Below, piece by piece: positions 1 through 64,000 of a stretch of DNA of 64,000 nt. Position 1 is the stretch's first letter; each line of letters begins with the position of its first letter. The notes under the pieces are model-generated. The model was not told the origin of the DNA and ran no database searches. It saw only the letters and a program-made list of their open reading frames with translations. Both the position numbers and the translations under genes were made by a program. The stretch is from NCBI GenBank assembly GCA_045534555.1, contig JAZSJW010000010.1:10533-74532 (forward strand), given 5' to 3'. This stretch comes from Clostridia bacterium. Its GTDB lineage: Bacteria; Bacillota; Clostridia; Christensenellales; UBA1242.

Positions 1-1
1 G

Positions 2-523
2 AAGAGATTTAAGGAACACATCATCTATAAAATTGAACACAACAACAAACAAGATGCACAAGAAATAAAAAAACAAGCTAAAGAATTACAAGAAGAAGCC
101 AAACAAATGCTTAATATTGATATGCTTTTCGAAGAAGAAAAGAAATTCTTAGAAAGACATAAAGACGACACTTTCGAATTCTTTGGTTACTTGTTTAATT
201 CTGAAAGAGAAACCCCATTCTTCGTCGCACCAGAAAAAGAACAAGCAGAAAATGTCCGTACAGCAGAAATGGTTACTCCTTTTTCACCTAAAACTCTAGA
301 ATTTTGCGTTTTAAGATTAAATGAAGAAGAAAAATTCATTAATGCTGAAGATGAAGAAAGTTTAAAATCTTTCGTCCAAAGATGTAATAAAATTGCATCT
401 CAATCAATTTATAAAACTGACAAATGGGAAAAAACAATTAATCTTTTAGTAGAGATACTTAAAAAGCATGCTGAAGAATATAGAAAAAAACACCCAGAAT
501 TATGCGAAAATGAAAAAGAATAA
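2..523 (+). CDS. hypothetical protein, 3' part (frame open to the window edge; first in-window ATG at 107)
   Basis: The frame of ORF 107..523 has no stop codon between nt 2 and 107, so the gene probably begins upstream of the window. It is Lys/Glu-rich with no recognisable motif and is followed by the hairpin terminator 533..560. Confidence 0.4.
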   Translation, partial: KRFKEHIIYKIEHNNKQDAQEIKKQAKELQEEAKQMLNIDMLFEEEKKFLERHKDDTFEFFGYLFNSERETPFFVAPEKEQAENVRTAEMVTPFSPKTLEFCVLRLNEEEKFINAEDEESLKSFVQRCNKIASQSIYKTDKWEKTINLLVEILKKHAEEYRKKHPELCENEKE

Positions 524-532
524 AATAAAAAA

Positions 533-560
533 CTCTTGATAATTTCTCAAGAGTTTTTTT
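533..560. terminator. bidirectional intrinsic terminator between convergent genes
   Basis: Stem CTCTTGA (533-539) / TCAAGAG (547-553), flanked by an A-run upstream and a T-run downstream. Confidence 0.6.
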
Positions 561-561
561 A

Positions 562-1371
562 TTATTCACAATAAATTGTATCACCAACTAGATAAAAGTA
601 TACTTTCTTTGGCGCACCACCAACATTATCAAAAGTTGCATATCTGTTAAAGCTTTCTTTGAAACAGTTTTGTGGTAACAACAAGATTGGGTTTTCTTTA
701 TCATCAGTATATAAATAGAAAAAACCATTATCAAACTTTATTTTCGCTGCTCTACTATCATATATATTAAGAGAATTGTTGAAATTATACTCTACATTTT
801 CTTCAATTTCTTTACATGTCACTTTATAAGGAATTGATACTTCAACAGCTCCATATGTAACTTCCATAAATCTAATTGTGTCTGAAAGAGAATAGTCGAT
901 TTGAGAATGTTTTGTATTTGAAACTTTCACTTTTTCTTCACGACCATTATTATATAAAACAACAATTTCTATCTTTGTTAAATCTGCTTTTACTCCTTTA
1001 TGAAATGTTAATGTATCTCCTTTATATGTTGCACTAACTTCATGAACAACATTTACAACATAAGTTACAGATAAACTTTTCTCTTTATACAAAAGATTTA
1101 ACGTTTGTTCTCCCGCAGTTCTTGTGTCTAAAAATCTAACACTTACGTCTGATAATTTTACAGTTTCTGTTTCATCTGAAGAATATTTTACTTCTACAGT
1201 ATATTCCATAAGGTCTACAACATCATTAACATAAAATGTATCCAAATAAAATTGGTCACAAACAGTTAAGGATACAACATTAACGTCTGGATCTTTTGGT
1301 TTCTTATCATCTTTACAACCCACTAATAAACAACTAATTACTGCAACTACGCAAACTATTAACTTTTTCAT
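562..1371 (-). CDS. putative lipoprotein, function unknown
   Basis: N-terminus MKKLIVCVVAVISCLLVGC is a signal peptide plus lipobox (LVGC). The rest is beta-rich with no recognisable catalytic motif. Confidence 0.6.
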   Translation of the reverse strand: MKKLIVCVVAVISCLLVGCKDDKKPKDPDVNVVSLTVCDQFYLDTFYVNDVVDLMEYTVEVKYSSDETETVKLSDVSVRFLDTRTAGEQTLNLLYKEKSLSVTYVVNVVHEVSATYKGDTLTFHKGVKADLTKIEIVVLYNNGREEKVKVSNTKHSQIDYSLSDTIRFMEVTYGAVEVSIPYKVTCKEIEENVEYNFNNSLNIYDSRAAKIKFDNGFFYLYTDDKENPILLLPQNCFKESFNRYATFDNVGGAPKKVYFYLVGDTIYCE

Positions 1372-1440
1372 CTTAATCTCACATAATTATTTTTTAATAA
1401 TTATATAAAATTCGACCTTTTTAGTCAATATTTTTACACA

Positions 1441-2724
1441 TTAATATTGTCTATGTAAATACTTCTTTGCCTTCTCGCCCCCAACATCTCCGAAAAATTC
1501 TTGATACACCTTTTGTACTGCTGGATTTGTATGAGCCTTTCTTTGTGATAAATTTTTATCAATATTATATAATCCTTTAGCTCTACTTTTTAAAGCTTGC
1601 TCTCTTGGTTTATTGATATTTGTTGGTTGCCCAGGTCCACCAATACACCCACCATCACATGCCATAACTTCAATAAAATCATACTTTTTAGGGTCTTGCT
1701 TTAATTCCTCTAAAATTATATTTACATGTTGCAAGCCAGTAACAACAGCAGTTTTTAAAACCTTGTTTTTCATTTTTATTTCTGCCCTTCTTATTCCATC
1801 TAAGCCTCTCACCATTTTATATTCTAAAGTTTTTCTATTTTCTTCATCAAAATGGTCGCCAGCACTTCTCAAAACTGCTTCCAAAACCCCTCCGGTGTTG
1901 CCGAAAATAGCACCTGCTCCACTGCATAAACCAAAAAAGCTATCAAACTCTTGCTCTTCCAATTCCTTGAAATCAATTTTATTTTCTTTTATTAAATTAG
2001 CAAGCTCTTTAGTTGTTATTGCTAAATCAACATCATATCCAACATTTGTATTAAGTTTCGTTTGTTTTAATTCTAATTTCTTTGCATAACAAGGAACAAT
2101 GGAAACCACAAATATATCTGTAGATTTTAATCCTTGTTTTTCAACATAATAATTATTAATAATTGAACCAAACATTTGCTGTGGGCTTTTACATGTCGAT
2201 AAGTTTTTTTTGAACTCTGGACACACCTTTTCACAATAACTTACCCACCCCGGACAACAACTTGTAAACATTGGTAAGTTTGTATTTGTTTCTAATCTAT
2301 TTTTAAGCTCAAATGCCTCTTCTGTGATTGTAAAATCCGCAGCTAAGTTCATGTCAAAAACTTTATCTGCTCCTAGTTTTTTTAATGCGGAAATCATTTT
2401 ACCTTGAACATTCTCACCAAGCTTAAATCCAAATTCATCACCAAGACCAACTCTTACAGATGGGGCGGTAAAACAAATTACCTTTAGACTTTTATTTTTT
2501 AATGCACTATTAAACAATTGTATATCTTTTTCAAAATCGTTTTCAAAATTCTCAATATTTAATATTTGCCCACAATTTTGACAAACAGAACTGGTCCCTT
2601 TACAACCATTTAAAGTAAAACAATCATAATTGCATTGTTTTAATTTTTCATTCTTTTCTTGAATTACATGCAAACAACTATCACAATAATTGTGTATGCA
2701 CGAAAAATCTCTTTTTTTCATCAT
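1441..2724 (-). CDS. [FeFe]-hydrogenase catalytic (H-cluster) domain protein
   Basis: All three H-cluster signatures are present: FTSCCPGWV (L1), VPCYAKKLE (L2), MACDGGCIGGPGQP (L3). The Cys-rich N-terminus is not a canonical 2x[4Fe-4S] ferredoxin motif. Confidence 0.75.
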   Translation of the reverse strand: MMKKRDFSCIHNYCDSCLHVIQEKNEKLKQCNYDCFTLNGCKGTSSVCQNCGQILNIENFENDFEKDIQLFNSALKNKSLKVICFTAPSVRVGLGDEFGFKLGENVQGKMISALKKLGADKVFDMNLAADFTITEEAFELKNRLETNTNLPMFTSCCPGWVSYCEKVCPEFKKNLSTCKSPQQMFGSIINNYYVEKQGLKSTDIFVVSIVPCYAKKLELKQTKLNTNVGYDVDLAITTKELANLIKENKIDFKELEEQEFDSFFGLCSGAGAIFGNTGGVLEAVLRSAGDHFDEENRKTLEYKMVRGLDGIRRAEIKMKNKVLKTAVVTGLQHVNIILEELKQDPKKYDFIEVMACDGGCIGGPGQPTNINKPREQALKSRAKGLYNIDKNLSQRKAHTNPAVQKVYQEFFGDVGGEKAKKYLHRQY

Positions 2725-2992
2725 TTTTTTCCTTCTTTAATAATATACTTTCATTGTATAGAAATTAAATCGCAATCGTCAACTATCCTTTACCTTTTAC
2801 TAATTTTTTGTTGATTTTTTATTGATTTTTTATATTATCACTAATTTTGCCCTAAAAAATGCAATTTTACTAATAATTTATTAAATAAATTATAAAAATT
2901 TAATAGATTTTTTAAAAAGTTAATGTTAATATAAATATATATGTAAGATTTTTATTAGTTTGTATATATAAATTTATTTGAGGTAGAACGCA

Positions 2993-4336
2993 ATGAAAAG
3001 AGAACGCTTTATAACATTCTTGCAAGATAATATTCTCTCTTTATTCACAGGCTCAGAAATTGTCGGCGAAGAAGAGTCCGGCCCTAGAGATGCCTGTGTA
3101 GCACAGGGTGCAGGCGGCACAATTTTGGTCAAATTCAACCGTGCTGACGAAAAAAGATTTGTAATTAAACGCGTTCAACCTTTTAAAAGTTTTGAAGTTT
3201 CTCTCGTTAAATCAATTTTAGAAGAAATGAAAGATATTTTTAAGGCAAAGCTCTCAAATGAATTTATTAAAGGCCTTGAAAGTCAAGTAACTCAAAAAGC
3301 AATTTGTAAGGCATTAACTAAAAGTGCTAGTTCTACATTAAACGATCTTTTAAATACTGTTTCTTCTTGGGGTTTAAGAACTTATGAAGGAAGAAAAGCA
3401 AAATTCGGATTTATTATAACAAGTAAAAAAACACCAAAAAATACAAACCCTAATTTGCACATTTCACACATACTTAAAAAAGATTATAGTGCTTTGTTAT
3501 CTGATGGTATAAATACCTGTTTAATGATTTCCGCAGATGGAAATCTTTTAAGCTATGAACCTTTACCGAAAACAGCAAAAGAAAATGTTTTAGCGCCATA
3601 TGAATATCTTGATATTGCAAACCTTTGTACTGGAGCAAAAATTGGTGTTTGTTTAATCCAAGAGGGTGACCTTCTTATATTTAAAGATAAGCAACTTTTG
3701 TTTGCTAAGAGAAATGGTGCATGGGTGTGCTTTAGCCATGAAGAAATAATTGGCAAGCTTGCAGAACGTTCTGGAGAAGTTGAAGAAGTGAGAAAAGCTC
3801 TTTACCTTTCTGCTCTGGATACTTCATTTGCCCGTGACGGAGGTTGTATTGTCCACGTCAATCAAGGCGATAAATATAATATTTTAAAACATATAGACTG
3901 TGCAGACCTACTATTTAAAGATTGTTATGAATACAAACAACAAGAAGCTATCAACCACTCTTTCTTCTTTGACCACGACAATGCTATGAAAGACATTCCT
4001 AGCTTTGAAGAATTTTTAACTGAAGATAAATGCAATAAATCCGCAAACCTAATAAGAATTATTAATGGAAGAAAATTCCAAGAGCTTAATCGTAAACTTC
4101 GCCAAGAATTAATAGGAATTGACGGAGCAACAATTATTGACCATGAAGGAAATATTTTAGCAGTTGGTGCAATTATTAAAATTGAAGCTGGTAGTGTTGG
4201 TGGTGGTCGTTTAGCGGCAGCTAAAACCTTATCAAACTACGGTATTTCAATGAAAATTTCTGCTGACGGAAGAATTGAAGGTTTTAGAATGGATAGAAAT
4301 AAACTTCGTGTTAAACCCCTATTTGTTATTGGTTAA
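2993..4336 (+). CDS. hypothetical protein with C-terminal DisA_N/diadenylate-cyclase (DAC)-like module
   Basis: The C-terminal LIGIDGATIIDHEGNILAVGAII...GGGRLAAAKTLS resembles the DAC pattern DGA(x)n..GTRHRAA. The DGA motif is kept, but RHR is replaced by GRL. An earlier segment, LSDGINTCLMISADGNLL, looks like a second degenerate copy. Confidence 0.4.
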   Translation: MKRERFITFLQDNILSLFTGSEIVGEEESGPRDACVAQGAGGTILVKFNRADEKRFVIKRVQPFKSFEVSLVKSILEEMKDIFKAKLSNEFIKGLESQVTQKAICKALTKSASSTLNDLLNTVSSWGLRTYEGRKAKFGFIITSKKTPKNTNPNLHISHILKKDYSALLSDGINTCLMISADGNLLSYEPLPKTAKENVLAPYEYLDIANLCTGAKIGVCLIQEGDLLIFKDKQLLFAKRNGAWVCFSHEEIIGKLAERSGEVEEVRKALYLSALDTSFARDGGCIVHVNQGDKYNILKHIDCADLLFKDCYEYKQQEAINHSFFFDHDNAMKDIPSFEEFLTEDKCNKSANLIRIINGRKFQELNRKLRQELIGIDGATIIDHEGNILAVGAIIKIEAGSVGGGRLAAAKTLSNYGISMKISADGRIEGFRMDRNKLRVKPLFVIG

Positions 4337-4353
4337 AATTCTAAATACAAAAA

Positions 4354-4381
4354 ATCTAACGACAATTCGTTAGATTTTTTA
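4354..4381. terminator. bidirectional intrinsic terminator
   Basis: Stem ATCTAACG (4354-4361) / CGTTAGAT (4368-4375) with an A-run before and a T-run after. It lies between convergent genes. Confidence 0.65.
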
Positions 4382-4969
4382 TTTGATTTGTTCTTCAGTT
4401 GTTTGCTTATTCTTTTCCACTATATTACTAATAAATTCATTTATTTCTTTATTTTCAAATTCTTTAACATCTTCTCTATTCCATGTTTTTACAAACTTAA
4501 AATAATCATCGTTTTTTATAAATTCACAACCTAAATGCGAATAAATATCAATTAACGCCATTTGTTCTTTATCATATGAAGTTCCTTCATTATTAGAAAC
4601 TCCCTTAATTGAACTTGTTGGCGAAGCATAACCATACAAACTATTTGCACCCATTTTATTTCCGTGTGCAATAGCAATTTTGAAAAGAAGCCCGCCAATA
4701 CCATTTTGCTGAAATTCTTCCTCTACTAAGAAATCTGAAATATACATGTTCCTATCTTGTATAGAATAACCAAGCTTTGCAATTTCTTGTATACCATGAT
4801 CGGCTTCATAAACTTGAAGTTCATGTCTAGCCTTTCTCAAATATACAAATAGTAAGGGTTTCCTTAACTTATCATTATAAATTTCTAACGTTATTAAATC
4901 TTTTAAAAAATAGCTAATATACTTTTTTGTTTTTTCTAACTCTTCGTTTCTTTCCATATAATAACCCAT
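4379..4969 (-). CDS. GNAT-family N-acetyltransferase
   Basis: Acetyl-CoA motif A: QQNGIGGLLFKIAIAHGNKMGA. The ORF-track start (5029) runs into the tRNA gene, so the start is trimmed to ATG 4969 (alternative 4957). Confidence 0.6.
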   Translation of the reverse strand: MGYYMERNEELEKTKKYISYFLKDLITLEIYNDKLRKPLLFVYLRKARHELQVYEADHGIQEIAKLGYSIQDRNMYISDFLVEEEFQQNGIGGLLFKIAIAHGNKMGANSLYGYASPTSSIKGVSNNEGTSYDKEQMALIDIYSHLGCEFIKNDDYFKFVKTWNREDVKEFENKEINEFISNIVEKNKQTTEEQIK

Positions 4970-4977
4970 TATTTTTT

Positions 4978-5054
4978 TGGTGCTCCCGGAGGGACTCGAA
5001 CCCCCAACCGACTGGTTCGAAGCCAGCAACTCTATCCAATTGAGCTACGGAAGC
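4978..5054 (-). tRNA. tRNA-Arg (anticodon UCG), CCA encoded
   Basis: Reverse complement is GCTTCCGTAGCTCAATTGGATAGAGTTGCTGGCTTCGAACCAGTCGGTTGGGGGTTCGAGTCCCTCCGGGAGCACCA. It folds as a cloverleaf with a 7-bp acceptor stem, anticodon loop CTTCGAA and T-loop TTCGAGT. Confidence 0.85.
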
Positions 5055-5183
5055 ATAATTTCTTAGTTTATTATAAAATAAAATTTATCTTTTCGCAATG
5101 CTTTTATTTAGATTTTTTTTGCTACGTTATTTTACATTTTGTCTTGTTTTATGATATTATATTAGTATAAGGAGAAAACAACA

Positions 5184-5576
5184 ATGAATAAAACAATTAT
5201 TGCTTTAACCGAATTAATCGAACATTCCGCAGAAGCAAACAAGCTATTAGTCTCTAATGCCATCGAAATGGAAAATGGAGACCTTGCAAAAGCACAAAAA
5301 TATATGAAAGAAGCTTCATCTTTATTGTCTGTTATGATTAAAGACATTTTTGTTGAAGTTAAGGAACTTATACTATCTTCTGATGACGAAGAAGATTATG
5401 ATTTCTCAACTTTAGATATTGCTAAACTTTTAGCTGGTGTTGTTTACAATGCCTCTTGCTTAATTAGTTGTTTATTAAACAATGATTCTGAAATTGTAAA
5501 AGAAAATGTTCAAAAGAAACTAGTAAAAAATATAAATGCTGTCGTTTCTTTAACTGAAGCAATTCTTTTAAATTAA
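5184..5576 (+). CDS. hypothetical small helical protein
   Basis: 130-aa ORF preceded by AAGGAG. No diagnostic motif. Confidence 0.45.
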   Translation: MNKTIIALTELIEHSAEANKLLVSNAIEMENGDLAKAQKYMKEASSLLSVMIKDIFVEVKELILSSDDEEDYDFSTLDIAKLLAGVVYNASCLISCLLNNDSEIVKENVQKKLVKNINAVVSLTEAILLN

Positions 5577-5661
5577 ATAGCTAACAAATATCCAAATTTA
5601 TCGACATTATCTCATTTCATTTTATTTGCAATAAAAAATTATATGTGCTAAAATTATTCTT

Positions 5662-6435
5662 ATGAATAAAAGAGAATTAAGAAAATTTGAAAGAGAGATC
5701 GAAAACAAGCCAAATGAAATACCTACCCAACCTAGTGTTATTGAAATTGTAACCAATTCGTCAATTTTTAAATACTTTCTAGGCGGAATGGTGATATTTG
5801 GTGTTTGTTTTATTGTTTGTCTATTCGTATTTAATATTTTACTCACCCAAATTGGTGTTGTTGGATATTCAATGCAACCAACAATCAATGCCTCAGCCTT
5901 AGGTAATGACGGCGAGATTAATACAGATACCGTCTACTATATAAAATCAGACAAAATAGAAAATAAAGATATTGTTATAATTAACGGTGGAAAAACTGAC
6001 AGCGGTGATAAACTCATAAAAAGAGTTGTTGCTACTCCAGGTCAAACAATAACAATAAAAAATGTTAGAGAAATTGTTGATGCTAATATACATATTTTTA
6101 TTGAAATTTATGTTGATGGTGTTAAGCTAAACGAAGATTATATTAAAGATGAAAAAATGACACTAAAATACACTATACTCGAATCTAAAAATTATCAATA
6201 CTATAATCATCTAGTTCAAGCATTAAGAACAAATAGAGAATTTTCTCATACTATGAATGAGAATGAATATTTTGTTATGGGTGACAATAGAAACAATTCA
6301 ACAGACAGTCGATATTTTGGTCCAATAACCAGTGATTATATATTAGGAAAGGTTGTTCTTCAAATAAAACCGGGGCAAAATTTATTTAATGCCATTTGGA
6401 ATAGATTATTTGGTGTAAAACAACTTTACTGTTAA
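5662..6435 (+). CDS. lepB: signal peptidase I (S26 family)
   Basis: N-terminal TM helix, catalytic Ser box GYSMQPTI, Lys box IKRVVATPGQTI, and box E GDNRNNSTDSRYFGPI. Confidence 0.85.
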   Translation: MNKRELRKFEREIENKPNEIPTQPSVIEIVTNSSIFKYFLGGMVIFGVCFIVCLFVFNILLTQIGVVGYSMQPTINASALGNDGEINTDTVYYIKSDKIENKDIVIINGGKTDSGDKLIKRVVATPGQTITIKNVREIVDANIHIFIEIYVDGVKLNEDYIKDEKMTLKYTILESKNYQYYNHLVQALRTNREFSHTMNENEYFVMGDNRNNSTDSRYFGPITSDYILGKVVLQIKPGQNLFNAIWNRLFGVKQLYC

Positions 6436-6450
6436 ACATAGGAGGAAAAT

Positions 6451-7314
6451 ATGAAAATTCTTATCACTTCTGACAGCTCGTGTGATTTAAGCAAAGAGTT
6501 ATTATCTGAATACAATATAAATACTCTTCCATTATACGTAAACCTTAATGGAGAAGAGTTTAGAGATGGCGTAAATATATCCCCTGAGCAAATTTTTGAA
6601 TTTGTGAAACTAAATAAAAAACTTCCAAAAACTTCTGCTCTTAGTGTTGCAGATTATACGTTGTTTTTTGAAAACATTTTAAAAGAAAATGATAGTGCTG
6701 ATATTATTCATATTGGCTTATCAAGCGGATTATCTACAAGCTATAACAATGCTGTCGCTGCATCAAAAGAGTTTGACGGCAAAGTTACTATTATTGATGG
6801 CAAAAACTTATCTACAGGTACTGGACTTTTAGTTCTATATGCAGCAAAACTTGCAAAAGATGGATATAGTAAACAAACAATAATTGAAAACGTTAACAAA
6901 AGAGTTCCTTTTGTTCAAGCATCATTTATTATTCCTGAAACTGAATATCTATATCGTGGAGGCAGATGTTCTGCAATTGCCATGCTTGGAGCGAATTTAT
7001 TGAAAATTAAACCAAGAATTCAAGTTATCGATGGAAAAATGAAACCAAATGGAAAACCTAGAGGTAAAATGGTTCCTGTTTTAAAACAATATATTGATGA
7101 TGTTTTAGCAGAATACAACAACCCAGACCCAGAAATTTGTTTTGTTACCCATTCTACTATCGAGCCAGAGGTTGCTGAAGAAATTAAACAATATGTAGAA
7201 GATAAAAAAATATTCAAACAAGTTGTTGTTACTGTAGCAAGCTCAACAATTACTAGCCATTGTGGAAAAGGTACACTTGGAATACTATACATTAACGACG
7301 GAGGAAAGGCTTAA
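6451..7314 (+). CDS. DegV-family fatty-acid-binding protein
   Basis: N-terminus MKILITSDSSCDL, typical ~285-aa length and the C-terminal ITSHCGKGTLGI pattern of DegV proteins. Confidence 0.8.
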   Translation: MKILITSDSSCDLSKELLSEYNINTLPLYVNLNGEEFRDGVNISPEQIFEFVKLNKKLPKTSALSVADYTLFFENILKENDSADIIHIGLSSGLSTSYNNAVAASKEFDGKVTIIDGKNLSTGTGLLVLYAAKLAKDGYSKQTIIENVNKRVPFVQASFIIPETEYLYRGGRCSAIAMLGANLLKIKPRIQVIDGKMKPNGKPRGKMVPVLKQYIDDVLAEYNNPDPEICFVTHSTIEPEVAEEIKQYVEDKKIFKQVVVTVASSTITSHCGKGTLGILYINDGGKA

Positions 7315-7327
7315 ACCTTAAATAATT

Positions 7328-7903
7328 ATGAAAAAGTTTATACTAGCATTATTAATTTGCATTTTATGTTTACCAACAGCTTTGCTTTATGGCTGTAACA
7401 ACACAACAAATTCAGGAATTGATTTATCTGTTTACTTTGAAAATGATGTAAAATATAAAGTTTATGACAAAACTGGAACAACTACTGCAACACTTAAAGA
7501 TTTCACTCACAATAATCATAATGACCAAGTTCAATACACAAACATTACATTCACTGGCAAACCGGCTTGGCTTTATAAAATGACATTAGAGAAAGTTACT
7601 TTTGATGTTTACGGAAATGTTGATGTTGACGATTTACAAATCACAATCACTATTACAAACTTAGTAAAAGGTGATAATTCAATTACAACTTCTAACACAT
7701 TAACAAAAGAAATTCCTGTTAATGTTACTAAGAACAAAGCAGTAAAAGTTTCACTTGATGTAAACGATGTGTTTAATTCTATTTCAGCCTCAACAACAAT
7801 TAAAATTGACATTGACCCATCTTATTATAAAGGCGATAACAAAGACTTAGGCTTTAAGCTAGATATTATGAATTTTAAAGTTTATGGAGAACATAAGAAA
7901 TGA
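7328..7903 (+). CDS. putative lipoprotein, function unknown
   Basis: Signal peptide plus lipobox: MKKFILALLICILCLPTALLYGC. Thr/Asn-rich mature part. Confidence 0.6.
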   Translation: MKKFILALLICILCLPTALLYGCNNTTNSGIDLSVYFENDVKYKVYDKTGTTTATLKDFTHNNHNDQVQYTNITFTGKPAWLYKMTLEKVTFDVYGNVDVDDLQITITITNLVKGDNSITTSNTLTKEIPVNVTKNKAVKVSLDVNDVFNSISASTTIKIDIDPSYYKGDNKDLGFKLDIMNFKVYGEHKK

Positions 7904-7910
7904 AATAAAA

Positions 7911-7938
7911 AAGGATAATTAATTTTATCCTTTTTTTA
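7911..7938 (+). terminator. intrinsic terminator
   Basis: Stem AAGGATAA (7911-7918) / TTATCCTT (7925-7932) followed by a T-run. Confidence 0.6.
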
Positions 7939-7993
7939 TTTGCTATTGAAAATCATATTCTTTTATGCTATATTGATTTTACGGAGGCTTATT

Positions 7994-8968
7994 ATGCAAA
8001 AAGGTTATTTAAGTAAAAAACAAGCATTAACAGCTGGTGTAGTTCTATTAAACTCATTAAATTTAAAAGTCAAAGCCAAAAAAGAAGATGATAACACATT
8101 CCCAATTATGTGTGGCGAAAATCAAGTTGGTGAAATATCAATAAATCAAAACCATGTGTCTATTCTCGCTAAAAATGAAGATTTTGAAATTTCTGCAAAC
8201 TATAAAGTCCCTTATGCTAACGGATTAGAAGATTATGAAAGCGGGCTATCTGGTGTTGTTTTAGCCACTTGGAACTCTAATATTGATGTATTTTTTCACA
8301 CTAAAAATGATGTTTATGTTGCTGGTGAAATAAGTATTATGTGTTCAGCAGATAGGCAACTTGGAAAAGGCTCAAGAGCAAACGCAGAGCTTTCTTGTGA
8401 AACACCAAATCTTGGAAAATTTAATTTAAGAATGTATCGCCAAGGCTATAATTTTTTATACACTAACGAAAAGCCTTACAAAGATGAAACAATAACTATG
8501 CAGCTTTGCAGTGAATATATTTGCCATAGAATTAAAGATTTATCCACATCAGAAATAATTGACAAATATTATAGCGTTTCAAGAAATAGAGATAACTCAG
8601 TTCATAAATTTTATAGAATACAAAAATCTTCAGTTGAAGAAGACTGTTATAGTGAAAACAGACCTTCTACTTCAGATAAAGATTCTTTAGAATACGTTTG
8701 CGAATTGGGAGCTTGTGCAAAAGAAGTCGCACCTAAAATGTTTGAAAGAATATCTCAAATAAGAAATGAATTAGTAATTAACAATTCAAAACTTTTAGAT
8801 GTTTTAGCAAATACTTGCATGCGAAATGAGAAATTAATTAAATCACTTCTAGGTTTCACTCCTGAGCAAATTAAATACCAAAATGGCGCAACAAACTTAA
8901 CTGACGGATATTTTGGTTTATCTAACTCATTATTTCTACCTGAAAATTCTGAGCAAAGTTTAAAATAA
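7994..8968 (+). CDS. hypothetical protein
   Basis: The ORF-track start (TTG 7940) lies inside the upstream terminator. ATG 7994 is preceded by GGAGG at good spacing. No recognisable motif. Confidence 0.5.
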   Translation: MQKGYLSKKQALTAGVVLLNSLNLKVKAKKEDDNTFPIMCGENQVGEISINQNHVSILAKNEDFEISANYKVPYANGLEDYESGLSGVVLATWNSNIDVFFHTKNDVYVAGEISIMCSADRQLGKGSRANAELSCETPNLGKFNLRMYRQGYNFLYTNEKPYKDETITMQLCSEYICHRIKDLSTSEIIDKYYSVSRNRDNSVHKFYRIQKSSVEEDCYSENRPSTSDKDSLEYVCELGACAKEVAPKMFERISQIRNELVINNSKLLDVLANTCMRNEKLIKSLLGFTPEQIKYQNGATNLTDGYFGLSNSLFLPENSEQSLK

Positions 8969-9040
8969 ATCAACAAAAAAGTGCAAAAATGTATAATTTT
9001 TATTATAACTAACATAAAATAAACAAATAAACATTAAAAA

Positions 9041-9070
9041 ACCACTACTTTTTGTAGTGGTTTTTATTTT
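9041..9070. terminator. bidirectional intrinsic terminator
   Basis: Stem ACCACTAC (9041-9048) / GTAGTGGT (9054-9061) with flanking A- and T-runs, between convergent genes. Confidence 0.6.
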
Positions 9071-9934
9071 TTAATTTTCTTTTTCTTCTTCGTTTAAAAA
9101 TTTGTTTACAGACTTTTTAATTCCTTTTTTCCATTCATCAACAAATTGTTTTCTTTCTGCATTTTGAACTTCTAAAATTTGTTCGAGTTTATTAACTTCT
9201 TCTGCCGTTAAATTCATTTCTGGAGTTATCGAGCCATATTTATTAACTGAATTTTTATGTTTTCTATAATAATCATATTTTCTCATAGTTTCCCAGTTTT
9301 TTCTATGTTCTTCAGATGCGTGCTCGGGTGCACCATGCAAATATATAACTGGCTCAAATTCATGCTCAAAACTTTTTCCAATATATCTATCTAACCACAA
9401 CTCAGAATTTCTTTCAAGACCTTTTTCAATAGCCTCTCTATCCATACCAATTCTTGTTAATGTTAAAACAACACCTGCTCTAAATAATTCTTCAACGTTG
9501 TTAGATGTTAATAAACCAATTTCTCCTGTGCCTTTTGGCATTAACCAACCACTTCCGCCACCATTCATATATTCAATTTGCCACTTAACTATTGCTTGCT
9601 CATAATCACCTCTCATTACTTCAAACAAATGCGATTTTTGAATATATTCTTTTATAACTTCAGCATCAACCATTATACCTTTATCATTAACAAGCCTATC
9701 CTTCATATATTCACTAAGCCAATCATAATCTCTTAAATGGCAAGGTAAACTTCTAATGCTAAAATTTGTTGGTCTTGAAAAACACGAAGAAAGCCACTCT
9801 CCTGTTACTGGGAATAACTCCCCAATTTCCTTATCTAAAATTGTAGGAATTTCTTCTTCTGATGGATAAAGTAAAGTTTTCCATTCACCGTCTTTTCTTT
9901 TTTCTTTCTTTTTAAAAATATCAAATAATCCCAT
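9071..9934 (-). CDS. hypothetical protein
   Basis: 287-aa ORF with no recognisable motif and a charged C-terminal tail. Confidence 0.5.
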   Translation of the reverse strand: MGLFDIFKKKEKRKDGEWKTLLYPSEEEIPTILDKEIGELFPVTGEWLSSCFSRPTNFSIRSLPCHLRDYDWLSEYMKDRLVNDKGIMVDAEVIKEYIQKSHLFEVMRGDYEQAIVKWQIEYMNGGGSGWLMPKGTGEIGLLTSNNVEELFRAGVVLTLTRIGMDREAIEKGLERNSELWLDRYIGKSFEHEFEPVIYLHGAPEHASEEHRKNWETMRKYDYYRKHKNSVNKYGSITPEMNLTAEEVNKLEQILEVQNAERKQFVDEWKKGIKKSVNKFLNEEEKEN

Positions 9935-10192
9935 ATTTTTCTCCTCAATGCTTAAATATTACCACAAAAGCTTCCTTTTTTCAATACTAACAGAAAAAAA
10001 ACCACCGCATCAAACTACAAGTGGTTTTTTTTATTTATTATTTTATTCTGCTTTGTCTATTCATATAACGTGAATAAAGTTTAGATTTGATGCAGTAGCA
10101 AGGCTCGACAAGAATTATTATAGGAGTTTATTAACATAAATGACTATGATAATTCGCAGTCAGAAACGACGCTAATGCGTTAAATATGAACT

Positions 10193-12721
10193 TTATTCTT
10201 GAGGCTCAGTGAAGGTTTCGGTAATCTCAATATCCTCATGAAGATCACCATCATCTGTCATGTCTTCAGCAATATGGTCTGCAACTGCAACACACATTAC
10301 TTTAGCACCATCTTTAAGTCTCATAATCTTAACACCTACAGTATCACGACCAATAATGCTAATATCTTTTGCTGGTGTTCTAATGATAATTCCATTATCC
10401 GCAATCATCATAACATCTTCTTCTTCGCATACTTGTTTTAAGTTAACTAAGCGACCAGTTTTGTTATTAAACACACCTGCTTTAACACCTTTACCTCTAC
10501 GGTTTTGTAATCTATATTCACTTTGTGGTGAACGTTTACCATAACCGTTTTGAGAAATAGTCAAGATATCATAACCTTCTTTTAGAACAATCATATCTAC
10601 AAGATAATCGTCATCAGCAAGGTCAATAGCTTTAACGCCCATAGTATCTCTTCCAAGTGGACGAACATCATTTTCGCTAAACCTAATACATTTACCCTCG
10701 TTAGACGCCACCAAGATATCGTTTTCGCCGCTAGAGAATTGAACACTGATAAGTTCGTCACCCTCGCTAAGAGCAATAGCTATCTTTCCACTCTTTCTAA
10801 TGTTTAGATACTCTTTGATGTTTGTTTTCTTAATCATGCCTGTTTTTGTAGCCATCACTAAGAAGCCATCAGTCTCTTTTGGCATTGGTATAACTGCATT
10901 AATCTTTTCATCTTGGCTAAGCTCAAGTAGATTTACAATAGCTCTACCTTTTGCTTGTTTTTGACCTTCTGGGATTTCATAACCCTTGATTGTATAAACT
11001 TTACCTGCATTACTAAAGAACATAATATCGTCATGAGTGTTTGAAATAAATAAGTTTTCAACGAAATCTTCTTCTTTTGCCTTATGTGCAGTAACACCCA
11101 TTCCACCACGATGTTGGCTCTTATACTCTGCAACTGGAATACGTTTGATATATCCAAAGTGTGTCATTGAAATAACAACATCTTCTTTTTCAATAAGGTC
11201 TGCAATATTAATATCTGAATAATCAAGAGTTATTTCAGATTTTCTTTCTTCTCCATATTTTTCTTTAATTTCTGTAAGTTCATCAACAATGATGTTCTTA
11301 ACTCTTTCATCACTAGCAAGTATTCCTCTCAAATCAATGATTGTTTTAGTAAGTTCTTCAAGTTCTGCTTCAAGTTTTTCAACTTCTAGGCCTGTTAATC
11401 TTTGAAGCCTCATATCGAGTATTGCATTAGATTGCTTATCTGAAAGAAGAAAACTCTCTTGCAATTTTTCATTTGCTTCTTGTCTATCTTTAGACGCTTT
11501 AATAATCTTAATAACTTCATCAATATTTGCAAGAGCAACAACTAAACCTTTAACTATATGTTCTCTTTCTTCAGCACGAGCTAAATCATATTTGGTTCTT
11601 CTAACTACAACATCAACTTGATGGTCAATATAACAACCAAGTATTTGTTTTAAGCCCATTACTTTTGGAACACCTTTATCAAGAGCTAAGAAAATCATAC
11701 CATAAGAGGTTTGAAGAGCTGTGTGTTTAAATAAGAAATTTAAAACAACTTGAGGTTGATAGTCTTTCTTAACTTCAACAACAATTCTCATACCACCACG
11801 ACCAGACTCATCACGGATATCAGATATTCCCTCAATCTTTTTATTCTTAACATGGTCTGCCATAGTCATTAATAGCTCTGACTTATTAACCTGATAAGGA
11901 ATTTCAGTAATAATAATTCTGGCTTTATTGCCATCATCTTCAATTTCTGTTCTTGCACGAACAACAACATTACCACGACCTGTTGCATATGCATTTGCAA
12001 CATTAGCTGTTCCTAAAATTAAACCACCTGTTGGATAATCTGGTGCCGGAACAATTTTAATAAGTTCTTCTGTTGTTATATCCGGGTTATGAATTTGAGC
12101 AATTGTTGCATCAATAACTTCAGAAAGGTTATGTGGAGGAATGTTTGTTGCCATACCAACCGCAATACCGTCTGAACCATTAACTAAAAGGTTTGGAAAT
12201 CTTGCAGGAAGAACTGTTGGTTGCTGACGAGTATCGTCAAAGTTAGGAACAAAATCAACAGTGTTTTTATCAATATCTCTTAAAAGTTCACCCGCAATTC
12301 TTGAAAGACGAGCTTCTGTATAACGATAAGCAGCAGCCCCATCACCATCGACAGAACCAAAGTTTCCGTGACCATCAATTAATGGGCAACGAATAGAGAA
12401 GTCTTGTGCTAAACGAACTAACGCACCGTAAACCGCACTATCTCCGTGAGGGTGATATCTACCTAAAACATCACCGACAGTTGTAGCACATTTTCTGAAT
12501 GGTTTTTCATGTGTTAAACCGTTTTCATGCATAGAGTAAAGTATTCTTCTATGCACTGGTTTCATACCGTCTCTAACATCTGGAATAGCACGTGATACGT
12601 TAACCGCCATCGCATATTCCATAAACGACTTTTTCATTTCATGTTCAATTTCAACAGGGATAAACTTTGTGTTATCAACTATTTGTTCATGTTCTTTACT
12701 AAAATCATGTTTTTTTGCCAT
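10193..12721 (-). CDS. gyrA: DNA gyrase subunit A
   Basis: 842 aa. Active-site region [15 protein letters not shown]-like [10 protein letters not shown]-terminal repeat domain and acidic tail. Immediately downstream of gyrB. Confidence 0.97.
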
Positions 12722-12734
12722 TTTCTATCCCTCC

Positions 12735-14672
<1,938 letters not shown>

Positions 14673-14807
14673 TTATACACTACTACCTTGAATTATACCA
14701 AATTTCAGTCCTAATTTGCAAGCATTTTATAAAGATAATATATAATTATTTATATTATATATAATTAATATACGCACGCGCGTGTAAGATTATTTTTCTG
14801 ATGGGTA

Positions 14808-14836
14808 TTGACTTTAAGTTTCTTGTGTTATAAAAT
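14808..14836 (+). promoter_or_regulatory. sigma-70-type promoter candidate for paralogue A
   Basis: TTGACT (14808-14813), a 17-nt spacer, then TAAAAT (14831-14836), about 30 nt upstream of ATG 14867. Confidence 0.35.
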
Positions 14837-14866
14837 TATTTTACAAATTAATTTAGGAGCACTTAA

Positions 14867-16315
14867 ATGAGCAAAATTGAAGAAATTGGAATTGAAAATA
14901 TTATTAAAGCGATGAACGAACACTACAAAAAATTTGGTAGAGATGAGAAATTTATTAGAATGGAAGATGTTGTAATAAACAGCAACGAACCAAAATATAT
15001 TTATGACATTTCTAATGCCGTAAATGGCATTGATATGGATAAATTTTCAAAGTCTATGTCTAAGTATTTTAATATTTGGAGTTCAAGTTATGATTATTTC
15101 GAATTTGTTGAAAAATTTCTAGCGTTAGAAAATGCCAATCACTCCTATTTTGTTCCCGAAGTATTAATCACTCATAGTGCAGAAAAACTCGCTTTCGCAG
15201 TTAATAATATTAAAGGGGTTGATATTGACTATATAGTTTCTCGAGAAATAGAAAATAAAAATCCACAAATTCTTTATTATCTTGCGCGCGAATTGCCCGA
15301 AAAAAGACAAGAACTAGCTAATGCTTTTTTAGAAATAGACAGCAACAGATCTAGCATTTATGATTCTTTTGTTGAATATTTTGCACATTTTGCAAAACTT
15401 GAAAATATCGATATAAAACCTTTTGAAGATAAATTTTACTATACAGTTGAAAACAGACCAGAGCTTGACCACGCTGAATTTGTTAAAAAATTAGCAAGCT
15501 TAAAAGAAATTGATATAGACAGACTTTCTAACTTTTGTCTATCAAGAAAAGCTTGTGAAAAAATTGCACTTTTGAATAGTCTTTATTGGTTTGACCAAAC
15601 AATAGTAAGCAATAATGGTTTAAAAGAAAAACTTTTGCTTTCAATATTTTCAAAACCGCTTTGCCAATATGATTATAAATACCTTTATCTTAATTTCTCA
15701 AATATTGAATTTTTAATTAACAAAGCATTAAAAAATCCTTGCGAAGAAAGTTGTACTATTGCAAGCAACTTAATTGAAATTTATAATAGCAAGTTAGCTA
15801 CAACTCAAAAGAGTTCATTAAAAGATTTAATTATTAATAACTCTCAAAACCCATTAAATCTTCTAACTTGTGCAAAATTTATTCCAGAATTTCAAACAGA
15901 ATATGAAGACACAATAATTAATCTTATGAGAAACAACCCACAAAGCGAGAAAACATTCCATTCATTTGTTGAAATTTCAAGGCTTAGCAAACATCAAGAT
16001 AAAATGGTTGATAGTATGCTTGAAATGGTTAACGAAGGACTGAGCATTTATACTCTTTTAGCATTAGCATCAAACGTTAAAACAGACACTTCAAAAATAT
16101 CAAAAAGCCTTGCTAAAAATGGAACTTATATCCAAATTTGTGATTGGCTAACATATTACAAACACAAACAATCGGATATTGATTATATCTATAAAAACGC
16201 AAGTACAAAATGGTCCCAAGAAGAAAAAGAAAGATTTAAAAGCAAATTCCAAGTCACCCCTGAAGACGAACAACAAAGTCCACTTGATGACATTTTCTCA
16301 GATTTAGCAAAATAA
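14867..16315 (+). CDS. hypothetical helical protein, tandem paralogue A
   Basis: 482 aa, collinear with the next gene over its full length. Shared blocks include MxKIEEIGIENIIKAMNEHYKKFGRD, AVNNIKGxDIDYI, LPEKRxELA, FEDxFYY, NPCxESC and QDKMxDxxxEMVN. Confidence 0.55.
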   Translation: MSKIEEIGIENIIKAMNEHYKKFGRDEKFIRMEDVVINSNEPKYIYDISNAVNGIDMDKFSKSMSKYFNIWSSSYDYFEFVEKFLALENANHSYFVPEVLITHSAEKLAFAVNNIKGVDIDYIVSREIENKNPQILYYLARELPEKRQELANAFLEIDSNRSSIYDSFVEYFAHFAKLENIDIKPFEDKFYYTVENRPELDHAEFVKKLASLKEIDIDRLSNFCLSRKACEKIALLNSLYWFDQTIVSNNGLKEKLLLSIFSKPLCQYDYKYLYLNFSNIEFLINKALKNPCEESCTIASNLIEIYNSKLATTQKSSLKDLIINNSQNPLNLLTCAKFIPEFQTEYEDTIINLMRNNPQSEKTFHSFVEISRLSKHQDKMVDSMLEMVNEGLSIYTLLALASNVKTDTSKISKSLAKNGTYIQICDWLTYYKHKQSDIDYIYKNASTKWSQEEKERFKSKFQVTPEDEQQSPLDDIFSDLAK

Positions 16316-16350
16316 ACATTTTATTATAAATTTATTATTAGGAGACAATT

Positions 16351-17835
16351 ATGACAAAAATTGAAGAAATTGGAATTGAAAACATTATTAAAGCGATGAA
16401 CGAACACTACAAAAAATTTGGTAGAGATAAAAAGTTTGAACAAATGGAACAACAAATAATCAAACTTGGCGAAATTAAAGATTGGTATGAAATCTGCAAA
16501 AATGTTAAAGGAATAGATATCGATTATTTTTCGCGAATACTTGCAACAGAATACAATAAACACGAGTTTCTTTCTAAAGAGTTTGGATATATTCAAAACT
16601 TTTTAGAGTTAAAAAATGTCAATCATTCATATTTTGTTAACCCAGCAGCACTATCTATAGATTCAAGCAAACTTGCTTGGGCGGTTAACAACATTAAAGG
16701 AATAGACATTGACTATATTATTGAAAAAGCAATTAAAAAACAATTTTCTAGAACTCTTTTCAACCTTGCCGAAGCCCTTCCTGAAAAAAGAAAAGAACTA
16801 GCAGAGACTTATTTAAGCATGAACGTTCATAGATTTGACAATAATTATTTTAACTTTGTTGATGTTTTCGCTGATTTTGCCAAACTTGAAGGATTAAACC
16901 CTAAAGAGTTTGAAGATAGATTTTACTATCTAGTTAACGGAGATTCACAATTTGCTGAACACAGCAAATTTATTGGAACCTTAATGCAAATAAAAGAAAT
17001 AGACTGCGAAAAACTGGCTAACTGGGCTTTAAGAAGAAAACCAATTGAAATGATAAGAGTTTTAAACGGTTTATACTTAACAAGAGCTAATATTACCAAA
17101 GATAATAAAGAATATTATGCTAAACGTCTTCTTGACAACCTATTTTCTAAACCTTTAAAAGAAAACGACTACAGAGAACTTCACTTTTACTCTGAACATT
17201 TGGATTATCTTGTTAGAAAAGCAACCTCTAACCCTTGTAAAGAAAGTTGCATAACTGCAATCAACTTGTTTGAAGTTTATGATCGTAGGCTTCATAGCAA
17301 CGACAAAAGAAGATTAAAAGATTTAATTGTTCAAAACAGCATAAACCCACACACTGTTTATAAACTTTCAAAATTTATGCCAGAGGCTCAAGAAGAATGT
17401 GAAGATGCAATCATTAGATTAATGCAAGAACAACAAGCAAACCCTGCAGAATTAATGCATTGTTATATTGAAATTACAAAACAAAGCAAAAATCAGGATA
17501 AAATGCTAGACGCACTAATTGAAATGGTTAACCACCTTAAACACAATACAACAGCACTTAACGTTTACTATTCAAACATCGAAAGTGCAGACGTTAATAA
17601 AATAACAGAATGTATGGCTAAACATGATAGTTTAACAAACATCTATTCTTGGCTTTCAAATTTTAGAGGTAAACAACAAAAAGAGCTTGCACGAACCGCA
17701 TACTTTAGCGGAAGAGATTTATGGGAGCTAGAAGAAATTTCACAATTTAAGCACGACTTTAATATTAAATCCCCAGCTAAAGAAATTGATGAAGAAAGCC
17801 CTCTAGATACAATTTTAGAAGAACTTAATAAATAA
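16351..17835 (+). CDS. hypothetical helical protein, tandem paralogue B
   Basis: 494 aa. See paralogue A. Its own RBS (TAGGAG) lies 35 nt after the stop of A. Confidence 0.55.
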   Translation: MTKIEEIGIENIIKAMNEHYKKFGRDKKFEQMEQQIIKLGEIKDWYEICKNVKGIDIDYFSRILATEYNKHEFLSKEFGYIQNFLELKNVNHSYFVNPAALSIDSSKLAWAVNNIKGIDIDYIIEKAIKKQFSRTLFNLAEALPEKRKELAETYLSMNVHRFDNNYFNFVDVFADFAKLEGLNPKEFEDRFYYLVNGDSQFAEHSKFIGTLMQIKEIDCEKLANWALRRKPIEMIRVLNGLYLTRANITKDNKEYYAKRLLDNLFSKPLKENDYRELHFYSEHLDYLVRKATSNPCKESCITAINLFEVYDRRLHSNDKRRLKDLIVQNSINPHTVYKLSKFMPEAQEECEDAIIRLMQEQQANPAELMHCYIEITKQSKNQDKMLDALIEMVNHLKHNTTALNVYYSNIESADVNKITECMAKHDSLTNIYSWLSNFRGKQQKELARTAYFSGRDLWELEEISQFKHDFNIKSPAKEIDEESPLDTILEELNK

Positions 17836-17846
17836 AAAGAAAAAAA

Positions 17847-17876
17847 AGAGAGATTTACTCAATCTCTCTTTTTTCT
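17847..17876. terminator. bidirectional intrinsic terminator
   Basis: Stem AGAGAGAT (17847-17854) / ATCTCTCT (17862-17869) with flanking A- and T-runs. It overlaps the stop codon of the minus-strand 516-aa gene. Confidence 0.6.
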
Positions 17877-19405
17877 TGTTCTCTTTCCCTTCTTAAAGCT
17901 TCTCTTTTAAAGCAATTTTTTGCTTTTTCGTTAAACACCATATCGGCTTCTAAGACACATTTATCCACAATTCTTTCAAGTTGCTTTTTTATAAACTTAT
18001 CACTAGCACCTTGTTTTTGATATATGCTTTCCAAAACTTTTTTTACTTTTGGTAATGATAAAGCTTTCGCGTTTCCCCTATTTAAAACCGACTTTAAAAT
18101 TCCGATTGATTTAATACAAATATAGGCATTTTCAATGTCCTCATCTAGCAAATCGGTTTCAGCATTTGATACTGATTTTAGTGCCGAAATATAACTATCA
18201 ATTTTAAAAGAATTAACACCATACTCAACAGCCATGTTATCGAAAGTTTCTTTCCTTTGTTTATAACTTTCAAAGCCTTGCCTACTTATTTGCAATATAT
18301 CCTCATCAATTTTATCCTGCATAAATTCCGCAATCAAAAAACTCAAAGTGCTTTCTTGCGGCATACCAACTGCATCTTGATAAACATTTCTTTTTATCCC
18401 CTCGTCTTTTAACCAACGCTTTAACAATTCACAAGCTTTTTGTTTCTTTACAAAAAAATTATTATTGTTAACTTCTTGCTCTATTTCTTCAAACTTAGAT
18501 GACAACCCTAAATCACTAAAAGCACTTCTGCATGTAGAAACATCTAAAAGCATATCTTCTATTAAAAGATTTTTATCTTCATCATCGTAAAGTGCATTTA
18601 AACCCCTTTCATAAACTACAAGTTTTTCATTTTTTAAACAATCTTTATCTTTAAGCGGTAAAAACGCAAACAAATAACTTAAATATGGTTCTTCTTTCTC
18701 ATCAGCAACGTCCCATGTTACATCAGAATAGCCATAACCTTTTACACCGTATTTTTTATCATCAAGATAAACTAAAACGTTAGAGTGCGTTCCAAGATGT
18801 TCGCCATCTCTTTTATAAGAATCTAGTATTTGAACAACACTTTCAATTCCCAACTTTTCATGTAAATATGTTTCTAATTTTGCATAGCCATAACAAACAA
18901 CATTATCACCAGTTAGAACATTTATTAAAGAGCGAGACTTTCTCTTTTCTTGTTCATTCTCTTTATATTTAATACTTGCTATATAGCCATGAATTAAATA
19001 ATGTGTTTCAAGCGGAGATAAATCCAAACTTTTTACAGCATCAATAAATTTTTCCGCATTAAAAAAAGCATCAACACTCTCTTCAACAGAATACTCTTGA
19101 GAAATATCATAAAAATTTACATCAACACCGATATTCTTCATATCAACTGAAAAATCTACAATTAAAGCATAGTCTTTTTCATCAAGTCTTAAATCTTTAG
19201 TATCTATATGCACAAATGGTGAATAATTAAAATGTTTTATCTTTGCTATAAGGGCAAACAATTTATCCATTGTTTCATGATTATATTTATCCAAGCTGAC
19301 GTATATATCATAATTTTCGCCAGAACCCTCATCAATATTACGTTCTTTTATGATTTTCTGCAAATCTGCCATCGAACCTATTGTACAAAAGTTATTTCTG
19401 CCCAT
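17855..19405 (-). CDS. hypothetical protein with transglutaminase-like (papain-fold) Cys-His-Asp core
   Basis: The central segment VVCYGYAKLETYLHEKLGIESV ... GTHSNVLVYLDD ... YSDVTWD matches the order and spacing of the transglutaminase-core C / H / D motifs. The start (AGGTGG RBS) overlaps the recF stop by 14 nt. Confidence 0.45.
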   Translation of the reverse strand: MGRNNFCTIGSMADLQKIIKERNIDEGSGENYDIYVSLDKYNHETMDKLFALIAKIKHFNYSPFVHIDTKDLRLDEKDYALIVDFSVDMKNIGVDVNFYDISQEYSVEESVDAFFNAEKFIDAVKSLDLSPLETHYLIHGYIASIKYKENEQEKRKSRSLINVLTGDNVVCYGYAKLETYLHEKLGIESVVQILDSYKRDGEHLGTHSNVLVYLDDKKYGVKGYGYSDVTWDVADEKEEPYLSYLFAFLPLKDKDCLKNEKLVVYERGLNALYDDEDKNLLIEDMLLDVSTCRSAFSDLGLSSKFEEIEQEVNNNNFFVKKQKACELLKRWLKDEGIKRNVYQDAVGMPQESTLSFLIAEFMQDKIDEDILQISRQGFESYKQRKETFDNMAVEYGVNSFKIDSYISALKSVSNAETDLLDEDIENAYICIKSIGILKSVLNRGNAKALSLPKVKKVLESIYQKQGASDKFIKKQLERIVDKCVLEADMVFNEKAKNCFKREALRREREQEKREIE

Positions 19406-20516
19406 TATCCGCCACCTTCTTTTTCTTTTCTGCTAAAGCCCCATTTTTAATAACAATTTGCTTATATTCTGTTGCAGGTTTAAACTTGAACGTTGTTCCT
19501 GTTATAATAGTTTGATAATCACTCATTCTTTCATAGAGTTTTCTTTGCCTTGTTGTGTCAAGTTCTGAAAAGACATCATCAAGGACTAAGATTGGGCTTT
19601 CACCCATCTCATTCTTAAAAATTTCCATTTCTGCTAATTTTAAGGCAAGCACAATGCTTCTTTGTTGCCCTTGTGAAGAAAAACTTCTAGCATCTTTACC
19701 ATTTAAACCAAAATAAATATCATCACGATGCGGACCAATTGTCGTATATCCAAGTTCAATATCTCTATCTAGGTTATACTCAAGACCTTTTAAAAGTTCT
19801 TGTTTGATTTCTTCTGCGGTTTGCCCTTTTGCCCCAACATATTCCACCTCTAAAACATCTTTAGCTGAAGAAATATATTGCATAGCTTCTTTAGCGGGGC
19901 CTTTTAATTTTTCTATAAATCCCTTTCTCGTTTTTACAATCAATGCAGCACAAGAAGCAAGTTGTTCATTCCACACCGCAAGCTGACTTAAAAGAAGCCC
20001 TCTATCTCTTTCTGTTTTTAACAATTTATTTCTTTGCATTAAAATTTTATTATATCTTTGAAGCAAGTTATAATAAGCACCAGAAAGTTGAGAAATATCA
20101 GTGTCCATAAAATCTCTTCTTTCCGCCGGAGAATGTGACACAATTTCTAAATCATTTGGGCAAAAATATATTACAACAATATTACCAAATATATCTCCTA
20201 GTTTAGAAACTTCATTACTATTTACACTAAATTTTTTCTCACCTTTACTATTTAAGGAAAAAGAAATTTTTACTTCACCATAGTTTCTTTCAACTAAAAC
20301 ATCAGCAAAAGCATTTTGCTTTCCATCTTTTATTAAATCTTGCAGATTGCTCGTTCTTGGACTTTTTGCAGTAGAAGCTAAAACTAAACTTTCCACCAAA
20401 TTTGTCTTACCCTGAGCATTTGCCCCCGCAATCAAAGAAATGCCCTTAGAAAAATCAACAAGGACATCATCATAATTTCTGAAATTTGTTAGCCTAACCT
20501 TTTTTATATACATCAT
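19392..20516 (-). CDS. recF: DNA replication and repair protein RecF
   Basis: VRLTNFRNY, Walker A GANAQGKTNLVES, signature SQGQQRS and Walker B LVLDDVFSELD. The ORF-track start 20549 adds about 11 residues, and the usual RecF N-terminus corresponds to Met 20516/20513. Confidence 0.9.
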   Translation of the reverse strand: MMYIKKVRLTNFRNYDDVLVDFSKGISLIAGANAQGKTNLVESLVLASTAKSPRTSNLQDLIKDGKQNAFADVLVERNYGEVKISFSLNSKGEKKFSVNSNEVSKLGDIFGNIVVIYFCPNDLEIVSHSPAERRDFMDTDISQLSGAYYNLLQRYNKILMQRNKLLKTERDRGLLLSQLAVWNEQLASCAALIVKTRKGFIEKLKGPAKEAMQYISSAKDVLEVEYVGAKGQTAEEIKQELLKGLEYNLDRDIELGYTTIGPHRDDIYFGLNGKDARSFSSQGQQRSIVLALKLAEMEIFKNEMGESPILVLDDVFSELDTTRQRKLYERMSDYQTIITGTTFKFKPATEYKQIVIKNGALAEKKKKVADNGQK

Positions 20517-20640
20517 TTTTATTATACTTTTTAATGCGTTTTTTATCAAGTAAAAAGATAAAAATACTTTATTAAAATTAACTTGTTTTTTTTAGAAAGT
20601 TATAATATAATGTTTTCTAGATTAATAAAGCGAGGACAAA

Positions 20641-22020
20641 ATGGAAAAAGAAGATTTCATCGTATCATCAATTCATTCCGTAGACATCAATAATATTTGG
20701 GAACAAGCAAAGAAATTGATTGAAAACAAAATTGCCGGAGTATCTTTTGATGTTTGGATTACAACTATTGAGCCAGTGGAGCTAAAAGGTAATTGCTTAA
20801 TTCTCGCAACACCAAGTTCTTCAAGCAAAAAAGTTTTAAAAAATAACTATAAAAACCAAATCACTGCATGCCTTAACGAAGTACATAATGCTATAACCAG
20901 TGTTGAGTTTGTTATAGGAAGTGCTGAAGAAGAACTTAAAGAAATAGAGATAGAACCTCAAGTCGTTGAAGAAAAACAAGAGTTGTCTTCTTCAAACTTT
21001 AATCCTAAATATACTTTTGATAATTTCGTTGTTGGAGCAAGTAACCAATTTGTTGCAGCCGCTGCTAAAGCAGTTGCACAAAACCCAGGCGGAAAATGGA
21101 ACCCACTATTTATTTATGGCGGTGTGGGTTTAGGTAAAACTCACCTATTGCATGCAATTGGGAGCTACATTTCCGAACACGAACCAAATAAAAAAGTAGT
21201 ATATGTAACTTGCCGAAATTTTGCTGATGACCTACTCGCTTATATTAGAGACAGTAAAAAAACAGCAACAGCTGATTTTAGAGCTAAATATAGATCTGCC
21301 GATGTTTTAATTATTGACGATATTCAAGGAATTATCAATAGAACTGCTGTTCAGAATGAGTTTTTTGATACATTTAATGATTTGCATCAAGCAGGAAAGC
21401 AAATTATAATTGCGTCAGATAAACCACCTAAAGATATTAATCCATTAGAAGAAAGACTTCGTTCTCGTTTTGAATGGGGTATGCTTGCAGATATTGGTAT
21501 TCCAGACCTTGATACAAAAGTTGCAATTCTTAGTAAAAAAGCTCAAATGGAACACTATAACGTCTCTCGTGACGTTCTTGAATTTATTGCAAGTGCTCAA
21601 ACAACTAACATTCGTGAACTAGAAGGCATGCTTGCAAGAACCGTATTTTTAGCAAGTCTTAAAGGGGAAAGCATCGCTTCTCTAGATATAGCTAAAGAAG
21701 CATTAAAAGATATTGCTGTTCAAGACGAAGCTGAAATCGATGCTGGAAAAATTGTAGACAATGTTTGTAAGTTCTTCAATATTAAAAAAGATGAAATCCT
21801 TGCAAGAAAAAGAACTAAAGAGGTTGCCTTAGCAAGACAAGTTGCAATGTATCTTATTTCGGACATGCTTGGCACGCCTTACGAATCTATTGGTAATATT
21901 TTCGGAAAAGACCATTCAACCGCAATTTATGCTAAAAACAAGATCATTGAAGACATGCAGAAAAACAAAAAACTTGCTACAGATGTAAATGACATTAAAC
22001 AAATGATTAAAGGAAAGTAA
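20641..22020 (+). CDS. dnaA: chromosomal replication initiator DnaA
   Basis: Walker A GGVGLGKTHLLHA, Walker B LIIDDIQ, sensor/box VII motifs and the C-terminal DNA-binding region KDHSTAIYA. Confidence 0.97.
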   Translation: MEKEDFIVSSIHSVDINNIWEQAKKLIENKIAGVSFDVWITTIEPVELKGNCLILATPSSSSKKVLKNNYKNQITACLNEVHNAITSVEFVIGSAEEELKEIEIEPQVVEEKQELSSSNFNPKYTFDNFVVGASNQFVAAAAKAVAQNPGGKWNPLFIYGGVGLGKTHLLHAIGSYISEHEPNKKVVYVTCRNFADDLLAYIRDSKKTATADFRAKYRSADVLIIDDIQGIINRTAVQNEFFDTFNDLHQAGKQIIIASDKPPKDINPLEERLRSRFEWGMLADIGIPDLDTKVAILSKKAQMEHYNVSRDVLEFIASAQTTNIRELEGMLARTVFLASLKGESIASLDIAKEALKDIAVQDEAEIDAGKIVDNVCKFFNIKKDEILARKRTKEVALARQVAMYLISDMLGTPYESIGNIFGKDHSTAIYAKNKIIEDMQKNKKLATDVNDIKQMIKGK

Positions 22021-22105
22021 TTTAAAAAAATATTTATACTTTGTTGCAAAAAAGATACAAATAAAATATAATTAAATTACAAACACTACTTATAAGGAGA
22101 AAATA

Positions 22106-23209
22106 ATGAAATTAATTTGTGAAGGGTTGGATTTAAGCGATGCTGTATTAAAAGTTATAAAAGCTACCGCAAACAGAACAACTAACCCAATTCTAGAAGG
22201 TATTAAAATTAAAGCTAGTCAAGACACTTTGACATTATCAGCAACAGACCTCGAAATATCTATCGAAAAAACAATTCCTGCAGATGTTAAAATTGAGGGC
22301 GAAATTGTTGTTCCGGGTAAATTCTTTGCTGAATTTATTAAAAAGTTATCTAACGAACAAATAGAACTTACTTTAACAGATAAAAATTCTCTTAAAATTA
22401 AATATACAGACTCTGAGGGCTTCATTCAATGTATGAATGCTGACGAATTCCCTGAGATAAAGAATTTAGTAGAGCCAGAAGTAATTGTAATTAACAAAAG
22501 CGATTTTAGAGATTTAATAAACAAAACAATTTTCTCTGTTGCTATTGATGACGCTAGACCAATTTTAAAAGGTTGCTTATTCGAAATTTCAAAAGATACT
22601 ATCACTTCTGTTGCACTAGATGGCTATCGTTTAGCTCTTGCAAAAAAACCTATCAAATCAACAAGTGCCGAATTTAGTTGCATTGTTCCTGCAAGAACAT
22701 TATCTGAAATTTCAAAAATTTTAGAGGGTGAAGATGAAGATATTGAAGTTTTAATTCAAAAGAATTATCTTCTTGTTAATGTCAACAATACTAGAGTTAT
22801 TACTAGACTTCTTGATGGCGACTTTATCCCATATAAACAAGTTATCCCTCAATCAGTTACTTCAACTGTAATTATTAATAAAAAACAACTTGAATACGGT
22901 CTAGAAAGAGCAAGCCTTCTTGCAAGAATGGATAAAAATAACCTTGTTAAGTTTGATGTTAGAGATAAGCTTTTAACTCTATCTAGCCAATCCGATATTG
23001 GTAACGTTACTGAAAATATTACAATTTCTCTAGATGGTAAAGATGTTACTATCGCATTCAATGCTAGATATATGAGTGAATGTATGAGAAATATTGAAGA
23101 TGAATTTATAAAAATCAACTTCACATCAAGTGTTGCACCATGCACAATAACATCTACAGATAAGGACGAATATTTATTCTTAATCCTTCCTGTAAGAATA
23201 GTATTATAA
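22106..23209 (+). CDS. dnaN: DNA polymerase III beta sliding clamp
   Basis: 367 aa, typical clamp N-terminus and three-domain length. Immediately downstream of dnaA. Confidence 0.93.
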   Translation: MKLICEGLDLSDAVLKVIKATANRTTNPILEGIKIKASQDTLTLSATDLEISIEKTIPADVKIEGEIVVPGKFFAEFIKKLSNEQIELTLTDKNSLKIKYTDSEGFIQCMNADEFPEIKNLVEPEVIVINKSDFRDLINKTIFSVAIDDARPILKGCLFEISKDTITSVALDGYRLALAKKPIKSTSAEFSCIVPARTLSEISKILEGEDEDIEVLIQKNYLLVNVNNTRVITRLLDGDFIPYKQVIPQSVTSTVIINKKQLEYGLERASLLARMDKNNLVKFDVRDKLLTLSSQSDIGNVTENITISLDGKDVTIAFNARYMSECMRNIEDEFIKINFTSSVAPCTITSTDKDEYLFLILPVRIVL

Positions 23210-23222
23210 GGAACTAATCATA

Positions 23223-23882
23223 ATGGAAAAAAATAAATCAAAAATTTCTACAATTCTTTTATACATTGTTTTGGCTTTAAGCGTTGTTCATTTAACATTT
23301 CTTATTTTAAGCCTTCTAGATGTATTACCTATCGCATTTCTTGAAACAATTAATTTTAACTATATTTTAGCTTTCGCTCTTGTTGTAATTTGCTTGCTCT
23401 TATACATCGGATTTATGTTTGTTGAAAAATCAAAAAAACTTACTATTCCTGAATGGTTTAAAATTACATTCTATGTTGGCTTCTATCTTTTCACAAACAT
23501 TTATTACTTCTTTGGATTATACTCAACAATTGCAGGTTTAATTATTTTCTATATTTATCTTGCATTTGTATTAAACATTATTGCTCTTTCTGTATTTTTC
23601 AATACTCAAAAAAGCGAAACTAATGTTTTAAAAACCACTACTACTTACACAGTAATTACAACTTTTGCTTACTCTGTTGCATTCTTTGCACTTTCAGAAA
23701 CAATAATCTCTGCCTTAAAACTTCTATTCTTTAGAACAAGCACATTCGCAACATTATCAATGTTTGTTATTGATATGTGCACAGGCTTATTAGTTTCTAT
23801 TGTAATGGCATTAATCTTTGCATTATCTTTAACAAAAAGAAAAGTTGTTATCAATAAATGCTTAATCAAATATTATAATTAA
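23223..23882 (+). CDS. integral membrane protein, function unknown
   Basis: 219 aa with about 6 hydrophobic helices. It occupies the position where yaaA/recF follow dnaN in canonical Bacillota. Confidence 0.5.
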   Translation: MEKNKSKISTILLYIVLALSVVHLTFLILSLLDVLPIAFLETINFNYILAFALVVICLLLYIGFMFVEKSKKLTIPEWFKITFYVGFYLFTNIYYFFGLYSTIAGLIIFYIYLAFVLNIIALSVFFNTQKSETNVLKTTTTYTVITTFAYSVAFFALSETIISALKLLFFRTSTFATLSMFVIDMCTGLLVSIVMALIFALSLTKRKVVINKCLIKYYN

Positions 23883-23889
23883 TAATTTA

Positions 23890-23916
23890 CTCCGCAATAC
23901 ACTTGCGGAGTTTTTT
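23890..23916 (+). terminator. intrinsic terminator
   Basis: Stem CTCCGCAA (23890-23897) / TTGCGGAG (23903-23910) plus a T-run. Confidence 0.7.
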
Positions 23917-23954
23917 ATTTAAGGTTTAAATTTAACTTATTTAAGACAATGTTC

Positions 23955-23984
23955 TTGACAAATCATTATTTTATCTTTTATAAT
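23955..23984 (+). promoter_or_regulatory. consensus sigma-70-type promoter for the rpmH operon
   Basis: TTGACA (23955-23960), an 18-nt spacer, then TATAAT (23979-23984), about 50 nt upstream of the rpmH ATG. Confidence 0.55.
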
Positions 23985-24035
23985 AACAACACTATGTGTA
24001 TTTCATAGATATTAAAATATTTTAAGGAGCAGAAC

Positions 24036-24170
24036 ATGAAAAGAACTTATCAACCTAAAAAAGCAAACAGAAAAAAAGTTCATGGATTTAGAGCAAGAAT
24101 GGCTACTAAAGGTGGCAGAAGAGTTATTGCTCGTCGTAGAAACAAAGGCAGAGCTAAAGTTGCTGCTTAA
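24036..24170 (+). CDS. rpmH: 50S ribosomal protein L34
   Basis: 44-aa ORF absent from the ORF track because it is under 60 aa: [53 protein letters not shown]. Directly upstream of rnpA. Confidence 0.92.
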
Positions 24171-24184
24171 TTCTTGGTGTAATT

Positions 24185-24523
24185 ATGCTTAAACAAAAAT
24201 ATAGACTTAAAAAGAAATATCAGTTTAACTATGTCTATAGAGTGGGAAAATCTTGCCATGGCAGATTTCTTATGCTTGTTTATAGTCCAAGTAAAAACCA
24301 AAATGTCAAAATTGGGATATCTGTAAGCAAGAAGGTGGGCAACGCGGTGAAGAGAAACCGTGCCCGCCGATTATTACGTGAAGCGATATCTCCTTTTTTG
24401 TCTACACTAAATCCTAACTACAATTTAATTATTGTTGCAAAACAGTCCATTGTTGGACAAAAGTTAAATTCCGTTTATACCGACCTTCAACATATCATTG
24501 ATAAGGCAGGTCTTATAAACTAA
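24185..24523 (+). CDS. rnpA: ribonuclease P protein component
   Basis: 112 aa, with the RNR motif AVKRNRARRLLRE. Lies in rpmH-rnpA synteny. Confidence 0.9.
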   Translation: MLKQKYRLKKKYQFNYVYRVGKSCHGRFLMLVYSPSKNQNVKIGISVSKKVGNAVKRNRARRLLREAISPFLSTLNPNYNLIIVAKQSIVGQKLNSVYTDLQHIIDKAGLIN

Positions 24524-24798
24524 TGAAAAAGATACTTATTTTTATTGTAAACATTCCCAAATATATTGGGCAAGGTTTAATCTGGGTTTACAAAAAATGC
24601 ATCTCTCCTTTTCTTCCCCATGTATGCAAATTTACCCCAACTTGTAGCACTTATACTTTTCAAAGTATTCAAGAGTGGGGTTTTTTTAAAGGCTCTTTTC
24701 TCGGTTTCAAAAGATTACTTAGGTGTAACCCTTGGTCTAAAGGTGGCCTTGACCCAGTAAAAACAAATATTAAAGGAGATTATAAATGGTTAATGTAG
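24523..24798 (+). CDS. yidD: membrane protein insertion efficiency factor YidD
   Basis: Conserved CKFTPTCSTY motif. Positioned between rnpA and yidC. Confidence 0.85.
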   Translation: MKKILIFIVNIPKYIGQGLIWVYKKCISPFLPHVCKFTPTCSTYTFQSIQEWGFFKGSFLGFKRLLRCNPWSKGGLDPVKTNIKGDYKWLM

Positions 24799-26120
24799 CT
24801 ATGCTTTTATCTTCCGTAAAAGCGCCATCTGGCTTATGGGAGACAATACTAAACTGGCTTGAGGGCGGCATTGTAAATTATGGCTGGGTTATTATAGTTT
24901 TCACCCTGCTTGTAAAACTTTGCTTATCACCTTTAGACTTTTTAATTAGATTTTCAAATAAGAAATCTACGCTTGTACAAAGAAAACTAGCACCTCAAAT
25001 TGCTAGAATTAATAAAAAATATGCAAATGATAAAAACCAAGCACAACTTCAAACAAATGCCCTTTATAAAAAAGAGGGTTTTAACGTTTTTGGTTCTTGT
25101 ATAATTATGCTTATCAATCTTGCAGTGACAATGACTGTATTCTTAACATTATTCAACGCTCTTAGAATTGAAAGTGCATATAAAGCAATCAGCCAATATG
25201 ACGCAATGCAAGTAGCATATACTCAAAGTTATGAAAATAAACTTGGTGATGTAAAAACTGACTTTATTAATAAATTCACAGAATACAACAAAACTTCAGA
25301 AGGAGTTAGTGTTACATACCAAACATATCAAACCTCTTTTGAGGGCGAGAGTGGTATTTACAATCTTTATTTTGCTTTATCACCATTAAAAAATGAGAAT
25401 GGTGAAGAAATCACTTTATCAGAAGAACAACAAAATATTTTAAATACAACACTTACCAACGGAACAAATGAAAAAACAATTGCGACAATGCTTCAAGATA
25501 GCGGAATGTTAGCACACAACGCTGGAAGTGAAGCCGCAAGTGAAACTTGGAAAGAAGTTAAAGACAGTTGGCTTTGGATTGAAAACCTTTGGGTTTCTGA
25601 CAATCACAAAAGTCCTCTACCTACTTATAGCGACCTAAAGGAACTTGCTAAAAGTTCAAAACAAAAAGAATATATCTCTTATGTAAAAAATATTAATGCA
25701 GACTTATATAACACTGTAACTGGGTCCGTTCAAAAAAGTAATGATAGATGGAATGGTTACTTCATATTAGCAATTTTAGCTGCTGCAACATCATTCCTAT
25801 CTCAATATGTTTCAGAACTTATGAACAAATCTAAAAACAAACATGTAAATCAAATGATGGAACAAAATAACCCAACTGGCGGAACAATGAAGTTTATGAA
25901 AATTCTTCTTCCTGCAATGATGGTTATATTCGTTCTAACCTCATCATCTGCATTTGGTATTTACATTGTTTGGAGCTCTCTAATTTCTATGGGATTATCT
26001 GCTGTAATCGGAGCTATTGTCAATGCTTGCTTCAAGAAAAAAGAAGAAGAAATTATGGTTAGCTTAGAAAAAGAAGTAGTTCGTTCAATAAAAAAACTAA
26101 ACAAGCAAAAGAATAAATAG
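24786..26120 (+). CDS. yidC: YidC/Oxa1-family membrane insertase with a large loop insertion
   Basis: TM1 VIIVFTLLVKLCLSPL, C1 loop LAPQIARINKKYANDKNQAQLQTNALYKKEGFN, and WLWIENLWVSDN after TM2. AAAGGAG RBS before ATG 24786. Confidence 0.85.
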   Translation: MVNVAMLLSSVKAPSGLWETILNWLEGGIVNYGWVIIVFTLLVKLCLSPLDFLIRFSNKKSTLVQRKLAPQIARINKKYANDKNQAQLQTNALYKKEGFNVFGSCIIMLINLAVTMTVFLTLFNALRIESAYKAISQYDAMQVAYTQSYENKLGDVKTDFINKFTEYNKTSEGVSVTYQTYQTSFEGESGIYNLYFALSPLKNENGEEITLSEEQQNILNTTLTNGTNEKTIATMLQDSGMLAHNAGSEAASETWKEVKDSWLWIENLWVSDNHKSPLPTYSDLKELAKSSKQKEYISYVKNINADLYNTVTGSVQKSNDRWNGYFILAILAAATSFLSQYVSELMNKSKNKHVNQMMEQNNPTGGTMKFMKILLPAMMVIFVLTSSSAFGIYIVWSSLISMGLSAVIGAIVNACFKKKEEEIMVSLEKEVVRSIKKLNKQKNK

Positions 26121-26129
26121 GAGAAAATT

Positions 26130-26786
26130 ATGAAAAGTATTGAAACTCAAGGAAAAACCGTTGACCAAGCAATTGAACTTGGATTATATAAACTAGAAAC
26201 AACTCGTGACAAAGTTAAAATCTCTATTATAGAAGAAGCTGGTCTATTTAATAAGGCTAGAGTAAAAATCACTTTAGATGAAGCTAGCGAAACTGAAACT
26301 ATCGTAAAAAATCTTGTTGAAGAATTAATCTCTAAAATGGGTTTAGAATTAGATGTTACTGTTGAAGAACAAGAAGAACAATTTTTAGTTGATGTTACTG
26401 GCCAAGATGCTGCTCTTCTAATCGGTAAACGTGGTGAAAGCCTAGATGCATTTAGCTTTTTAGTTAACAACATATATAATAAAGGCAAAAAACACGAAGA
26501 ATACAAAAAAGTTGTTGTTGATAGCAATAATTATAAAAATAAAAGAGAAGATACTTTAAAAATATTAGCTGAAAGAATGGCAGCTAAAGCAGTTAGAGAA
26601 AATAGAGACATAAGAATGGAACCTATGAATGCTAACGAAAGAAGACTTATCCACTCTGCCCTTTCAGAACATTCTAAGGTTGAAACTGAAAGTCAAGGAA
26701 ACGAGCCTAACAGATATGTAGTTATTAAGTTAAAAAACAAAAATAACAAACCAACAGAAACTGAAAATCGTTCACATAACGACTAA
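26130..26786 (+). CDS. jag: Jag/KhpB RNA-binding protein (Jag_N, KH, R3H)
   Basis: KH GxxG region LIGKRGESLDAF and R3H motif ERRLIHSAL. Lies in yidC-jag synteny. Confidence 0.8.
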   Translation: MKSIETQGKTVDQAIELGLYKLETTRDKVKISIIEEAGLFNKARVKITLDEASETETIVKNLVEELISKMGLELDVTVEEQEEQFLVDVTGQDAALLIGKRGESLDAFSFLVNNIYNKGKKHEEYKKVVVDSNNYKNKREDTLKILAERMAAKAVRENRDIRMEPMNANERRLIHSALSEHSKVETESQGNEPNRYVVIKLKNKNNKPTETENRSHND

Positions 26787-26796
26787 AAATACTAAA

Positions 26797-26825
26797 AGCA
26801 CTCTCATATTCTAGAGTGCTTTTTC
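26797..26825 (+). terminator. intrinsic terminator
   Basis: Stem AGCACTCT (26797-26804) / AGAGTGCT (26813-26820) plus a T-run. Confidence 0.7.
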
Positions 26826-26890
26826 TTTGACAAAAAAATTTAGATAAAAAAATATTGTATTTTTCTTATTAATGTATTATAATTCATGCT

Positions 26891-28240
26891 ATGAATAATA
26901 TAGTTAATGATACAATTGTTGCAATATCTACCCCACTTAGTAGCGGGGCTATTTCTATTATAAGAATGTCGGGAGATAACGCAATAGCGATTGCTGATAA
27001 GGTTTTTGAAAGTAAAAAAAATAAAAAACCATCATCTTTTACACCAAGAATGTTAACACTAGGAACTTTCTCTTGCCCAGAATTTAAGGAGCAAGCACTT
27101 TGTGTTGTGTTCAAAAATCCAAACAGTTTTACTGGTGAAGATATGGTTGAGTTTCAATGCCATGGTGGAGTTTTAATCACCAAAGGTATTTTATCCACCC
27201 TTATAAATAACGGAGCTAAACTTGCATCTCCTGGAGAATTCACAAAACGAGCTTTCATGAATGGCAAAATGGCTTTATCTGATGCTGAAGGTATGATGGA
27301 CATGATTAATGCCCAAAGCGAAGCTGAAATCAGAGCTGGTTATAACCTACTCTCTGGAGAACTTAGCAAAACCGCCTTTTCTGCACAGGAAGAATTAACT
27401 GACATTTTATCCGAAATCGAAGTTTCTTTTGATTATCCTGAAGAAACAATTGAATATATAACAAAATCTAATGCAAAAGAACGTCTTGAAGCTCTTGAAC
27501 AAACAATATCTAATGTTTTAGCAACTTCAAGCACTGGCAAAATGATTAAAGATGGTGTAAATGTTGTAATACTTGGAAAACCAAATGTTGGTAAATCTAG
27601 TTTGTTAAATGCCTTATTAAAAGATGAAAAAGCTATTGTAACACCAATTGCTGGAACAACTAGAGATATTATAGAAGCATCTCTATCAATTAAAGGTTTA
27701 AGATTTAATCTATACGATACCGCCGGTATTAGAGAAACTGAAGATGAAGTTGAAAAAATTGGTGTTGATAAAGCTAAAAACACTATATCTTCTGCTGATA
27801 TTATTCTTTTCGTTAAGGACACAGAACAAGATGACGAAGAAGATAAAGAAGTTAAAAAACTTTTAAAAGACAGAAAACATATAATCATCATCAACAAAAG
27901 CGATAAAACTAATGATTTTTCTGTTAAAAACAATACCATTCACATTTCTGCACTTAAAAAACAAAATATTGATGTATTAACAGACCAATTATATTCTCTT
28001 GCTAACGACAATAAAGATATGTCTGGTGGACTTATAATTGCAAATCAAAGACATGTAGATGCTTTAACAAGAGCAAAAAATCACCTACAAGACGCAATTA
28101 GTGCTATTAACGATTATTCTTTAGACTTAATAACCATAGACCTAAATTTAGCTTATTCTGCCCTTGGCGAAATAACTGGCAATACAACAAATGAAGAAAT
28201 ACTAAATGCTATATTTAGTAAGTTTTGTTTAGGAAAATAA
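26891..28240 (+). CDS. mnmE: tRNA modification GTPase MnmE
   Basis: N-terminal DTIVAISTP, G1 GKPNVGKSSLLNAL, G3 DTAGIRE and the C-terminal FCLGK tetrapeptide. Confidence 0.95.
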   Translation: MNNIVNDTIVAISTPLSSGAISIIRMSGDNAIAIADKVFESKKNKKPSSFTPRMLTLGTFSCPEFKEQALCVVFKNPNSFTGEDMVEFQCHGGVLITKGILSTLINNGAKLASPGEFTKRAFMNGKMALSDAEGMMDMINAQSEAEIRAGYNLLSGELSKTAFSAQEELTDILSEIEVSFDYPEETIEYITKSNAKERLEALEQTISNVLATSSTGKMIKDGVNVVILGKPNVGKSSLLNALLKDEKAIVTPIAGTTRDIIEASLSIKGLRFNLYDTAGIRETEDEVEKIGVDKAKNTISSADIILFVKDTEQDDEEDKEVKKLLKDRKHIIIINKSDKTNDFSVKNNTIHISALKKQNIDVLTDQLYSLANDNKDMSGGLIIANQRHVDALTRAKNHLQDAISAINDYSLDLITIDLNLAYSALGEITGNTTNEEILNAIFSKFCLGK

Positions 28241-28241
28241 T

Positions 28242-28778
28242 ATGGAAAAATTAATTATCGAACCTCTTAACATTGAAAAAGATATTCCGATTATTAAATC
28301 GTGGGAAGAAAAATATTCTAACCACCCTAAATTTAATGAAATTAAACATTTTATTTTGGAAGACAACACTTATTATGGCTTAGACGAAGTTATTCTAACA
28401 AACTACGAATTTTTTCATATTGGTGATGACGAAAAAAAATTTTGTTTCTCAATAAAAAACAAAGAAAAACCTGTTGGATTTATTTTAGCTTGTCTATTTA
28501 ATATATCTAAAAATAATCCTGAATTAATTATTCAATATATTGTTTTAAATCCAGAATATCAAAATATAGGCTATGGAACAGAGGTTTTAAAAGAACTTTT
28601 AACTAATGCTGAACAATACTTTCATTATAAACCAAACGAAGTTTATGCTAATATCCAAAAAGAAAACAAATCTAGCTTAAACCTCTTTAGAAAATTCGGA
28701 TTTTCATTTACAAAAGCTCCATTTGATTACATTAGAGCTCATAAAACCATTAAAACTTTAGAAGAAGAAAAAATATAA
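28242..28778 (+). CDS. GNAT-family N-acetyltransferase
   Basis: Motif A: YQNIGYGTEVLKELL. The start is 1 nt after the mnmE stop. Confidence 0.6.
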   Translation: MEKLIIEPLNIEKDIPIIKSWEEKYSNHPKFNEIKHFILEDNTYYGLDEVILTNYEFFHIGDDEKKFCFSIKNKEKPVGFILACLFNISKNNPELIIQYIVLNPEYQNIGYGTEVLKELLTNAEQYFHYKPNEVYANIQKENKSSLNLFRKFGFSFTKAPFDYIRAHKTIKTLEEEKI

Positions 28779-28788
28779 AGGAACAACT

Positions 28789-30651
28789 ATGAATATTTTA
28801 AATTATGATGCTGTTGTTATCGGCGCAGGTCATGCCGGTTGCGAAAGTGCATTAGCCCTTGCTAGAACAAAACAAAAAACCGCACTAATAACTTTAGAAA
28901 AAGAAGGTGTGGCATTTTTAGCATGCAACCCAAGCATTGGGGGAACAGCTAAAGGTCATTTAGTCTGTGAAGTTGATGCTCTTGGTGGTCAAATGGGCAT
29001 AAATGCAGACAAAACCACTCTTCAACTTAGAATGCTTAATATGGGTAAAGGACCTGCTGTTCATTCGCTTCGTGCACAAGTAGATAAACATGCCTATCAC
29101 GACAATATGCTTGAAACTTTAGAAAATCAAGAAAATTTAGATTTAATTGAAGATGAAGCCATCGAAATTTTACAAGAAAACGGATTTGTAACTGGTGTAA
29201 AAACAAAACTTGGTAAACACATAAAATGCAAAGCTGTAATTGTTACTGCAGGCGTATATTTGAATTCAAGAACAATTATTGGTGAAGAAATAAAAGATAG
29301 TGGCCCTTCAGGTTTTAAAAACGCAAAAGGTGGACTAACTGAAAGCATGGAAAATCTCGGATATGAAATCCGCAGATTTAAAACAGGAACCCCACCAAGA
29401 CTATTATCGTCAACAATAGATTACTCTAAATTTGAAGTACAAAAAGGTGACAATAATATCCAAACTTTCTCTTTCATGACAAAAAAACAAAATAAAAACA
29501 CCCATGTTTGCTATCTTGGATATACAACCGAAACAACAAAAAAGATTATTTTAGACAATCTTGACAGGGCCCCAATGTATAGCGGAGTTATTACAGGAAC
29601 TGGCCCTAGATACTGCCCTTCTATTGAAACAAAGATTGTTAGATTTAGCGACAAAGAAAGACATCAAATATTTTTAGAGCCTGAAAGTGCTAGATGTAAT
29701 GAAATTTATGTTCAAGGAATGAGCACAAGCATGCCAAAAGATATTCAACATCAAATGGTAGAAAGTGTTTCGGGTCTTGAAAACAGTACAATTCTTCGTT
29801 ATGGATATGCTATTGAATATGACTGCATTAACCCACTTGGCATTTATGCAACTCTAGAATCTAAAAAGATAAAAGGATTATTCACCGCAGGTCAAATTAA
29901 TGGAACTAGCGGATATGAAGAAGCTGCTGCTCAAGGAATATTAGCAGGAATTAATGCAAGCTTATACCTAAGAGAAAAAGAACAAATAATTTTATCTAGA
30001 GACAGCTCTTATCTTGGTGTTTTGGTTGACGATTTAACAGTAAAAGGAACCATAGAACCATATAGAATGATGACCAGCCGTGCTGAATACAGACTTCTTT
30101 TAAGACAAGATAACGCAGATGCACGTTTAACACAAATTGGTAGAGATGTTGGCTTGGTTTCTGATGAAAGATACAATGCATACCTCAAAAAAATGAAAAA
30201 TGTAGAAAAAATTAAAAAACTTGCAAAAGAAACTTTCTTAAAACCTACCGAAGAATTACAAAACTTTTTAAATAGTGTTGGAGAAGCTCCTGCCCCTAAT
30301 GGATTATCTATAGAAACTCTTGCAAAGCGAAGTAAAGTTGAACCATTAGAAATAAAAAGAAAACTTAAATTATTAAAAAATTTCAAAAACTCAGAAGTAA
30401 ATCAAGCTCTTATAGAAATTAAATATGCAGGCTATCTTTCAAGACAAATGCAATTAATTGAAAAAGAGAAAAAACTTGAAGAAAGAAAACTTGATAGAGA
30501 TACGGATTACACTCTTATTAAGGGATTAAGAACTGAAGCTGCTCAAAAATTAAATGAAATAAAGCCTTTAACCATTGGCGAAGCAAGCCGCATAAGCGGA
30601 GTTAATCCAGCGGACATAACAATTCTTATTATGAATTCGACAAGAAAGTAA
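28789..30651 (+). CDS. mnmG: tRNA uridine 5-carboxymethylaminomethyl modification enzyme MnmG (GidA)
   Basis: FAD-binding VIGAGHAGCE, GPRYCPSIE and TSRAEYRLLLRQDNAD. Confidence 0.95.
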   Translation: MNILNYDAVVIGAGHAGCESALALARTKQKTALITLEKEGVAFLACNPSIGGTAKGHLVCEVDALGGQMGINADKTTLQLRMLNMGKGPAVHSLRAQVDKHAYHDNMLETLENQENLDLIEDEAIEILQENGFVTGVKTKLGKHIKCKAVIVTAGVYLNSRTIIGEEIKDSGPSGFKNAKGGLTESMENLGYEIRRFKTGTPPRLLSSTIDYSKFEVQKGDNNIQTFSFMTKKQNKNTHVCYLGYTTETTKKIILDNLDRAPMYSGVITGTGPRYCPSIETKIVRFSDKERHQIFLEPESARCNEIYVQGMSTSMPKDIQHQMVESVSGLENSTILRYGYAIEYDCINPLGIYATLESKKIKGLFTAGQINGTSGYEEAAAQGILAGINASLYLREKEQIILSRDSSYLGVLVDDLTVKGTIEPYRMMTSRAEYRLLLRQDNADARLTQIGRDVGLVSDERYNAYLKKMKNVEKIKKLAKETFLKPTEELQNFLNSVGEAPAPNGLSIETLAKRSKVEPLEIKRKLKLLKNFKNSEVNQALIEIKYAGYLSRQMQLIEKEKKLEERKLDRDTDYTLIKGLRTEAAQKLNEIKPLTIGEASRISGVNPADITILIMNSTRK

Positions 30652-30665
30652 CATTTTCTTAAATA

Positions 30666-30694
30666 TTGACATTTTATAAGTTATATATTATAAT
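30666..30694 (+). promoter_or_regulatory. consensus sigma-70-type promoter
   Basis: TTGACA (30666-30671), a 17-nt spacer, then TATAAT (30689-30694). The ORF-track TTG start at 30666 is this -35 hexamer. Confidence 0.5.
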
Positions 30695-30716
30695 TTTTCT
30701 TGTATTGGAGGTAAAC

Positions 30717-31154
30717 ATGATTAACTTTTCAATCTACTTAACCACTATAGTTTATGCCGCTTTATATCACAAAAGAAAAGCTCAACCAAATGGTACAATA
30801 TATTTAACAGAAGACGAATTTAAGAAATACTTTAATCTTGTTATTAAAGATATTGAGGAAGAGCGAAACGTAGCAAATAGTTTCAGTTATAATATTGTTA
30901 CACAAGGGGAACCTACATATTCTTTAAATTTAGCCCCTGAAAAAGATAGAGAGCTTGTAAATAAAACTTCATTTTCCTATGATGCACAAACAAAAAGATA
31001 TTATACAAATGCTTCGCTTGATGGCTTAAGTTTAAAATCTGTTCACACTTATCCACAATCTATTGGAAACACTATTGTTCCAAGCGGATATGAACAAACA
31101 TTAAATATCAAAATAGACAAACAAACATCACAAGAAGAAGAACCAAATAAATAA
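30717..31154 (+). CDS. hypothetical protein with N-terminal TM helix
   Basis: ATG 30717 is preceded by GGAGG. 145 aa with no recognisable motif. Confidence 0.45.
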   Translation: MINFSIYLTTIVYAALYHKRKAQPNGTIYLTEDEFKKYFNLVIKDIEEERNVANSFSYNIVTQGEPTYSLNLAPEKDRELVNKTSFSYDAQTKRYYTNASLDGLSLKSVHTYPQSIGNTIVPSGYEQTLNIKIDKQTSQEEEPNK

Positions 31155-31410
31155 TAAAAAAAGGATTTTAACCAAGTTTTGTTAAAGTCCTTTTTTCTTG
31201 TTTTGCCATCTTTAATTTCAATAAAAATTTTTGAGCATATATAAAAAACAACTAAAAAGTGGCTCAAAACCCCATTTTTCCTAGCAAAAATCGTTTAAAA
31301 ACTTAAAAAATAATAAAAATTGTTTTACACACACAATAAAATTGTGCTAAAATTAACTTAATAAAAAGCAAGCAAAAACTTGTTTGTAAAACTCAAGGAG
31401 GACATTCTTT

Positions 31411-31683
31411 ATGAATAAAACCGAATTTTTAAGAGCTGTAGCTAATAAATCAGGCGCTACTATTAAAGACGCTACTGCTTTCTACGATGCTTTCGTTGAA
31501 ACAGTTAGAGAAGCTATGGAAAACAACGATAAAGTTGCTTTAATTGGTTTTGGTACATTCGAAGCTAAAAATAAACCAGCAAGAGAATGCACAAATCCTA
31601 TGACAGGTGCTAAAGTTAAAGTTGCTGCATGCAAAGCTCCTGTATTAAAATTTGGCAAAAACTTCAAAGATTCTATCAACTAA
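31411..31683 (+). CDS. hup: HU-family DNA-binding protein
   Basis: 90 aa. MNKTEFLRAVA..., GFGTFE, and a beta-arm region with NPMTGAKV. AAGGAGG RBS. Confidence 0.9.
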   Translation: MNKTEFLRAVANKSGATIKDATAFYDAFVETVREAMENNDKVALIGFGTFEAKNKPARECTNPMTGAKVKVAACKAPVLKFGKNFKDSIN

Positions 31684-31702
31684 TAAAATTTTTGAATAAA
31701 AA

Positions 31703-31730
31703 AGAACTACGTTTTGTAGTTCTTTTTTTT
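31703..31730. terminator. bidirectional intrinsic terminator
   Basis: Stem AGAACTAC (31703-31710) / GTAGTTCT (31716-31723), with an A-run before and a T-run after. Lies between hup and the convergent protease gene. Confidence 0.7.
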
Positions 31731-31732
31731 GT

Positions 31733-34700
31733 CTAAACATTTCTATTTTTCTTTCTATAACCATAATAGAATAGTAAAGCAATACATACAGCTATTGAAA
31801 TGAGAATTATTTTTCCTGCCATCGTTAGTGACATTTTATAAACAGGAGTAACATCTAACTCTCCTGTTACTGTTTGACCAACTTCACCCCATCTAATAAA
31901 TTCATATTCAAACAAGAAACCACTCTTTTTCTCTGGAGCCTTAATATCTTGGTTAACACTTTCTCCAAAGCCCAAAGTTTTGGTTACAATTAAATTTCCA
32001 TCTTCATCATAATAGCTTATTTGATATTGCATCTCTTTAATGTTATATTCCGCATACACTGTCATACTTTGAGTAATACCGCTTAGCTTTTGTGACCAAC
32101 CTGAGAAGCCATATTGATACTGATTATTAGAAATCTTTGTTGGGTGTGGAGTTTCACTTTCCTCTATTGAAGTCTGTCCCTTCCTTAATAGTGTTTCACC
32201 CAAATATGAGCCATCTGTATCTCTGTATGTTACCACTATAAAGGCAGATTTTATATGTTCAGCAGCCCATAAGTGTTCACTATTGAAGTGTTCCTCACTT
32301 AAGAAATATGTTTCATTATAAATATCAAAATCACCTTCCCCAAGGTTATCATTTGATACATTCATGTTTGAAACAATTGAAACACCTGAACCCATTTGAT
32401 TATTCGCAATTAAAACATCTTCTTGATTTGTATGTGTTTTATTTGTAATTGTTATATTTACTGCTGAAGCAAGCTCTGCATGAGTTCCACCAATTATACT
32501 TCCGGCAGATGATAAAACATCATCAAAAACATAGTAAATATCTCCTATTTGTTTACAACCATCTATTAATATATTCATAGTTGGTTGAACATGAGCACCA
32601 CCAACACCTAAAGCACCAATATATCCTCCAATATAAGCCCCATAGCTATAACTAACTACATCACCAATATTAATCGAATTTATTATATTTAAGTTCTTAA
32701 TTAAAGATACCCCAACCATGCTTCCTGCAATAGGTCTATAATATGAACTTGAGCCTTCGCTATATATAGAATTATATTCTTCTCCTGTAACAGAAATTTT
32801 ACCCTTATTCATATGATTGATAATATTTAATGTAGAAACTGTTGTTTTTTCCGCATTAGTAATATAGCCAACAACTCCACCAGCAATTCTGCCACTTATA
32901 TTTACGTCTGTATTACAATTTGAAATTGTTGAAACAAATCCGTCTTGTGCAAAGCTTCCAGTAACCCCATCTAAAACAGAAACAATACCACCAACAATAA
33001 AGTTTGAAGTAATATTTCCGCCCACAACTGAAGCATTATCAATATTAACAGATAGGTATGCTTTAGATACTATAGAGCTTGCATATGAGCCTCTATTATT
33101 TATATTTTCAAGTTTAACATTTTTGATAGTTGGAATATACACATCAGCACCATCAACAGCAATATTTGTATTTCCAAATAATGCTGGTAAATATTCTGTT
33201 AATTGATAATTTGATCCTGTAGTGTTTAATCCTTGAACAGAATAAGCTCCAATCGCATTCATATTTACTATAGAATGGCCATCTCCATCAAAAGTTCCTG
33301 AGAATGAACATACTTCATATCCGGTAGTAAGACCTTCCTCTATCGTAATATAAGAAGCACCTATACCAACCCATATCTTACCAGATAAATCAATATCCGC
33401 ACCCAATTTATAGCTCTTTGTTGAATAATAAGAGTTATAATATTTTGATGATATCAAACTCGCCATCAAAGCTAGCTGTTCTGGTGTTGTTATAATAAAT
33501 GGGTCACTCTCTGAACCTGAACCACTGCTAAACCCTCCAGCCGAATAATTGAGCCAAAAGTCAGAATCTCTAAAGACAGGTAAAGAATTTTCTTCCTTTA
33601 TTTCATAAGTGGAAACAAAATCAAAAGCTTCAATGCCATCAAGTATTGTCCAATTACTTGCCCTTAAATAATAATTTTTATTATCGAAATCAAAAGAACC
33701 CTCAAAAATTTCATCAGATATAGTCTTGCTATCTTTAATTTTTATATGAGAACCCGTCAATGATGTTGAACATAGTTCCAAGCCCTCTTGTTTTTTGATT
33801 GTTGAATTTTCAATATATAAAGTACCTTGTCCAACCTCACCCGTAAATACACCAATTAGTAAAGCCTTATTTGTGGTTTCATTTTGAACATTAATTGATG
33901 AAGCCACTTTTGCACTTAATATTAAGTTGCTTACAACATCTGGTGTTTGAGCTGAACTATCACTAATATCTTTAAATCCAAGTTCACCAACAAGTCCTCC
34001 AATAACGGCACCTTGTCCAGCATCTTGAAGAGTTGCAATTGTTATTACGTTAACTAAATATATAGCATTTGCTCTTCCAACAACACCACCAACAATATTT
34101 CCTGTTAGTGTGCCTGTTGTATATGAACTTGCAATATAGCCTGATAAATGTAAATTTACAGAGCTGTTTATTGGTGTTGAAAATTCAGAAGCTAATCCTC
34201 CAACGATTAAACCTTCTAAATCTGCCGATACATAAGAGTTAACAATTTTTTCTCCGCCCATTTGATTAATTACCAAACCTGCTAAACCACCAACATTTTC
34301 ACCTATTATATTTAGGTCTGAGCTACAGCCCGAAATTGTTCCTTGTAAAAGGCCCGCTATAGCTCCAGCATATTCTGCCTTAGTTGTTGTTGTTCCCTCA
34401 CCAACTCTAATATCATAGATATATGAATTTGCTCCAGTATAATTAAATAACCCTGCATATACATCATCTTGATTGCCGCTTATGTTTAATCCTTTTATTT
34501 TCTTTCCGCCACCATTAAAAACACCATCAAAAGGATTATCTATAGTACCTATACCAATCCATGGTATATTCTCTAAATCTAAATCTGCATTGACTTGATA
34601 TCTTGCAGTTGCATATGAAGCATCTTTCGCTTCATTAATGTAATAAGCAACAGATGCTAAGTCTGCAACGGTATTAATTTTATATGGATTTGCGAGCGTT

Positions 34701-36451
34701 CCTGCACCTTGTAAATATTGTAATGAGCTTCCATTCCATATTTCAATTCCTGTATAACCAGGCAAATCTACAGAAGCAAAAGCAAATTCAACATCTAAAA
34801 TATTTGCTTTTGAATAATTTAGTTCTTCTGCCGACTGCAACATAAGTGCCGCAAACTCAACAAATGTAACATCTACACTTAATTTGCTTAATGTTTGATA
34901 CCAAAGTTTTAGTATGTTGGATTTATTAAAGAACTCTGGGTCTCTTTTGTACATAATATAAGTTGCATAAGTCATTAATGTACTATTATAATGCACGCCA
35001 CCATTATCACAATCTTCATGAGAACATGCTGAATTATTGCATAGTGGATATAAATCTTCATAACTTGCAGCACAGCCAGGTATTGCCGTTGGATTTGACA
35101 TATCTCTAAAATATCTGTTACTTGCAATATAAATATCTTCACCCATTCTCCAGAAGTTTGCATCAGATAATTCATAACCTTCAATACATGCACCAAAAAT
35201 ATCTGAATAAGCTTCACATATTGCACCAGATTCGTTAAAATACTCAAGTTGAACAACACTGTCTGTTATTGAGTGTTGATATTCGTGACCAACAACATCT
35301 AATCCGTTTACAAAAGAACTTGTTCCTTTTGCAATATTTCCATCACCAAAATAAAAATAACCCGTAGTAGAACTATCATAAGGTAAATAAAAGGCGGCAT
35401 TTTCATAGTTGTTATCGTAGTGCACAATAGCTATTAATTTTATTTCTTTACCTTTAGGATTTGTTAGCCCATCAATAGAAACACCAAAGTTGTTAGCATC
35501 TAGATAAAAATCATAACACTGCATAATATAATCGTATGCTCGTACAGCTATTTCATCATTAAATGCCCCAGAAGCACTATGTGATGTATAATACAAACCA
35601 TCATTATCACTTTGATTATCACCATCAGTGACATATATAGCCCTTTCGCTGTCTCCTAAAAGATAAAAACTTTCCTCGGTTGTTTTGCTTGTATACTTAT
35701 CAACATATAATGTTACCGTTTCGCCTTTTACATTAGTATATGTTGTTGAAACTTTTTCTCTTGTATAATCATCTAAACTTGGCAACTTCGAAATTTGATC
35801 AGTTAACGAAGTTGTTGCTTTTACCACTTTTTTAATTGCTAAATCTTCACTTGAAACGAATACTCTATAAATATCCCCAAGCATGTGAACTTCATATACA
35901 TATGCTAAGTAGCCCTTTTCTTCAGGCATTATATTCTTTTCTAAATATGTAATTTGTTCTGTATCATAATTTTTAATTATTGCCTCTAAAGCTTCTTCTA
36001 TAGAAAACTCAGTTTCTAGCTTAGGTTCTAAGTTTTTATAATATGAACTGTTAATTGAAGTAACTCTACCTTCTGAATTTACATTTACTATAACCTCAGA
36101 GCCATAAACCCTAATATTTTTATAATACTGGTCAAATCTATAAACTACTCCAGTAACATTTTGAACTTTTCTAGTAAACTTCAAAACATCTCTACTAGAC
36201 TTAAAATCAAATGTATCTTTGAAATCATCTAAAACATCTAAAGCATCTTCACTATTATCTACTTTATGCCCAACAAAATCACCCGTAATAAGTGTTATTT
36301 CATTATTGTTGGATTTTATATCAAAATCGGCATTTGCAAAAACACTCTCTTTAGGAGAAACAAACACGGTAAAGATTGGCAATATAATAACAACCACTAA
36401 TAAATACACACACCATCTAAACTTAAATCTATTCATTCTTACAAACTCCAA
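31733..36451 (-). CDS. M4 (thermolysin-like) zinc metalloprotease fused to GLUG-type repeats, Listeria-Bacteroides-type repeats and a C-terminal TM anchor
   Basis: N-terminal signal/TM. HExxH in VVGHEYQHSITD, third ligand EAYSDIFG, and GGVHYNS. Many G-G-[LVI]-[AV]-G (GLUG-like) units. Near the C-terminus YGFSGWS and FIRWGE repeats, ending in a hydrophobic helix plus RKKNRNV. Confidence 0.8.
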   Translation of the reverse strand: MEFVRMNRFKFRWCVYLLVVVIILPIFTVFVSPKESVFANADFDIKSNNNEITLITGDFVGHKVDNSEDALDVLDDFKDTFDFKSSRDVLKFTRKVQNVTGVVYRFDQYYKNIRVYGSEVIVNVNSEGRVTSINSSYYKNLEPKLETEFSIEEALEAIIKNYDTEQITYLEKNIMPEEKGYLAYVYEVHMLGDIYRVFVSSEDLAIKKVVKATTSLTDQISKLPSLDDYTREKVSTTYTNVKGETVTLYVDKYTSKTTEESFYLLGDSERAIYVTDGDNQSDNDGLYYTSHSASGAFNDEIAVRAYDYIMQCYDFYLDANNFGVSIDGLTNPKGKEIKLIAIVHYDNNYENAAFYLPYDSSTTGYFYFGDGNIAKGTSSFVNGLDVVGHEYQHSITDSVVQLEYFNESGAICEAYSDIFGACIEGYELSDANFWRMGEDIYIASNRYFRDMSNPTAIPGCAASYEDLYPLCNNSACSHEDCDNGGVHYNSTLMTYATYIMYKRDPEFFNKSNILKLWYQTLSKLSVDVTFVEFAALMLQSAEELNYSKANILDVEFAFASVDLPGYTGIEIWNGSSLQYLQGAGTLANPYKINTVADLASVAYYINEAKDASYATARYQVNADLDLENIPWIGIGTIDNPFDGVFNGGGKKIKGLNISGNQDDVYAGLFNYTGANSYIYDIRVGEGTTTTKAEYAGAIAGLLQGTISGCSSDLNIIGENVGGLAGLVINQMGGEKIVNSYVSADLEGLIVGGLASEFSTPINSSVNLHLSGYIASSYTTGTLTGNIVGGVVGRANAIYLVNVITIATLQDAGQGAVIGGLVGELGFKDISDSSAQTPDVVSNLILSAKVASSINVQNETTNKALLIGVFTGEVGQGTLYIENSTIKKQEGLELCSTSLTGSHIKIKDSKTISDEIFEGSFDFDNKNYYLRASNWTILDGIEAFDFVSTYEIKEENSLPVFRDSDFWLNYSAGGFSSGSGSESDPFIITTPEQLALMASLISSKYYNSYYSTKSYKLGADIDLSGKIWVGIGASYITIEEGLTTGYEVCSFSGTFDGDGHSIVNMNAIGAYSVQGLNTTGSNYQLTEYLPALFGNTNIAVDGADVYIPTIKNVKLENINNRGSYASSIVSKAYLSVNIDNASVVGGNITSNFIVGGIVSVLDGVTGSFAQDGFVSTISNCNTDVNISGRIAGGVVGYITNAEKTTVSTLNIINHMNKGKISVTGEEYNSIYSEGSSSYYRPIAGSMVGVSLIKNLNIINSINIGDVVSYSYGAYIGGYIGALGVGGAHVQPTMNILIDGCKQIGDIYYVFDDVLSSAGSIIGGTHAELASAVNITITNKTHTNQEDVLIANNQMGSGVSIVSNMNVSNDNLGEGDFDIYNETYFLSEEHFNSEHLWAAEHIKSAFIVVTYRDTDGSYLGETLLRKGQTSIEESETPHPTKISNNQYQYGFSGWSQKLSGITQSMTVYAEYNIKEMQYQISYYDEDGNLIVTKTLGFGESVNQDIKAPEKKSGFLFEYEFIRWGEVGQTVTGELDVTPVYKMSLTMAGKIILISIAVCIALLFYYGYRKKNRNV

Positions 36452-36661
36452 TTATTTTATATATTATATTATAATAAAATCGTTTTTTTTCGTCAAATAA
36501 ACCTAAATGTTATTATAATATTTTATAAATTTAGTATTAGCAATCTCTAAAAAAAAAATTACAGTACCCGATTAAATTTAATAAAACGTGATGTTTTGTT
36601 TTTGGGGTTTAAAAACTTTTCTTGTGTAAATAATTACTAAAAATCATAAGGAGATAAATAT

Positions 36662-37912
36662 ATGAACCCATTCGAATTAACAGTTAAACCAGCAGAAGAA
36701 AACTTTATGGATTTAAAAAAAATGTATCCAAAAGCTTACAACAAAAACACTACTTCACCCTATACTAAAACAAGAATTATACTACTAAATGGTGCCGAGT
36801 TTGAGTCCACTTGGTTTATGCATCACTTTGCAAGAAATTGTGATAATGATGAAATTAAAAGAGAACTTGCAGTAATTAGAGCTGAAGAGCAAATGCAACA
36901 AAAACGTTTAAGTTGTTTAAAACCTTTAAATGAAAGTATTTTAGAAACAACTATTGCTTATGAACAACTCGCAATTGATTTAACCGCAACCCTTGCTCAA
37001 AATGAAAAAGATGAGAACAGTCGTAAAGCTTTAGATTTCGCTCTTTTAGAGGATTTCGACCATCTATACCGATTTGCAAATCTTTTTGCATTAGACAAAA
37101 ATAAAGAAGCTGCAGGGCTTGTTGGTAAACTTACTGAAATTATGCCGGGTAGGCCAACTATTGCCCACCACAGACACCCTAAAGATAACATTAAAAAGCC
37201 AATGAATGCAAAAAAGGCAGACCTGTACTCAAAATTAGTGGCATCTATCATTACAGCTGCCGAACAGCAAACAATGAACTACTACATGAATATTGCCCAA
37301 TGGTATAAAAATGACCTTGGTAGAAAACTTTATGCAGAAATTGCCATGGTTGAAGAAGAGCATGTATCTCAGTATGAAAGTTTAAAAGACCCAACTTGTA
37401 CCTGGCTTGAACAATGGGTTTTACATGAATATTGTGAATGCTATCTATATTATAGTGCTATGCAAGAAGAGAAAGATGAGTACATTAAAAGCATTTTTGA
37501 AGACCATTTTTATATGGAAGTTTCTCATTTACAAAGAGCAACAGCCTTACTTGAAAAGCACGAAAACGGAAACTATAAAAAAGTTATTGGAAGCGATGGA
37601 GAATTTCCTACCCTATTAAAACTTGGAACAAATAAACAATATGTTCGTGACGTCTTAGAAAGAACCGTAACCTTAACAGGAAACAGAAATGATTATATTG
37701 ATGTTTACAGCCTACCTAATGACGCAGATTTCTTTAATTATCAAAGTTTAATTATTCCAACAGAAAATGACGTTCCTAGTCACCTAGTAATTGAAAAAGC
37801 CATCAAAGTTCTCGGTAAGGATTATCGTTATGAAGATAAGAAAAATCCTATTAAAGAACTTCAAGACCGAAAGAAAGATAACACAACTGTCGGTAGAACA
37901 AAATCTAAATAA
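36662..37912 (+). CDS. ferritin-like / di-iron-carboxylate-fold protein (tentative)
   Basis: ExxH-type motif MVEEEHVSQYE and Glu-rich helices (IRAEEQMQQ, LLEDFDHLY) suggest a ferritin-like four-helix bundle. No firmer assignment is possible by eye. Confidence 0.35.
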   Translation: MNPFELTVKPAEENFMDLKKMYPKAYNKNTTSPYTKTRIILLNGAEFESTWFMHHFARNCDNDEIKRELAVIRAEEQMQQKRLSCLKPLNESILETTIAYEQLAIDLTATLAQNEKDENSRKALDFALLEDFDHLYRFANLFALDKNKEAAGLVGKLTEIMPGRPTIAHHRHPKDNIKKPMNAKKADLYSKLVASIITAAEQQTMNYYMNIAQWYKNDLGRKLYAEIAMVEEEHVSQYESLKDPTCTWLEQWVLHEYCECYLYYSAMQEEKDEYIKSIFEDHFYMEVSHLQRATALLEKHENGNYKKVIGSDGEFPTLLKLGTNKQYVRDVLERTVTLTGNRNDYIDVYSLPNDADFFNYQSLIIPTENDVPSHLVIEKAIKVLGKDYRYEDKKNPIKELQDRKKDNTTVGRTKSK

Positions 37913-38009
37913 AAAATAAAAAAGATTTAGCTTATTGCTATTTCTTTTTTATTTATTTTTACAAGTTAGCCTTTATATGATATAATAAATAAAAACAAAG
38001 GATAATTTT

Positions 38010-38789
38010 ATGGAAAATAAAAAGAAAACACCCAGCGAAATTCATAAACATCACAGAATTAGAAGAAAAGCATCTTTTCTAAATTCTGGTTTTTCTTCAT
38101 TCTCAGACATAGAAAAACTTGAGTTTATATTATTTTATTCTATTAGTCAAAAAGACACAAACCCTATAGCACATAATTTAATTGATGCTTTTGGTTCTTT
38201 TGATGCAGTACTAGAAGCACCTATTGAAAAATTAAAAGAAGTTGAAGGTGTTGGTGAACATTCAGCCATACTTTTACATCTGTTTCTAGATGTTATTAGT
38301 GAATATGGTAAAAGCAAATGTAAATCTGTAATTCAGGCAACTAGTGAAGCAAAGAAATATTGTATGAATTTATTTCTTGGCTCTAATGTTGAAGAATTTT
38401 ATGTAATATGCCTTAGCGCCGGCAATAGTGTAATTGCCACAAAGAAAATAAACACAGGTAATTCAAGTGAAGTAAATGTTGAAATTAGAAAAATTAATGA
38501 ATTTGCATTAAATAGTCATTGTTCAAAAATTATAATTACCCATAATCACCCAAACGGTAAAGCTTATCCTTCAGATGAAGACATTTCTTTTACTAGCAAA
38601 ATAATCCTTAATTGTTTAATGAATGATATTGAAGTTCTTGACCACATAATAGTCTCAAAAGAAAAACAGTTTTCTTTTATGGCTTCAAAGATGCTTATAG
38701 AAATAAGAAATGACGTTGCAAGAAAATACTTTAAAAACACATCAAAAGTTAACGCGCCTAAAGTTAATTACATAATTGACGAAGAATAA
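38010..38789 (+). CDS. radC: RadC-like JAB-domain protein
   Basis: HhH region LKEVEGVGEHSA and the JAMM motif ITHNHPNGKAYPSDEDISFT. Confidence 0.8.
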   Translation: MENKKKTPSEIHKHHRIRRKASFLNSGFSSFSDIEKLEFILFYSISQKDTNPIAHNLIDAFGSFDAVLEAPIEKLKEVEGVGEHSAILLHLFLDVISEYGKSKCKSVIQATSEAKKYCMNLFLGSNVEEFYVICLSAGNSVIATKKINTGNSSEVNVEIRKINEFALNSHCSKIIITHNHPNGKAYPSDEDISFTSKIILNCLMNDIEVLDHIIVSKEKQFSFMASKMLIEIRNDVARKYFKNTSKVNAPKVNYIIDEE

Positions 38790-38796
38790 TAAAAGC

Positions 38797-38822
38797 CCTT
38801 GATATAATCAAGGACTTTTTAT
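38797..38822. terminator. bidirectional intrinsic terminator
   Basis: Stem CCTTGA (38797-38802) / TCAAGG (38808-38813) followed by a T-run. Lies between convergent radC and lysK. Confidence 0.5.
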
Positions 38823-38826
38823 TTTA

Positions 38827-40386
38827 TTAAAATTTCAACAATGATTTTAACTTATCATTATTAACCGCAAGCAAGAATATTCCAAGTTTTGGACCTTGCT
38901 TTGCACCAAGAAGTAAATTATAAAGAATTTCAAAATATCTTTTTTGAACTTTCTTTAAATCTTGTGGCTCAAGGTTTAGATATTTCACAACACCATAAAG
39001 ATCTGTCATTAATTCATCACTTGTATTATAAGTATTATCTATAAGTTCAATTGTTTTATTAACCCATAATTTTTCATCATCGTTTAATGTGTTATAAAAT
39101 TCAGTATTCTTTTCTGTTAATAGGTTAACTTGATATTCTTTTCCGTAATTTTCAACCCAGAATTTAGCTCTTTCAAGTCTTTCTTTATAGTATTCTGAAG
39201 AAGTATCAGTGTTTTCTTTTTCCATAAGTTTAGCTAGCATTTCTTCGTTGAAGTTTACAATTGGTAAAAATGTTGCCAAATAACTAAAGTTTGGATAATT
39301 AGCATATGATTTTGCATCAACTTTAGTAAACTCAAGTATCTGCTTGTTTCCTTCGTCAATTCTTTCTTCATTTAACATTTTTACATATCTATCAAATTCA
39401 CTATAATATCTAATAACATCATTATCAAAAGCAATATTAAAGTTTTGCATTGGTTTATATTTTGCATAGAACCACAAAATCAAATGCTTGTCATAAATTT
39501 TTAAAAGATCTGTCAATGTTAAAACGTTACCAGTAGAAGAACTCATCTTTGCCCCACCACCTTTAATACCTATAAAGTTATAAGGCTCATAAATTGGAGG
39601 TTCAAAACCAAATATTTCTCTAGAAATTCTAACCGCAACATCTTTGCTTCCGTTTGCTGTAGAGTGATCCATACCACCAGACTCAAAAATTACATTTTCT
39701 GCTTGCCAACGCATAGGCCAGTCAACTTTCCATTGAAGCTTGATGTTTCTTGCACTCATAACATTGATTGTTTCTACATGTCCACATTCACATTTATAAA
39801 CAATATCACCAGTTTTTTCATCATAACTAACAATACCTTTTGTTTCTTTTCCACAACCAGAGCAATACACACTTAAAGGATAAAAGTTATCTCTTTCACC
39901 CTCTTCTGCATCTTGAGTTCTAAAACTATCGATAATATCAAAAATTTCTTTACGTTTATCCATAGCAAGCTTAATCTTTTCTGCATATCTACCGCTTCTA
40001 TATTCTTTTGCTTGATAAATACATTCAACTTCAATTCCAACTTGCTTTAGTTCGTTTAAAAATCTCTTTTCAAAGTATTCTGCATAAGACTCATTTTCTG
40101 AAAATGGGCTAGGAATATCAACATATGGTTTTCCAATGTACTTCACATAGTCACTAGGTATATTACCTGGCACTTTTCTAAATCTATCAAACTCATCAAT
40201 AGATAAAATAAATCTAACTTTCTTTCCTAATTTTCTTAAAGCACAAGCAACAAAATAAGGTGTTACAATTTCTCTGAAGTTTCCAATATGAACAAATCCT
40301 GATGGACTAACACCAGAGGCGATTGTATAAACATCTTCATTTGGTCTTTCCTTTACAATTCTCTCAGCAAATTCTTCTGCCCACAT
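38827..40386 (-). CDS. lysK: lysine--tRNA ligase, class I
   Basis: HIGH-type SGFVHIGNFRE, KMSKS-type GAKMSSSTGN and a Cys-knuckle insertion CSGCGKETKG...YKCECGH. The ~520-aa length is typical of class-I LysRS. Confidence 0.85.
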   Translation of the reverse strand: MWAEEFAERIVKERPNEDVYTIASGVSPSGFVHIGNFREIVTPYFVACALRKLGKKVRFILSIDEFDRFRKVPGNIPSDYVKYIGKPYVDIPSPFSENESYAEYFEKRFLNELKQVGIEVECIYQAKEYRSGRYAEKIKLAMDKRKEIFDIIDSFRTQDAEEGERDNFYPLSVYCSGCGKETKGIVSYDEKTGDIVYKCECGHVETINVMSARNIKLQWKVDWPMRWQAENVIFESGGMDHSTANGSKDVAVRISREIFGFEPPIYEPYNFIGIKGGGAKMSSSTGNVLTLTDLLKIYDKHLILWFYAKYKPMQNFNIAFDNDVIRYYSEFDRYVKMLNEERIDEGNKQILEFTKVDAKSYANYPNFSYLATFLPIVNFNEEMLAKLMEKENTDTSSEYYKERLERAKFWVENYGKEYQVNLLTEKNTEFYNTLNDDEKLWVNKTIELIDNTYNTSDELMTDLYGVVKYLNLEPQDLKKVQKRYFEILYNLLLGAKQGPKLGIFLLAVNNDKLKSLLKF

Positions 40387-40511
40387 AATTTTTCTCCTTA
40401 TGTTATCAAATATAAATAATTATATAATAATTATAAACAACACTTTAAAAATGTCAACCTTTTGCTAAAACTAAGTTTTAGCTAAAAAAATAAAACCGGA
40501 TTTCTCCGATT

Positions 40512-41441
40512 TTATATTGTTAGTATTATACCATTATCTTTTGATGAATTAACACCCGCCTTAATCTCTATTTCACCAAAGAAATCCATACCTAAAATTA
40601 AAATATTACCAAAGTCTTTTCCAAACTTTTCAACAGTCATATTGTCTTCCTCTGGAAATATAAAATCAACCAATAAATTTAACAGTATTTCACTATCTTC
40701 CGCAGTCCTACCATTTACAGATAATGAACCATCATCTGTTACCCAATTTCCTTGCTCGTTCTTTTGCATATCATAATCAATGGTTATATATAGCTTCTTT
40801 GGAACAATCATATTAAGCAAAAACAATGGTGTATCCATCTCATTTGCCATTTGTGTTCGAACTGCAGTTGTATCAATTTTACAAGTGAAAGAGACATTTG
40901 CACTGTCTGTATCATAAATTGGATTTTCGTCGCCGTCAGAACCAACTTTATTAGGGGTTATAATTAATTCTAGTACGTTTATATTAATTGTATCAATATA
41001 TTTAATATTTGGAAGTTTACTAGCCAAAATTCCACTTTCGCTTTGTAGCATTTGGTCTAATAGCGAAGCTATTTCTTTATCTGAGAACTCATACTGACCA
41101 GAAACCAAAGAACTCCTATCAATACCTTCATATATTAACATATAATCTAAATTACCCTCTTCGTTTACTGGATAATTAGCATCTTTTAATTTTTTTGTTG
41201 CGGACTTTAAATCCGCGAGCAAATAACCATTACTAATCATTTCTTTTTCACCAGGCGAATTATATAAAGTTTTCACCATAGCAACTAAATCATGCATATT
41301 ATCTATGTTATAAGCCTTAAAATATTTAGGTACAATAAGTTTATCTAAAGCAAAATACACGCCAAAAACAATGGCTACCAAAGTAGCCAATACTGCGAAT
41401 AATCTTATAAAAAAACTTGATCTTTTGCGTTTCCTTTCCAT
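40512..41441 (-). CDS. membrane-anchored hypothetical protein
   Basis: Basic N-terminus plus one TM helix (FFIRLFAVLATLVAIVFGVYFAL), then a soluble domain with no known motif. Confidence 0.5.
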   Translation of the reverse strand: MERKRKRSSFFIRLFAVLATLVAIVFGVYFALDKLIVPKYFKAYNIDNMHDLVAMVKTLYNSPGEKEMISNGYLLADLKSATKKLKDANYPVNEEGNLDYMLIYEGIDRSSLVSGQYEFSDKEIASLLDQMLQSESGILASKLPNIKYIDTININVLELIITPNKVGSDGDENPIYDTDSANVSFTCKIDTTAVRTQMANEMDTPLFLLNMIVPKKLYITIDYDMQKNEQGNWVTDDGSLSVNGRTAEDSEILLNLLVDFIFPEEDNMTVEKFGKDFGNILILGMDFFGEIEIKAGVNSSKDNGIILTI

Positions 41442-41632
41442 ATTCCCTTAGTTTACAATATTATAATTTATTAATCCACGAAGAAGCAAAAACAAAGCTA
41501 CCCCAGCAACTAGGATAAACAAAATAAGTCTTATTATTGAAAATCTGCGTTTCCCAAACAATTCCTTCTTCGCTCCTTTAGTATAATTTAGTATATAATA
41601 ATTTTTAAATTTGTGTCAAGAATATCTAACCC

Positions 41633-42967
41633 TTATTCTTTGTCATAACATATTTTTATTATATTCTTTGAAGTCTCTGTCACTTTAACAAGCTCTGAAA
41701 TTTCTTGACCAGCAACAACATAAACAATATTATCTTTTGCTAAAACGGGCACTAAATCTCTTAACCTTTTTGGCATTTTTACATCAATTAAATAATCACT
41801 AAGTTTCTTTGTTCCTGAACCAAACTTTTTGAATACATCTCCAAGCTCTTTCGTTCTCCACTTAGCATCTTTAGGAATTTTGTCACCATCTATAAAAAGA
41901 CAACCCTTAGTAAATACCATTTTTTCATTACTATTTAATTTTGTAATTGAAATCTTACCAACACCAGCAAAATTAAATTCACCTAAAGTAAATGGGTAAA
42001 TCAAAGTTTTGCTTTCATTATTGTTAGGGGAAATAACGATATTTTCGTATTCTTTATATGCAACCAAACCATTTGGTAAACATAATTTTTTACCATTCTG
42101 TCCATTACAGAGCGCAATTATTTGATTAATATGTCTTTCTTCAATATCTGCAAAAAAACCTAAATTTTCAAAAGCTTTCTTTATTAGTCTTGAAGCCAAA
42201 ACATAATTTATTTTACTAACCTCTACTGAAATTTCACAATAATCCTTTTTGTATTTCAATTGTTCTAAAGGTAATAAACTTTCTATAAACTCCTCATCTC
42301 TCTTACATCTTTCAGCAAACAAGCCTAATGACTTTTTTACATTAGGATATACTTTTTCAAGTTCTGGCAAAACTTTATGTCTAATATGATTTCTTACATA
42401 TTTAGTATCTTCATTACTTGTATCATTAATAAAATCAATTTTATTTACATGGTTATAATAAACAATTTCTTCTCTTGAAAAACTTAATAGAGGTCTTGCA
42501 ATTTTGTTTGAGTTTTTACTCATTCCTCTTGCCCCTCTAAGAGAACTTCCTCTTGAAATGTGCATTAATACAGTTTCTGCCTGGTCATCTTGATGATGAG
42601 CAACTAAAATTTTATTAGCCCCTTCTCTTTCTAATAGCATATCAAAAACCGAGTATCTAAGCTCTCTTGCCGCCTGCTCTATAGTTTTTGAATTCTTTTC
42701 TTTATATTCAATTGTTTTAATACTTTCACATATTAAATTTACATTATTATTTTTACAATACTCTCTTACAAAGTTCTCATCTCTTTCGGCTTCTTTATCT
42801 CTTAAATTATGATTAATATGAACAGCTATAAGTTTATATTGACAGATTTTTTTATACTTAATCGCAAGGTCTAGTAGGCACATAGAATCCGCCCCACCAG
42901 AAACACCAATGAGTACACAATCATTATCTTTAATAAAATCATTTAAAATACTATAATCAAGTGCCAT
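41633..42967 (-). CDS. tilS: tRNA(Ile)-lysidine synthase
   Basis: PP-loop IGVSGGADSMCLL. The start is trimmed to ATG 42967, which has an AAAGGAGG RBS; the ORF-track start 43021 lacks one. Lies in spoIIE-tilS synteny. Confidence 0.9.
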   Translation of the reverse strand: MALDYSILNDFIKDNDCVLIGVSGGADSMCLLDLAIKYKKICQYKLIAVHINHNLRDKEAERDENFVREYCKNNNVNLICESIKTIEYKEKNSKTIEQAARELRYSVFDMLLEREGANKILVAHHQDDQAETVLMHISRGSSLRGARGMSKNSNKIARPLLSFSREEIVYYNHVNKIDFINDTSNEDTKYVRNHIRHKVLPELEKVYPNVKKSLGLFAERCKRDEEFIESLLPLEQLKYKKDYCEISVEVSKINYVLASRLIKKAFENLGFFADIEERHINQIIALCNGQNGKKLCLPNGLVAYKEYENIVISPNNNESKTLIYPFTLGEFNFAGVGKISITKLNSNEKMVFTKGCLFIDGDKIPKDAKWRTKELGDVFKKFGSGTKKLSDYLIDVKMPKRLRDLVPVLAKDNIVYVVAGQEISELVKVTETSKNIIKICYDKE

Positions 42968-43030
42968 AACAACCTCCTTTATAACTAAGATTATTATACA
43001 CTCTTTATTTTCAATTTTCAATTTCTTTTA

Positions 43031-45328
43031 TTAAACTTTAACATTAACTTTAACAGCAATAACTGTTTTATCGTCATTATGTTCTTGAGAACGACTTTCT
43101 GCCTCTTCTAAAATTGAATTTGCAAGCATTTGTACATTTATAATTCTTTCATTGTTAATGTAATTAACATATTCTTCAAGGTCATCAAAAGCATCTACAA
43201 CCCCATCACTTGCCATTATTATAATATCTTGATCTTGAAGAACATACTTTTTCGCATCAAATTTTATTTTATCCATTATTCCTAACGGTAAACTTTCCTG
43301 AACCAATAACCTTGAAGTATTTTGACTTTTAATTACACTACAACTTGCACCTATTTTTATAAAATCAGCAGTTCCGTTAGATTTATCAAAAACACATGCA
43401 TCAAGAGTTGTAAAGCTATCATCACCAGCCGGCAAAAGTATTTTATTTACACTAGAAATTATAGTATTACTTGAAAAACCTGATTTATAAAAACTTTCTA
43501 TTAAGTTTAAGGCTACTGTTGATATTTCATTTGCTCTTTTGCCATGTCCCATGCCATCACTAAGGGCAAACATAATTTTGTTATTATTAAGCTTAATAAA
43601 ACTATAATTATCTCCCGAAACATTATTGGGTGTTTTACTAGAGCAAGCAAAGCCAACATTTGTTTCATACTTAGGTGCAGGAACAAAGCAAAGAACACTC
43701 CAACCTGCATATTTTGTCATAGAACAGACTTCCATAAAAAAATTTATTCTAAACAAAGACTTTAAACACCATGCAATATTTGAAGATAGAGCATCTGAAT
43801 TCTTAACAATTAAAACAATTTTCTCTACACCTGTTTCCGTTTCTAATACCAAAGCTTCATTTACAACAATATTGTTTAAAGTAAGTTCATCTAATACTTT
43901 TTTTGTTGCTTTATAATTTATCCTTTCTCCCCCAATAACAAAACCCGATAACTCATTTAATATCTCACCAGTTCCACCGAATTGCTCTGCTACTATCACT
44001 TTACTTTCATCTGCTGTCTTTATACTTTTTTCATATGCAAAAAAGTTTTCTAAACCATTATTAACTTCACTTATTAATCCTGTGAGCTTTCTGCATTGTG
44101 AGGTTAATAAGTTGTTTGCATCAATTATTGTAACTTTACCTTTTTCTAAACCAAATTCAAAAAGCTGAATAATAGCTTTTTTTATTTCTTCTTTTTCTAA
44201 ACAATTAAAATAATTAGGACAAGATTTACAATGTTTATCTATTAATTCATTACCAAGAACTTCTGACACGTAAGTTCTATCTACTTCACCTATGCTCAAG
44301 TTTCTATAAGCAGATTGCATTTGTTTAAATAGGTTAGATAATTGAACTAGCTTATCTTTTAATAAATACTTTTGACCGACAACAATATATTCCTCCGCCA
44401 AACTGCCCTCGTAAGAAAAAGTATAACCTTTAATTTTTTCCAATACTTTAACAGGTATAAGTAAATAGATTAACATTATGAAAACATAAGATATTAAATT
44501 TAGATAAGTATAATAAGCATATGTATTTAGAAATAATCCAAAAATTATGTCCGCTAAAATAATTGCTATAGGTGACAATAATTTATGATTTTCTTTAAAT
44601 GTCGTACCAAGAATTGCATATGTAACATATATAGCAATATTTGTTACCGACCCAGTTGAAAAAGCTACACCAAAACCCATAAGCGAAGCTAGATATACTG
44701 TAGTTGTTTTTGTTAAGGTTCTTCCAGCAAATAAAATCAACAAAAATACTACCATATTTGTTACATTTATACTAAAAACATAAATATTACTAAGTCCGGC
44801 AAAAAACACAATCAAAAAAAGTGCCAAACAAATATTTTCATCTAATGTAAATCTACTTTGAAAACCTCTGTTAAAAATAGCATTAAATGTTTGATTTGTA
44901 ATATATAAAAACATTAAGCTTATAGCAATAGTTACCGTTGTAACTATAATTTCAGCAGGACTATTCAAATGAAAATATACATATCCTACCTGACCTAACA
45001 AACAAAACAGTAATGTGGCTGTAAAATTCATTTTTCGATTTGAAATCTTAAATATTAAAAACAGTAATATTAACGCAGAAACAACATTTAATGCTATTAT
45101 TAACCCACTAAACGAAATATTAAAAACAATATAACTTATAAAAAAGCTTAAAGATATTATAAATACATTTTTATTTAGTAAAACCATTGAAAAAGCAAAA
45201 GCCGCAGCAAAAAGTATTTTTATTCCGACAATTTGAGCTCTATTTAGTATAAGCATTGTAAAAAATAAAACACAATATAAAATTATGTCTTTCTTATGTT
45301 TAAGCACACCTGTTTTTTTGTTCTCCAT
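43031..45328 (-). CDS. spoIIE: SpoIIE-like membrane PP2C phosphatase (stage II sporulation protein E architecture)
   Basis: About 10 N-terminal hydrophobic helices, a central regulatory region and C-terminal PP2C motifs ALSDGMGHGKRA and IIMASDGVVD. Positioned immediately upstream of tilS, as in endospore formers. Confidence 0.7.
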   Translation of the reverse strand: MENKKTGVLKHKKDIILYCVLFFTMLILNRAQIVGIKILFAAAFAFSMVLLNKNVFIISLSFFISYIVFNISFSGLIIALNVVSALILLFLIFKISNRKMNFTATLLFCLLGQVGYVYFHLNSPAEIIVTTVTIAISLMFLYITNQTFNAIFNRGFQSRFTLDENICLALFLIVFFAGLSNIYVFSINVTNMVVFLLILFAGRTLTKTTTVYLASLMGFGVAFSTGSVTNIAIYVTYAILGTTFKENHKLLSPIAIILADIIFGLFLNTYAYYTYLNLISYVFIMLIYLLIPVKVLEKIKGYTFSYEGSLAEEYIVVGQKYLLKDKLVQLSNLFKQMQSAYRNLSIGEVDRTYVSEVLGNELIDKHCKSCPNYFNCLEKEEIKKAIIQLFEFGLEKGKVTIIDANNLLTSQCRKLTGLISEVNNGLENFFAYEKSIKTADESKVIVAEQFGGTGEILNELSGFVIGGERINYKATKKVLDELTLNNIVVNEALVLETETGVEKIVLIVKNSDALSSNIAWCLKSLFRINFFMEVCSMTKYAGWSVLCFVPAPKYETNVGFACSSKTPNNVSGDNYSFIKLNNNKIMFALSDGMGHGKRANEISTVALNLIESFYKSGFSSNTIISSVNKILLPAGDDSFTTLDACVFDKSNGTADFIKIGASCSVIKSQNTSRLLVQESLPLGIMDKIKFDAKKYVLQDQDIIIMASDGVVDAFDDLEEYVNYINNERIINVQMLANSILEEAESRSQEHNDDKTVIAVKVNVKV

Positions 45329-45427
45329 ATAAGTTATATACTAACACAATTAACAACAATGCTTTTTATTAATAATTAGATAATCCTGTCAAAAATATAA
45401 TTTAATTGTCAATATTTTAAACATAAA

Positions 45428-45457
45428 AAAATCGCCGGTTTTTACCAGCGATTTATA
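45428..45457 (-). terminator. intrinsic terminator (minus strand)
   Basis: The minus strand reads AAATCGCTGG-TAAAAA-CCGGCGATTT followed by a T-run, with one mismatch in the stem. Confidence 0.5.
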
Positions 45458-45459
45458 TT

Positions 45460-47682
45460 TTAGTCTGCTATTCCAAATAAATCTTTTAATTTATTTTTTA
45501 CATCTTCTTCTGCTTCAAGATTTGTAATTTGATCTTTGATATTTGTTTTTGTTTCTTCACTTAAATTGTCACCTATATTAAGATCACCAACAGCACTATC
45601 CGTTCCTGTAATTACACCTAAGACTTCTGTTGATTGAGCTAAAGCTCCAACCAATTCTAAAGTATCCTCTTCTGCAATTTCTACTTTTGCTTCAGGATTT
45701 TCAGTTGTATCTAAGTTAATTACTTTGTTTGCTACAACAAATATTTCTTCAACTGCTTTGATTTCTTTTTCTAGCACTTCGCCCTCAAGCTCTAATACGC
45801 TCGAAATTGTTTCGCTTACAACACCTGCAGTGTTATCATCAAGACCTAAATCTTTAAGTGTATCTTCTTTAATTACTTCAGAAACAACATCTTTCAACGC
45901 ATCATTTGTAGCAAAGTCAGTTAAAACATCTCCCAAATCTTCAATTTTAAAGTCTTCCACATTAGTTTGTAAATCTTTTGCAATTTTTAACGCTTTACCT
46001 AACGATTCAAATGTTGGTGCCAATAATTCATCACTATCCCAAGTTTCTTCAAGCTTTGTCACAAATGTATTTAATGTCGTACTGTTTGCACCAACAATTT
46101 CTTCAGAATTAAGCAACGCTTTCATTATTTGCTTTGATGATGGACCTAACAATGTTGACTTTCTAACATTATCAAATGTTTCGCCTAACAATTTGAAATC
46201 TAAATGCTCTAGAGCTTCTTCACCTTGACTTGTACCAATATCTATCTTGTCGTAAATTTTAAATACATTTGTGAATATTGTTATAAGTATTGGTTTTTCT
46301 TCTGTCCAATCAACATCTGCACTATCTACATCAACATCGTCAATTGTTTCTTTATCTATATTTAATGCTTCATAAACATAGTTCATTCCAACATTTATAG
46401 CTTCTGGAAGTACTGCTTTTATAGTATTACTTTCTAAAGCCTTTGTTAAAATATCTGAAATTAGATTTTCATTTTCCGGCTTTCTTAAAACCTCAAGAAT
46501 ATTTCCATCCTCTGACATTGTTGATATTAACTTTGCATCATTTGCAATCATTAGAATATCAATGCTTGTATCAATATCATTTTTTACTGTATCACCTTCA
46601 GCAACAGATAAGTTTAGTAAAAGAACGTCAAACAAATCATCTAAAGCTTCGTCATCTATCTTTGGTTTTTGTATTTCACAGAACTTTCCACCAGAACTCC
46701 ATATTCTTGAAACTTCTGGCACAATTTCTTTAACCATTCCTGAAAGAAGTTCTGATTTATATAACTCATTAATCATTGATTTTATATCATTTAAAGTTTC
46801 ATTATCTTCTATGTCTAGTTTTTCACTCAACAATGTTTGCATATATGGATAAGCATCTGCTAAAGTATCCACTTCGTCCATTAATGCAAATTTAGCACTT
46901 TTACCTTCAACGGTAGTCAATTTATCAAACATTTTTACAGAAAGTTTTTTAATTCCAACTGCCTTAAATAACTTTCCTACCCAATTTTGTTCAAATGCGT
47001 CTGTATACTTTATTACTCCGTTAATTGTTTCCACAACAACATCATTAGTGCTCTTTTCATCTTCTGGTTCTTGACTATTAACATACTGTACTGTATTTTG
47101 TTGATTTTCTTGTTCTATTGTTTCAAACGGTTTAAACATTTCTACTGCACCAAAGCAAGGAATTAACACAACTACAACAACTATTAATCCTTGTACAGCA
47201 CCTATAACAGCACCAATAAAAGGATGTTTTTCTTTTCCGTTCATTTTTTTCTTAGAGAAACAAATTCCAGAAATAATCCAATATATAACCATTGAAATCC
47301 ACTTGAAAACAAAGAAGAACACAATAAATAAGATTACATTTAGTAACATTTGTGGTACAACTTCTAAAAATGACTCAAATGTAGGACTTGCCTCAATAAT
47401 ATCCTCTATTATTGGGATTTGTCTTAACATATCTGTAATTAAGTCCTGAATAGTCATAACTTGGATATCACCTATAACAATATTTAATTTAGAGATATCT
47501 AAAGTTAAGACTGCACTTGTAAGCGGAGGTATAACAAAGAACGATAAAACCCCAACAACCAAAACAATTATAAATCTTGTTAATGATTTATTTAAACCTC
47601 TAATCCAACCAATTACAAATCCTAAAATTATAAAAAACAAAAATAAAGAAATCATTATACTAGGTATTAAAGTTGCATTCAT
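45460..47682 (-). CDS. large membrane protein with CvpA-like N-terminal TM region and acidic C-terminal domain
   Basis: The start is set at ATG 47682, which has a GGTGG RBS; the ORF-track GTG lies within that RBS. There are four or five TM helices in the first ~190 aa, then a long Asp/Glu-rich region. Confidence 0.45.
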   Translation of the reverse strand: MNATLIPSIMISLFLFFIILGFVIGWIRGLNKSLTRFIIVLVVGVLSFFVIPPLTSAVLTLDISKLNIVIGDIQVMTIQDLITDMLRQIPIIEDIIEASPTFESFLEVVPQMLLNVILFIVFFFVFKWISMVIYWIISGICFSKKKMNGKEKHPFIGAVIGAVQGLIVVVVVLIPCFGAVEMFKPFETIEQENQQNTVQYVNSQEPEDEKSTNDVVVETINGVIKYTDAFEQNWVGKLFKAVGIKKLSVKMFDKLTTVEGKSAKFALMDEVDTLADAYPYMQTLLSEKLDIEDNETLNDIKSMINELYKSELLSGMVKEIVPEVSRIWSSGGKFCEIQKPKIDDEALDDLFDVLLLNLSVAEGDTVKNDIDTSIDILMIANDAKLISTMSEDGNILEVLRKPENENLISDILTKALESNTIKAVLPEAINVGMNYVYEALNIDKETIDDVDVDSADVDWTEEKPILITIFTNVFKIYDKIDIGTSQGEEALEHLDFKLLGETFDNVRKSTLLGPSSKQIMKALLNSEEIVGANSTTLNTFVTKLEETWDSDELLAPTFESLGKALKIAKDLQTNVEDFKIEDLGDVLTDFATNDALKDVVSEVIKEDTLKDLGLDDNTAGVVSETISSVLELEGEVLEKEIKAVEEIFVVANKVINLDTTENPEAKVEIAEEDTLELVGALAQSTEVLGVITGTDSAVGDLNIGDNLSEETKTNIKDQITNLEAEEDVKNKLKDLFGIAD

Positions 47683-47939
47683 AACAAAAACCACCTTTTT
47701 ACTTTATATAATATTATTATATAATAATGATTTAAAAAAAACAATAATTTTATGCTTAAAAACAGAACAAATAATTCGCCTTGTCACAATAAACAGACAC
47801 AAAAGCTATAACTACATCAAAAATACAATAAAGAAAAACAAAAAAAATCAAAAAAACACTTTAAATTTCTAAAAGTGTATGTTATAATCATATCACTTGG
47901 TTAAGTTCAGGGCACAAACCAAGCACAACTAAATAAAGT

Positions 47940-48030
47940 GGAGAGATACTCAAGTGGCCGAAGAGGATGCCCTGCTAAGGCGTTAGTACGAGTAATCGTA
48001 GCGCGGGTTCAAATCCCGCTCTCTCCGCCA
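47940..48030 (+). tRNA. tRNA-Ser (anticodon GCU), CCA encoded
   Basis: GGAGAGA acceptor stem pairing with TCTCTCC, anticodon loop CTGCTAA, long variable arm, T-arm GCGGG-TTCAAAT-CCCGC, discriminator G and CCA. Confidence 0.9.
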
Positions 48031-48066
48031 AGTGATAACAATCCGAACACTTATGTTCGGGTTGTT
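48025..48066 (+). repeat. direct repeat, left copy (last 6 nt of tRNA-Ser plus its terminator hairpin)
   Basis: CCGCCAAGTGATAACAATCCGAACACTTATGTTCGGGTTGTT recurs at 52128..52169 with a single mismatch (48044 C versus 52147 T). Weaker similarity continues for about 15 more nt. Confidence 0.9.
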
Positions 48067-48070
48067 TTTT
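48039..48070 (+). terminator. intrinsic terminator of tRNA-Ser
   Basis: Stem CAATCCGAACA / TGTTCGGGTTG, followed by a T-run. Confidence 0.7.
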
Positions 48071-48189
48071 ACTAAAAAATCAGTTGCAATAAACCAAAAG
48101 AAAAATCAGCCCCTTTGACAAAATTTTGAAAGTTTATATTGAAAATGTGTCTGTTTTATGCTAATATAAAAAAGATTTAGGAGAAACCT

Positions 48190-48975
48190 ATGAATATAAG
48201 AGATTTCAATAATGACGACTTTATCAATGTAATAAATTTGTATAGTGCACCATACAAAATAAAAAACGGAGAATCTTTAGCTCCTATTGAAATATTAGAT
48301 ATAAAAAGAAACTCTACTGAGGCTATAATTAAAACATCTCAAATTTTTATGGATAAATACATCATTAAGAGATCTTTTAAATTTAGTAACAACCAAGACG
48401 GAATCTCTATTAAGACAGAAATGATAGATCACGAACTTAGTGGAAATGTTGTTGTTTATGATGCATCACGTTATTTTACTCCTATTTTCATGATGATTTC
48501 TTCTAATAACAAAGACAAATCTGTAGATTGGTTATCAAGATTCTCTATGGATGATTTATATTATTTTGCCAATAAATATGTTCAGACTTGCTCTAGCATA
48601 AATATAGAAACTGACACCCAATTCCATAATCATTGTAAAGACATATTTACAAAAGATGAAAACGGTTACATAATTTCAGCTAGAAGCTTTGGGGATTATG
48701 GCATAAACTATGCTAAACATACACACACCCTATCTAAACTTAATAGTCCCACTCTTTTCCAGCCCGAAGATTTGGAATTTTATAAATTAATGCTAACAAA
48801 ATTAAATAATGACGAAAAAATAGAATACACTAACAATTTTGTCAATGCTCATCTCGAATCATTCATAAACATTAAAAATAATAAATCTAATTTTATACTA
48901 AATATAGACAAATGCAGAAATAGTGCCATAAAGTTATTAGAAAGTCTTGGGGATGATCAACAAACAAGTTTGTAA
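48190..48975 (+). CDS. hypothetical protein (first gene of the islet)
   Basis: 261-aa ORF with a TAGGAG RBS and no motif I can recognise. It is separated from the SIR2 gene by a 267-nt non-coding stretch ending in terminator 49156..49186. Confidence 0.55.
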   Translation: MNIRDFNNDDFINVINLYSAPYKIKNGESLAPIEILDIKRNSTEAIIKTSQIFMDKYIIKRSFKFSNNQDGISIKTEMIDHELSGNVVVYDASRYFTPIFMMISSNNKDKSVDWLSRFSMDDLYYFANKYVQTCSSINIETDTQFHNHCKDIFTKDENGYIISARSFGDYGINYAKHTHTLSKLNSPTLFQPEDLEFYKLMLTKLNNDEKIEYTNNFVNAHLESFINIKNNKSNFILNIDKCRNSAIKLLESLGDDQQTSL

Positions 48976-49155
48976 TAATTGCTTAAATTATTGCAAGCAG
49001 GCAAGGCAAAACAAAATTAAGTCAAAAACAAATAAAGCGAATTGCCTTTATCCTTGCCACCGACTTAAAGAGCTTTGCCGAAACTACCGGCGACTTTTCT
49101 AACCTATCAGCAAATGTAGTCTACACTCATTTGCAATCCAATCAATAAAACTACG

Positions 49156-49186
49156 AGAAGAAGTGAAAAACTTCTTCTTTTTTTCT
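49156..49186 (+). terminator. intrinsic terminator inside the islet
   Basis: Stem AGAAGAAG (49156-49163) / CTTCTTCT (49171-49178) plus a T-run. Confidence 0.7.
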
Positions 49187-49242
49187 TGTAGGCCTTTCAT
49201 TATTAAACAAAATATGCTATAATAAGATAAGCGAGGGTTACT

Positions 49243-50274
49243 ATGAAAAAAATAAATATTTACAACGATAATAGCGATGAACGAAAATATGAAATTAAAA
49301 AATTGATTAATATGTTTTCTTCTTCACACATTAATGTTTTACTTGGTTCAGGTTTTTCAATGCCACTACTAAGCACTTTAGCTAACATCGAGAAAGATTT
49401 GACAGAAGCTATAAAGAATAATGATATCGAGAAGCAGGCAAATTTATACAAAATATTTTTTGAAGGTTCTATGTTGCCTTTAATAAATAAGAAAGATGAA
49501 AAATCTAACATAAATGCAAGAAACAACTTTGTAAAACATATTTATAACTTTGCCGATACAAGAGATAGTTCAACTTTACATAAAATGATAAATATTTATA
49601 CAACAAATTATGATAATCTTATTGAAAGTTCATTAGAAACTAATAAAATACCTTATTTTGACGGATTTGAAGGTCGTTCTCCTGCAATATTTTCCACAAC
49701 AAATTACGGCAAATTTTTTGGTCGTCAAAGTGGCATTTCTAATAGGTCTACCGAAATTACTGCTGTTAATTTATATAAACTTCATGGTTCATTATTTTGG
49801 AAACAAACAGAAACCGAAATCCAATTTGAAAACTTTAAACACAGGTTACAAGAATTTGAAAAAACAAGCAATACTGGCGAAGAATATATAAAAGAATATG
49901 AGAATAAATTTGCTATAATAAACCCAACTAAAGAAAAACTAAATTCAACTTTGCTTAATATTAATTACTATGACCAATTAAGGTTAATGAGCAATGAACT
50001 AGAAAAGCAAAACGCACTACTTCTTTCTTTCGGCTTTTCTTTTGCAGATGAACATATTTATACCATAATTGAAAGAACTTTAAAAATCAACCCAACTCTT
50101 ACATTAATATTATTTGCCTATTCTCAAGAAGATTTAGATAAATTTTCCAATATATTTGAGTTAAATAAAAATTGTATCTGCTATTATATGGAAAATGAAT
50201 CCAATGAATTTATTAACTTTTCTCTTTCTCAATTAAATTTACTTTTAGATGAGGTATCTGATGAAATTAAATGA
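49243..50274 (+). CDS. SIR2-like (SIR2_2 family) NAD-utilising protein
   Basis: Motifs VLLGSGFSMP, IYTTNYDNLIE and LYKLHGSLFW match the defence-associated SIR2_2 pattern (GAG-like loop, TTNYD, KxHG). Preceded by an extended -10 TGCTATAAT. Overlaps the next gene. Confidence 0.75.
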   Translation: MKKINIYNDNSDERKYEIKKLINMFSSSHINVLLGSGFSMPLLSTLANIEKDLTEAIKNNDIEKQANLYKIFFEGSMLPLINKKDEKSNINARNNFVKHIYNFADTRDSSTLHKMINIYTTNYDNLIESSLETNKIPYFDGFEGRSPAIFSTTNYGKFFGRQSGISNRSTEITAVNLYKLHGSLFWKQTETEIQFENFKHRLQEFEKTSNTGEEYIKEYENKFAIINPTKEKLNSTLLNINYYDQLRLMSNELEKQNALLLSFGFSFADEHIYTIIERTLKINPTLTLILFAYSQEDLDKFSNIFELNKNCICYYMENESNEFINFSLSQLNLLLDEVSDEIK

Positions 50275-52051
50275 TGAATTAAGAATAGGCGAAGTTTCAG
50301 AAGTTTCTGGAAAACAAATCAAAGCTGGCATTTATTATGAAAAAAACACAGAATTCTTAAATTTCAATGGAGATGTAATAAAAAATGTAAGTATAGGTAG
50401 TTTTGTTATAATTAGAAAATCATATACTAACATTGTTGGTAAGGTTGAAGGCGAGTTTATAAAAGAAAGTTCTTCTAACGATTTTACAGATTTCAAAGGA
50501 AGAAATATAAATCGAGTAATTAGTATTTCTATTTTAGGGAGCATTAAAAACAATAAATTTATACACGGATTAAACAGCTTGCCAATGGTTGGTAATTATG
50601 TATATGTGGCAACAGAACATGTTGTAAATGAAATTTTTTCAAACACAGAAAATGATAATCTTACACTCGGAAATTTAATTGGAGTTGGTGATTATCCATT
50701 TACTGTTAATTGTCAAAACCTATTATGTAGCCATATAGGAATATTTGGAAATACAGGAAGCGGGAAATCAAATACTTTAGCAAAAATATATAAGGATACT
50801 ATTGAGAAATTTTCAATCTATAACAACTTTAAAAATAATACAAAATTTGTTTTTATAGATTTTAATGGTGAATATGAAAATGTATTTGATGAATGTGATA
50901 ATTTTATATTATCTACTCGTAAAACAAAAGATAGATATCCATTATCTTTTAAAGATATTACAGATAGTGAGTTTTGGTCAATAATTTTAGAAGCCACCGA
51001 TAAAACACAAAAGCCATTTATAGAAAGAGCAATAAAAGAATTTAAGTATATTGAAAACCACCCAGAAAGTATAGACTATAAAGAATTAATTGACTTAGTA
51101 TTTAATGCCACAGAAAAATATACTGAAATTAGATTGTATTTAAAAGAATTATTTTATTTATTAGGCCTTAAAGAACATTTTTCAAACATTGAAGAACATT
51201 TACATTATAACACTAAACAAAAGTGTTTTTATACATTGACTGATGGCACTCAAAACTATGGTATAGATAAAGAAGTTATATTTGATTTGTCTTTTGGAAA
51301 TTCTGACAATCTCACAATTGATTTGACTAACTATAATAAATTTGATAAGTTTGCAATAGTGTTATATAAACAATATTGTAGGGAAATAAGCAAGGCTTTT
51401 GTAACAAAAGAACATATTGGCCCACTAATGGCAAGGTCAAGAACAAGAATTGAACAACTGGACAAAATTTTTGAGATAAAAACAAACGATAAAAAAAGGA
51501 AAACAAATATTGACATAATTTCTTTGATTGGATTAAATGTTGAAATGCGTAAAATTGTTCCATTGATTATTTGTAAAAAATACTATAATGAGAAAAAAGA
51601 ATCCAGAAAGAAAACGATAGTTTCTACTTTACATATAATTATTGATGAAGCTCACAATATTTTATCAACAACATCTATTAGAGAAAGTGAAGAATGGAAA
51701 GATTATCGTCTAGAATGTTTTGAAGAAATTATAAAGGAAGGTCGAAAATTCGGCACATTCTTAACTATTGCTAGTCAAAGACCTTCTGATATTTCTGATA
51801 CAATCATCTCCCAATTGCACAACTACTTTATTCATAGATTAGTCAATGAAGAAGATTTAAGAAAGATTTATAGAACTATATCTTTTTCCGATAAAGCGAC
51901 AAATGAAATGATTTCAATATTACCAGCTGGTGGATGTGTTTTTTCAGGATTGGCAACAAACTTTCCAATCTTAGCTCAAATAAGGAAATTAGATACAAGA
52001 CACGAACCAACTAGTCAAAATGCAAAAATTGATAATATTTGGAAAGATTAG
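50261..52051 (+). CDS. HerA/FtsK-like hexameric ATPase
   Basis: N-terminal barrel-like IGEVSEVSGKQIKAGIY, Walker A GNTGSGKSNT (nt 50747-50770), Walker B LHIIIDEAHNIL and IASQRPSDIS. ATG 50261 (GAGG upstream) or ATG 50249; either start overlaps the SIR2 stop at 50274. Confidence 0.75.
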   Translation: MKLNDELRIGEVSEVSGKQIKAGIYYEKNTEFLNFNGDVIKNVSIGSFVIIRKSYTNIVGKVEGEFIKESSSNDFTDFKGRNINRVISISILGSIKNNKFIHGLNSLPMVGNYVYVATEHVVNEIFSNTENDNLTLGNLIGVGDYPFTVNCQNLLCSHIGIFGNTGSGKSNTLAKIYKDTIEKFSIYNNFKNNTKFVFIDFNGEYENVFDECDNFILSTRKTKDRYPLSFKDITDSEFWSIILEATDKTQKPFIERAIKEFKYIENHPESIDYKELIDLVFNATEKYTEIRLYLKELFYLLGLKEHFSNIEEHLHYNTKQKCFYTLTDGTQNYGIDKEVIFDLSFGNSDNLTIDLTNYNKFDKFAIVLYKQYCREISKAFVTKEHIGPLMARSRTRIEQLDKIFEIKTNDKKRKTNIDIISLIGLNVEMRKIVPLIICKKYYNEKKESRKKTIVSTLHIIIDEAHNILSTTSIRESEEWKDYRLECFEEIIKEGRKFGTFLTIASQRPSDISDTIISQLHNYFIHRLVNEEDLRKIYRTISFSDKATNEMISILPAGGCVFSGLATNFPILAQIRKLDTRHEPTSQNAKIDNIWKD

Positions 52052-52127
52052 TGTATTTTGCAAATTAAAACTCTAATCCACCTAGCACCAATGTAGCTTT
52101 TGGTGTTAGGATTGGATAACGGTCTTC

Positions 52128-52169
52128 CCGCCAAGTGATAACAATCTGAACACTTATGTTCGGGTTGTT
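52128..52169 (+). repeat. direct repeat, right copy
   Basis: CCGCCAAGTGATAACAATCTGAACACTTATGTTCGGGTTGTT. It includes a second copy of the terminator hairpin followed by a T-run. Confidence 0.9.
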
Positions 52170-52339
52170 CTTTTTTTGCTAAAAATTATATTAACAAATA
52201 AGTTTTTTGTCGGTTGTTCTTTAATCTTCTAATCAAAACAAATGATAAATAGAAAATGCAATTATATCTCGGTTAAAATCTGTTATTGTGATAAAATTAA
52301 CTTTCTTGAAACATATTATTTTAATACTTAGATAAAAAA

Positions 52340-52370
52340 GGTCCAAAACATAATTGTTTGGACTTTTTTT
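52340..52370. terminator. bidirectional intrinsic terminator
   Basis: Stem GTCCAAA (52341-52347) / TTTGGAC (52357-52363) with an A-run before and a T-run after. The T-run overlaps the stop codon of the minus-strand gene. Confidence 0.6.
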
Positions 52371-52836
52371 ATAACCCGTTTTTTGAACGAAGATATGTTA
52401 TTCTTGTGTTTTGATTTTCTTTTATTAAATTCAATCTATTAAGCATTTGCTTTAGCTGAACTAAATCAGTTTTTATCGCAACAAACTCTTCCACAATTAA
52501 ATCTTCTGTTGCATTTTCAAAATTGGTATACTTAAAGTATTCATGAGTAAAATAGTTTCTTTTACCAAGAAGATCTTTTAACGTATTTATTTCTTCATGG
52601 CTTAAACTTTTAGATTCGTACACAGTTCCAATCATTTGACCAAAAGTCATAGTTTCCATTTTTTCTTTCAAAAATGCAGCATCATCTACTACCCTATTAT
52701 ATTCTTGAGCTGTAATTTTTGAATGTCTTCCAAACTCTTTAATAATTTCACTTTTTTCACAAATCTCGCCTAAACAAATTTCAATTTGTTGAGTAATTTC
52801 TGCAAACTTACCTATTAAACAATAAATTCTATTCAT
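52369..52836 (-). CDS. small HEPN-motif protein (HepT/DUF86-like RNxxxHxY), no partner gene
   Basis: 155 aa, all-helical composition. KRNYFTHEYF at residues 92-101 (nt 52537-52560) gives R93-x4-H98-x-Y100. Confidence 0.45.
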   Translation of the reverse strand: MNRIYCLIGKFAEITQQIEICLGEICEKSEIIKEFGRHSKITAQEYNRVVDDAAFLKEKMETMTFGQMIGTVYESKSLSHEEINTLKDLLGKRNYFTHEYFKYTNFENATEDLIVEEFVAIKTDLVQLKQMLNRLNLIKENQNTRITYLRSKNGL

Positions 52837-52924
52837 AATTCTTTTAAACCCCTTAAGTAGTAGCTATATGATAACACATCTTACAAATATCAACAAATCA
52901 AAATAAAAGGTTTTATTTTAAACA

Positions 52925-52962
52925 ATAAAAAATCCAAAACTTTAAATTTATGTTTTGGATTT
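52925..52962 (-). terminator. intrinsic terminator of secA (minus strand)
   Basis: Stem ATCCAAAAC (52932-52940) / GTTTTGGAT (52952-52960), with a T-run on the minus strand. Confidence 0.65.
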
Positions 52963-52971
52963 TATTTTTAC

Positions 52972-55641
52972 TTAATTCTTGCCACAACAGTTTTTATATT
53001 TTTTACCACTTCCACAAGGACATGGATCATTTCTTCCAACCTCTTTTTCCGTCTTTTTAATAGTTCCTTGAGGTCTATCTGCTTTAGGTGCTTTTTTTAC
53101 AGGGATATTTTCTACCCTTTCAACTCTCTTAATTCCCATTAACGCATTTGCAACATCTCTACGCATCGCAGTAATCATATCATCAAACATATCAAATCCT
53201 TCTGTTTGATAAATAGTTATAGGGTTTTTATTTCCGTATGCTCTTAAACCAACACCTTGTCTTAAATTATCCATATTATCAATATGGTCAATCCATTTTC
53301 TATCCATAATATTTAAAAGCACTTGTCTTTCTATAACACCAAAATCTACATTATGTTCTTTAGCATCTTCAACTTTTTCTTCATATCTTTTTTCTGCTAT
53401 AGCATAAATTTCTTCTGCTAGTTCTCTTGAAGAATATTTGTTTAAAGTTTTATCATTAATAAAGTTTGTTCCTGGTTCTAATAGCCTTCTCTCAAGCGCC
53501 ATATTGAAATCATCTTGATCAACCTCATCAGCTTCTTTATCGTTATCATACTCATAAACAACTTCTTGAGCAACTTCATTAATCATTGCTAAAATTTTAT
53601 CATGAACATTAGCGCCATCTAAAATTCTATTTCTTTCTTTATATACTTCTTCACGCTGACGATTAAGTACATTATCAAATTCTACAACCTGTTTTCTAAT
53701 AGAGAAGTTTCTTCCTTCAACTCTCTTTTGAGCTGTTTCTACACTTCTAGAGAAAAATTTCCAGTTAATAGAAGTATCTTCTTCAAGTTTTAGCATTTCT
53801 GCCATTTTCTTTAATCTTTCCGACCCAAAAATTCTAGCAAGATCATCATCTGCTGAAATGTAGAATACAGAATAACCCGGATCACCTTGTCGACCAGAAC
53901 GACCACGAAGCTGATTATCAATACGTCTAGATTCGTGTCTTTCTGTACCCACAATCATCAAACCACCAAGTTCAACAACTTTAACTTTTTCTTCTTTAAC
54001 TTCTTTACTAAATTCTTCAAGAAGTTTTTGATAAGTTTCTCTAGCTTCTTTTTCTTCGTCTGTATTTACAGGGAAATATGAAGAAGCTAATTCAATTATA
54101 TCTTCTTCATAGCCTTTTTTCTTCATCTCTTGTTTAGCTTTAAATTCGGCATTACCACCAAGCATAATATCTGTACCACGACCAGCCATGTTTGTTGCAA
54201 TAGTAACACTACCTAGTCTTCCTGCCTGAGCAACAATCTCTGCTTCTCTTTCGTGATTTTTTGCATTAAGAACATTGTGCGGAATTTTTAATTTTCTAAG
54301 TTCTTTAGAGATTTCTTCTGATTTTTCAACAGTAATGGTACCAACAAGTACTGGTTGACCTTTTTCATGTGCCTTTTTAACAGTTTCACAGATTGCCTTA
54401 ATTTTTGCCTCATGCGAGAAATAGAAAATATCATTCGCATCAACTCTTTGCACTGGAGTATTTGTTGGTATAATAACAACGTCTAATCCGTAAATATCTT
54501 TAAACTCACCCTCTTCTGTTTTCGCTGTACCAGTCATACCGCTGATTTTATTATACATTTTAAAGAAATTTTGAAGGGTAACAGTTGCAAGCGTTTTGTT
54601 TTCTGCATTAATTTTCACATTTTCTTTCGCTTCAATTGCCTGATGAAGACCATCAGAATACCTACGACCTACCATGATACGACCGGTAAACTCATCAACA
54701 ATTAATACCTCGCCGTTATGCACAATATAATCATTATCTCTCTTCATCATAAATCTAGCACGAATTGCATTGTTTATGTTATGGTTAATATCTGTATGCT
54801 CAACATCACTAAGATTATCAATCTTATAAAATCTTTCAGCTTTTTCGATACCGTCTTCAGTTAAGTGAATAGTCTTTTTCTTTTCATCGATATCAACATC
54901 ATTCTCTTTTAAAGTTTTAGCAAACCTACAAGCAGTTTCATATTCTTGACAACTTTCCCCTGACGGACCGGACAAAATAAGCGGAGTTCTAGCTTCATCA
55001 ATTAAAATACTATCCACCTCGTCAATGATGGCAAACTCAAGCCCTCTCATCATCATTTGATTTTTATTCATCGCCATATTATCACGAAGGTAGTCAAAAC
55101 CAAATTCACTATTTGTACCATAAGTTATATCAGCTTCATATGCTTTTTTCTTTTCTTCTAAAGGTTGATTTGCATAGACAACCCCAACCTTTAAACCTAA
55201 AAATCTATGAATTTTACCCATCCATTCCGCATCACGTTTTGCTAGATATTCGTTAACTGTTACAATATGAACAGGTTTTCCTGAAAGAGCATTTAAGTAT
55301 GCAGGAAGTGTTGATACAAGAGTTTTACCCTCACCTGTTTTCATTTCTGAAATACGTCCTTGGTGAAGAACAATACCACCTAATAATTGAACGTGGAAAT
55401 GTTTCATTTTAAGCACTCTAAAACCAGCTTCTCTTACTACTGCAAATGCATCTGGTAAAATATCGTCTAAAGTTTCGCCCTTTGACAATCTGCCTTTTAA
55501 AATTTCTGTCTGAGATTTCAACTCCTCATCAGACATCTTACTATATTTTTCATCTAAAGCTTCTATTTTAGAAGCAATTTTTTCAAGCTTCTTTATGCTT
55601 TTTTTATTATCAAATTCTGCAAAATATTTGAATAGTCCCAT
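52972..55641 (-). CDS. secA: preprotein translocase ATPase SecA
   Basis: MKTGEGKTLV, IIDEVDSILIDEARTPLILSG, TNMAGRGTDI and the C-terminal zinc motif CPCGSGKKYKNCCG. Confidence 0.97.
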   Translation of the reverse strand: MGLFKYFAEFDNKKSIKKLEKIASKIEALDEKYSKMSDEELKSQTEILKGRLSKGETLDDILPDAFAVVREAGFRVLKMKHFHVQLLGGIVLHQGRISEMKTGEGKTLVSTLPAYLNALSGKPVHIVTVNEYLAKRDAEWMGKIHRFLGLKVGVVYANQPLEEKKKAYEADITYGTNSEFGFDYLRDNMAMNKNQMMMRGLEFAIIDEVDSILIDEARTPLILSGPSGESCQEYETACRFAKTLKENDVDIDEKKKTIHLTEDGIEKAERFYKIDNLSDVEHTDINHNINNAIRARFMMKRDNDYIVHNGEVLIVDEFTGRIMVGRRYSDGLHQAIEAKENVKINAENKTLATVTLQNFFKMYNKISGMTGTAKTEEGEFKDIYGLDVVIIPTNTPVQRVDANDIFYFSHEAKIKAICETVKKAHEKGQPVLVGTITVEKSEEISKELRKLKIPHNVLNAKNHEREAEIVAQAGRLGSVTIATNMAGRGTDIMLGGNAEFKAKQEMKKKGYEEDIIELASSYFPVNTDEEKEARETYQKLLEEFSKEVKEEKVKVVELGGLMIVGTERHESRRIDNQLRGRSGRQGDPGYSVFYISADDDLARIFGSERLKKMAEMLKLEEDTSINWKFFSRSVETAQKRVEGRNFSIRKQVVEFDNVLNRQREEVYKERNRILDGANVHDKILAMINEVAQEVVYEYDNDKEADEVDQDDFNMALERRLLEPGTNFINDKTLNKYSSRELAEEIYAIAEKRYEEKVEDAKEHNVDFGVIERQVLLNIMDRKWIDHIDNMDNLRQGVGLRAYGNKNPITIYQTEGFDMFDDMITAMRRDVANALMGIKRVERVENIPVKKAPKADRPQGTIKKTEKEVGRNDPCPCGSGKKYKNCCGKN

Positions 55642-55758
55642 AATTTTCTCCTAAGCATTTATATAATATATTAATTTACTTAAAAAGTAAAGGATATTGA
55701 AAAATTCTATACTCTAAGACAATACTAATTAACGTATAATTTAAAAAATTTTGTCCTA

Positions 55759-56511
55759 TTATTGCTCTTTAAGCATATTATATTCTCTTGGTGTCTTACA
55801 AACGGTTAAAACACTTACCGTTCTTGCCCCACCCTTCATTAAAACTTTAGCACATACATTGGTTGTAGAGCCAGTTGTAGAAACATCATCAATTAATAAG
55901 ATATCTTTATTCTTTACTTTAGCTTTATTTATTAACGTGAAATTTCCCTTAATATTTTCTCTTCTTTCTTTAGCTGTCAAAGTTGATTGTTTTGTTGTGC
56001 CAGTCTTCCTTGTTAATAAATCAAATAGAGGTAATTTTGTCAATTTGCAAAACTCTTTTGCTAATTCTTCTGCCTGATTATAACCCCTTTCTTTTTGCCT
56101 ATCTTTAGGCATTGGAACATAAGTTACTGCGTTTACTGTTATATCGCTTTCTGCATAATAATCATTTAGCATATATGCAAGAGGTATCGCATACATTTTT
56201 TGACCATTATACTTAAATCTTTGAATTATTGGCGAAGATATTTCATCATAACATATTACAGACCGAGAACAATCAAAATTATATGATGTTTCTTTACAGT
56301 TTATACAAAAATCATAACCATCGCCAATTTTGTCACCACATTTAAGACAGTATTGATTTCCAATAAAGTTTAATTTATCCACACATTTTGAACACAGCCT
56401 ATAGTTATTATCCAAATCACATTCATAGTTACAACAAATACAAACATGTGGGTCAAACAAAAAATTTTCTAGTTTTTCTAACTTTTCTTTAAAATTTATT
56501 TTTCTTTTCAT
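55759..56511 (-). CDS. comFC: ComF-family protein (zinc ribbon plus phosphoribosyltransferase domain)
   Basis: N-terminal Cys pairs (CICCNYEC, CSKC, CLKCGDK, CINC) and PRTase motif ILLIDDVSTTGST. Lies downstream of secA, which is common synteny. Confidence 0.8.
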   Translation of the reverse strand: MKRKINFKEKLEKLENFLFDPHVCICCNYECDLDNNYRLCSKCVDKLNFIGNQYCLKCGDKIGDGYDFCINCKETSYNFDCSRSVICYDEISSPIIQRFKYNGQKMYAIPLAYMLNDYYAESDITVNAVTYVPMPKDRQKERGYNQAEELAKEFCKLTKLPLFDLLTRKTGTTKQSTLTAKERRENIKGNFTLINKAKVKNKDILLIDDVSTTGSTTNVCAKVLMKGGARTVSVLTVCKTPREYNMLKEQ

Positions 56512-56584
56512 GTATCTATTATACTAAAAACACAATCATTTTAAAAGCATATTGAAATAAAAATAAAATTCCTACCAACAATAT

Positions 56585-56613
56585 TTGACAAAATATACTT
56601 CTCTTATCATAAT
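56585..56613 (+). promoter_or_regulatory. sigma-70-type promoter candidate
   Basis: TTGACA (56585-56590), a 17-nt spacer, then CATAAT (56608-56613). The ORF-track TTG start is this -35 hexamer. Confidence 0.45.
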
Positions 56614-56632
56614 ATACTCAAGGAGAAAAAGT

Positions 56633-57181
56633 ATGAGTAAAAATAAAATTATTGCCGTTGTTGGTATGTGTGGAAGCGGAAAATCTGTTGCTGTTGATGA
56701 ATTTACAAAAAGAGGTTGGAAAAAAATATATTTTGGTGAAGCAACATTTATTAAAATGAAAGAGCTTGGACTTGAAATTAACGAAGAAAACGAAAGAAAA
56801 ACCCGTGAAATGCTAAGGGCCAGCGGAGACAAAGGTATTTATGCAAAAATATTCTTACCTGAAATTGAAAAAAGTTATAAAAAAGGTAATGTTGTAATAG
56901 AAAGTTTATATTCATGGAGTGAATATAAAATTGTAAAAGAAAGATTTGGTGATGCTTTTGAAGTCCTCTGCATAGCAACAGATGCCCCTCTTAGAAGAGA
57001 AAGGCTAAAAACCAGAGATTTTAGGCCTATGGACGAAAAAACTTCCATGGCTCGTGATTACTCAGAAATTGAAAATATAGAAAAAGGTGGCCCTATCGGA
57101 ATTGCAGACCACTATATTTTAAATAATGGAACAGTTGAAGAATTTCAAAAAGAAGTTATTAATTATATTAACTCTAAATAA
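56633..57181 (+). CDS. P-loop nucleotide/nucleoside kinase-like protein (dephospho-CoA-kinase-related fold)
   Basis: ATG 56633 has an AAGGAG RBS. Walker A VVGMCGSGKS lies at the extreme N-terminus and the ~180-aa size is typical of small NMP-type kinases. Confidence 0.5.
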   Translation: MSKNKIIAVVGMCGSGKSVAVDEFTKRGWKKIYFGEATFIKMKELGLEINEENERKTREMLRASGDKGIYAKIFLPEIEKSYKKGNVVIESLYSWSEYKIVKERFGDAFEVLCIATDAPLRRERLKTRDFRPMDEKTSMARDYSEIENIEKGGPIGIADHYILNNGTVEEFQKEVINYINSK

Positions 57182-57186
57182 TAAAA

Positions 57187-57212
57187 AACACGGAAAATTT
57201 CCGTGTTTTTAT
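57187..57212. terminator. bidirectional intrinsic terminator
   Basis: Stem CACGGA / TCCGTG (AACACGGAAAATTTCCGTGTT) with flanking A- and T-runs. Confidence 0.65.
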
Positions 57213-57256
57213 TTTAACATTCTGGCTCTTCCTTATATTAGAAACGACCTTATGTC

Positions 57257-58624
57257 TTAAAAGAACTTTCTAATTAATTTTGTTTTTAATTTTCCATAAG
57301 GGCGATAACGAACAAACAAATCAAATTTTGAACCCTTTTTAACAACAGTTTTATGATGAGAAAAAGTTTCAAAACCACGTTTCCCGTGATATGCACCCAT
57401 TCCGCTTTCTCCAACACCACCAAAAGGAAGCGTTGGTGCTGAAAGATGAAGAATTGTATCGTTAATACAACCGCCACCAAACTGAACATTACTTAAGAAA
57501 AATTCTTCTACATCTTTATCTTTAGTAAAACAATAAAATGCAAGTGGCGTATCATTTCTTCTAATAATTTCTAGAGCTTCTTGCTTTGTTTTATATGATA
57601 CTACTGGAAGAAGAGGTGCAAATATTTCCTCTTTCATTATTAAAGAATTTAGATCGGGTTCTTCTATAATAGTAGGCTCAAGTTTAAGAGTTTCTTCATC
57701 AAATTTTCCACCATGAACAATATTTTGCCCCTGCATTTTCTCAATTGCAGCATCAAAATGCTTCTTTGAAATTAATTTACCATATGTTTCATCTTGCAAA
57801 GGATTATCACCATATTGTAACTTTAATTCCACTAAAAGAGCCCTAAGCAATAGTGGTTTTACACTTTCATGGATCAAAACATAATCCGGAGCAACACAAG
57901 TTTGACCACAATTTAGAAATTTACCAAAAACAATTCGCTTTGCGGCTAAAGAAATATTTGCCGACTTATCTACAATACAAGGACTTTTTCCACCTAATTC
58001 AAGAGTAACTGGTGTATAATTTTTTTCAGCATTTTGAAGAACAACCCTACCAACATTTTTACTCCCCGTAAAGAATATGTGGTCGTATTTATATGTCAAC
58101 AAGTCTTCATTTACTTCCCTACCACCCGTAACAACTTTTACGAAATTTGGTTCGAATGTGCTTGAAATTATATCCTCAATTAATTTGCTTGTTGCTTTTG
58201 AATAAGCAGACGGTTTAACTACTACAGTATTACCTGCCGCAATCGCATCAACAAGAGGTTCCATTGTTAACATAAAAGGATAATTCCATGGGCTCATTAT
58301 TAATACCACACCTTTTGGACCTGGAATTATAAAACTCTTACCCGGGAAATTAGCAATACCACCTTTCACTTTTTTAGGTCTTGAAAGTTTTCTTAAGTTT
58401 TTAAGCATATAATTTATTTCTGCTAAAACTAAAGAAACTTCACACATATAGCCCTCGATTTCGCTTTTGCCTAAATCTTCTTTAAGTGCTTCAAGTATTT
58501 TATTTTCATTATTTAATATTGTTTGTTTTAAAAGTTTTAATTGCCTTTTTCTAAATTTTAAACTTTTAGTTTCGTTAGACAAAAAATATTTTCTTTGTAT
58601 ATCTATTATTTCTGATGTTTTCAT
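57257..58624 (-). CDS. NAD(P)-dependent aldehyde dehydrogenase (class-3-like)
   Basis: ELGGKSP, catalytic Cys in NCGQTCVAPDY, EEIFAPLLP and FGGVGESGMGAYHG. Confidence 0.85.
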   Translation of the reverse strand: MKTSEIIDIQRKYFLSNETKSLKFRKRQLKLLKQTILNNENKILEALKEDLGKSEIEGYMCEVSLVLAEINYMLKNLRKLSRPKKVKGGIANFPGKSFIIPGPKGVVLIMSPWNYPFMLTMEPLVDAIAAGNTVVVKPSAYSKATSKLIEDIISSTFEPNFVKVVTGGREVNEDLLTYKYDHIFFTGSKNVGRVVLQNAEKNYTPVTLELGGKSPCIVDKSANISLAAKRIVFGKFLNCGQTCVAPDYVLIHESVKPLLLRALLVELKLQYGDNPLQDETYGKLISKKHFDAAIEKMQGQNIVHGGKFDEETLKLEPTIIEEPDLNSLIMKEEIFAPLLPVVSYKTKQEALEIIRRNDTPLAFYCFTKDKDVEEFFLSNVQFGGGCINDTILHLSAPTLPFGGVGESGMGAYHGKRGFETFSHHKTVVKKGSKFDLFVRYRPYGKLKTKLIRKFF

Positions 58625-58723
58625 GTTTTTTTTCTCCCAACTTACATTGTTAATATTTTACTATATTTTATGTTATCCTATCAACAAATTTTGTTCTTAA
58701 ATTTAAAATTAACGTTTTTACTA

Positions 58724-58752
58724 TTGACTATAATTGTTTTAAATTGTAGAAT
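58724..58752 (+). promoter_or_regulatory. sigma-70-type promoter candidate for the two-HEPN-motif gene
   Basis: TTGACT (58724-58729), a 17-nt spacer, then TAGAAT (58747-58752). An AGGAG RBS lies 6 nt before ATG 58771. Confidence 0.45.
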
Positions 58753-58770
58753 AATTCACAGGAGAAAACT

Positions 58771-60564
58771 ATGACAGAATCTGATTTTAGAGTAAAAATT
58801 GCTAAAAACATTAATGATGTTTTAAAATGTATATACAAAAATGTTTCAAATGAAGAATTTAGTCCTTTTATAGATCTTTCAAATATACCATCTACAACAC
58901 TAAAGGATTTTTGGTTATATACAACAGGTTTCTTAGGTTTAAAAAATCAAGAAGAATTTTACGATAAACTCTCTGACCAAGAAGTAAAAAATATTCTTAG
59001 TGGAGTTTTTGTTCTAAAAGAATTACCTTTGGACCAAGCTCAAGAATTTGCAAAAAAAGCAAAGAAAAAAGTTCCTGAAAAAGGTTCTGGGATTAAAATT
59101 GATTTATATACAGTACAAGATGGAACTTATTCCATTTTAAAAGGTTTTAAGGACGAGAATGGTAATTCTTGCAATTTCCTAACATTAACAACAAACCCCC
59201 TTGAATACCACACAGATAAAACTATTGACCAACTAAAGATAACACCCAGAGAAGCTTTAAAAACATTAAGAAATGTATTTGCTCATAGAACACCAACCAT
59301 TGATGGAAATCGTTTAATTTTCGAACGTGGCGATGATGAAATTGTAGTAAGTAAGATGTGGCTTAGAGGATATGCCGAATTATTTTCTAAAAAAAGCAAA
59401 ACTCTTAATTCTTCTGATATTGAAAAATTAATACTTTCTAATCTCGAAAGCACAAACAACACTTTATCAAACAAACAGGAATTAGACCAAGTTCTTTCTT
59501 CCATTAAAAATATTTTTGGAGAAAATGTAAATAATAATTTTTACAAATTAACAAACTTTATACAAACCAGATTAAACATTCAACAAAATTTTTTCAAGAA
59601 TGATTTATCTTTCAAAGTAAAAACAATATCCTCTCTTCTTGCAAATAATTCTGAATATATAATAGATAACGTTGGCTTTATTAATTCCTCTATTATTTAC
59701 AATATACAGCAACTTGTTGGACTTGAACTATATGCAAGAGGTGAATATACAGACCTTGAACTTGAAGATTATGACCTTGAAAAGATGCAATCTTTAATTA
59801 AGCAAGTTGAAGATTTCAACACTAAATGCAATATGACAAATACTATTATCCGTTCGGGAAAACAATTTTCTCAAATGGCAAAAAACAGGTTTCACAAAGA
59901 ACTTAATAGTATGAAATCTAGAATTCACACTTATTTACAAGGATTATCAAGCAAACAAAAACTAGAAACATCTAACATGGAACTCTATAATATTGAAGAC
60001 CTTAACTTCCTATCAACAGAAGTTGCTTTGCATACAGTTCTATTGATGTGTTATAACAGCTTAATTACCAGCTCTTTCTATGATGATTTGATATCAAAAA
60101 CAGACACAAGAAATTTATCACAAGCACAAACTGAGTTTTTTGATAAGTTTGATTTTAATAACTTTGATTTTTTATATAACAATATAAAGAGAGTTGACTT
60201 CGATGCCGGACAAAAAATGTATTTCCTTTTATGCCTAAGAGAAGCTCTTTGTCATGGAACAATAAGCTATAAATTACCAGAATTTAAAAATGGTGAAAAA
60301 CCTAATTTTTCAGACACTGTTATATGTTTTAAAACAACAAAAAGGCAAAATTCTGAAATATACGGAACAGTTCAAGACTTTTATAATTTATTTTCTTCTA
60401 AAGCTTTTGTTTCTGCTAGACAAGAAGAAATTGTGACGAAAAAAAGCAGGGAATTTGAACAAGAAGAAATTCAAAGAACTGAAGCGGAAGAACAAGATTA
60501 TAAAAACATAAATGAGATTATTCAAAATTTAATCGAAATTGAAGAAAGTTTTAAAGACTTATAA
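58771..60564 (+). CDS. stand-alone protein with two RxxxxH (HEPN-type) motifs; predicted RNase of unknown family
   Basis: 597 aa. LRNVFAHR (R167..H172, nt 59269-59286) and LREALCHG (R490..H495, nt 60238-60255). Helical, Asn/Lys-rich, with an acidic C-terminal tail. It has its own promoter and terminator. Confidence 0.5.
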   Translation: MTESDFRVKIAKNINDVLKCIYKNVSNEEFSPFIDLSNIPSTTLKDFWLYTTGFLGLKNQEEFYDKLSDQEVKNILSGVFVLKELPLDQAQEFAKKAKKKVPEKGSGIKIDLYTVQDGTYSILKGFKDENGNSCNFLTLTTNPLEYHTDKTIDQLKITPREALKTLRNVFAHRTPTIDGNRLIFERGDDEIVVSKMWLRGYAELFSKKSKTLNSSDIEKLILSNLESTNNTLSNKQELDQVLSSIKNIFGENVNNNFYKLTNFIQTRLNIQQNFFKNDLSFKVKTISSLLANNSEYIIDNVGFINSSIIYNIQQLVGLELYARGEYTDLELEDYDLEKMQSLIKQVEDFNTKCNMTNTIIRSGKQFSQMAKNRFHKELNSMKSRIHTYLQGLSSKQKLETSNMELYNIEDLNFLSTEVALHTVLLMCYNSLITSSFYDDLISKTDTRNLSQAQTEFFDKFDFNNFDFLYNNIKRVDFDAGQKMYFLLCLREALCHGTISYKLPEFKNGEKPNFSDTVICFKTTKRQNSEIYGTVQDFYNLFSSKAFVSARQEEIVTKKSREFEQEEIQRTEAEEQDYKNINEIIQNLIEIEESFKDL

Positions 60565-60574
60565 TTTTAAAATA

Positions 60575-60608
60575 TAAAAAAGCATGTGAATTAATCACAT
60601 GCTTTTTA
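60575..60608. terminator. bidirectional intrinsic terminator
   Basis: Stem AGCATGTGA (60581-60589) / TCACATGCT (60595-60603), with an A-run before and a T-run after. Confidence 0.7.
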
Positions 60609-61106
60609 TTATCTTTCTAATTCTTCATTTATATAAGTTTCAAATCTAAAAGGAACACCATTTTCTTCCATGGTTTCACTTTCATAAATCTTTTTCCAAT
60701 TTTCCTTTTCTTCAAGATTATAAATATATGTATCAGCTGGAACAATTTTATCTATTTTTGTTATATAAGCTTTTGAACAATTATCCATTAACAAGTTATA
60801 TACACTTGCTCCGCCACATACAAAAACATCTTCTGAATTAAACTTAGAAACTTCTTCCATCAATTCATCAACACTTCTTGCAATAATTACCCCTTCCTCA
60901 TTAAAGTTAGGATTGTTTGAAAGTACTATAGTTGTTCTTTTTGGAAGCGGTCTTTTTGGAAGTGAATAATAAGTTTTCTCCCCCATTATAATAACTTTAT
61001 TTAATGTTTTTTCTTTAAAAAACGCTAAATCTTTAGGCAAATGAAATAATAATGCATTATCTTTACCTATAGCATAGTCTTTTGTAACCACAACAATTAA
61101 ATTCAT
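60609..61106 (-). CDS. folA: dihydrofolate reductase
   Basis: IGKDNALLFHLPKDLAFFKEKT, IMGEKTYYSLP and VCGGASVY. Immediately downstream of thyA. Confidence 0.9.
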   Translation of the reverse strand: MNLIVVVTKDYAIGKDNALLFHLPKDLAFFKEKTLNKVIIMGEKTYYSLPKRPLPKRTTIVLSNNPNFNEEGVIIARSVDELMEEVSKFNSEDVFVCGGASVYNLLMDNCSKAYITKIDKIVPADTYIYNLEEKENWKKIYESETMEENGVPFRFETYINEELER

Positions 61107-61116
61107 TTATTTTCTC

Positions 61117-61947
61117 CTATATTGCAACTTCAATTTTATATTTTTTATCATTATATTTATAATCTACAAATTTAAAACTGTCAACTGTGAAATCATAGAA
61201 ATCTTTAACATTCTTATCAATTTCTAGTTTTGGTGCTTTATATTGTTTATGTTTGATAATTTCTTTCACAATAGGAATATGTCTATCATAAATGTGAGCA
61301 TCTGCTATAACATGGACAAATTCGCCAACTTCATAACCGCAAACTTGAGCTAGCATATGAACAAGTATTGCATATTGGCACACATTCCAGTTGTTTGCCG
61401 TTAGCATGTCTTGAGAACGTTGATTTAAAACAGCATTTAGCTTATTACCCGTAACGTTAAATGTCATTGAATAAGCACAAGGATATAACCCCATCTCACT
61501 TAAATCTGCATGATTATAAATATTTGTCATTATTCTTCTTGATGTAGGATTATTCTTTAGGTCATAAATAACTCTATCGACTTGGTCAAACATTCCTTCT
61601 TTATATTTATGCTTTACACCTAACTGATAACCATAAGCTTTACCAATAGTCCCATTTTCATCTGCCCAGCTATCCCAAATATGACTATTTAATTCACTAA
61701 TTTTATTACTCTTTTTTTGCCAAATCCATAAAAGTTCATCAATACAATTTTTAGTAGCAGTTTTTCTAATTGTAATAATTGGAAACTCTTTGGATAAATC
61801 ATATCTATTAACAATACAAAATTTCTTAATTGTATGTGCAGGAGTGCCATCTTTCCATTTTGGACGAACCTCCTTATCCGTATCATATGTTCCGTATTTT
61901 AAAATATCTTTAATGTTTTTTACAAAAAGTTTATCTGCTCTACTCAT
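61117..61947 (-). CDS. thyA: thymidylate synthase (ThyA)
   Basis: Catalytic Cys in LYPCAYSMTF, plus NQRSQDM and ADAHIY. Confidence 0.9.
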   Translation of the reverse strand: MSRADKLFVKNIKDILKYGTYDTDKEVRPKWKDGTPAHTIKKFCIVNRYDLSKEFPIITIRKTATKNCIDELLWIWQKKSNKISELNSHIWDSWADENGTIGKAYGYQLGVKHKYKEGMFDQVDRVIYDLKNNPTSRRIMTNIYNHADLSEMGLYPCAYSMTFNVTGNKLNAVLNQRSQDMLTANNWNVCQYAILVHMLAQVCGYEVGEFVHVIADAHIYDRHIPIVKEIIKHKQYKAPKLEIDKNVKDFYDFTVDSFKFVDYKYNDKKYKIEVAI

Positions 61948-61952
61948 AATTA

Positions 61953-62801
61953 TTACCCCTTTCTTTTCTTATGTAATAAAAGTGTATTTTCCATTAGGCA
62001 TGCAACCGTTAATGGTCCAACCCCACCAGGAACGGGTGTTATAAACGAACTCTTTTCTTTTACGTCATCAAAATTAACGTCACCTTTTAATCCTGCATCT
62101 GTTCTATTTATTCCAACATCTATTATAACAGCGCCATCTTTAACATATTCTTTTGTTATAAAATAAGGCTTACCTATTGCAACAATTAAAATATCTGCTT
62201 CTTTTGTTTCTTTTACTAAATCTTTAGTTTTACTATGACATATAGTGACTGTTGCATTTCGTTGCTCTAATAAATTTGATACACTTTTCCCAACAAGTAA
62301 GCTTCTACCTATTACAACTGCCTTTTTCCCCTGAATATCTATATTTTCCTTATCTAAAATTTTCATTATTCCAGTTGCTGTACAAGGAGCAATATCTTGT
62401 TTTTTAGAAAACAACTTGCCTAAGTTTTCATAAGTTAAACAATCGACATCTTTACTTGGCAAAATTTTATTAACACATATATCTTCATCTAGATGTTTTG
62501 GAAGAGGCAATTGAAGAAGTATTCCACTAACACCATCATCTTTATTTAATTTCTCGATTTCACTTATAAGCTGCTCTTGAGAAATATCTTCTTTAAGCCT
62601 AACTATTTTTGAACTCATTAAACATTCTTTGCAAGCCTTTTCTTTAGAAGCTACATAAACTTCACTTGCACTATTTCCTTCAACAATAATACAAGCAAGG
62701 CAAGGCACTTGTTTACCTTTTAAAACATAGTTTTCTTCAACTTTTCTTTTTACATCTGCTCTAATTTCTTGAGCAAATTTCTTTCCATCTATAATATTCA
62801 T
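61953..62801 (-). CDS. folD: bifunctional methylenetetrahydrofolate dehydrogenase / methenyl-THF cyclohydrolase
   Basis: VIGRSLLVGKS, ILIVAIGKP and TPVPGGVGPLT. Confidence 0.92.
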   Translation of the reverse strand: MNIIDGKKFAQEIRADVKRKVEENYVLKGKQVPCLACIIVEGNSASEVYVASKEKACKECLMSSKIVRLKEDISQEQLISEIEKLNKDDGVSGILLQLPLPKHLDEDICVNKILPSKDVDCLTYENLGKLFSKKQDIAPCTATGIMKILDKENIDIQGKKAVVIGRSLLVGKSVSNLLEQRNATVTICHSKTKDLVKETKEADILIVAIGKPYFITKEYVKDGAVIIDVGINRTDAGLKGDVNFDDVKEKSSFITPVPGGVGPLTVACLMENTLLLHKKRKG

Positions 62802-62957
62802 ACTACTATTAAAACATAAATTATAAAAAGAGGCAAATTTGTAATATAAAAATTTTCTTTTTATTTAAAAAGAACAAAAATTTTTAATCTTTATTATATG
62901 TTTTTACTTTTACTCTAGTCGTGGTAAAATAAACAAGAATTAAAAGGGGGTAATATT

Positions 62958-64000
62958 ATGACAAAATTAAAAGAAATTGATATTGATGTTTTTAAGGCAA
63001 TCAAAAAAGAAGAAAAAAGACAAAGAGAACATATTGAACTTATAGCTAGCGAAAACTTTACAAGCCCTGCTGTTAGAGAAGCTATGGGAAGTGTTCTTAC
63101 TAACAAATATGCTGAGGGTTATCCAAACAAAAGATACTATTGCGGTTGTGAAAACGTAGATATTATAGAAACTCTTGCAATTGAAAGAGCAAAAGAACTT
63201 TTTGGAGCAGAGCATGCTAACGTTCAACCTCACTCTGGGGCTAACGCAAACTTCGCAGTATATGTAGCTCTATTAAAACCCGGCGATACAATCTTAGGAA
63301 TGAGTTTACCTGCTGGCGGTCACCTAACTCACGGGACAAAAGTTAATGTATCAGGAAAGCATTTTAATGCAATCAGTTATGAACTTAACCCTGGAACAGA
63401 ATTAATTGATTATGATAACATTCAAAAACTAGCAAACGAACATAAACCAAAACTTATTGTTGCCGGTGCTAGTGCATATCCAAGAAAAATTGATTTTAAA
63501 CGTTTTAGAGAAATTGCGGATAGTGTTGGTGCTTATCTAATGGTTGATATGGCACACATTGCTGGTCTTGTGGCGGCGGGACTTCATGATAATCCAGTTA
63601 AGTATGCAGATGTCGTAACAACTACAACACATAAAACACTTCGTGGTCCTCGTGGCGGAATGATTTTATGTAAAGCCGAACTCGCTAAGAAAATTGATAG
63701 TGCAGTGTTCCCTGGAACTCAAGGCGGTCCACTAGAACATGTTATAGCTGGTAAAGCAGTCATGTTAAAAGAGGCATTAAGCAAAGAATTTATTTCTTAC
63801 CAAAAACAAGTTATTAAGAACTGTCAAGTTTTAGCTGAAGAACTTAAAAAATACGGTTTTAGATTAGTAACAGATGGCACAGATAATCACTTAATATTAG
63901 TGGACTTAACCCCATTTAATGCAACAGGTAAGGAAATTTCTGAGCTTCTTCACAAAGCAAATATCACAACAAATAAAAATAGTATTCCAAATGAACCTTT
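62958..64000 (+). CDS. glyA: serine hydroxymethyltransferase, 5' part (runs off the window)
   Basis: Not in the ORF track because there is no in-window stop. ATG 62958 follows AAAGGGGG. Translation gives [30 protein letters not shown] and the PLP-lysine region [14 protein letters not shown]. Confidence 0.92.

What the first reader, a model, noticed from the sequence alone, without database searches (positions are those of the whole stretch)
48025..52169. Integrase-less 4.1-kb islet at the 3' end of tRNA-Ser(GCU), bounded by 42-bp direct repeats and carrying a SIR2-HerA module
Seen directly. The 42 nt CCGCCAAGTGATAACAATC[C/T]GAACACTTATGTTCGGGTTGTT occur at 48025..48066 and 52128..52169 with one mismatch. 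This covers the last 6 nt of the tRNA including CCA, plus its complete terminator hairpin. Degenerate similarity runs for about 15 more nt. Between the copies lie three plus-strand ORFs. The last two overlap (SIR2 stop 50274; ATPase start 50249/50261). They carry SIR2_2-type motifs (GSGFS, TTNYD, KLHG) and HerA/FtsK-type motifs (Walker A GNTGSGKS, Walker B IIIDEAH, SQRPSD).

Established knowledge. SIR2 plus HerA gene pairs are a validated anti-phage, NAD-depleting defence system, and tRNA 3' ends are classical island integration sites.

What is unusual. No integrase, recombinase or transposase ORF is visible in any frame inside the islet or next to it. The duplicated segment extends beyond the tRNA to include a whole terminator. 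An 11-bp-stem hairpin (52081..52110) with no T-run sits just inside the right repeat. So this is either a decayed or trans-mobilised minimal defence islet, or a product of a different insertion mechanism.
Basis: partly seen in the sequence, partly recalled or inferred. Interest (0 to 1): 0.72.

Follow-up and report, generated by a model that had tools for sequence, protein, structure and literature searches.

The report
Recombinase-less remnant of a serine-recombinase defence cassette
The 4.1-kb insert after tRNA-Ser is real and carries an intact SIR2-HerA anti-phage pair, but it is a decayed copy of a small island family that a large serine recombinase, not the usual tyrosine integrase, inserts at the CCA end of tRNA-Ser genes.

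Summary
tRNA-Ser(GCU) lies at 47940-48030. A 42-nt repeat (48025-48066 and 52128-52169, one mismatch, none expected by chance) bounds three plus-strand ORFs. HMMs confirm SIR2 and HerA. No recombinase domain was found in any ORF tested across the 64-kb window.

Related contigs explain the structure. Window 49005-52138 is 94% identical to the right end of an 8.1-kb island (L111) and 78% identical to that of an 8.9-kb island (L084). Both islands sit exactly at the CCA end of a tRNA-Ser(GCU). Each has a large serine recombinase (LSR) gene abutting the tRNA and SIR2-HerA at the far end.

The first 14 nt of the extended 54-nt right repeat copy (CGGTCTTCCCGCCA, 52120-52133) are the island's right arm. 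The remaining 36 nt are the host terminator. The left copy matches the island's own terminator-like left arm, which in full islands encodes the LSR C-terminus.

In the window the LSR and other cargo are gone. A rare 261-aa gene of unknown function sits in their place, and a 79-aa gene upstream of SIR2 is truncated. A conspecific contig (L090) carries different DNA at the same junction.

Verdict: a pseudo-SCC/CIME-like remnant. The defence module is known. The LSR-tRNA targeting is the unusual part.

The parts
47940..48030 (+). tRNA-Ser(GCU), intact. It forms the B arm of the attachment site.
   Evidence: ARAGORN and Rfam tRNA at 54.7 bits.
48025..48030 (.). CCGCCA at the left junction (attL). 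This is the only segment shared by both island ends in all relatives, so the crossover is inferred to lie here.
   Evidence: L083 and L084 are 99.98% identical from this CCGCCA to the CCGCCA of the right arm and differ outside. L111 has only this 6-nt repeat.
48031..48085 (+). Island left arm (P'). It holds a terminator hairpin (48037-48066) plus T-run, including the motif CAATCCGAACAC (48039-48050). On the minus strand it is a relic of about the last 18 codons of the lost LSR gene.
   Evidence: 80% identity to the L084 tRNA plus P' over 136 nt. tblastn of LSR residues 490-523 hits 48076-47978. See also the att table, terminator scan and fold.
48190..48975 (+). orf261, a gene of unknown function that sits where relatives have the LSR, an HTH gene and R-M or methylase cargo. 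A promoter-like site lies at 48139-48167.
   Evidence: No hit in Pfam, NCBIfam, PHROGs or PADLOC. Only 7 relatives among 1.84 billion representatives. AF2 model pLDDT 91 with no PDB or BFVD fold match. No counterpart in L084, L111 or L110.
48999..49148 (+). Truncated 79-aa gene. Codons about 31-79 plus the stop remain in frame. The start codon and first third are missing, and in-frame stops lie upstream. This marks the left breakpoint of homology to the full islands.
   Evidence: tblastn gives 81% aa identity to the L109 79-aa protein and 53% to L084's. Frame translation shows the upstream stops.
49155..49179 (+). Terminator-like hairpin after the truncated 79-aa gene. An extended -10 promoter element (TGcTATAAT, 49215-49223) for SIR2-HerA follows.
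   Evidence: Terminator scan and direct reading of the sequence.
49243..50274 (+). SIR2-family NADase gene, full length (343 aa). It carries the GSGFS, TTNYD and KLHG motifs.
   Evidence: Solved SIR2-HerA relatives 8w9l and 8j4u. 337 of 343 residues identical to L111.
50249..52051 (+). HerA-type ATPase gene (600 aa, or 596 aa from 50261). It overlaps the SIR2 stop and has intact Walker A and Walker B motifs.
   Evidence: Solved relatives 9c1m, 8yho, 8xau and 8j4u. 581 of 600 residues identical to L111.
52052..52133 (+). Island right arm (P). It contains a hairpin (52076-52117) and the motif GTGTTAGGATTGG (52103-52115), which is inverted relative to the P' motif. It ends in CGGTCTTCCCGCCA.
   Evidence: Homology to L084 ends at its island end (11879), and homology to L111 and L110 ends at 52138. 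See also the att table and fold.
52134..52177 (+). Host-side arm (B'): the terminator hairpin and T-run displaced from the tRNA. The T at 52147 weakens the stem.
   Evidence: The conspecific L090 matches the window at 97.9% up to 52128 and carries C at this position. The same hairpin follows a tRNA-Ser(UGA) in L107.

Best explanation
The segment 48031-52133 is the decayed, recombinase-less remnant of a small cassette-type defence island. Full-length relatives are 8-9 kb. They have a large serine recombinase (LSR) gene at the tRNA-proximal end. Variable defence cargo follows (C5 methylases or a type IIG R-M enzyme). A 79-aa gene, SIR2 and HerA sit at the distal end.

Inferred mechanism. The LSR recombines the circular island's attP with the CCA end of a tRNA-Ser gene, crossing over within CCGCCA. 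attP consists of the right arm ...GTGTTAGGATTGG...TCTTCCCGCCA joined to the left arm AG.G..AACAATCCGAAC... Integration separates the tRNA from its own terminator. The island's left arm supplies a replacement terminator hairpin, and the LSR C-terminus is encoded across that hairpin on the opposite strand.

In this genome the island's hairpin is almost identical to the host hairpin, which produces the 42-nt repeat. Later the LSR gene and the neighbouring cargo were lost, except for about its last 18 codons. About 0.9 kb carrying orf261 now sits in their place, and the 79-aa gene was truncated.

SIR2-HerA keeps its own promoter and intact motifs. It presumably still works as the known NAD+-depleting abortive-infection system.

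What is shown: the homology of both ends and of the cargo to LSR islands, the precise island ends, and the absence of a recombinase in the window. What is inferred: that the LSR is the integrase, the crossover position, the order of events, and defence activity.
For: 1. Precise island ends. L084/L085 and L083/L086 carry the same 8.95-kb island (99.98% identity over 8948 nt) at two different sites. This fixes its ends at CCGCCA|AGCGCAAAC... and ...GGTCTTCCCGCCA|.

2. Position at the tRNA. In L084, L085, L108 and L111 the island starts exactly at the CCA end of a tRNA-Ser(GCU). The tRNA sequences differ among L084, L108 and L111. The LSR gene abuts and reads into the tRNA.

3. Tandem arrangement. 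In L084 a second island with its own LSR abuts the first island's CCGCCA.

4. Recombinase identity. These islands contain no tyrosine recombinase. The LSR has Resolvase, Recombinase and Zn_ribbon_recom domains, matches phrog_95 integrase at E = 1.7e-125 and is CcrB-like.

5. Cargo homology. Window 49005-52138 is 93.8% identical to L111 8749-11892, and window 49001-52133 is 78% identical to L084 8736-11879. Homology to L084 ends exactly at the island end (52133), and homology to L111 ends 5 nt beyond it.

6. Left-arm homology. The window's left arm is homologous to the L084 and L108 P' arms and retains the LSR C-terminal relic.

7. Recent horizontal transfer. SIR2 and HerA are 98% and 97% identical to L111's proteins, while the core protein TilS is only 40% identical.

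8. Variable occupancy. The conspecific contig L090 is 97.9% identical up to 52128 and then carries unrelated DNA.

9. Native counterparts of the hairpin. L106 and L107 show the same hairpin types after tRNA-Ser genes with no LSR behind them (L107 is only 1.2 kb). The island arm and host arm can therefore be near-identical.
Against: No empty site from the same species was found.

No LSR was found in the 64-kb window, and the rest of the genome could not be searched.

LSR att sites normally share only a few bases. Near-identity of P' and B' over 36 nt is not expected from LSR chemistry and needs an extra assumption: mimicry, a relic of an earlier island, or gene conversion.

The window's left arm resembles the L084/L108 type, but its cargo and right arm are the L111 type, so the islet is mosaic.

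Recombinase activity and the crossover dinucleotide are untested.

A published statement says that serine recombinases were not known to target tRNA genes (PMC4383910). The inference therefore runs against precedent.
Confidence: 0.78

Rival explanations
1. The islet is an active non-autonomous element. It keeps both att arms and is excised and re-inserted in trans by an LSR (plus any directionality factor) encoded by a sibling island elsewhere in the genome or community. This would parallel pseudo-SCC elements or CIMEs.
For: Both arms are intact over at least 55 nt, including the inverted motifs. A second LSR-less SIR2-HerA islet, 94% identical, sits at a tRNA-Ser(UGA) in an unrelated host with 40% GC flanks (L110). 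Tandem islands occur (L084).
Against: No LSR is present in the window. No excision junction or empty site was observed. The L110 left junction lacks the AATCCGAAC arm motif, and L110 shares about 100 nt beyond the right junction with L111. That pattern points to transfer of a larger block rather than clean LSR cutting.
Confidence: 0.2
2. The islet was not inserted here by a recombinase. A pre-formed islet flanked by two copies of the terminator hairpin moved from another tRNA-Ser locus or strain by homologous recombination through the 42-nt or larger repeats or through flanking homology.
For: An identical 36-nt hairpin follows a tRNA-Ser(UGA) in L107. L110 and L111 share the cassette plus about 100 nt of right flank at two different tRNA-Ser genes. 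The final structure would be indistinguishable from that left by LSR insertion.
Against: The homology to L084 ends exactly at the recombinase-defined island end, which fits site-specific insertion at some point in the lineage. A 42-nt repeat is a poor RecA substrate (established knowledge).
Confidence: 0.12
3. This is a classical tyrosine-integrase tRNA island whose 42-bp core is the crossover region and whose integrase gene has been deleted.
For: tRNA 3' ends and long att identity blocks are typical of tyrosine integrases (PMC4383910). Other tRNA-fragment scars exist at this tRNA in relatives: a 24-nt remnant in L096 and the tRNA-like arm in L090.
Against: Both ends and the cargo are homologous to islands that contain only an LSR. 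In L111 the repeat is only 6 nt. A relic of the LSR C-terminus is present.
Confidence: 0.04
4. The repeat is a local duplication of the tRNA end and terminator, unrelated to the cargo.
For: None beyond the repeat itself.
Against: The 14 nt before the right terminator copy are contiguous with HerA in L084, L111 and L110 in other hosts. They derive from a different tRNA-Ser allele (TCTTCCCGCCA rather than the window's CTCTCCGCCA).
Confidence: 0.01

Closest known systems
SIR2-HerA anti-phage system (two-gene NADase plus HerA ATPase; solved complexes such as 8j4u, 8su9 and 8wld; PMC11472057)
   Same: A SIR2_2-domain protein and a HerA/DUF87 ATPase sit in an overlapping operon. The catalytic and Walker motifs are present. 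Full-length PADLOC matches are strong (E = 1.6e-56 and 3.7e-155).
   Different: The proteins are distant in sequence from the solved examples (phmmer E = 1e-9 to 1e-32, partial coverage). They fall below NCBIfam equivalog cut-offs. In relatives a conserved 79-aa gene precedes the pair, and it is truncated here. Activity is untested.
SCC elements (staphylococcal cassette chromosomes, CcrAB/CcrC) and ccr-less pseudo-SCC remnants
   Same: These are small cassettes without transfer genes, moved by large serine recombinases. They insert at the 3' end of one conserved gene near oriC, form tandem composites and leave recombinase-less remnants flanked by repeats. The LSR's best NCBIfam hits are CcrB and CcrA. 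The islet lies about 26 kb from dnaA.
   Different: The target is the CCA end of tRNA-Ser rather than rlmH. There is a single LSR gene, and it reads across the junction. The cargo is phage defence. The hosts are uncultured gut Clostridia. The Ccr hits are far below the equivalog cut-offs.
CIMEs (cis-mobilisable elements: decayed ICE/IME remnants that keep attL and attR; PMC5704250)
   Same: The islet has lost its recombination genes, retains both att sites and lies at a site where accretion with incoming elements occurs.
   Different: Described CIMEs derive from tyrosine-integrase ICEs. Mobilisation has not been shown here.
Islander-type tRNA genomic islands (tyrosine integrase, tDNA plus displaced tDNA fragment)
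   Same: The island is at a tRNA 3' end, and sequence carried by the island restores what integration displaces. Here it restores the terminator.
   Different: No tyrosine integrase is present in the islet or in its full-length relatives. Only 6-14 nt of tRNA are duplicated. The Islander paper states that serine integrases were not known to target tRNA genes.

Membership tests
SIR2-HerA defence system | SIR2-family NADase with catalytic Asn and His motifs | tested here: met
   Pfam SIR2_2 at 49.5 bits (cut-off 24.5). PADLOC SIR2 E = 1.6e-56. TTNYD and KLHG align with the solved SIR2 8w9l.
SIR2-HerA defence system | HerA/FtsK-type ATPase with Walker A and Walker B motifs | tested here: met
   Pfam DUF87 at 70.3 bits. 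PADLOC HerA E = 3.7e-155 over residues 9-599. GNTGSGKS and IIIDEAH are present.
SIR2-HerA defence system | The two genes are adjacent in one operon | tested here: met
   The genes overlap by 14-26 nt. The same arrangement occurs in L081-L089 and L109-L111.
SIR2-HerA defence system | Phage-triggered NAD+ depletion and protection from phage | not testable with these tools
   This needs phage challenge and NAD+ assays.
SIR2-HerA defence system | NCBIfam equivalog membership (SIR2_antiphage, HerA_antiphage) | tested here: not met
   Scores are 67 bits against a cut-off of 500, and 132 against 850. These models cover other subfamilies. This lowers exact equivalog membership but not the system call.
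LSR-mobilised cassette island (SCC-like) | Large serine recombinase gene on board | tested here: not met
   Only a relic of about 18 codons remains in the window. No Resolvase or Recombinase domain was found in any scanned window ORF. The full-length relatives L084, L108 and L111 do carry the gene.
LSR-mobilised cassette island (SCC-like) | Both ends homologous to the ends of LSR-bearing islands, with a short shared core | tested here: met
   The right arm matches L111, L110 and L084. The left arm matches L084 and L108. The shared core is CCGCCA.
LSR-mobilised cassette island (SCC-like) | Recombination at a central dinucleotide between attP and attB, catalysed by the LSR | not testable with these tools
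   This is inferred only from junction comparison.
CIME / pseudo-SCC (non-autonomous remnant) | Lacks recombinase and transfer genes but keeps attL and attR | tested here: met
CIME / pseudo-SCC (non-autonomous remnant) | Can be excised or mobilised by a related element in trans or in cis | not testable with these tools
   No junction reads or complete genome were available.
Tyrosine-integrase tRNA island | Tyrosine integrase gene in the island or in full-length relatives | tested here: not met
   No Phage_integrase domain is recorded for any gene of the L083/L084 or L111 islands or found in any scanned window ORF.
Tyrosine-integrase tRNA island | Displaced tRNA fragment marking the distal end | tested here: inconclusive
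   Only 6 nt are identical, or 14 nt with 3 mismatches, and they come from a different tRNA-Ser allele.

The most novel reading that the evidence does not exclude
These are members of an undescribed family of small, SCC-like defence cassettes in gut Clostridia. Their large serine recombinase targets the CCA end of tRNA-Ser genes (GCU and probably UGA). Each cassette carries a surrogate tRNA terminator that also encodes the recombinase C-terminus, so the protein's tail changes on integration. The family spawns recombinase-less islets, such as the one in this window, that are still shuffled between tRNA-Ser loci in trans.
Probability: 0.25. Interest if true: 0.65.

Novelty: new variant of a known kind. 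Interest (0 to 1): 0.45.

Why it matters
The defence module itself is a known system, so the islet adds only another carrier.

The useful result is the explanation of an apparently integrase-less tRNA island. It belongs to a cassette family driven by a large serine recombinase, an enzyme class that the Islander authors said was not known to target tRNA genes (PMC4383910).

If the assignment is confirmed, tRNA-based island finders that require a tyrosine integrase would miss such elements. These LSRs would also be candidate genome-engineering enzymes with a ready-made attB in many Firmicutes. The surrogate terminator that also encodes the recombinase tail would be a compact example of an island repairing what its insertion disrupts.

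The analysis also shows how defence cassettes persist after losing their mobility genes.

Tried and rejected
- Exact-protein contig look-ups for the window's HerA (both starts), orf155 and the 100%-identical P0001 found nothing. The source genome is not retrievable.
- The genome-contig scan with SecA gave 80 loci, but synteny around the tRNA is not conserved even at 80-84% SecA identity. No empty site came from it.
- The sister species L094/L095 has SecA directly next to the 744-aa membrane protein, with no tRNA-Ser. It cannot serve as an empty-site reference.
- orf261 gave nothing in Pfam, NCBIfam, PHROGs or PADLOC, in phage or plasmid tblastn, or in PDB and BFVD fold searches.
- A viral-contig scan with the L084 LSR found no relative.
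- The idea that the host-side arm in L111 is a relic of another island's left arm was tested by blastn-short against the L084 second-island arm. The match was not significant.
- The inner hairpin at 52076-52117 was considered as a conserved structural element. It is strong only in the window (-22 kcal/mol, against -9.4 in L084 and -2.9 in L081). I treat its right half as part of the conserved arm motif, not as a conserved hairpin.
- A 5-bp offset between attP-type and attB-type half-site spacing was considered but could not be established from these sequences.

Full report
**1. Observation**

ARAGORN places tRNA-Ser(GCU) at 47940-48030 on the + strand, and Rfam agrees at 54.7 bits. The 42-nt sequence CCGCCAAGTGATAACAATC[C/T]GAACACTTATGTTCGGGTTGTT occurs at 48025-48066 and 52128-52169 and nowhere else in the window. 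No match is expected in 100 shuffles even with 3 mismatches allowed.

Ungapped similarity runs to 54 nt at 91% identity. Both copies are terminator-like hairpins followed by T-runs.

Three plus-strand ORFs lie between the copies, and the flanking core genes are all on the minus strand. Profile searches confirm the SIR2 and HerA assignments:
- SIR2: Pfam SIR2_2 E = 6e-13 and PADLOC SIR2 E = 1.6e-56.
- HerA: Pfam DUF87 E = 3.4e-19 and PADLOC HerA E = 3.7e-155, matched over almost the full length.

Both proteins have relatives among solved SIR2-HerA complexes.

**2. Host and flanks**

The window comes from an uncultured low-GC gut member of the Clostridia. Its SecA is at most 84% identical to any species representative. 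The window contains the replication-origin region: dnaA, dnaN, gyrB, gyrA, yidC, jag, mnmE and mnmG.

The right-flank gene orf155 is a conserved lineage gene with 265 homologues, so it is not cargo.

No recombinase, integrase or transposase domain appears in the three islet ORFs, orf155 or 30 further ORFs of at least 170 aa. The seven remaining flank ORFs of that size were not scanned directly. For six of them the orthologues in L094 carry only housekeeping Pfam domains or none.

**3. What the islet is related to**

The closest HerA proteins with retrievable context sit in small islands.

*The L083-L086 island.*
- L083/L086 and L084/L085 carry one and the same 8.95-kb island, 99.98% identical over 8948 nt, at two different chromosomal sites. 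This fixes its ends precisely.
- The left end is CCGCCA|AGCGCAAACAATCCGAACCC..., a terminator-like hairpin.
- The right end is ...TGTGTTAGGATTAGTTGTCGGTCTTCCCGCCA|.
- The gene content is a large serine recombinase (Resolvase, Recombinase and Zn_ribbon_recom domains; phrog_95 integrase E = 1.7e-125; CcrB-like), small ORFs, an HTH protein, two C5 methylases, a 79-aa gene, SIR2 and HerA.
- There is no tyrosine recombinase.
- In L084/L085 the island begins exactly at the CCA end of a tRNA-Ser(GCU), and the recombinase ORF on the other strand reads through the hairpin into the tRNA.
- A second island with its own LSR follows in tandem, again abutting CCGCCA.

*L108.* A third host has a 90%-identical LSR in the same position behind a different tRNA-Ser(GCU) allele.

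*L111.* This contig carries an 8.1-kb island of the same design at yet another tRNA-Ser(GCU) allele. The order is LSR, HTH, a 186-aa gene, a type IIG R-M enzyme, a 78-aa gene, SIR2 and HerA.

**4. How the window maps onto these islands**

Window 49005-52138 is 93.8% identical to L111 8749-11892, and window 49001-52133 is 78% identical to L084 8736-11879. Homology to L084 ends exactly at the island's right end, and homology to L111 ends 5 nt beyond it.

The first 14 nt of the extended 54-nt right repeat copy (CGGTCTTCCCGCCA, 52120-52133) are therefore the island's right arm, P. Its TCTTCCC differs from the window tRNA's own CTCTCTCC. The following 36 nt are the host-side arm, B'.

The conspecific contig L090 confirms this. 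It is 97.9% identical to the window from SecA through orf155 to position 52128, and it then continues with unrelated DNA. The same junction therefore holds different elements in different strains.

On the left, 48031 to about 48085 is homologous to the P' arm of L084 and L108. It still carries the last codons of the LSR gene (tblastn of LSR residues 490-523 to 48076-47978).

Between the two homologous ends, 5-6 kb of the full islands is missing: the LSR, the HTH gene and the R-M or methylase genes. In its place is 0.9 kb containing orf261.

The 79-aa gene survives only from about codon 31, and in-frame stops lie upstream.

SIR2 is 337/343 identical and HerA 581/600 identical to the L111 proteins. 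TilS of the two hosts is only 40% identical. The cassette therefore moved recently between distant hosts.

**5. The 42-nt repeat**

In L111 the two junctions share only CCGCCA. Its P' arm (TTAGGGAGTAATCCGAAC...) and its B' arm (GTAGTGAATAATACGAAC...) differ. The long repeat is therefore not a property of the recombination reaction.

All P' and B' arms except the L110 left junction and the B' of the non-tRNA site in L083 share the motif AAT(C/A)CGAAC at +10 to +18 after CCA. The P arm carries the same motif inverted (GTTAGGATT). This quasi-palindrome around a centre at or next to CCGCCA is what LSR attP sites look like (established knowledge of serine integrase att sites).

L106 and L107 show the L108-type and the window-type hairpins after tRNA-Ser(UGA)-type genes with no LSR behind them. 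In L106 a core gene follows. An island's P' can therefore be almost identical to a host's native tRNA-Ser terminator. Integration of such an island yields exactly the repeat seen here.

Three explanations remain open for why P' and B' match so closely: the island arm copies the host terminator, host terminators are relics of earlier islands, or gene conversion has homogenised them. One direct test of the relic idea was not significant.

**6. Mechanism proposed**

An LSR-driven cassette inserted at the CCA end of tRNA-Ser(GCU). The island-borne hairpin took over termination of the tRNA transcript. Later the recombinase and adjacent cargo were replaced by or deleted around orf261, leaving a recombinase-less islet with both arms intact.

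SIR2-HerA retains an extended -10 promoter (TGcTATAAT, 49215-49223), an upstream terminator (49155-49179) and all catalytic motifs. It is presumably a working NAD+-depleting abortive-infection module. This last point rests on established knowledge of the system and is untested here.

Rivals:
- Ongoing trans-mobilisation remains possible. It gains some support from a second LSR-less islet, 94% identical, at a tRNA-Ser(UGA) in a host with 40% GC flanks (L110).
- Arrival by homologous recombination through the hairpin copies cannot be excluded, because it would give the same structure.
- A lost tyrosine integrase is strongly disfavoured.
- A local duplication unrelated to the cargo is refuted.

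**7. orf261**

orf261 has no family assignment in four libraries. It has only seven relatives among 1.84 billion representative proteins. It has no phage or plasmid match. Its AlphaFold model is confident (pLDDT 91, pTM 0.85), but it matches nothing in the PDB or BFVD at E <= 0.001.

It has its own promoter-like site and ribosome-binding site. Its role is unknown. Its position in the cargo slot of a defence cassette makes a defence-related function a reasonable guess, nothing more.

**8. Comparison with known systems and novelty**

The defence pair is a new member of the known SIR2-HerA system.

The carrier resembles SCC elements and their ccr-less pseudo-SCC remnants, and also the CIMEs described for ICE/IME decay (PMC5704250). 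The unusual aspect is the target. [quoted passage not shown] A review of IMEs says that serine-recombinase elements integrate within genes and are flanked by very short repeats. A few tycheposons carry LSRs, so the combination may not be wholly unprecedented. I found no description of this family.

I rate the finding as a new variant of a known kind, of moderate interest. The parent family deserves a closer look.

Noticed in passing
L084 2882-2990, L083 2885-2990, L111 3703-3800: The LSR ORF reads through the island's terminator hairpin and across the junction into the tRNA or other flank. Its last 10-20 residues therefore depend on whether and where the island is integrated: ...LRLAGREGFEPSRRLPDLQP in L084, ...LRLAAPTKFRLNFHLIKLV in L083, and predicted ...LAGKTDN in the circular form.
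   Followed up: partly
L110 8614-11990: A second recombinase-less SIR2-HerA islet, 94% identical to the window's. It lies directly after a tRNA-Ser(UGA) in a host whose flanks are 40% GC. It shares about 100 nt beyond the right junction with L111, which sits at a tRNA-Ser(GCU).
   Followed up: partly
L107 6-140: A tRNA-Ser(UGA) is followed by a hairpin 36/36 identical to the window's tRNA-Ser(GCU) terminator. Two different serine isoacceptor genes carry the same terminator sequence.
   Followed up: partly
L096-L105 (e.g. L096 9339-9735, minus strand): In a related species the tRNA-Ser(GCU) is followed about 280 nt downstream by a perfect 24-nt copy of its 3' end with a second, different terminator. 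This looks like a mini scar of another element at the same tRNA.
   Followed up: partly
L094 9819-10001, L095: In the sister species (membrane protein 69% identical) SecA is directly followed by the 744-aa membrane protein gene. There is no tRNA-Ser and no orf155 between them. The block 47695-52971 of the window is therefore rearranged or absent there.
   Followed up: partly
L109 4286-4367: Downstream of HerA in the closest cassette with context (83% HerA identity) there is a second copy of the 3' end of the 79-aa gene plus its terminator. The 79-aa gene end may act as a recombination boundary for swapping cargo modules.
   Followed up: no
window 48190-48975: orf261 belongs to a very rare family (7 representatives in 1.84 billion proteins). 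It has a confident predicted fold (pLDDT 91) that has no match at E <= 0.001 in the PDB or BFVD.
   Followed up: yes
window 52147: The single mismatch in the repeat (T instead of C) turns a G-C pair of the displaced terminator into G-T. Predicted stability falls from -20.6 to -14.6 kcal/mol. The conspecific L090 has C. This may be relaxed selection on a terminator that no longer follows the tRNA.
   Followed up: partly
window 52090-52108 and 53334-53352: A 19-nt stretch of the right-arm hairpin is 95% complementary to a stretch inside the SecA coding region. At this base composition it is probably chance.
   Followed up: no
window 10193-30651: The window contains the replication-origin gene cluster: gyrA, gyrB, a RecF-like ATPase, dnaA at 20641-22020, dnaN, yidC, jag, mnmE and mnmG. 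The islet lies about 26 kb from dnaA. Three large ORFs without any Pfam or PADLOC hit (14867-16315, 16351-17835, 17855-19405) sit between gyrB and the RecF-like gene.
   Followed up: partly
L090 1533-1830: In a conspecific strain the DNA inside the right junction is unrelated to the window's islet. It begins with a decayed tRNA-Ser 3' fragment (GGCGAGGGTTCAACAGTATCACTCGGT) of a foreign allele. The contig is too short to tell what element this is.
   Followed up: partly

Follow-up and report, generated by a model that had tools for sequence, protein, structure and literature searches.

The locus lies in a 64-kb window, by which we mean the whole 64,000-nt stretch of DNA that was analysed, and consists of one gene for a 597-aa protein with its own expression signals. 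Their positions, and those of the regions of the encoded protein, are collected in Table 1.

Table 1. Features of the gene and of the protein it encodes, in window coordinates
Feature	Position	Strand	Basis or remark
Coding sequence, 597-aa protein	58771..60564	+	ATG start; stop codon included
Sigma-A/sigma-70-type promoter (-35 TTGACT 58724-58729, 17-nt spacer, -10 TAGAAT 58747-58752)	58724..58752	+	Scan match 10/12
Ribosome-binding site AGGAG, 7 nt before ATG	58760..58764	+	Sequence reading
N-terminal helical region, aa 1-76, conserved LKDFWxYTxGF	58771..58998	+	Model secondary structure
First motif-bearing alpha/beta module, aa 77-212	58999..59406	+	AlphaFold, pLDDT 80-91
HEPN-type motif 1, RNVFAH (R167-H172)	59269..59286	+	C-terminal end of helix 159-172
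M196-W-L-R-G200 signature	59356..59370	+	Start of helix following first beta-meander; conservation
Central helical domain, aa 213-330, and coiled-coil hairpin, aa 331-397	59407..59961	+	Secondary structure, pLDDT
Second motif-bearing alpha/beta module, aa 398-556	59962..60438	+	AlphaFold
HEPN-type motif 2, REALCH (R490-H495)	60238..60255	+	C-terminal end of helix 479-494
Variable acidic C-terminal tail, aa 557-597	60439..60561	+	Conservation, model
Bidirectional intrinsic terminator, 13-bp stem, 5-nt loop, T-runs on both strands	60577..60607	.	Shared with convergent folA

A preliminary description of this DNA had recorded a near-consensus promoter. Within the window alone the match is not above chance (14 matches in the AT-rich 64 kb against 14.4 expected), but the element is conserved: 13 of 15 homologous loci, whose neighbours differ, have TTGAC-16/18-TAxAAT at 44–53 nt before the ATG, and a shuffle control for this pattern in the 15 loci gave a mean of 0.12 and a maximum of 3. 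The position of the -10 element implies a leader of only ~11 nt, and GGAG-like sites precede most orthologues. The intergenic region 5' of the gene is ~146 nt long and is occupied by two divergent promoters. At the 3' end, the strong bidirectional terminator of the preliminary description was confirmed; two terminator-type sites were seen against 0.5 expected, and at ~12 of 15 orthologous loci the stop codon is followed by a terminator-like hairpin. The gene forms a transcription unit by itself, having a terminator of its own, a very short leader and a vegetative promoter that is conserved and close to consensus.

The slot beside folA-thyA-folD is kept at loci where the protein is 68% (L002), 42% (L014) and 31% (L016) identical, and at a fourth locus folA-thyA lies 5 kb from the gene. 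Conservation of synteny down to 31% identity implies vertical descent. The flanks are always housekeeping genes (secA, folA-thyA-folD, clpX/engB, the rplI/S10 operon, dnaA-dnaN), and no constant partner gene was found across 16 loci. Two candidate partners were rejected: a 576-aa neighbour in L011 is not a paralogue and does not recur elsewhere, and a 218-aa two-pass membrane protein is encoded upstream of the gene in one subclade only. The gene had initially been taken for an accessory insertion beside an aldehyde dehydrogenase gene. This view did not survive the comparison of loci: the slot is conserved, the GC content of the gene equals that of its surroundings, and it is the aldehyde dehydrogenase that is the variable, inserted element of the locus. 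Within one clade of gut Clostridia, uncultured and sporulating, the gene is inherited vertically as part of the chromosome; it is neither mobile nor a defence-island gene.

Homologues comprised 30 full-length sequences in a word-indexed search and 56 clusters in an exhaustive phmmer search of 1.84 billion representatives; when more distant relatives were sought with the exhaustive search and with a 47-sequence profile, only the same closed family was recovered. Its members are confined to metagenome-assembled genomes of uncultured Clostridia from ruminants and animal guts, and none occurs in phages, plasmids or IMG/VR viral contigs. A metagenome scan with ThyA returned outgroups only (ThyA 67–76% identical), none of them carrying the gene, a result that indicates lineage restriction and says nothing on polymorphism among close relatives.

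As the preliminary description stated, the protein contains two R-x4-H motifs, and it contains exactly two. Because there are just 6 His and 19 Arg in the protein, only 0.19 such motifs would be expected by chance. The reading of these motifs had been made to depend on their conservation among homologues; none of the four Arg and His residues varies among 54 full-length family members, down to ~22% identity, in an alignment spanning 22–69% identity with a mean column identity of 31%. The residue following the first Arg (position 168) is N in 53 of the 54 members, and position 491 is N, E, H, Q or D, again in 53 of 54. It might be argued that the motifs are incidental and that the ORF encodes a fast-evolving structural or orphan protein that is not catalytic, as the narrow distribution and the want of a family assignment (see below) would allow. 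However, the R-x4-H pairs are held constant in all 54 sequences whilst the rest of the protein diverges freely, two motifs are present where chance predicts a fraction of one, and the gene is under purifying selection. To judge from the alignment, this conservation pattern effectively refutes the incidental reading already, and we find it scarcely credible.

In the study that defined the HEPN superfamily, the core is a four-helix up-and-down bundle, in which inserts are permitted between helices 2 and 3, and the Rx4-6H motif lies at the end of core helix 3, running into the following loop (PMC3710099). Both motifs agree with the published description in their spacing, in the polar residue after the Arg and in their placement at a helix end (PMC3710099), the placement being taken from predicted structures. 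A second acidic motif, typically Ex3[KR] in helix 2, is optional in the superfamily (PMC3710099) and is not clearly present here: the invariant E417 precedes motif 2, but is followed after three residues by N or H and not by K or R, and E203-x3-K/R207 comes after motif 1, not before it. Comparison of the two motif modules with hhalign gave a probability of 83% (E=9e-6). When residues 1–212 were aligned with residues 396–556, homology was supported solely around the motif helix, and the middle domain is unrelated to both modules. The presence of two genuine HEPN-type motifs in one polypeptide is supported, and the modules that carry them show detectable mutual homology.

No gene of its block evolves faster (68% identity, where SecA has 94%), and dN/dS for the closest pair is ~0.11, a value to be taken only as a bound, since synonymous sites are saturated. 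The gene evolves faster than all its neighbours yet under purifying selection. Fast evolution of this kind is seen more typically in conflict genes than in housekeeping RNases, and in combination with the few invariant catalytic-type residues and the narrow distribution it would suit a single-protein anti-phage or abortive-infection effector, that is, a toxic RNase kept latent until its variable domains sense infection, which would then degrade RNA to halt the replication of the phage and which has become fixed in the clade. HEPN-type motifs characteristically occur in conflict systems (PMC3710099), and twin-HEPN proteins of a single chain are on record from outside CRISPR loci (PMC12165695). 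The variable coiled-coil and tail could serve as sensors, and an auto-inhibited protein would need no antitoxin. Nevertheless, the vertical descent implied by synteny, the housekeeping flanks at every locus, the lack of relatives in phages, plasmids and viral contigs, and the lack of a significant PADLOC match all argue against such an effector. The sole nearby defence system, a SIR2-HerA islet (49243..52051) 7 kb off, is strain-specific and is missing from relatives that still carry the gene. The preliminary reading as a defence gene is not upheld, given the conserved housekeeping slot, the lack of phage, plasmid or IMG/VR homologues and the lack of a constant neighbour, and we regard an anti-phage effector as unlikely, though deserving to be kept in mind.

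Neither the protein nor 31–47 family members gave a significant match to Pfam, PADLOC, NCBIfam or PHROGs; the sole NCBIfam matches, to beta-lactamase and DacD, were far under the cut-off. Searches of PDB sequences with the single protein, the family profile and the two module profiles returned spurious matches only, and Cdc37, a ribosome-inactivating protein (aligned in inconsistent order), coatomer and aspartate racemase were dismissed on this ground. With Foldseek, nothing was found at E<0.05 for the full model against PDB and BFVD or for the C-terminal module against PDB. Among the matches listed, the only HEPN structure was Csx1 (4eog), at rank 28 and probability 0.02 for the C-terminal module, and Cas13 was absent from the best 50 listed matches of both PDB searches, none of which was significant. 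The preliminary description had taken the protein for a candidate of an undescribed kind, and the family is indeed undescribed, none of these searches having assigned it.

A weaker signal emerged when the motif modules were concatenated into chimeras. These gave 26 PADLOC model matches, 21 of them to models that bear HEPN domains (8 of 10 chimeras matched CARF_HEPN and 5 matched RTasHEPN; Cas13b had 6 matches, and Cas13c and AbiD 1 each), of which only the ranking and positions are informative, as chimera E-values are not valid statistics. Each model aligns at constant profile positions, and the best stretches all cover the R-x4-H helix. Motif 1 was aligned by the CARF_HEPN, Cas13b, RTasHEPN and AbiD models, which bear HEPN domains and align at motif helices only, and motif 2 by the RTasHEPN, CARF_HEPN, Cas13b and Cas13c models. 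The matches to HEPN models are short (13–30 residues) and individually non-significant. In the defining study, established HEPN families were connected by HHpred at 75–98% (PMC3710099).

The full-length AlphaFold model is confident and compact (pLDDT 85.2, pTM 0.84). The preliminary description had spoken of a helical protein, whereas both motif modules are predicted to be alpha/beta, and the structure prediction with Foldseek search that it proposed yielded confidently predicted alpha/beta modules, for which no HEPN structure was a significant match. The N-terminal region, in which L44, D46, F47, Y50, G53 and F54 are near-invariant, may provide helices 1 and 2 of the first HEPN-like unit, for which they are candidates in the model. 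The first module then continues with a beta-rich insert, the motif helix, a three-stranded beta-meander and helix 195–207; W197, R199 and G200 of its family-specific MWLRG signature are invariant, and no sequence with this signature occurs in the supplementary tables of the Cas13an paper (PMC12165695). In the central helical domain R267, K282, Y310, Q313 and R323 are conserved, whilst the coiled-coil hairpin that joins the two modules is poorly conserved (pLDDT 65–80). The second module comprises long helix 415–433, with invariant E417 and N429, short helices, a beta-hairpin, the motif helix, a beta-meander and helix 534–541, and in isolation it is predicted to fold confidently alone (pLDDT 89.1). 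The tail is a long helix here and, in many distant homologues, a disordered acidic segment ending QPGD(E/D); the protein as a whole is net acidic.

As each module has just two long and several short helices, and no plain four-helix bundle, the canonical HEPN core is not evident. The predicted order of helices, beta insert, motif helix, beta-meander and helix is nonetheless compatible with a mapping onto H1-H2-insert-H3-insert-H4, and the modelled topology with a HEPN core bearing beta inserts like those of Csx1 (PMC3710099). A different view of the same models is that the modules are PAS-, Cache- or GAF-like domains in which a nucleotide or anionic small molecule is bound by the Arg/His pairs on the helix that faces the beta-sheet. 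On this view the protein is no nuclease but a sensor or scaffold, and its output would run through protein–protein contacts. The strands and helices of the isolated C-terminal module follow the order of PAS/PDC folds (strand-strand-helix-strand-strand-strand-helix), and its best Foldseek match is the PAS/Cache-like sensor domain of erWalK (7dud, extracellular; E=0.079, probability 0.44, TM 0.30), accompanied by other PAS, Cache, GAF and Roadblock sensors. The full-length model weakly matches CodY GAF, LOV and double-Cache domains, and no HEPN structure is matched significantly. All such matches are, however, themselves non-significant (TM ~0.3, probability ≤0.44), Pfam gives no PAS, Cache or GAF match, and the protein has neither an output domain nor a constant partner gene. 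The sensor view would also leave aside the duplicated invariant HEPN signature (a hydrophobic helix with R, a polar residue, x3 and H at its end), recognised by HEPN-bearing models only, and Foldseek and HMMs are known to overlook divergent HEPN proteins such as Cas13an (PMC12165695). We consider a non-nuclease function of this kind improbable.

Among known systems, Cas13 offers a close parallel in layout: one chain with two R-x4-H HEPN-type motifs, a helical linker between them, and motif-bearing units that are mutually related, in line with the proposal that Cas13 descends from two related HEPN genes that fused (PMC12165695). Between them, the Cas13b/c profile models reach both motif helices. 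The preliminary description had considered the protein shorter than Cas13 effectors, which is incorrect because the minimal Cas13, Cas13an, has 429–577 aa (PMC12165695), and 597 aa is within or near this range. The similarity raises the question of an RNA-guided effector with its guide RNA or CRISPR array encoded at another site, a HEPN-linker-HEPN arrangement in ~600 aa being of Cas13an size and the Cas13 models touching the motif helices. Against this, as the preliminary description had noted, no CRISPR array, cas gene or antitoxin-like neighbour was found: CRISPR and tandem arrays are absent from the whole window, and no array or repeat adjoins the gene at 16 loci. Rfam at the gathering threshold reported two distant tRNAs only, and around the gene neither a CRISPR RNA, an RF03085-type RNA nor anything else relevant appeared even at E≤10. 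The upstream region is taken up by its two promoters, and across 15 loci the gene's own promoter is the sole conserved non-coding element. The Cas13 models match only 20–55 residues, none of 47 members has a significant PADLOC Cas13 match, and there is no significant fold match. An RNA-guided function is very unlikely; the predicted alpha/beta modules and the vertical inheritance amid housekeeping genes also set the protein apart from Cas13.

Other HEPN systems share single features with the protein. Like Csx1 and Csm6 it has R-N-x3-H at a helix end, with a beta-hairpin-type insert directly after it in the manner of Csx1 (PMC3710099), and CARF_HEPN is the most consistent of the weak PADLOC matches (profile positions ~327–369 of 382). 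In contrast to this protein, Csx1/Csm6 are homodimers with one motif per chain, and here there is no CARF match and no cas gene or type III CRISPR context. The RN..AH form of motif 1, the stand-alone gene without a protein antitoxin, and one weak 18-residue match of the AbiD model to the motif helix in a chimera recall Abi2/AbiD/AbiF. Pfam Abi_2 (PF07751) was, however, unmatched in 31 members even at E≤10, no upstream RF03085 RNA was found with Rfam (gathering threshold and E≤10), and the protein is twice the size, has two motifs and is not associated with plasmids, phages or restriction–modification genes. HepT likewise has an R-x4-H catalytic-type motif at a helix end, but is ~130 aa, all-alpha, dimeric and always encoded beside its MNT antitoxin, whereas the 597-aa protein has no NTase neighbour in 16 loci and no DUF86/HEPN match in Pfam.

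The best explanation is that the family consists of undescribed, lineage-restricted, cytoplasmic proteins of ~600 aa, built around two homologous modules that each carry an invariant R-[polar]-x3-H at a helix end. We propose that the protein is a new, chromosomally fixed, single-chain endoribonuclease of twin-HEPN type that is controlled within the polypeptide, a proposal that we judge to be about evenly poised between right and wrong. By analogy with the two HEPN domains of Cas13, the modules would pack together within one chain, and the two Arg/His pairs could then combine into a single composite endoribonuclease site that needs no metal. RNA may be bound, or the site kept closed, by the beta-rich inserts, the acidic tail and the central helical domain with its coiled-coil hairpin; if these parts do hold it closed, a constitutively transcribed nuclease would be tolerable without antitoxin or guide RNA. 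As to its role, we lean towards a resident RNase that acts on cellular RNA, in processing, turnover or a shut-down triggered by stress, and away from an immunity module shuffled by horizontal transfer. A bolder form of the nuclease proposal, which we think rather doubtful, is that this is a Cas13-like twin-HEPN RNase that has become a vertically inherited core gene with constitutive expression, domesticated for RNA metabolism or self-contained RNA surveillance on a remodelled alpha/beta scaffold without a relative in the PDB. In its radical variant, the alpha/beta modules would not be HEPN domains at all, and the R-N-x3-H catalytic signature would have evolved convergently.

Two HEPN active-site motifs in a single-chain protein are essentially a hallmark of Cas13, and the origin of twin-HEPN fusions, with their function before guide RNAs, is an open question (PMC12165695). 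The family described here looks like an independent case, with internal duplication in a non-mobile chromosomal setting and with neither guide RNA nor antitoxin, although its importance is limited by a very narrow host range among uncultured ruminant and animal-gut Clostridia. If the protein is an active RNase, it would show that a resident gene of twin-HEPN design can be tolerated while transcribed constitutively. It would also enlarge the range of HEPN variants by a structurally remodelled one, which current HMM and Foldseek screens miss, and would offer a compact scaffold of ~600 aa for studying how a HEPN site is gated within a single polypeptide.

The twin-motif protein (X) is the product of a real open reading frame of 597 aa, with an ATG start, an AGGAG site 7 nt 5′ of it and a GC content of 28%, like that of its surroundings. 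As reported in the preliminary description, it carries two HEPN-type R-x4-H motifs, R167-NVFA-H172 and R490-EALC-H495; these are the only occurrences, against a chance expectation of 0.19 in a protein with only six histidines. Word-indexed searching of 5.8 billion protein sequences returned 30 homologues, all of 577–658 aa bar one truncated sequence, which lack Pfam domains and bear the sole name ‘hypothetical protein [Clostridia bacterium]’. Exhaustive phmmer searching of 1.84 billion cluster representatives gave only 56 clusters, all full-length members being of 557–688 aa, and a 47-sequence profile search added no further relatives. Thus, the family, which is undescribed, is small and closed and its architecture is fixed.

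In a 54-sequence alignment reaching down to ∼22% identity, R167, H172, R490 and H495 are invariant, as are W197, R199 and G200, whilst N168, M196, E417 and N429 are kept in at least 52 sequences. The residue after the arginine is N in motif 1 and N, E, H, Q or D in motif 2, each in 53 of the 54. For the closest pair with DNA available, dN/dS is ∼0.11, with dS saturated. The invariance, the polar residue after the arginine and this ratio together argue firmly that the motifs are functional and not incidental.

The assignment to HEPN agrees with three criteria of sequence and position from the study defining these domains, in which the residue following the arginine is typically N, D or H and helices 2 and 3 often have inserts between them (PMC3710099). 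Neither profile-library searches (no significant family match) nor PDB sequence searches (no match) placed X, and a PADLOC scan of 47 members gave marginal matches to RTasHEPN and CARF_HEPN. To locate these, we scanned chimeras of concatenated N-modules (aa 77–212) and C-modules (aa 398–556), the two motif-bearing units. HEPN-bearing models accounted for 21 of the 26 model matches: CARF_HEPN in eight of ten chimeras, RTasHEPN in five, two Cas13b models with six matches, and Cas13c and AbiD with one match each. The profile positions were constant for each model, and every best stretch, in N- and C-modules alike, covered the R-x4-H helix. Chimera E-values are invalid as statistics and the matches span only 13–30 residues; it is their ranking that shows a HEPN-like local context. 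Beyond the two residues themselves, the context around the motifs shows an apparently bona fide HEPN active-site helix.

Profile–profile comparison aligned residues 150–215 with 470–550 (probability 83%, E=9e-6, 48 columns), pairing ‘L..iRN..AH...P...f...(K)MWLRGY.ELF’ with ‘L..iRnAlcHg...P...F...G.L.DFY.LF’. With wider boundaries the alignment shrinks to the motif helix. The two units are, on this comparison, homologous, detectably so around the motif only. AlphaFold2, run with the family alignment, gave a confident, compact full-length model (pLDDT 85.2, pTM 0.84), and the C-module modelled alone takes the same fold (pLDDT 89.1). In each unit, several helices and then a beta insert are predicted to precede the motif helix, which carries the histidine at its C-terminal end; after it come a beta-meander of three strands, for which Csx1 offers a precedent, and one more helix. 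The units are predicted to be separated by a helical domain and by a coiled-coil hairpin of low conservation. Within the ORF, a 15-bp tandem repeat (2.3–2.6 copies) encodes FDKFDFNNFDF in a poorly conserved loop preceding motif 2, and is probably replication slippage in a variable region. At the C-terminus (alignment columns ∼700–747), ∼20 of the 54 homologues have a disordered acidic tail with a recurrent QPGD(E/D), QPNDDE or EPGEE at or near its end, which may serve as a short linear motif for interactions or mimic nucleic acid in autoinhibition; X of the window and its four closest relatives end instead in a helix (...EESFKDL).

Foldseek returned no significant match for whole X against PDB and BFVD or for the C-module against PDB. 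The top matches were weak and to PAS/Cache/GAF-like sensor domains, the best being the WalK extracellular domain (erWalK, 7dud; E=0.079, probability 0.44, TM 0.30), with Csx1 only at rank 28. The main structural rival is a non-nuclease, PAS/Cache-like ligand-binding protein, which, set beside the invariant motifs, we regard as improbable. Foldseek and HMM searches also missed the link of Cas13an to other Cas13s (PMC12165695), so the negative fold search is weak evidence against HEPN. We take X to be HEPN-like in its motifs and a putative member of the HEPN fold.

The twin motifs of the preliminary description thus stand, being invariant; its reading of an inserted accessory or defence gene does not. 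The slot beside folA-thyA-folD is kept in three loci of relatives: L014 (X 42% identical; secA-comF-AAA_18, X, folA-thyA-folD), L016 (31%; AAA_18-comF-secA, X, folA-thyA-folD-glyA) and L002 (68%; as the window, plus extra insertions). In L010 (31%) folA-thyA lies 5 kb away, and in L008 and L009 comF-AAA_18 lies 7 kb upstream. Elsewhere X sits between clpX and engB, a position held by lon in many Firmicutes, by rplI and the S10 operon, by Fe-ADH/rpiB, or near dnaA-dnaN or recR-dnaX. Across loci its neighbours are always housekeeping genes and never defence genes, and none is constant. The aldehyde dehydrogenase recurs only in L002 (82%) and L001 (69%, with Fe-ADH) and is thus the variable element of the locus; in L014 and L016 X directly follows AAA_18 or secA. 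X evolves fastest in its block: in amino-acid identity to the window proteins, L002 retains 94% in SecA, 95% in ThyA and 93% in DHFR against 68% in X, and L014 87% in SecA and 91% in ThyA against 42% in X. The gene occurs in eight GTDB species, all uncultured Clostridia MAGs, from sheep, goat or roe deer where the record names a host; sporulation genes (SpoIIE, YabP/YabQ) are present in the window and L014. It is absent from 80 outgroup thyA loci (ThyA 67–76% identical), and phage, plasmid and IMG/VR collections hold no relative. Vertical inheritance without mobile context is shown.

Coordinates of features in the window and in loci of relatives
Feature	Locus	Position	Strand	Match
M4 metallopeptidase	window	31733..36451	-	
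Class I lysyl-tRNA synthetase	window	38827..40386	-	PF01921, E=2.3e-111
744-aa protein	window	45460..47694	-	
Defence islet	window	47940..52836		
tRNA gene	window	47940-48027		
ORF, 261 aa	window	48190-48975		no known family
SIR2_2 protein	window	49243-50274		PADLOC SIR2, 1.6e-56
HerA/DUF87 ATPase	window	50249-52051		PADLOC HerA, 3.7e-155
ORF, 155 aa	window	52369-52836	-	
Aldehyde dehydrogenase	window	57257..58624	-	
Promoter of X	window	58724..58752		
X	window	58771..60564	+	
15-bp repeat	window	60137..60176		
Terminator	window	60577..60607		
clpX-X-engB	L004	6519..10532		
218-aa membrane protein	L006	7212..7868	-	
218-aa membrane protein	L007	~6324-7780		
218-aa membrane protein	L012	~1985-3242		

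Several other genes were noted. In three loci of one subclade, the gene immediately upstream of X, and divergent from it, encodes a two-pass membrane protein of 218 aa that fits no known family; L007 and L012 carry it in tandem, and it is absent elsewhere. The window has a small strain-specific defence islet by a tRNA gene, an insertion since the 744-aa gene abuts secA directly in L002, the closest relative; its SIR2 and HerA genes, overlapping by 26 nt, are a SIR2-HerA anti-phage pair independent of X. The 744-aa protein (68% in L002 over the available part; no match in Pfam or PADLOC) is another lineage-specific orphan. The lysyl-tRNA synthetase is taxonomically unusual in a Clostridia genome, as most bacteria use class II. 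The thermolysin-like M4 metallopeptidase is very large (1572 aa, with an FTP propeptide), with >1000 residues C-terminal to its catalytic domains free of Pfam matches.

Judged alone, the near-consensus promoter (TTGACT-17-TAGAAT) does not exceed chance expectation in this AT-rich DNA, and it is conservation that upholds it: in 13 of 15 loci the same architecture is found 44–53 nt 5′ of the start codon, irrespective of the neighbouring genes (shuffle control: mean 0.12, maximum 3). Its position implies a leader of ∼11 nt. The strong bidirectional terminator was recovered, with similar hairpins after the stop codon in ∼12 of 15 loci. Searches for CRISPR arrays, tandem repeats, RF03085-type RNA and further conserved non-coding elements found none, and the gene, as first described, lacks array and partner; a Cas13-like effector guided by a distant array is very unlikely indeed. 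These features show a self-contained transcription unit, probably expressed constitutively.

The reading that we rank highest, at about even odds, takes X for a new twin-HEPN-type endoribonuclease in a single chain. Its two R/H pairs would be juxtaposed in one composite site with RNase activity. Restraint may come from within the polypeptide, the beta inserts, coiled-coil hairpin and acidic tail being autoinhibitory, or alternatively from narrow substrate specificity; either would explain a constitutive nuclease without an antitoxin. Fast evolution and HEPN chemistry speak for a fixed abortive-infection effector, which, next to the vertical inheritance and housekeeping flanks, we consider unlikely. 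A resident role in RNA metabolism or as a stress RNase is favoured by vertical inheritance, housekeeping context and the vegetative promoter. The importance of X is limited by motif-level inference of its function, a putative fold assignment and a very narrow host range. Conservation gives a very strong signal, and X, best filed as a putative twin-motif HEPN-type nuclease architecture on a remodelled alpha/beta scaffold in a non-defence, non-CRISPR setting, bears on the origins of Cas13.
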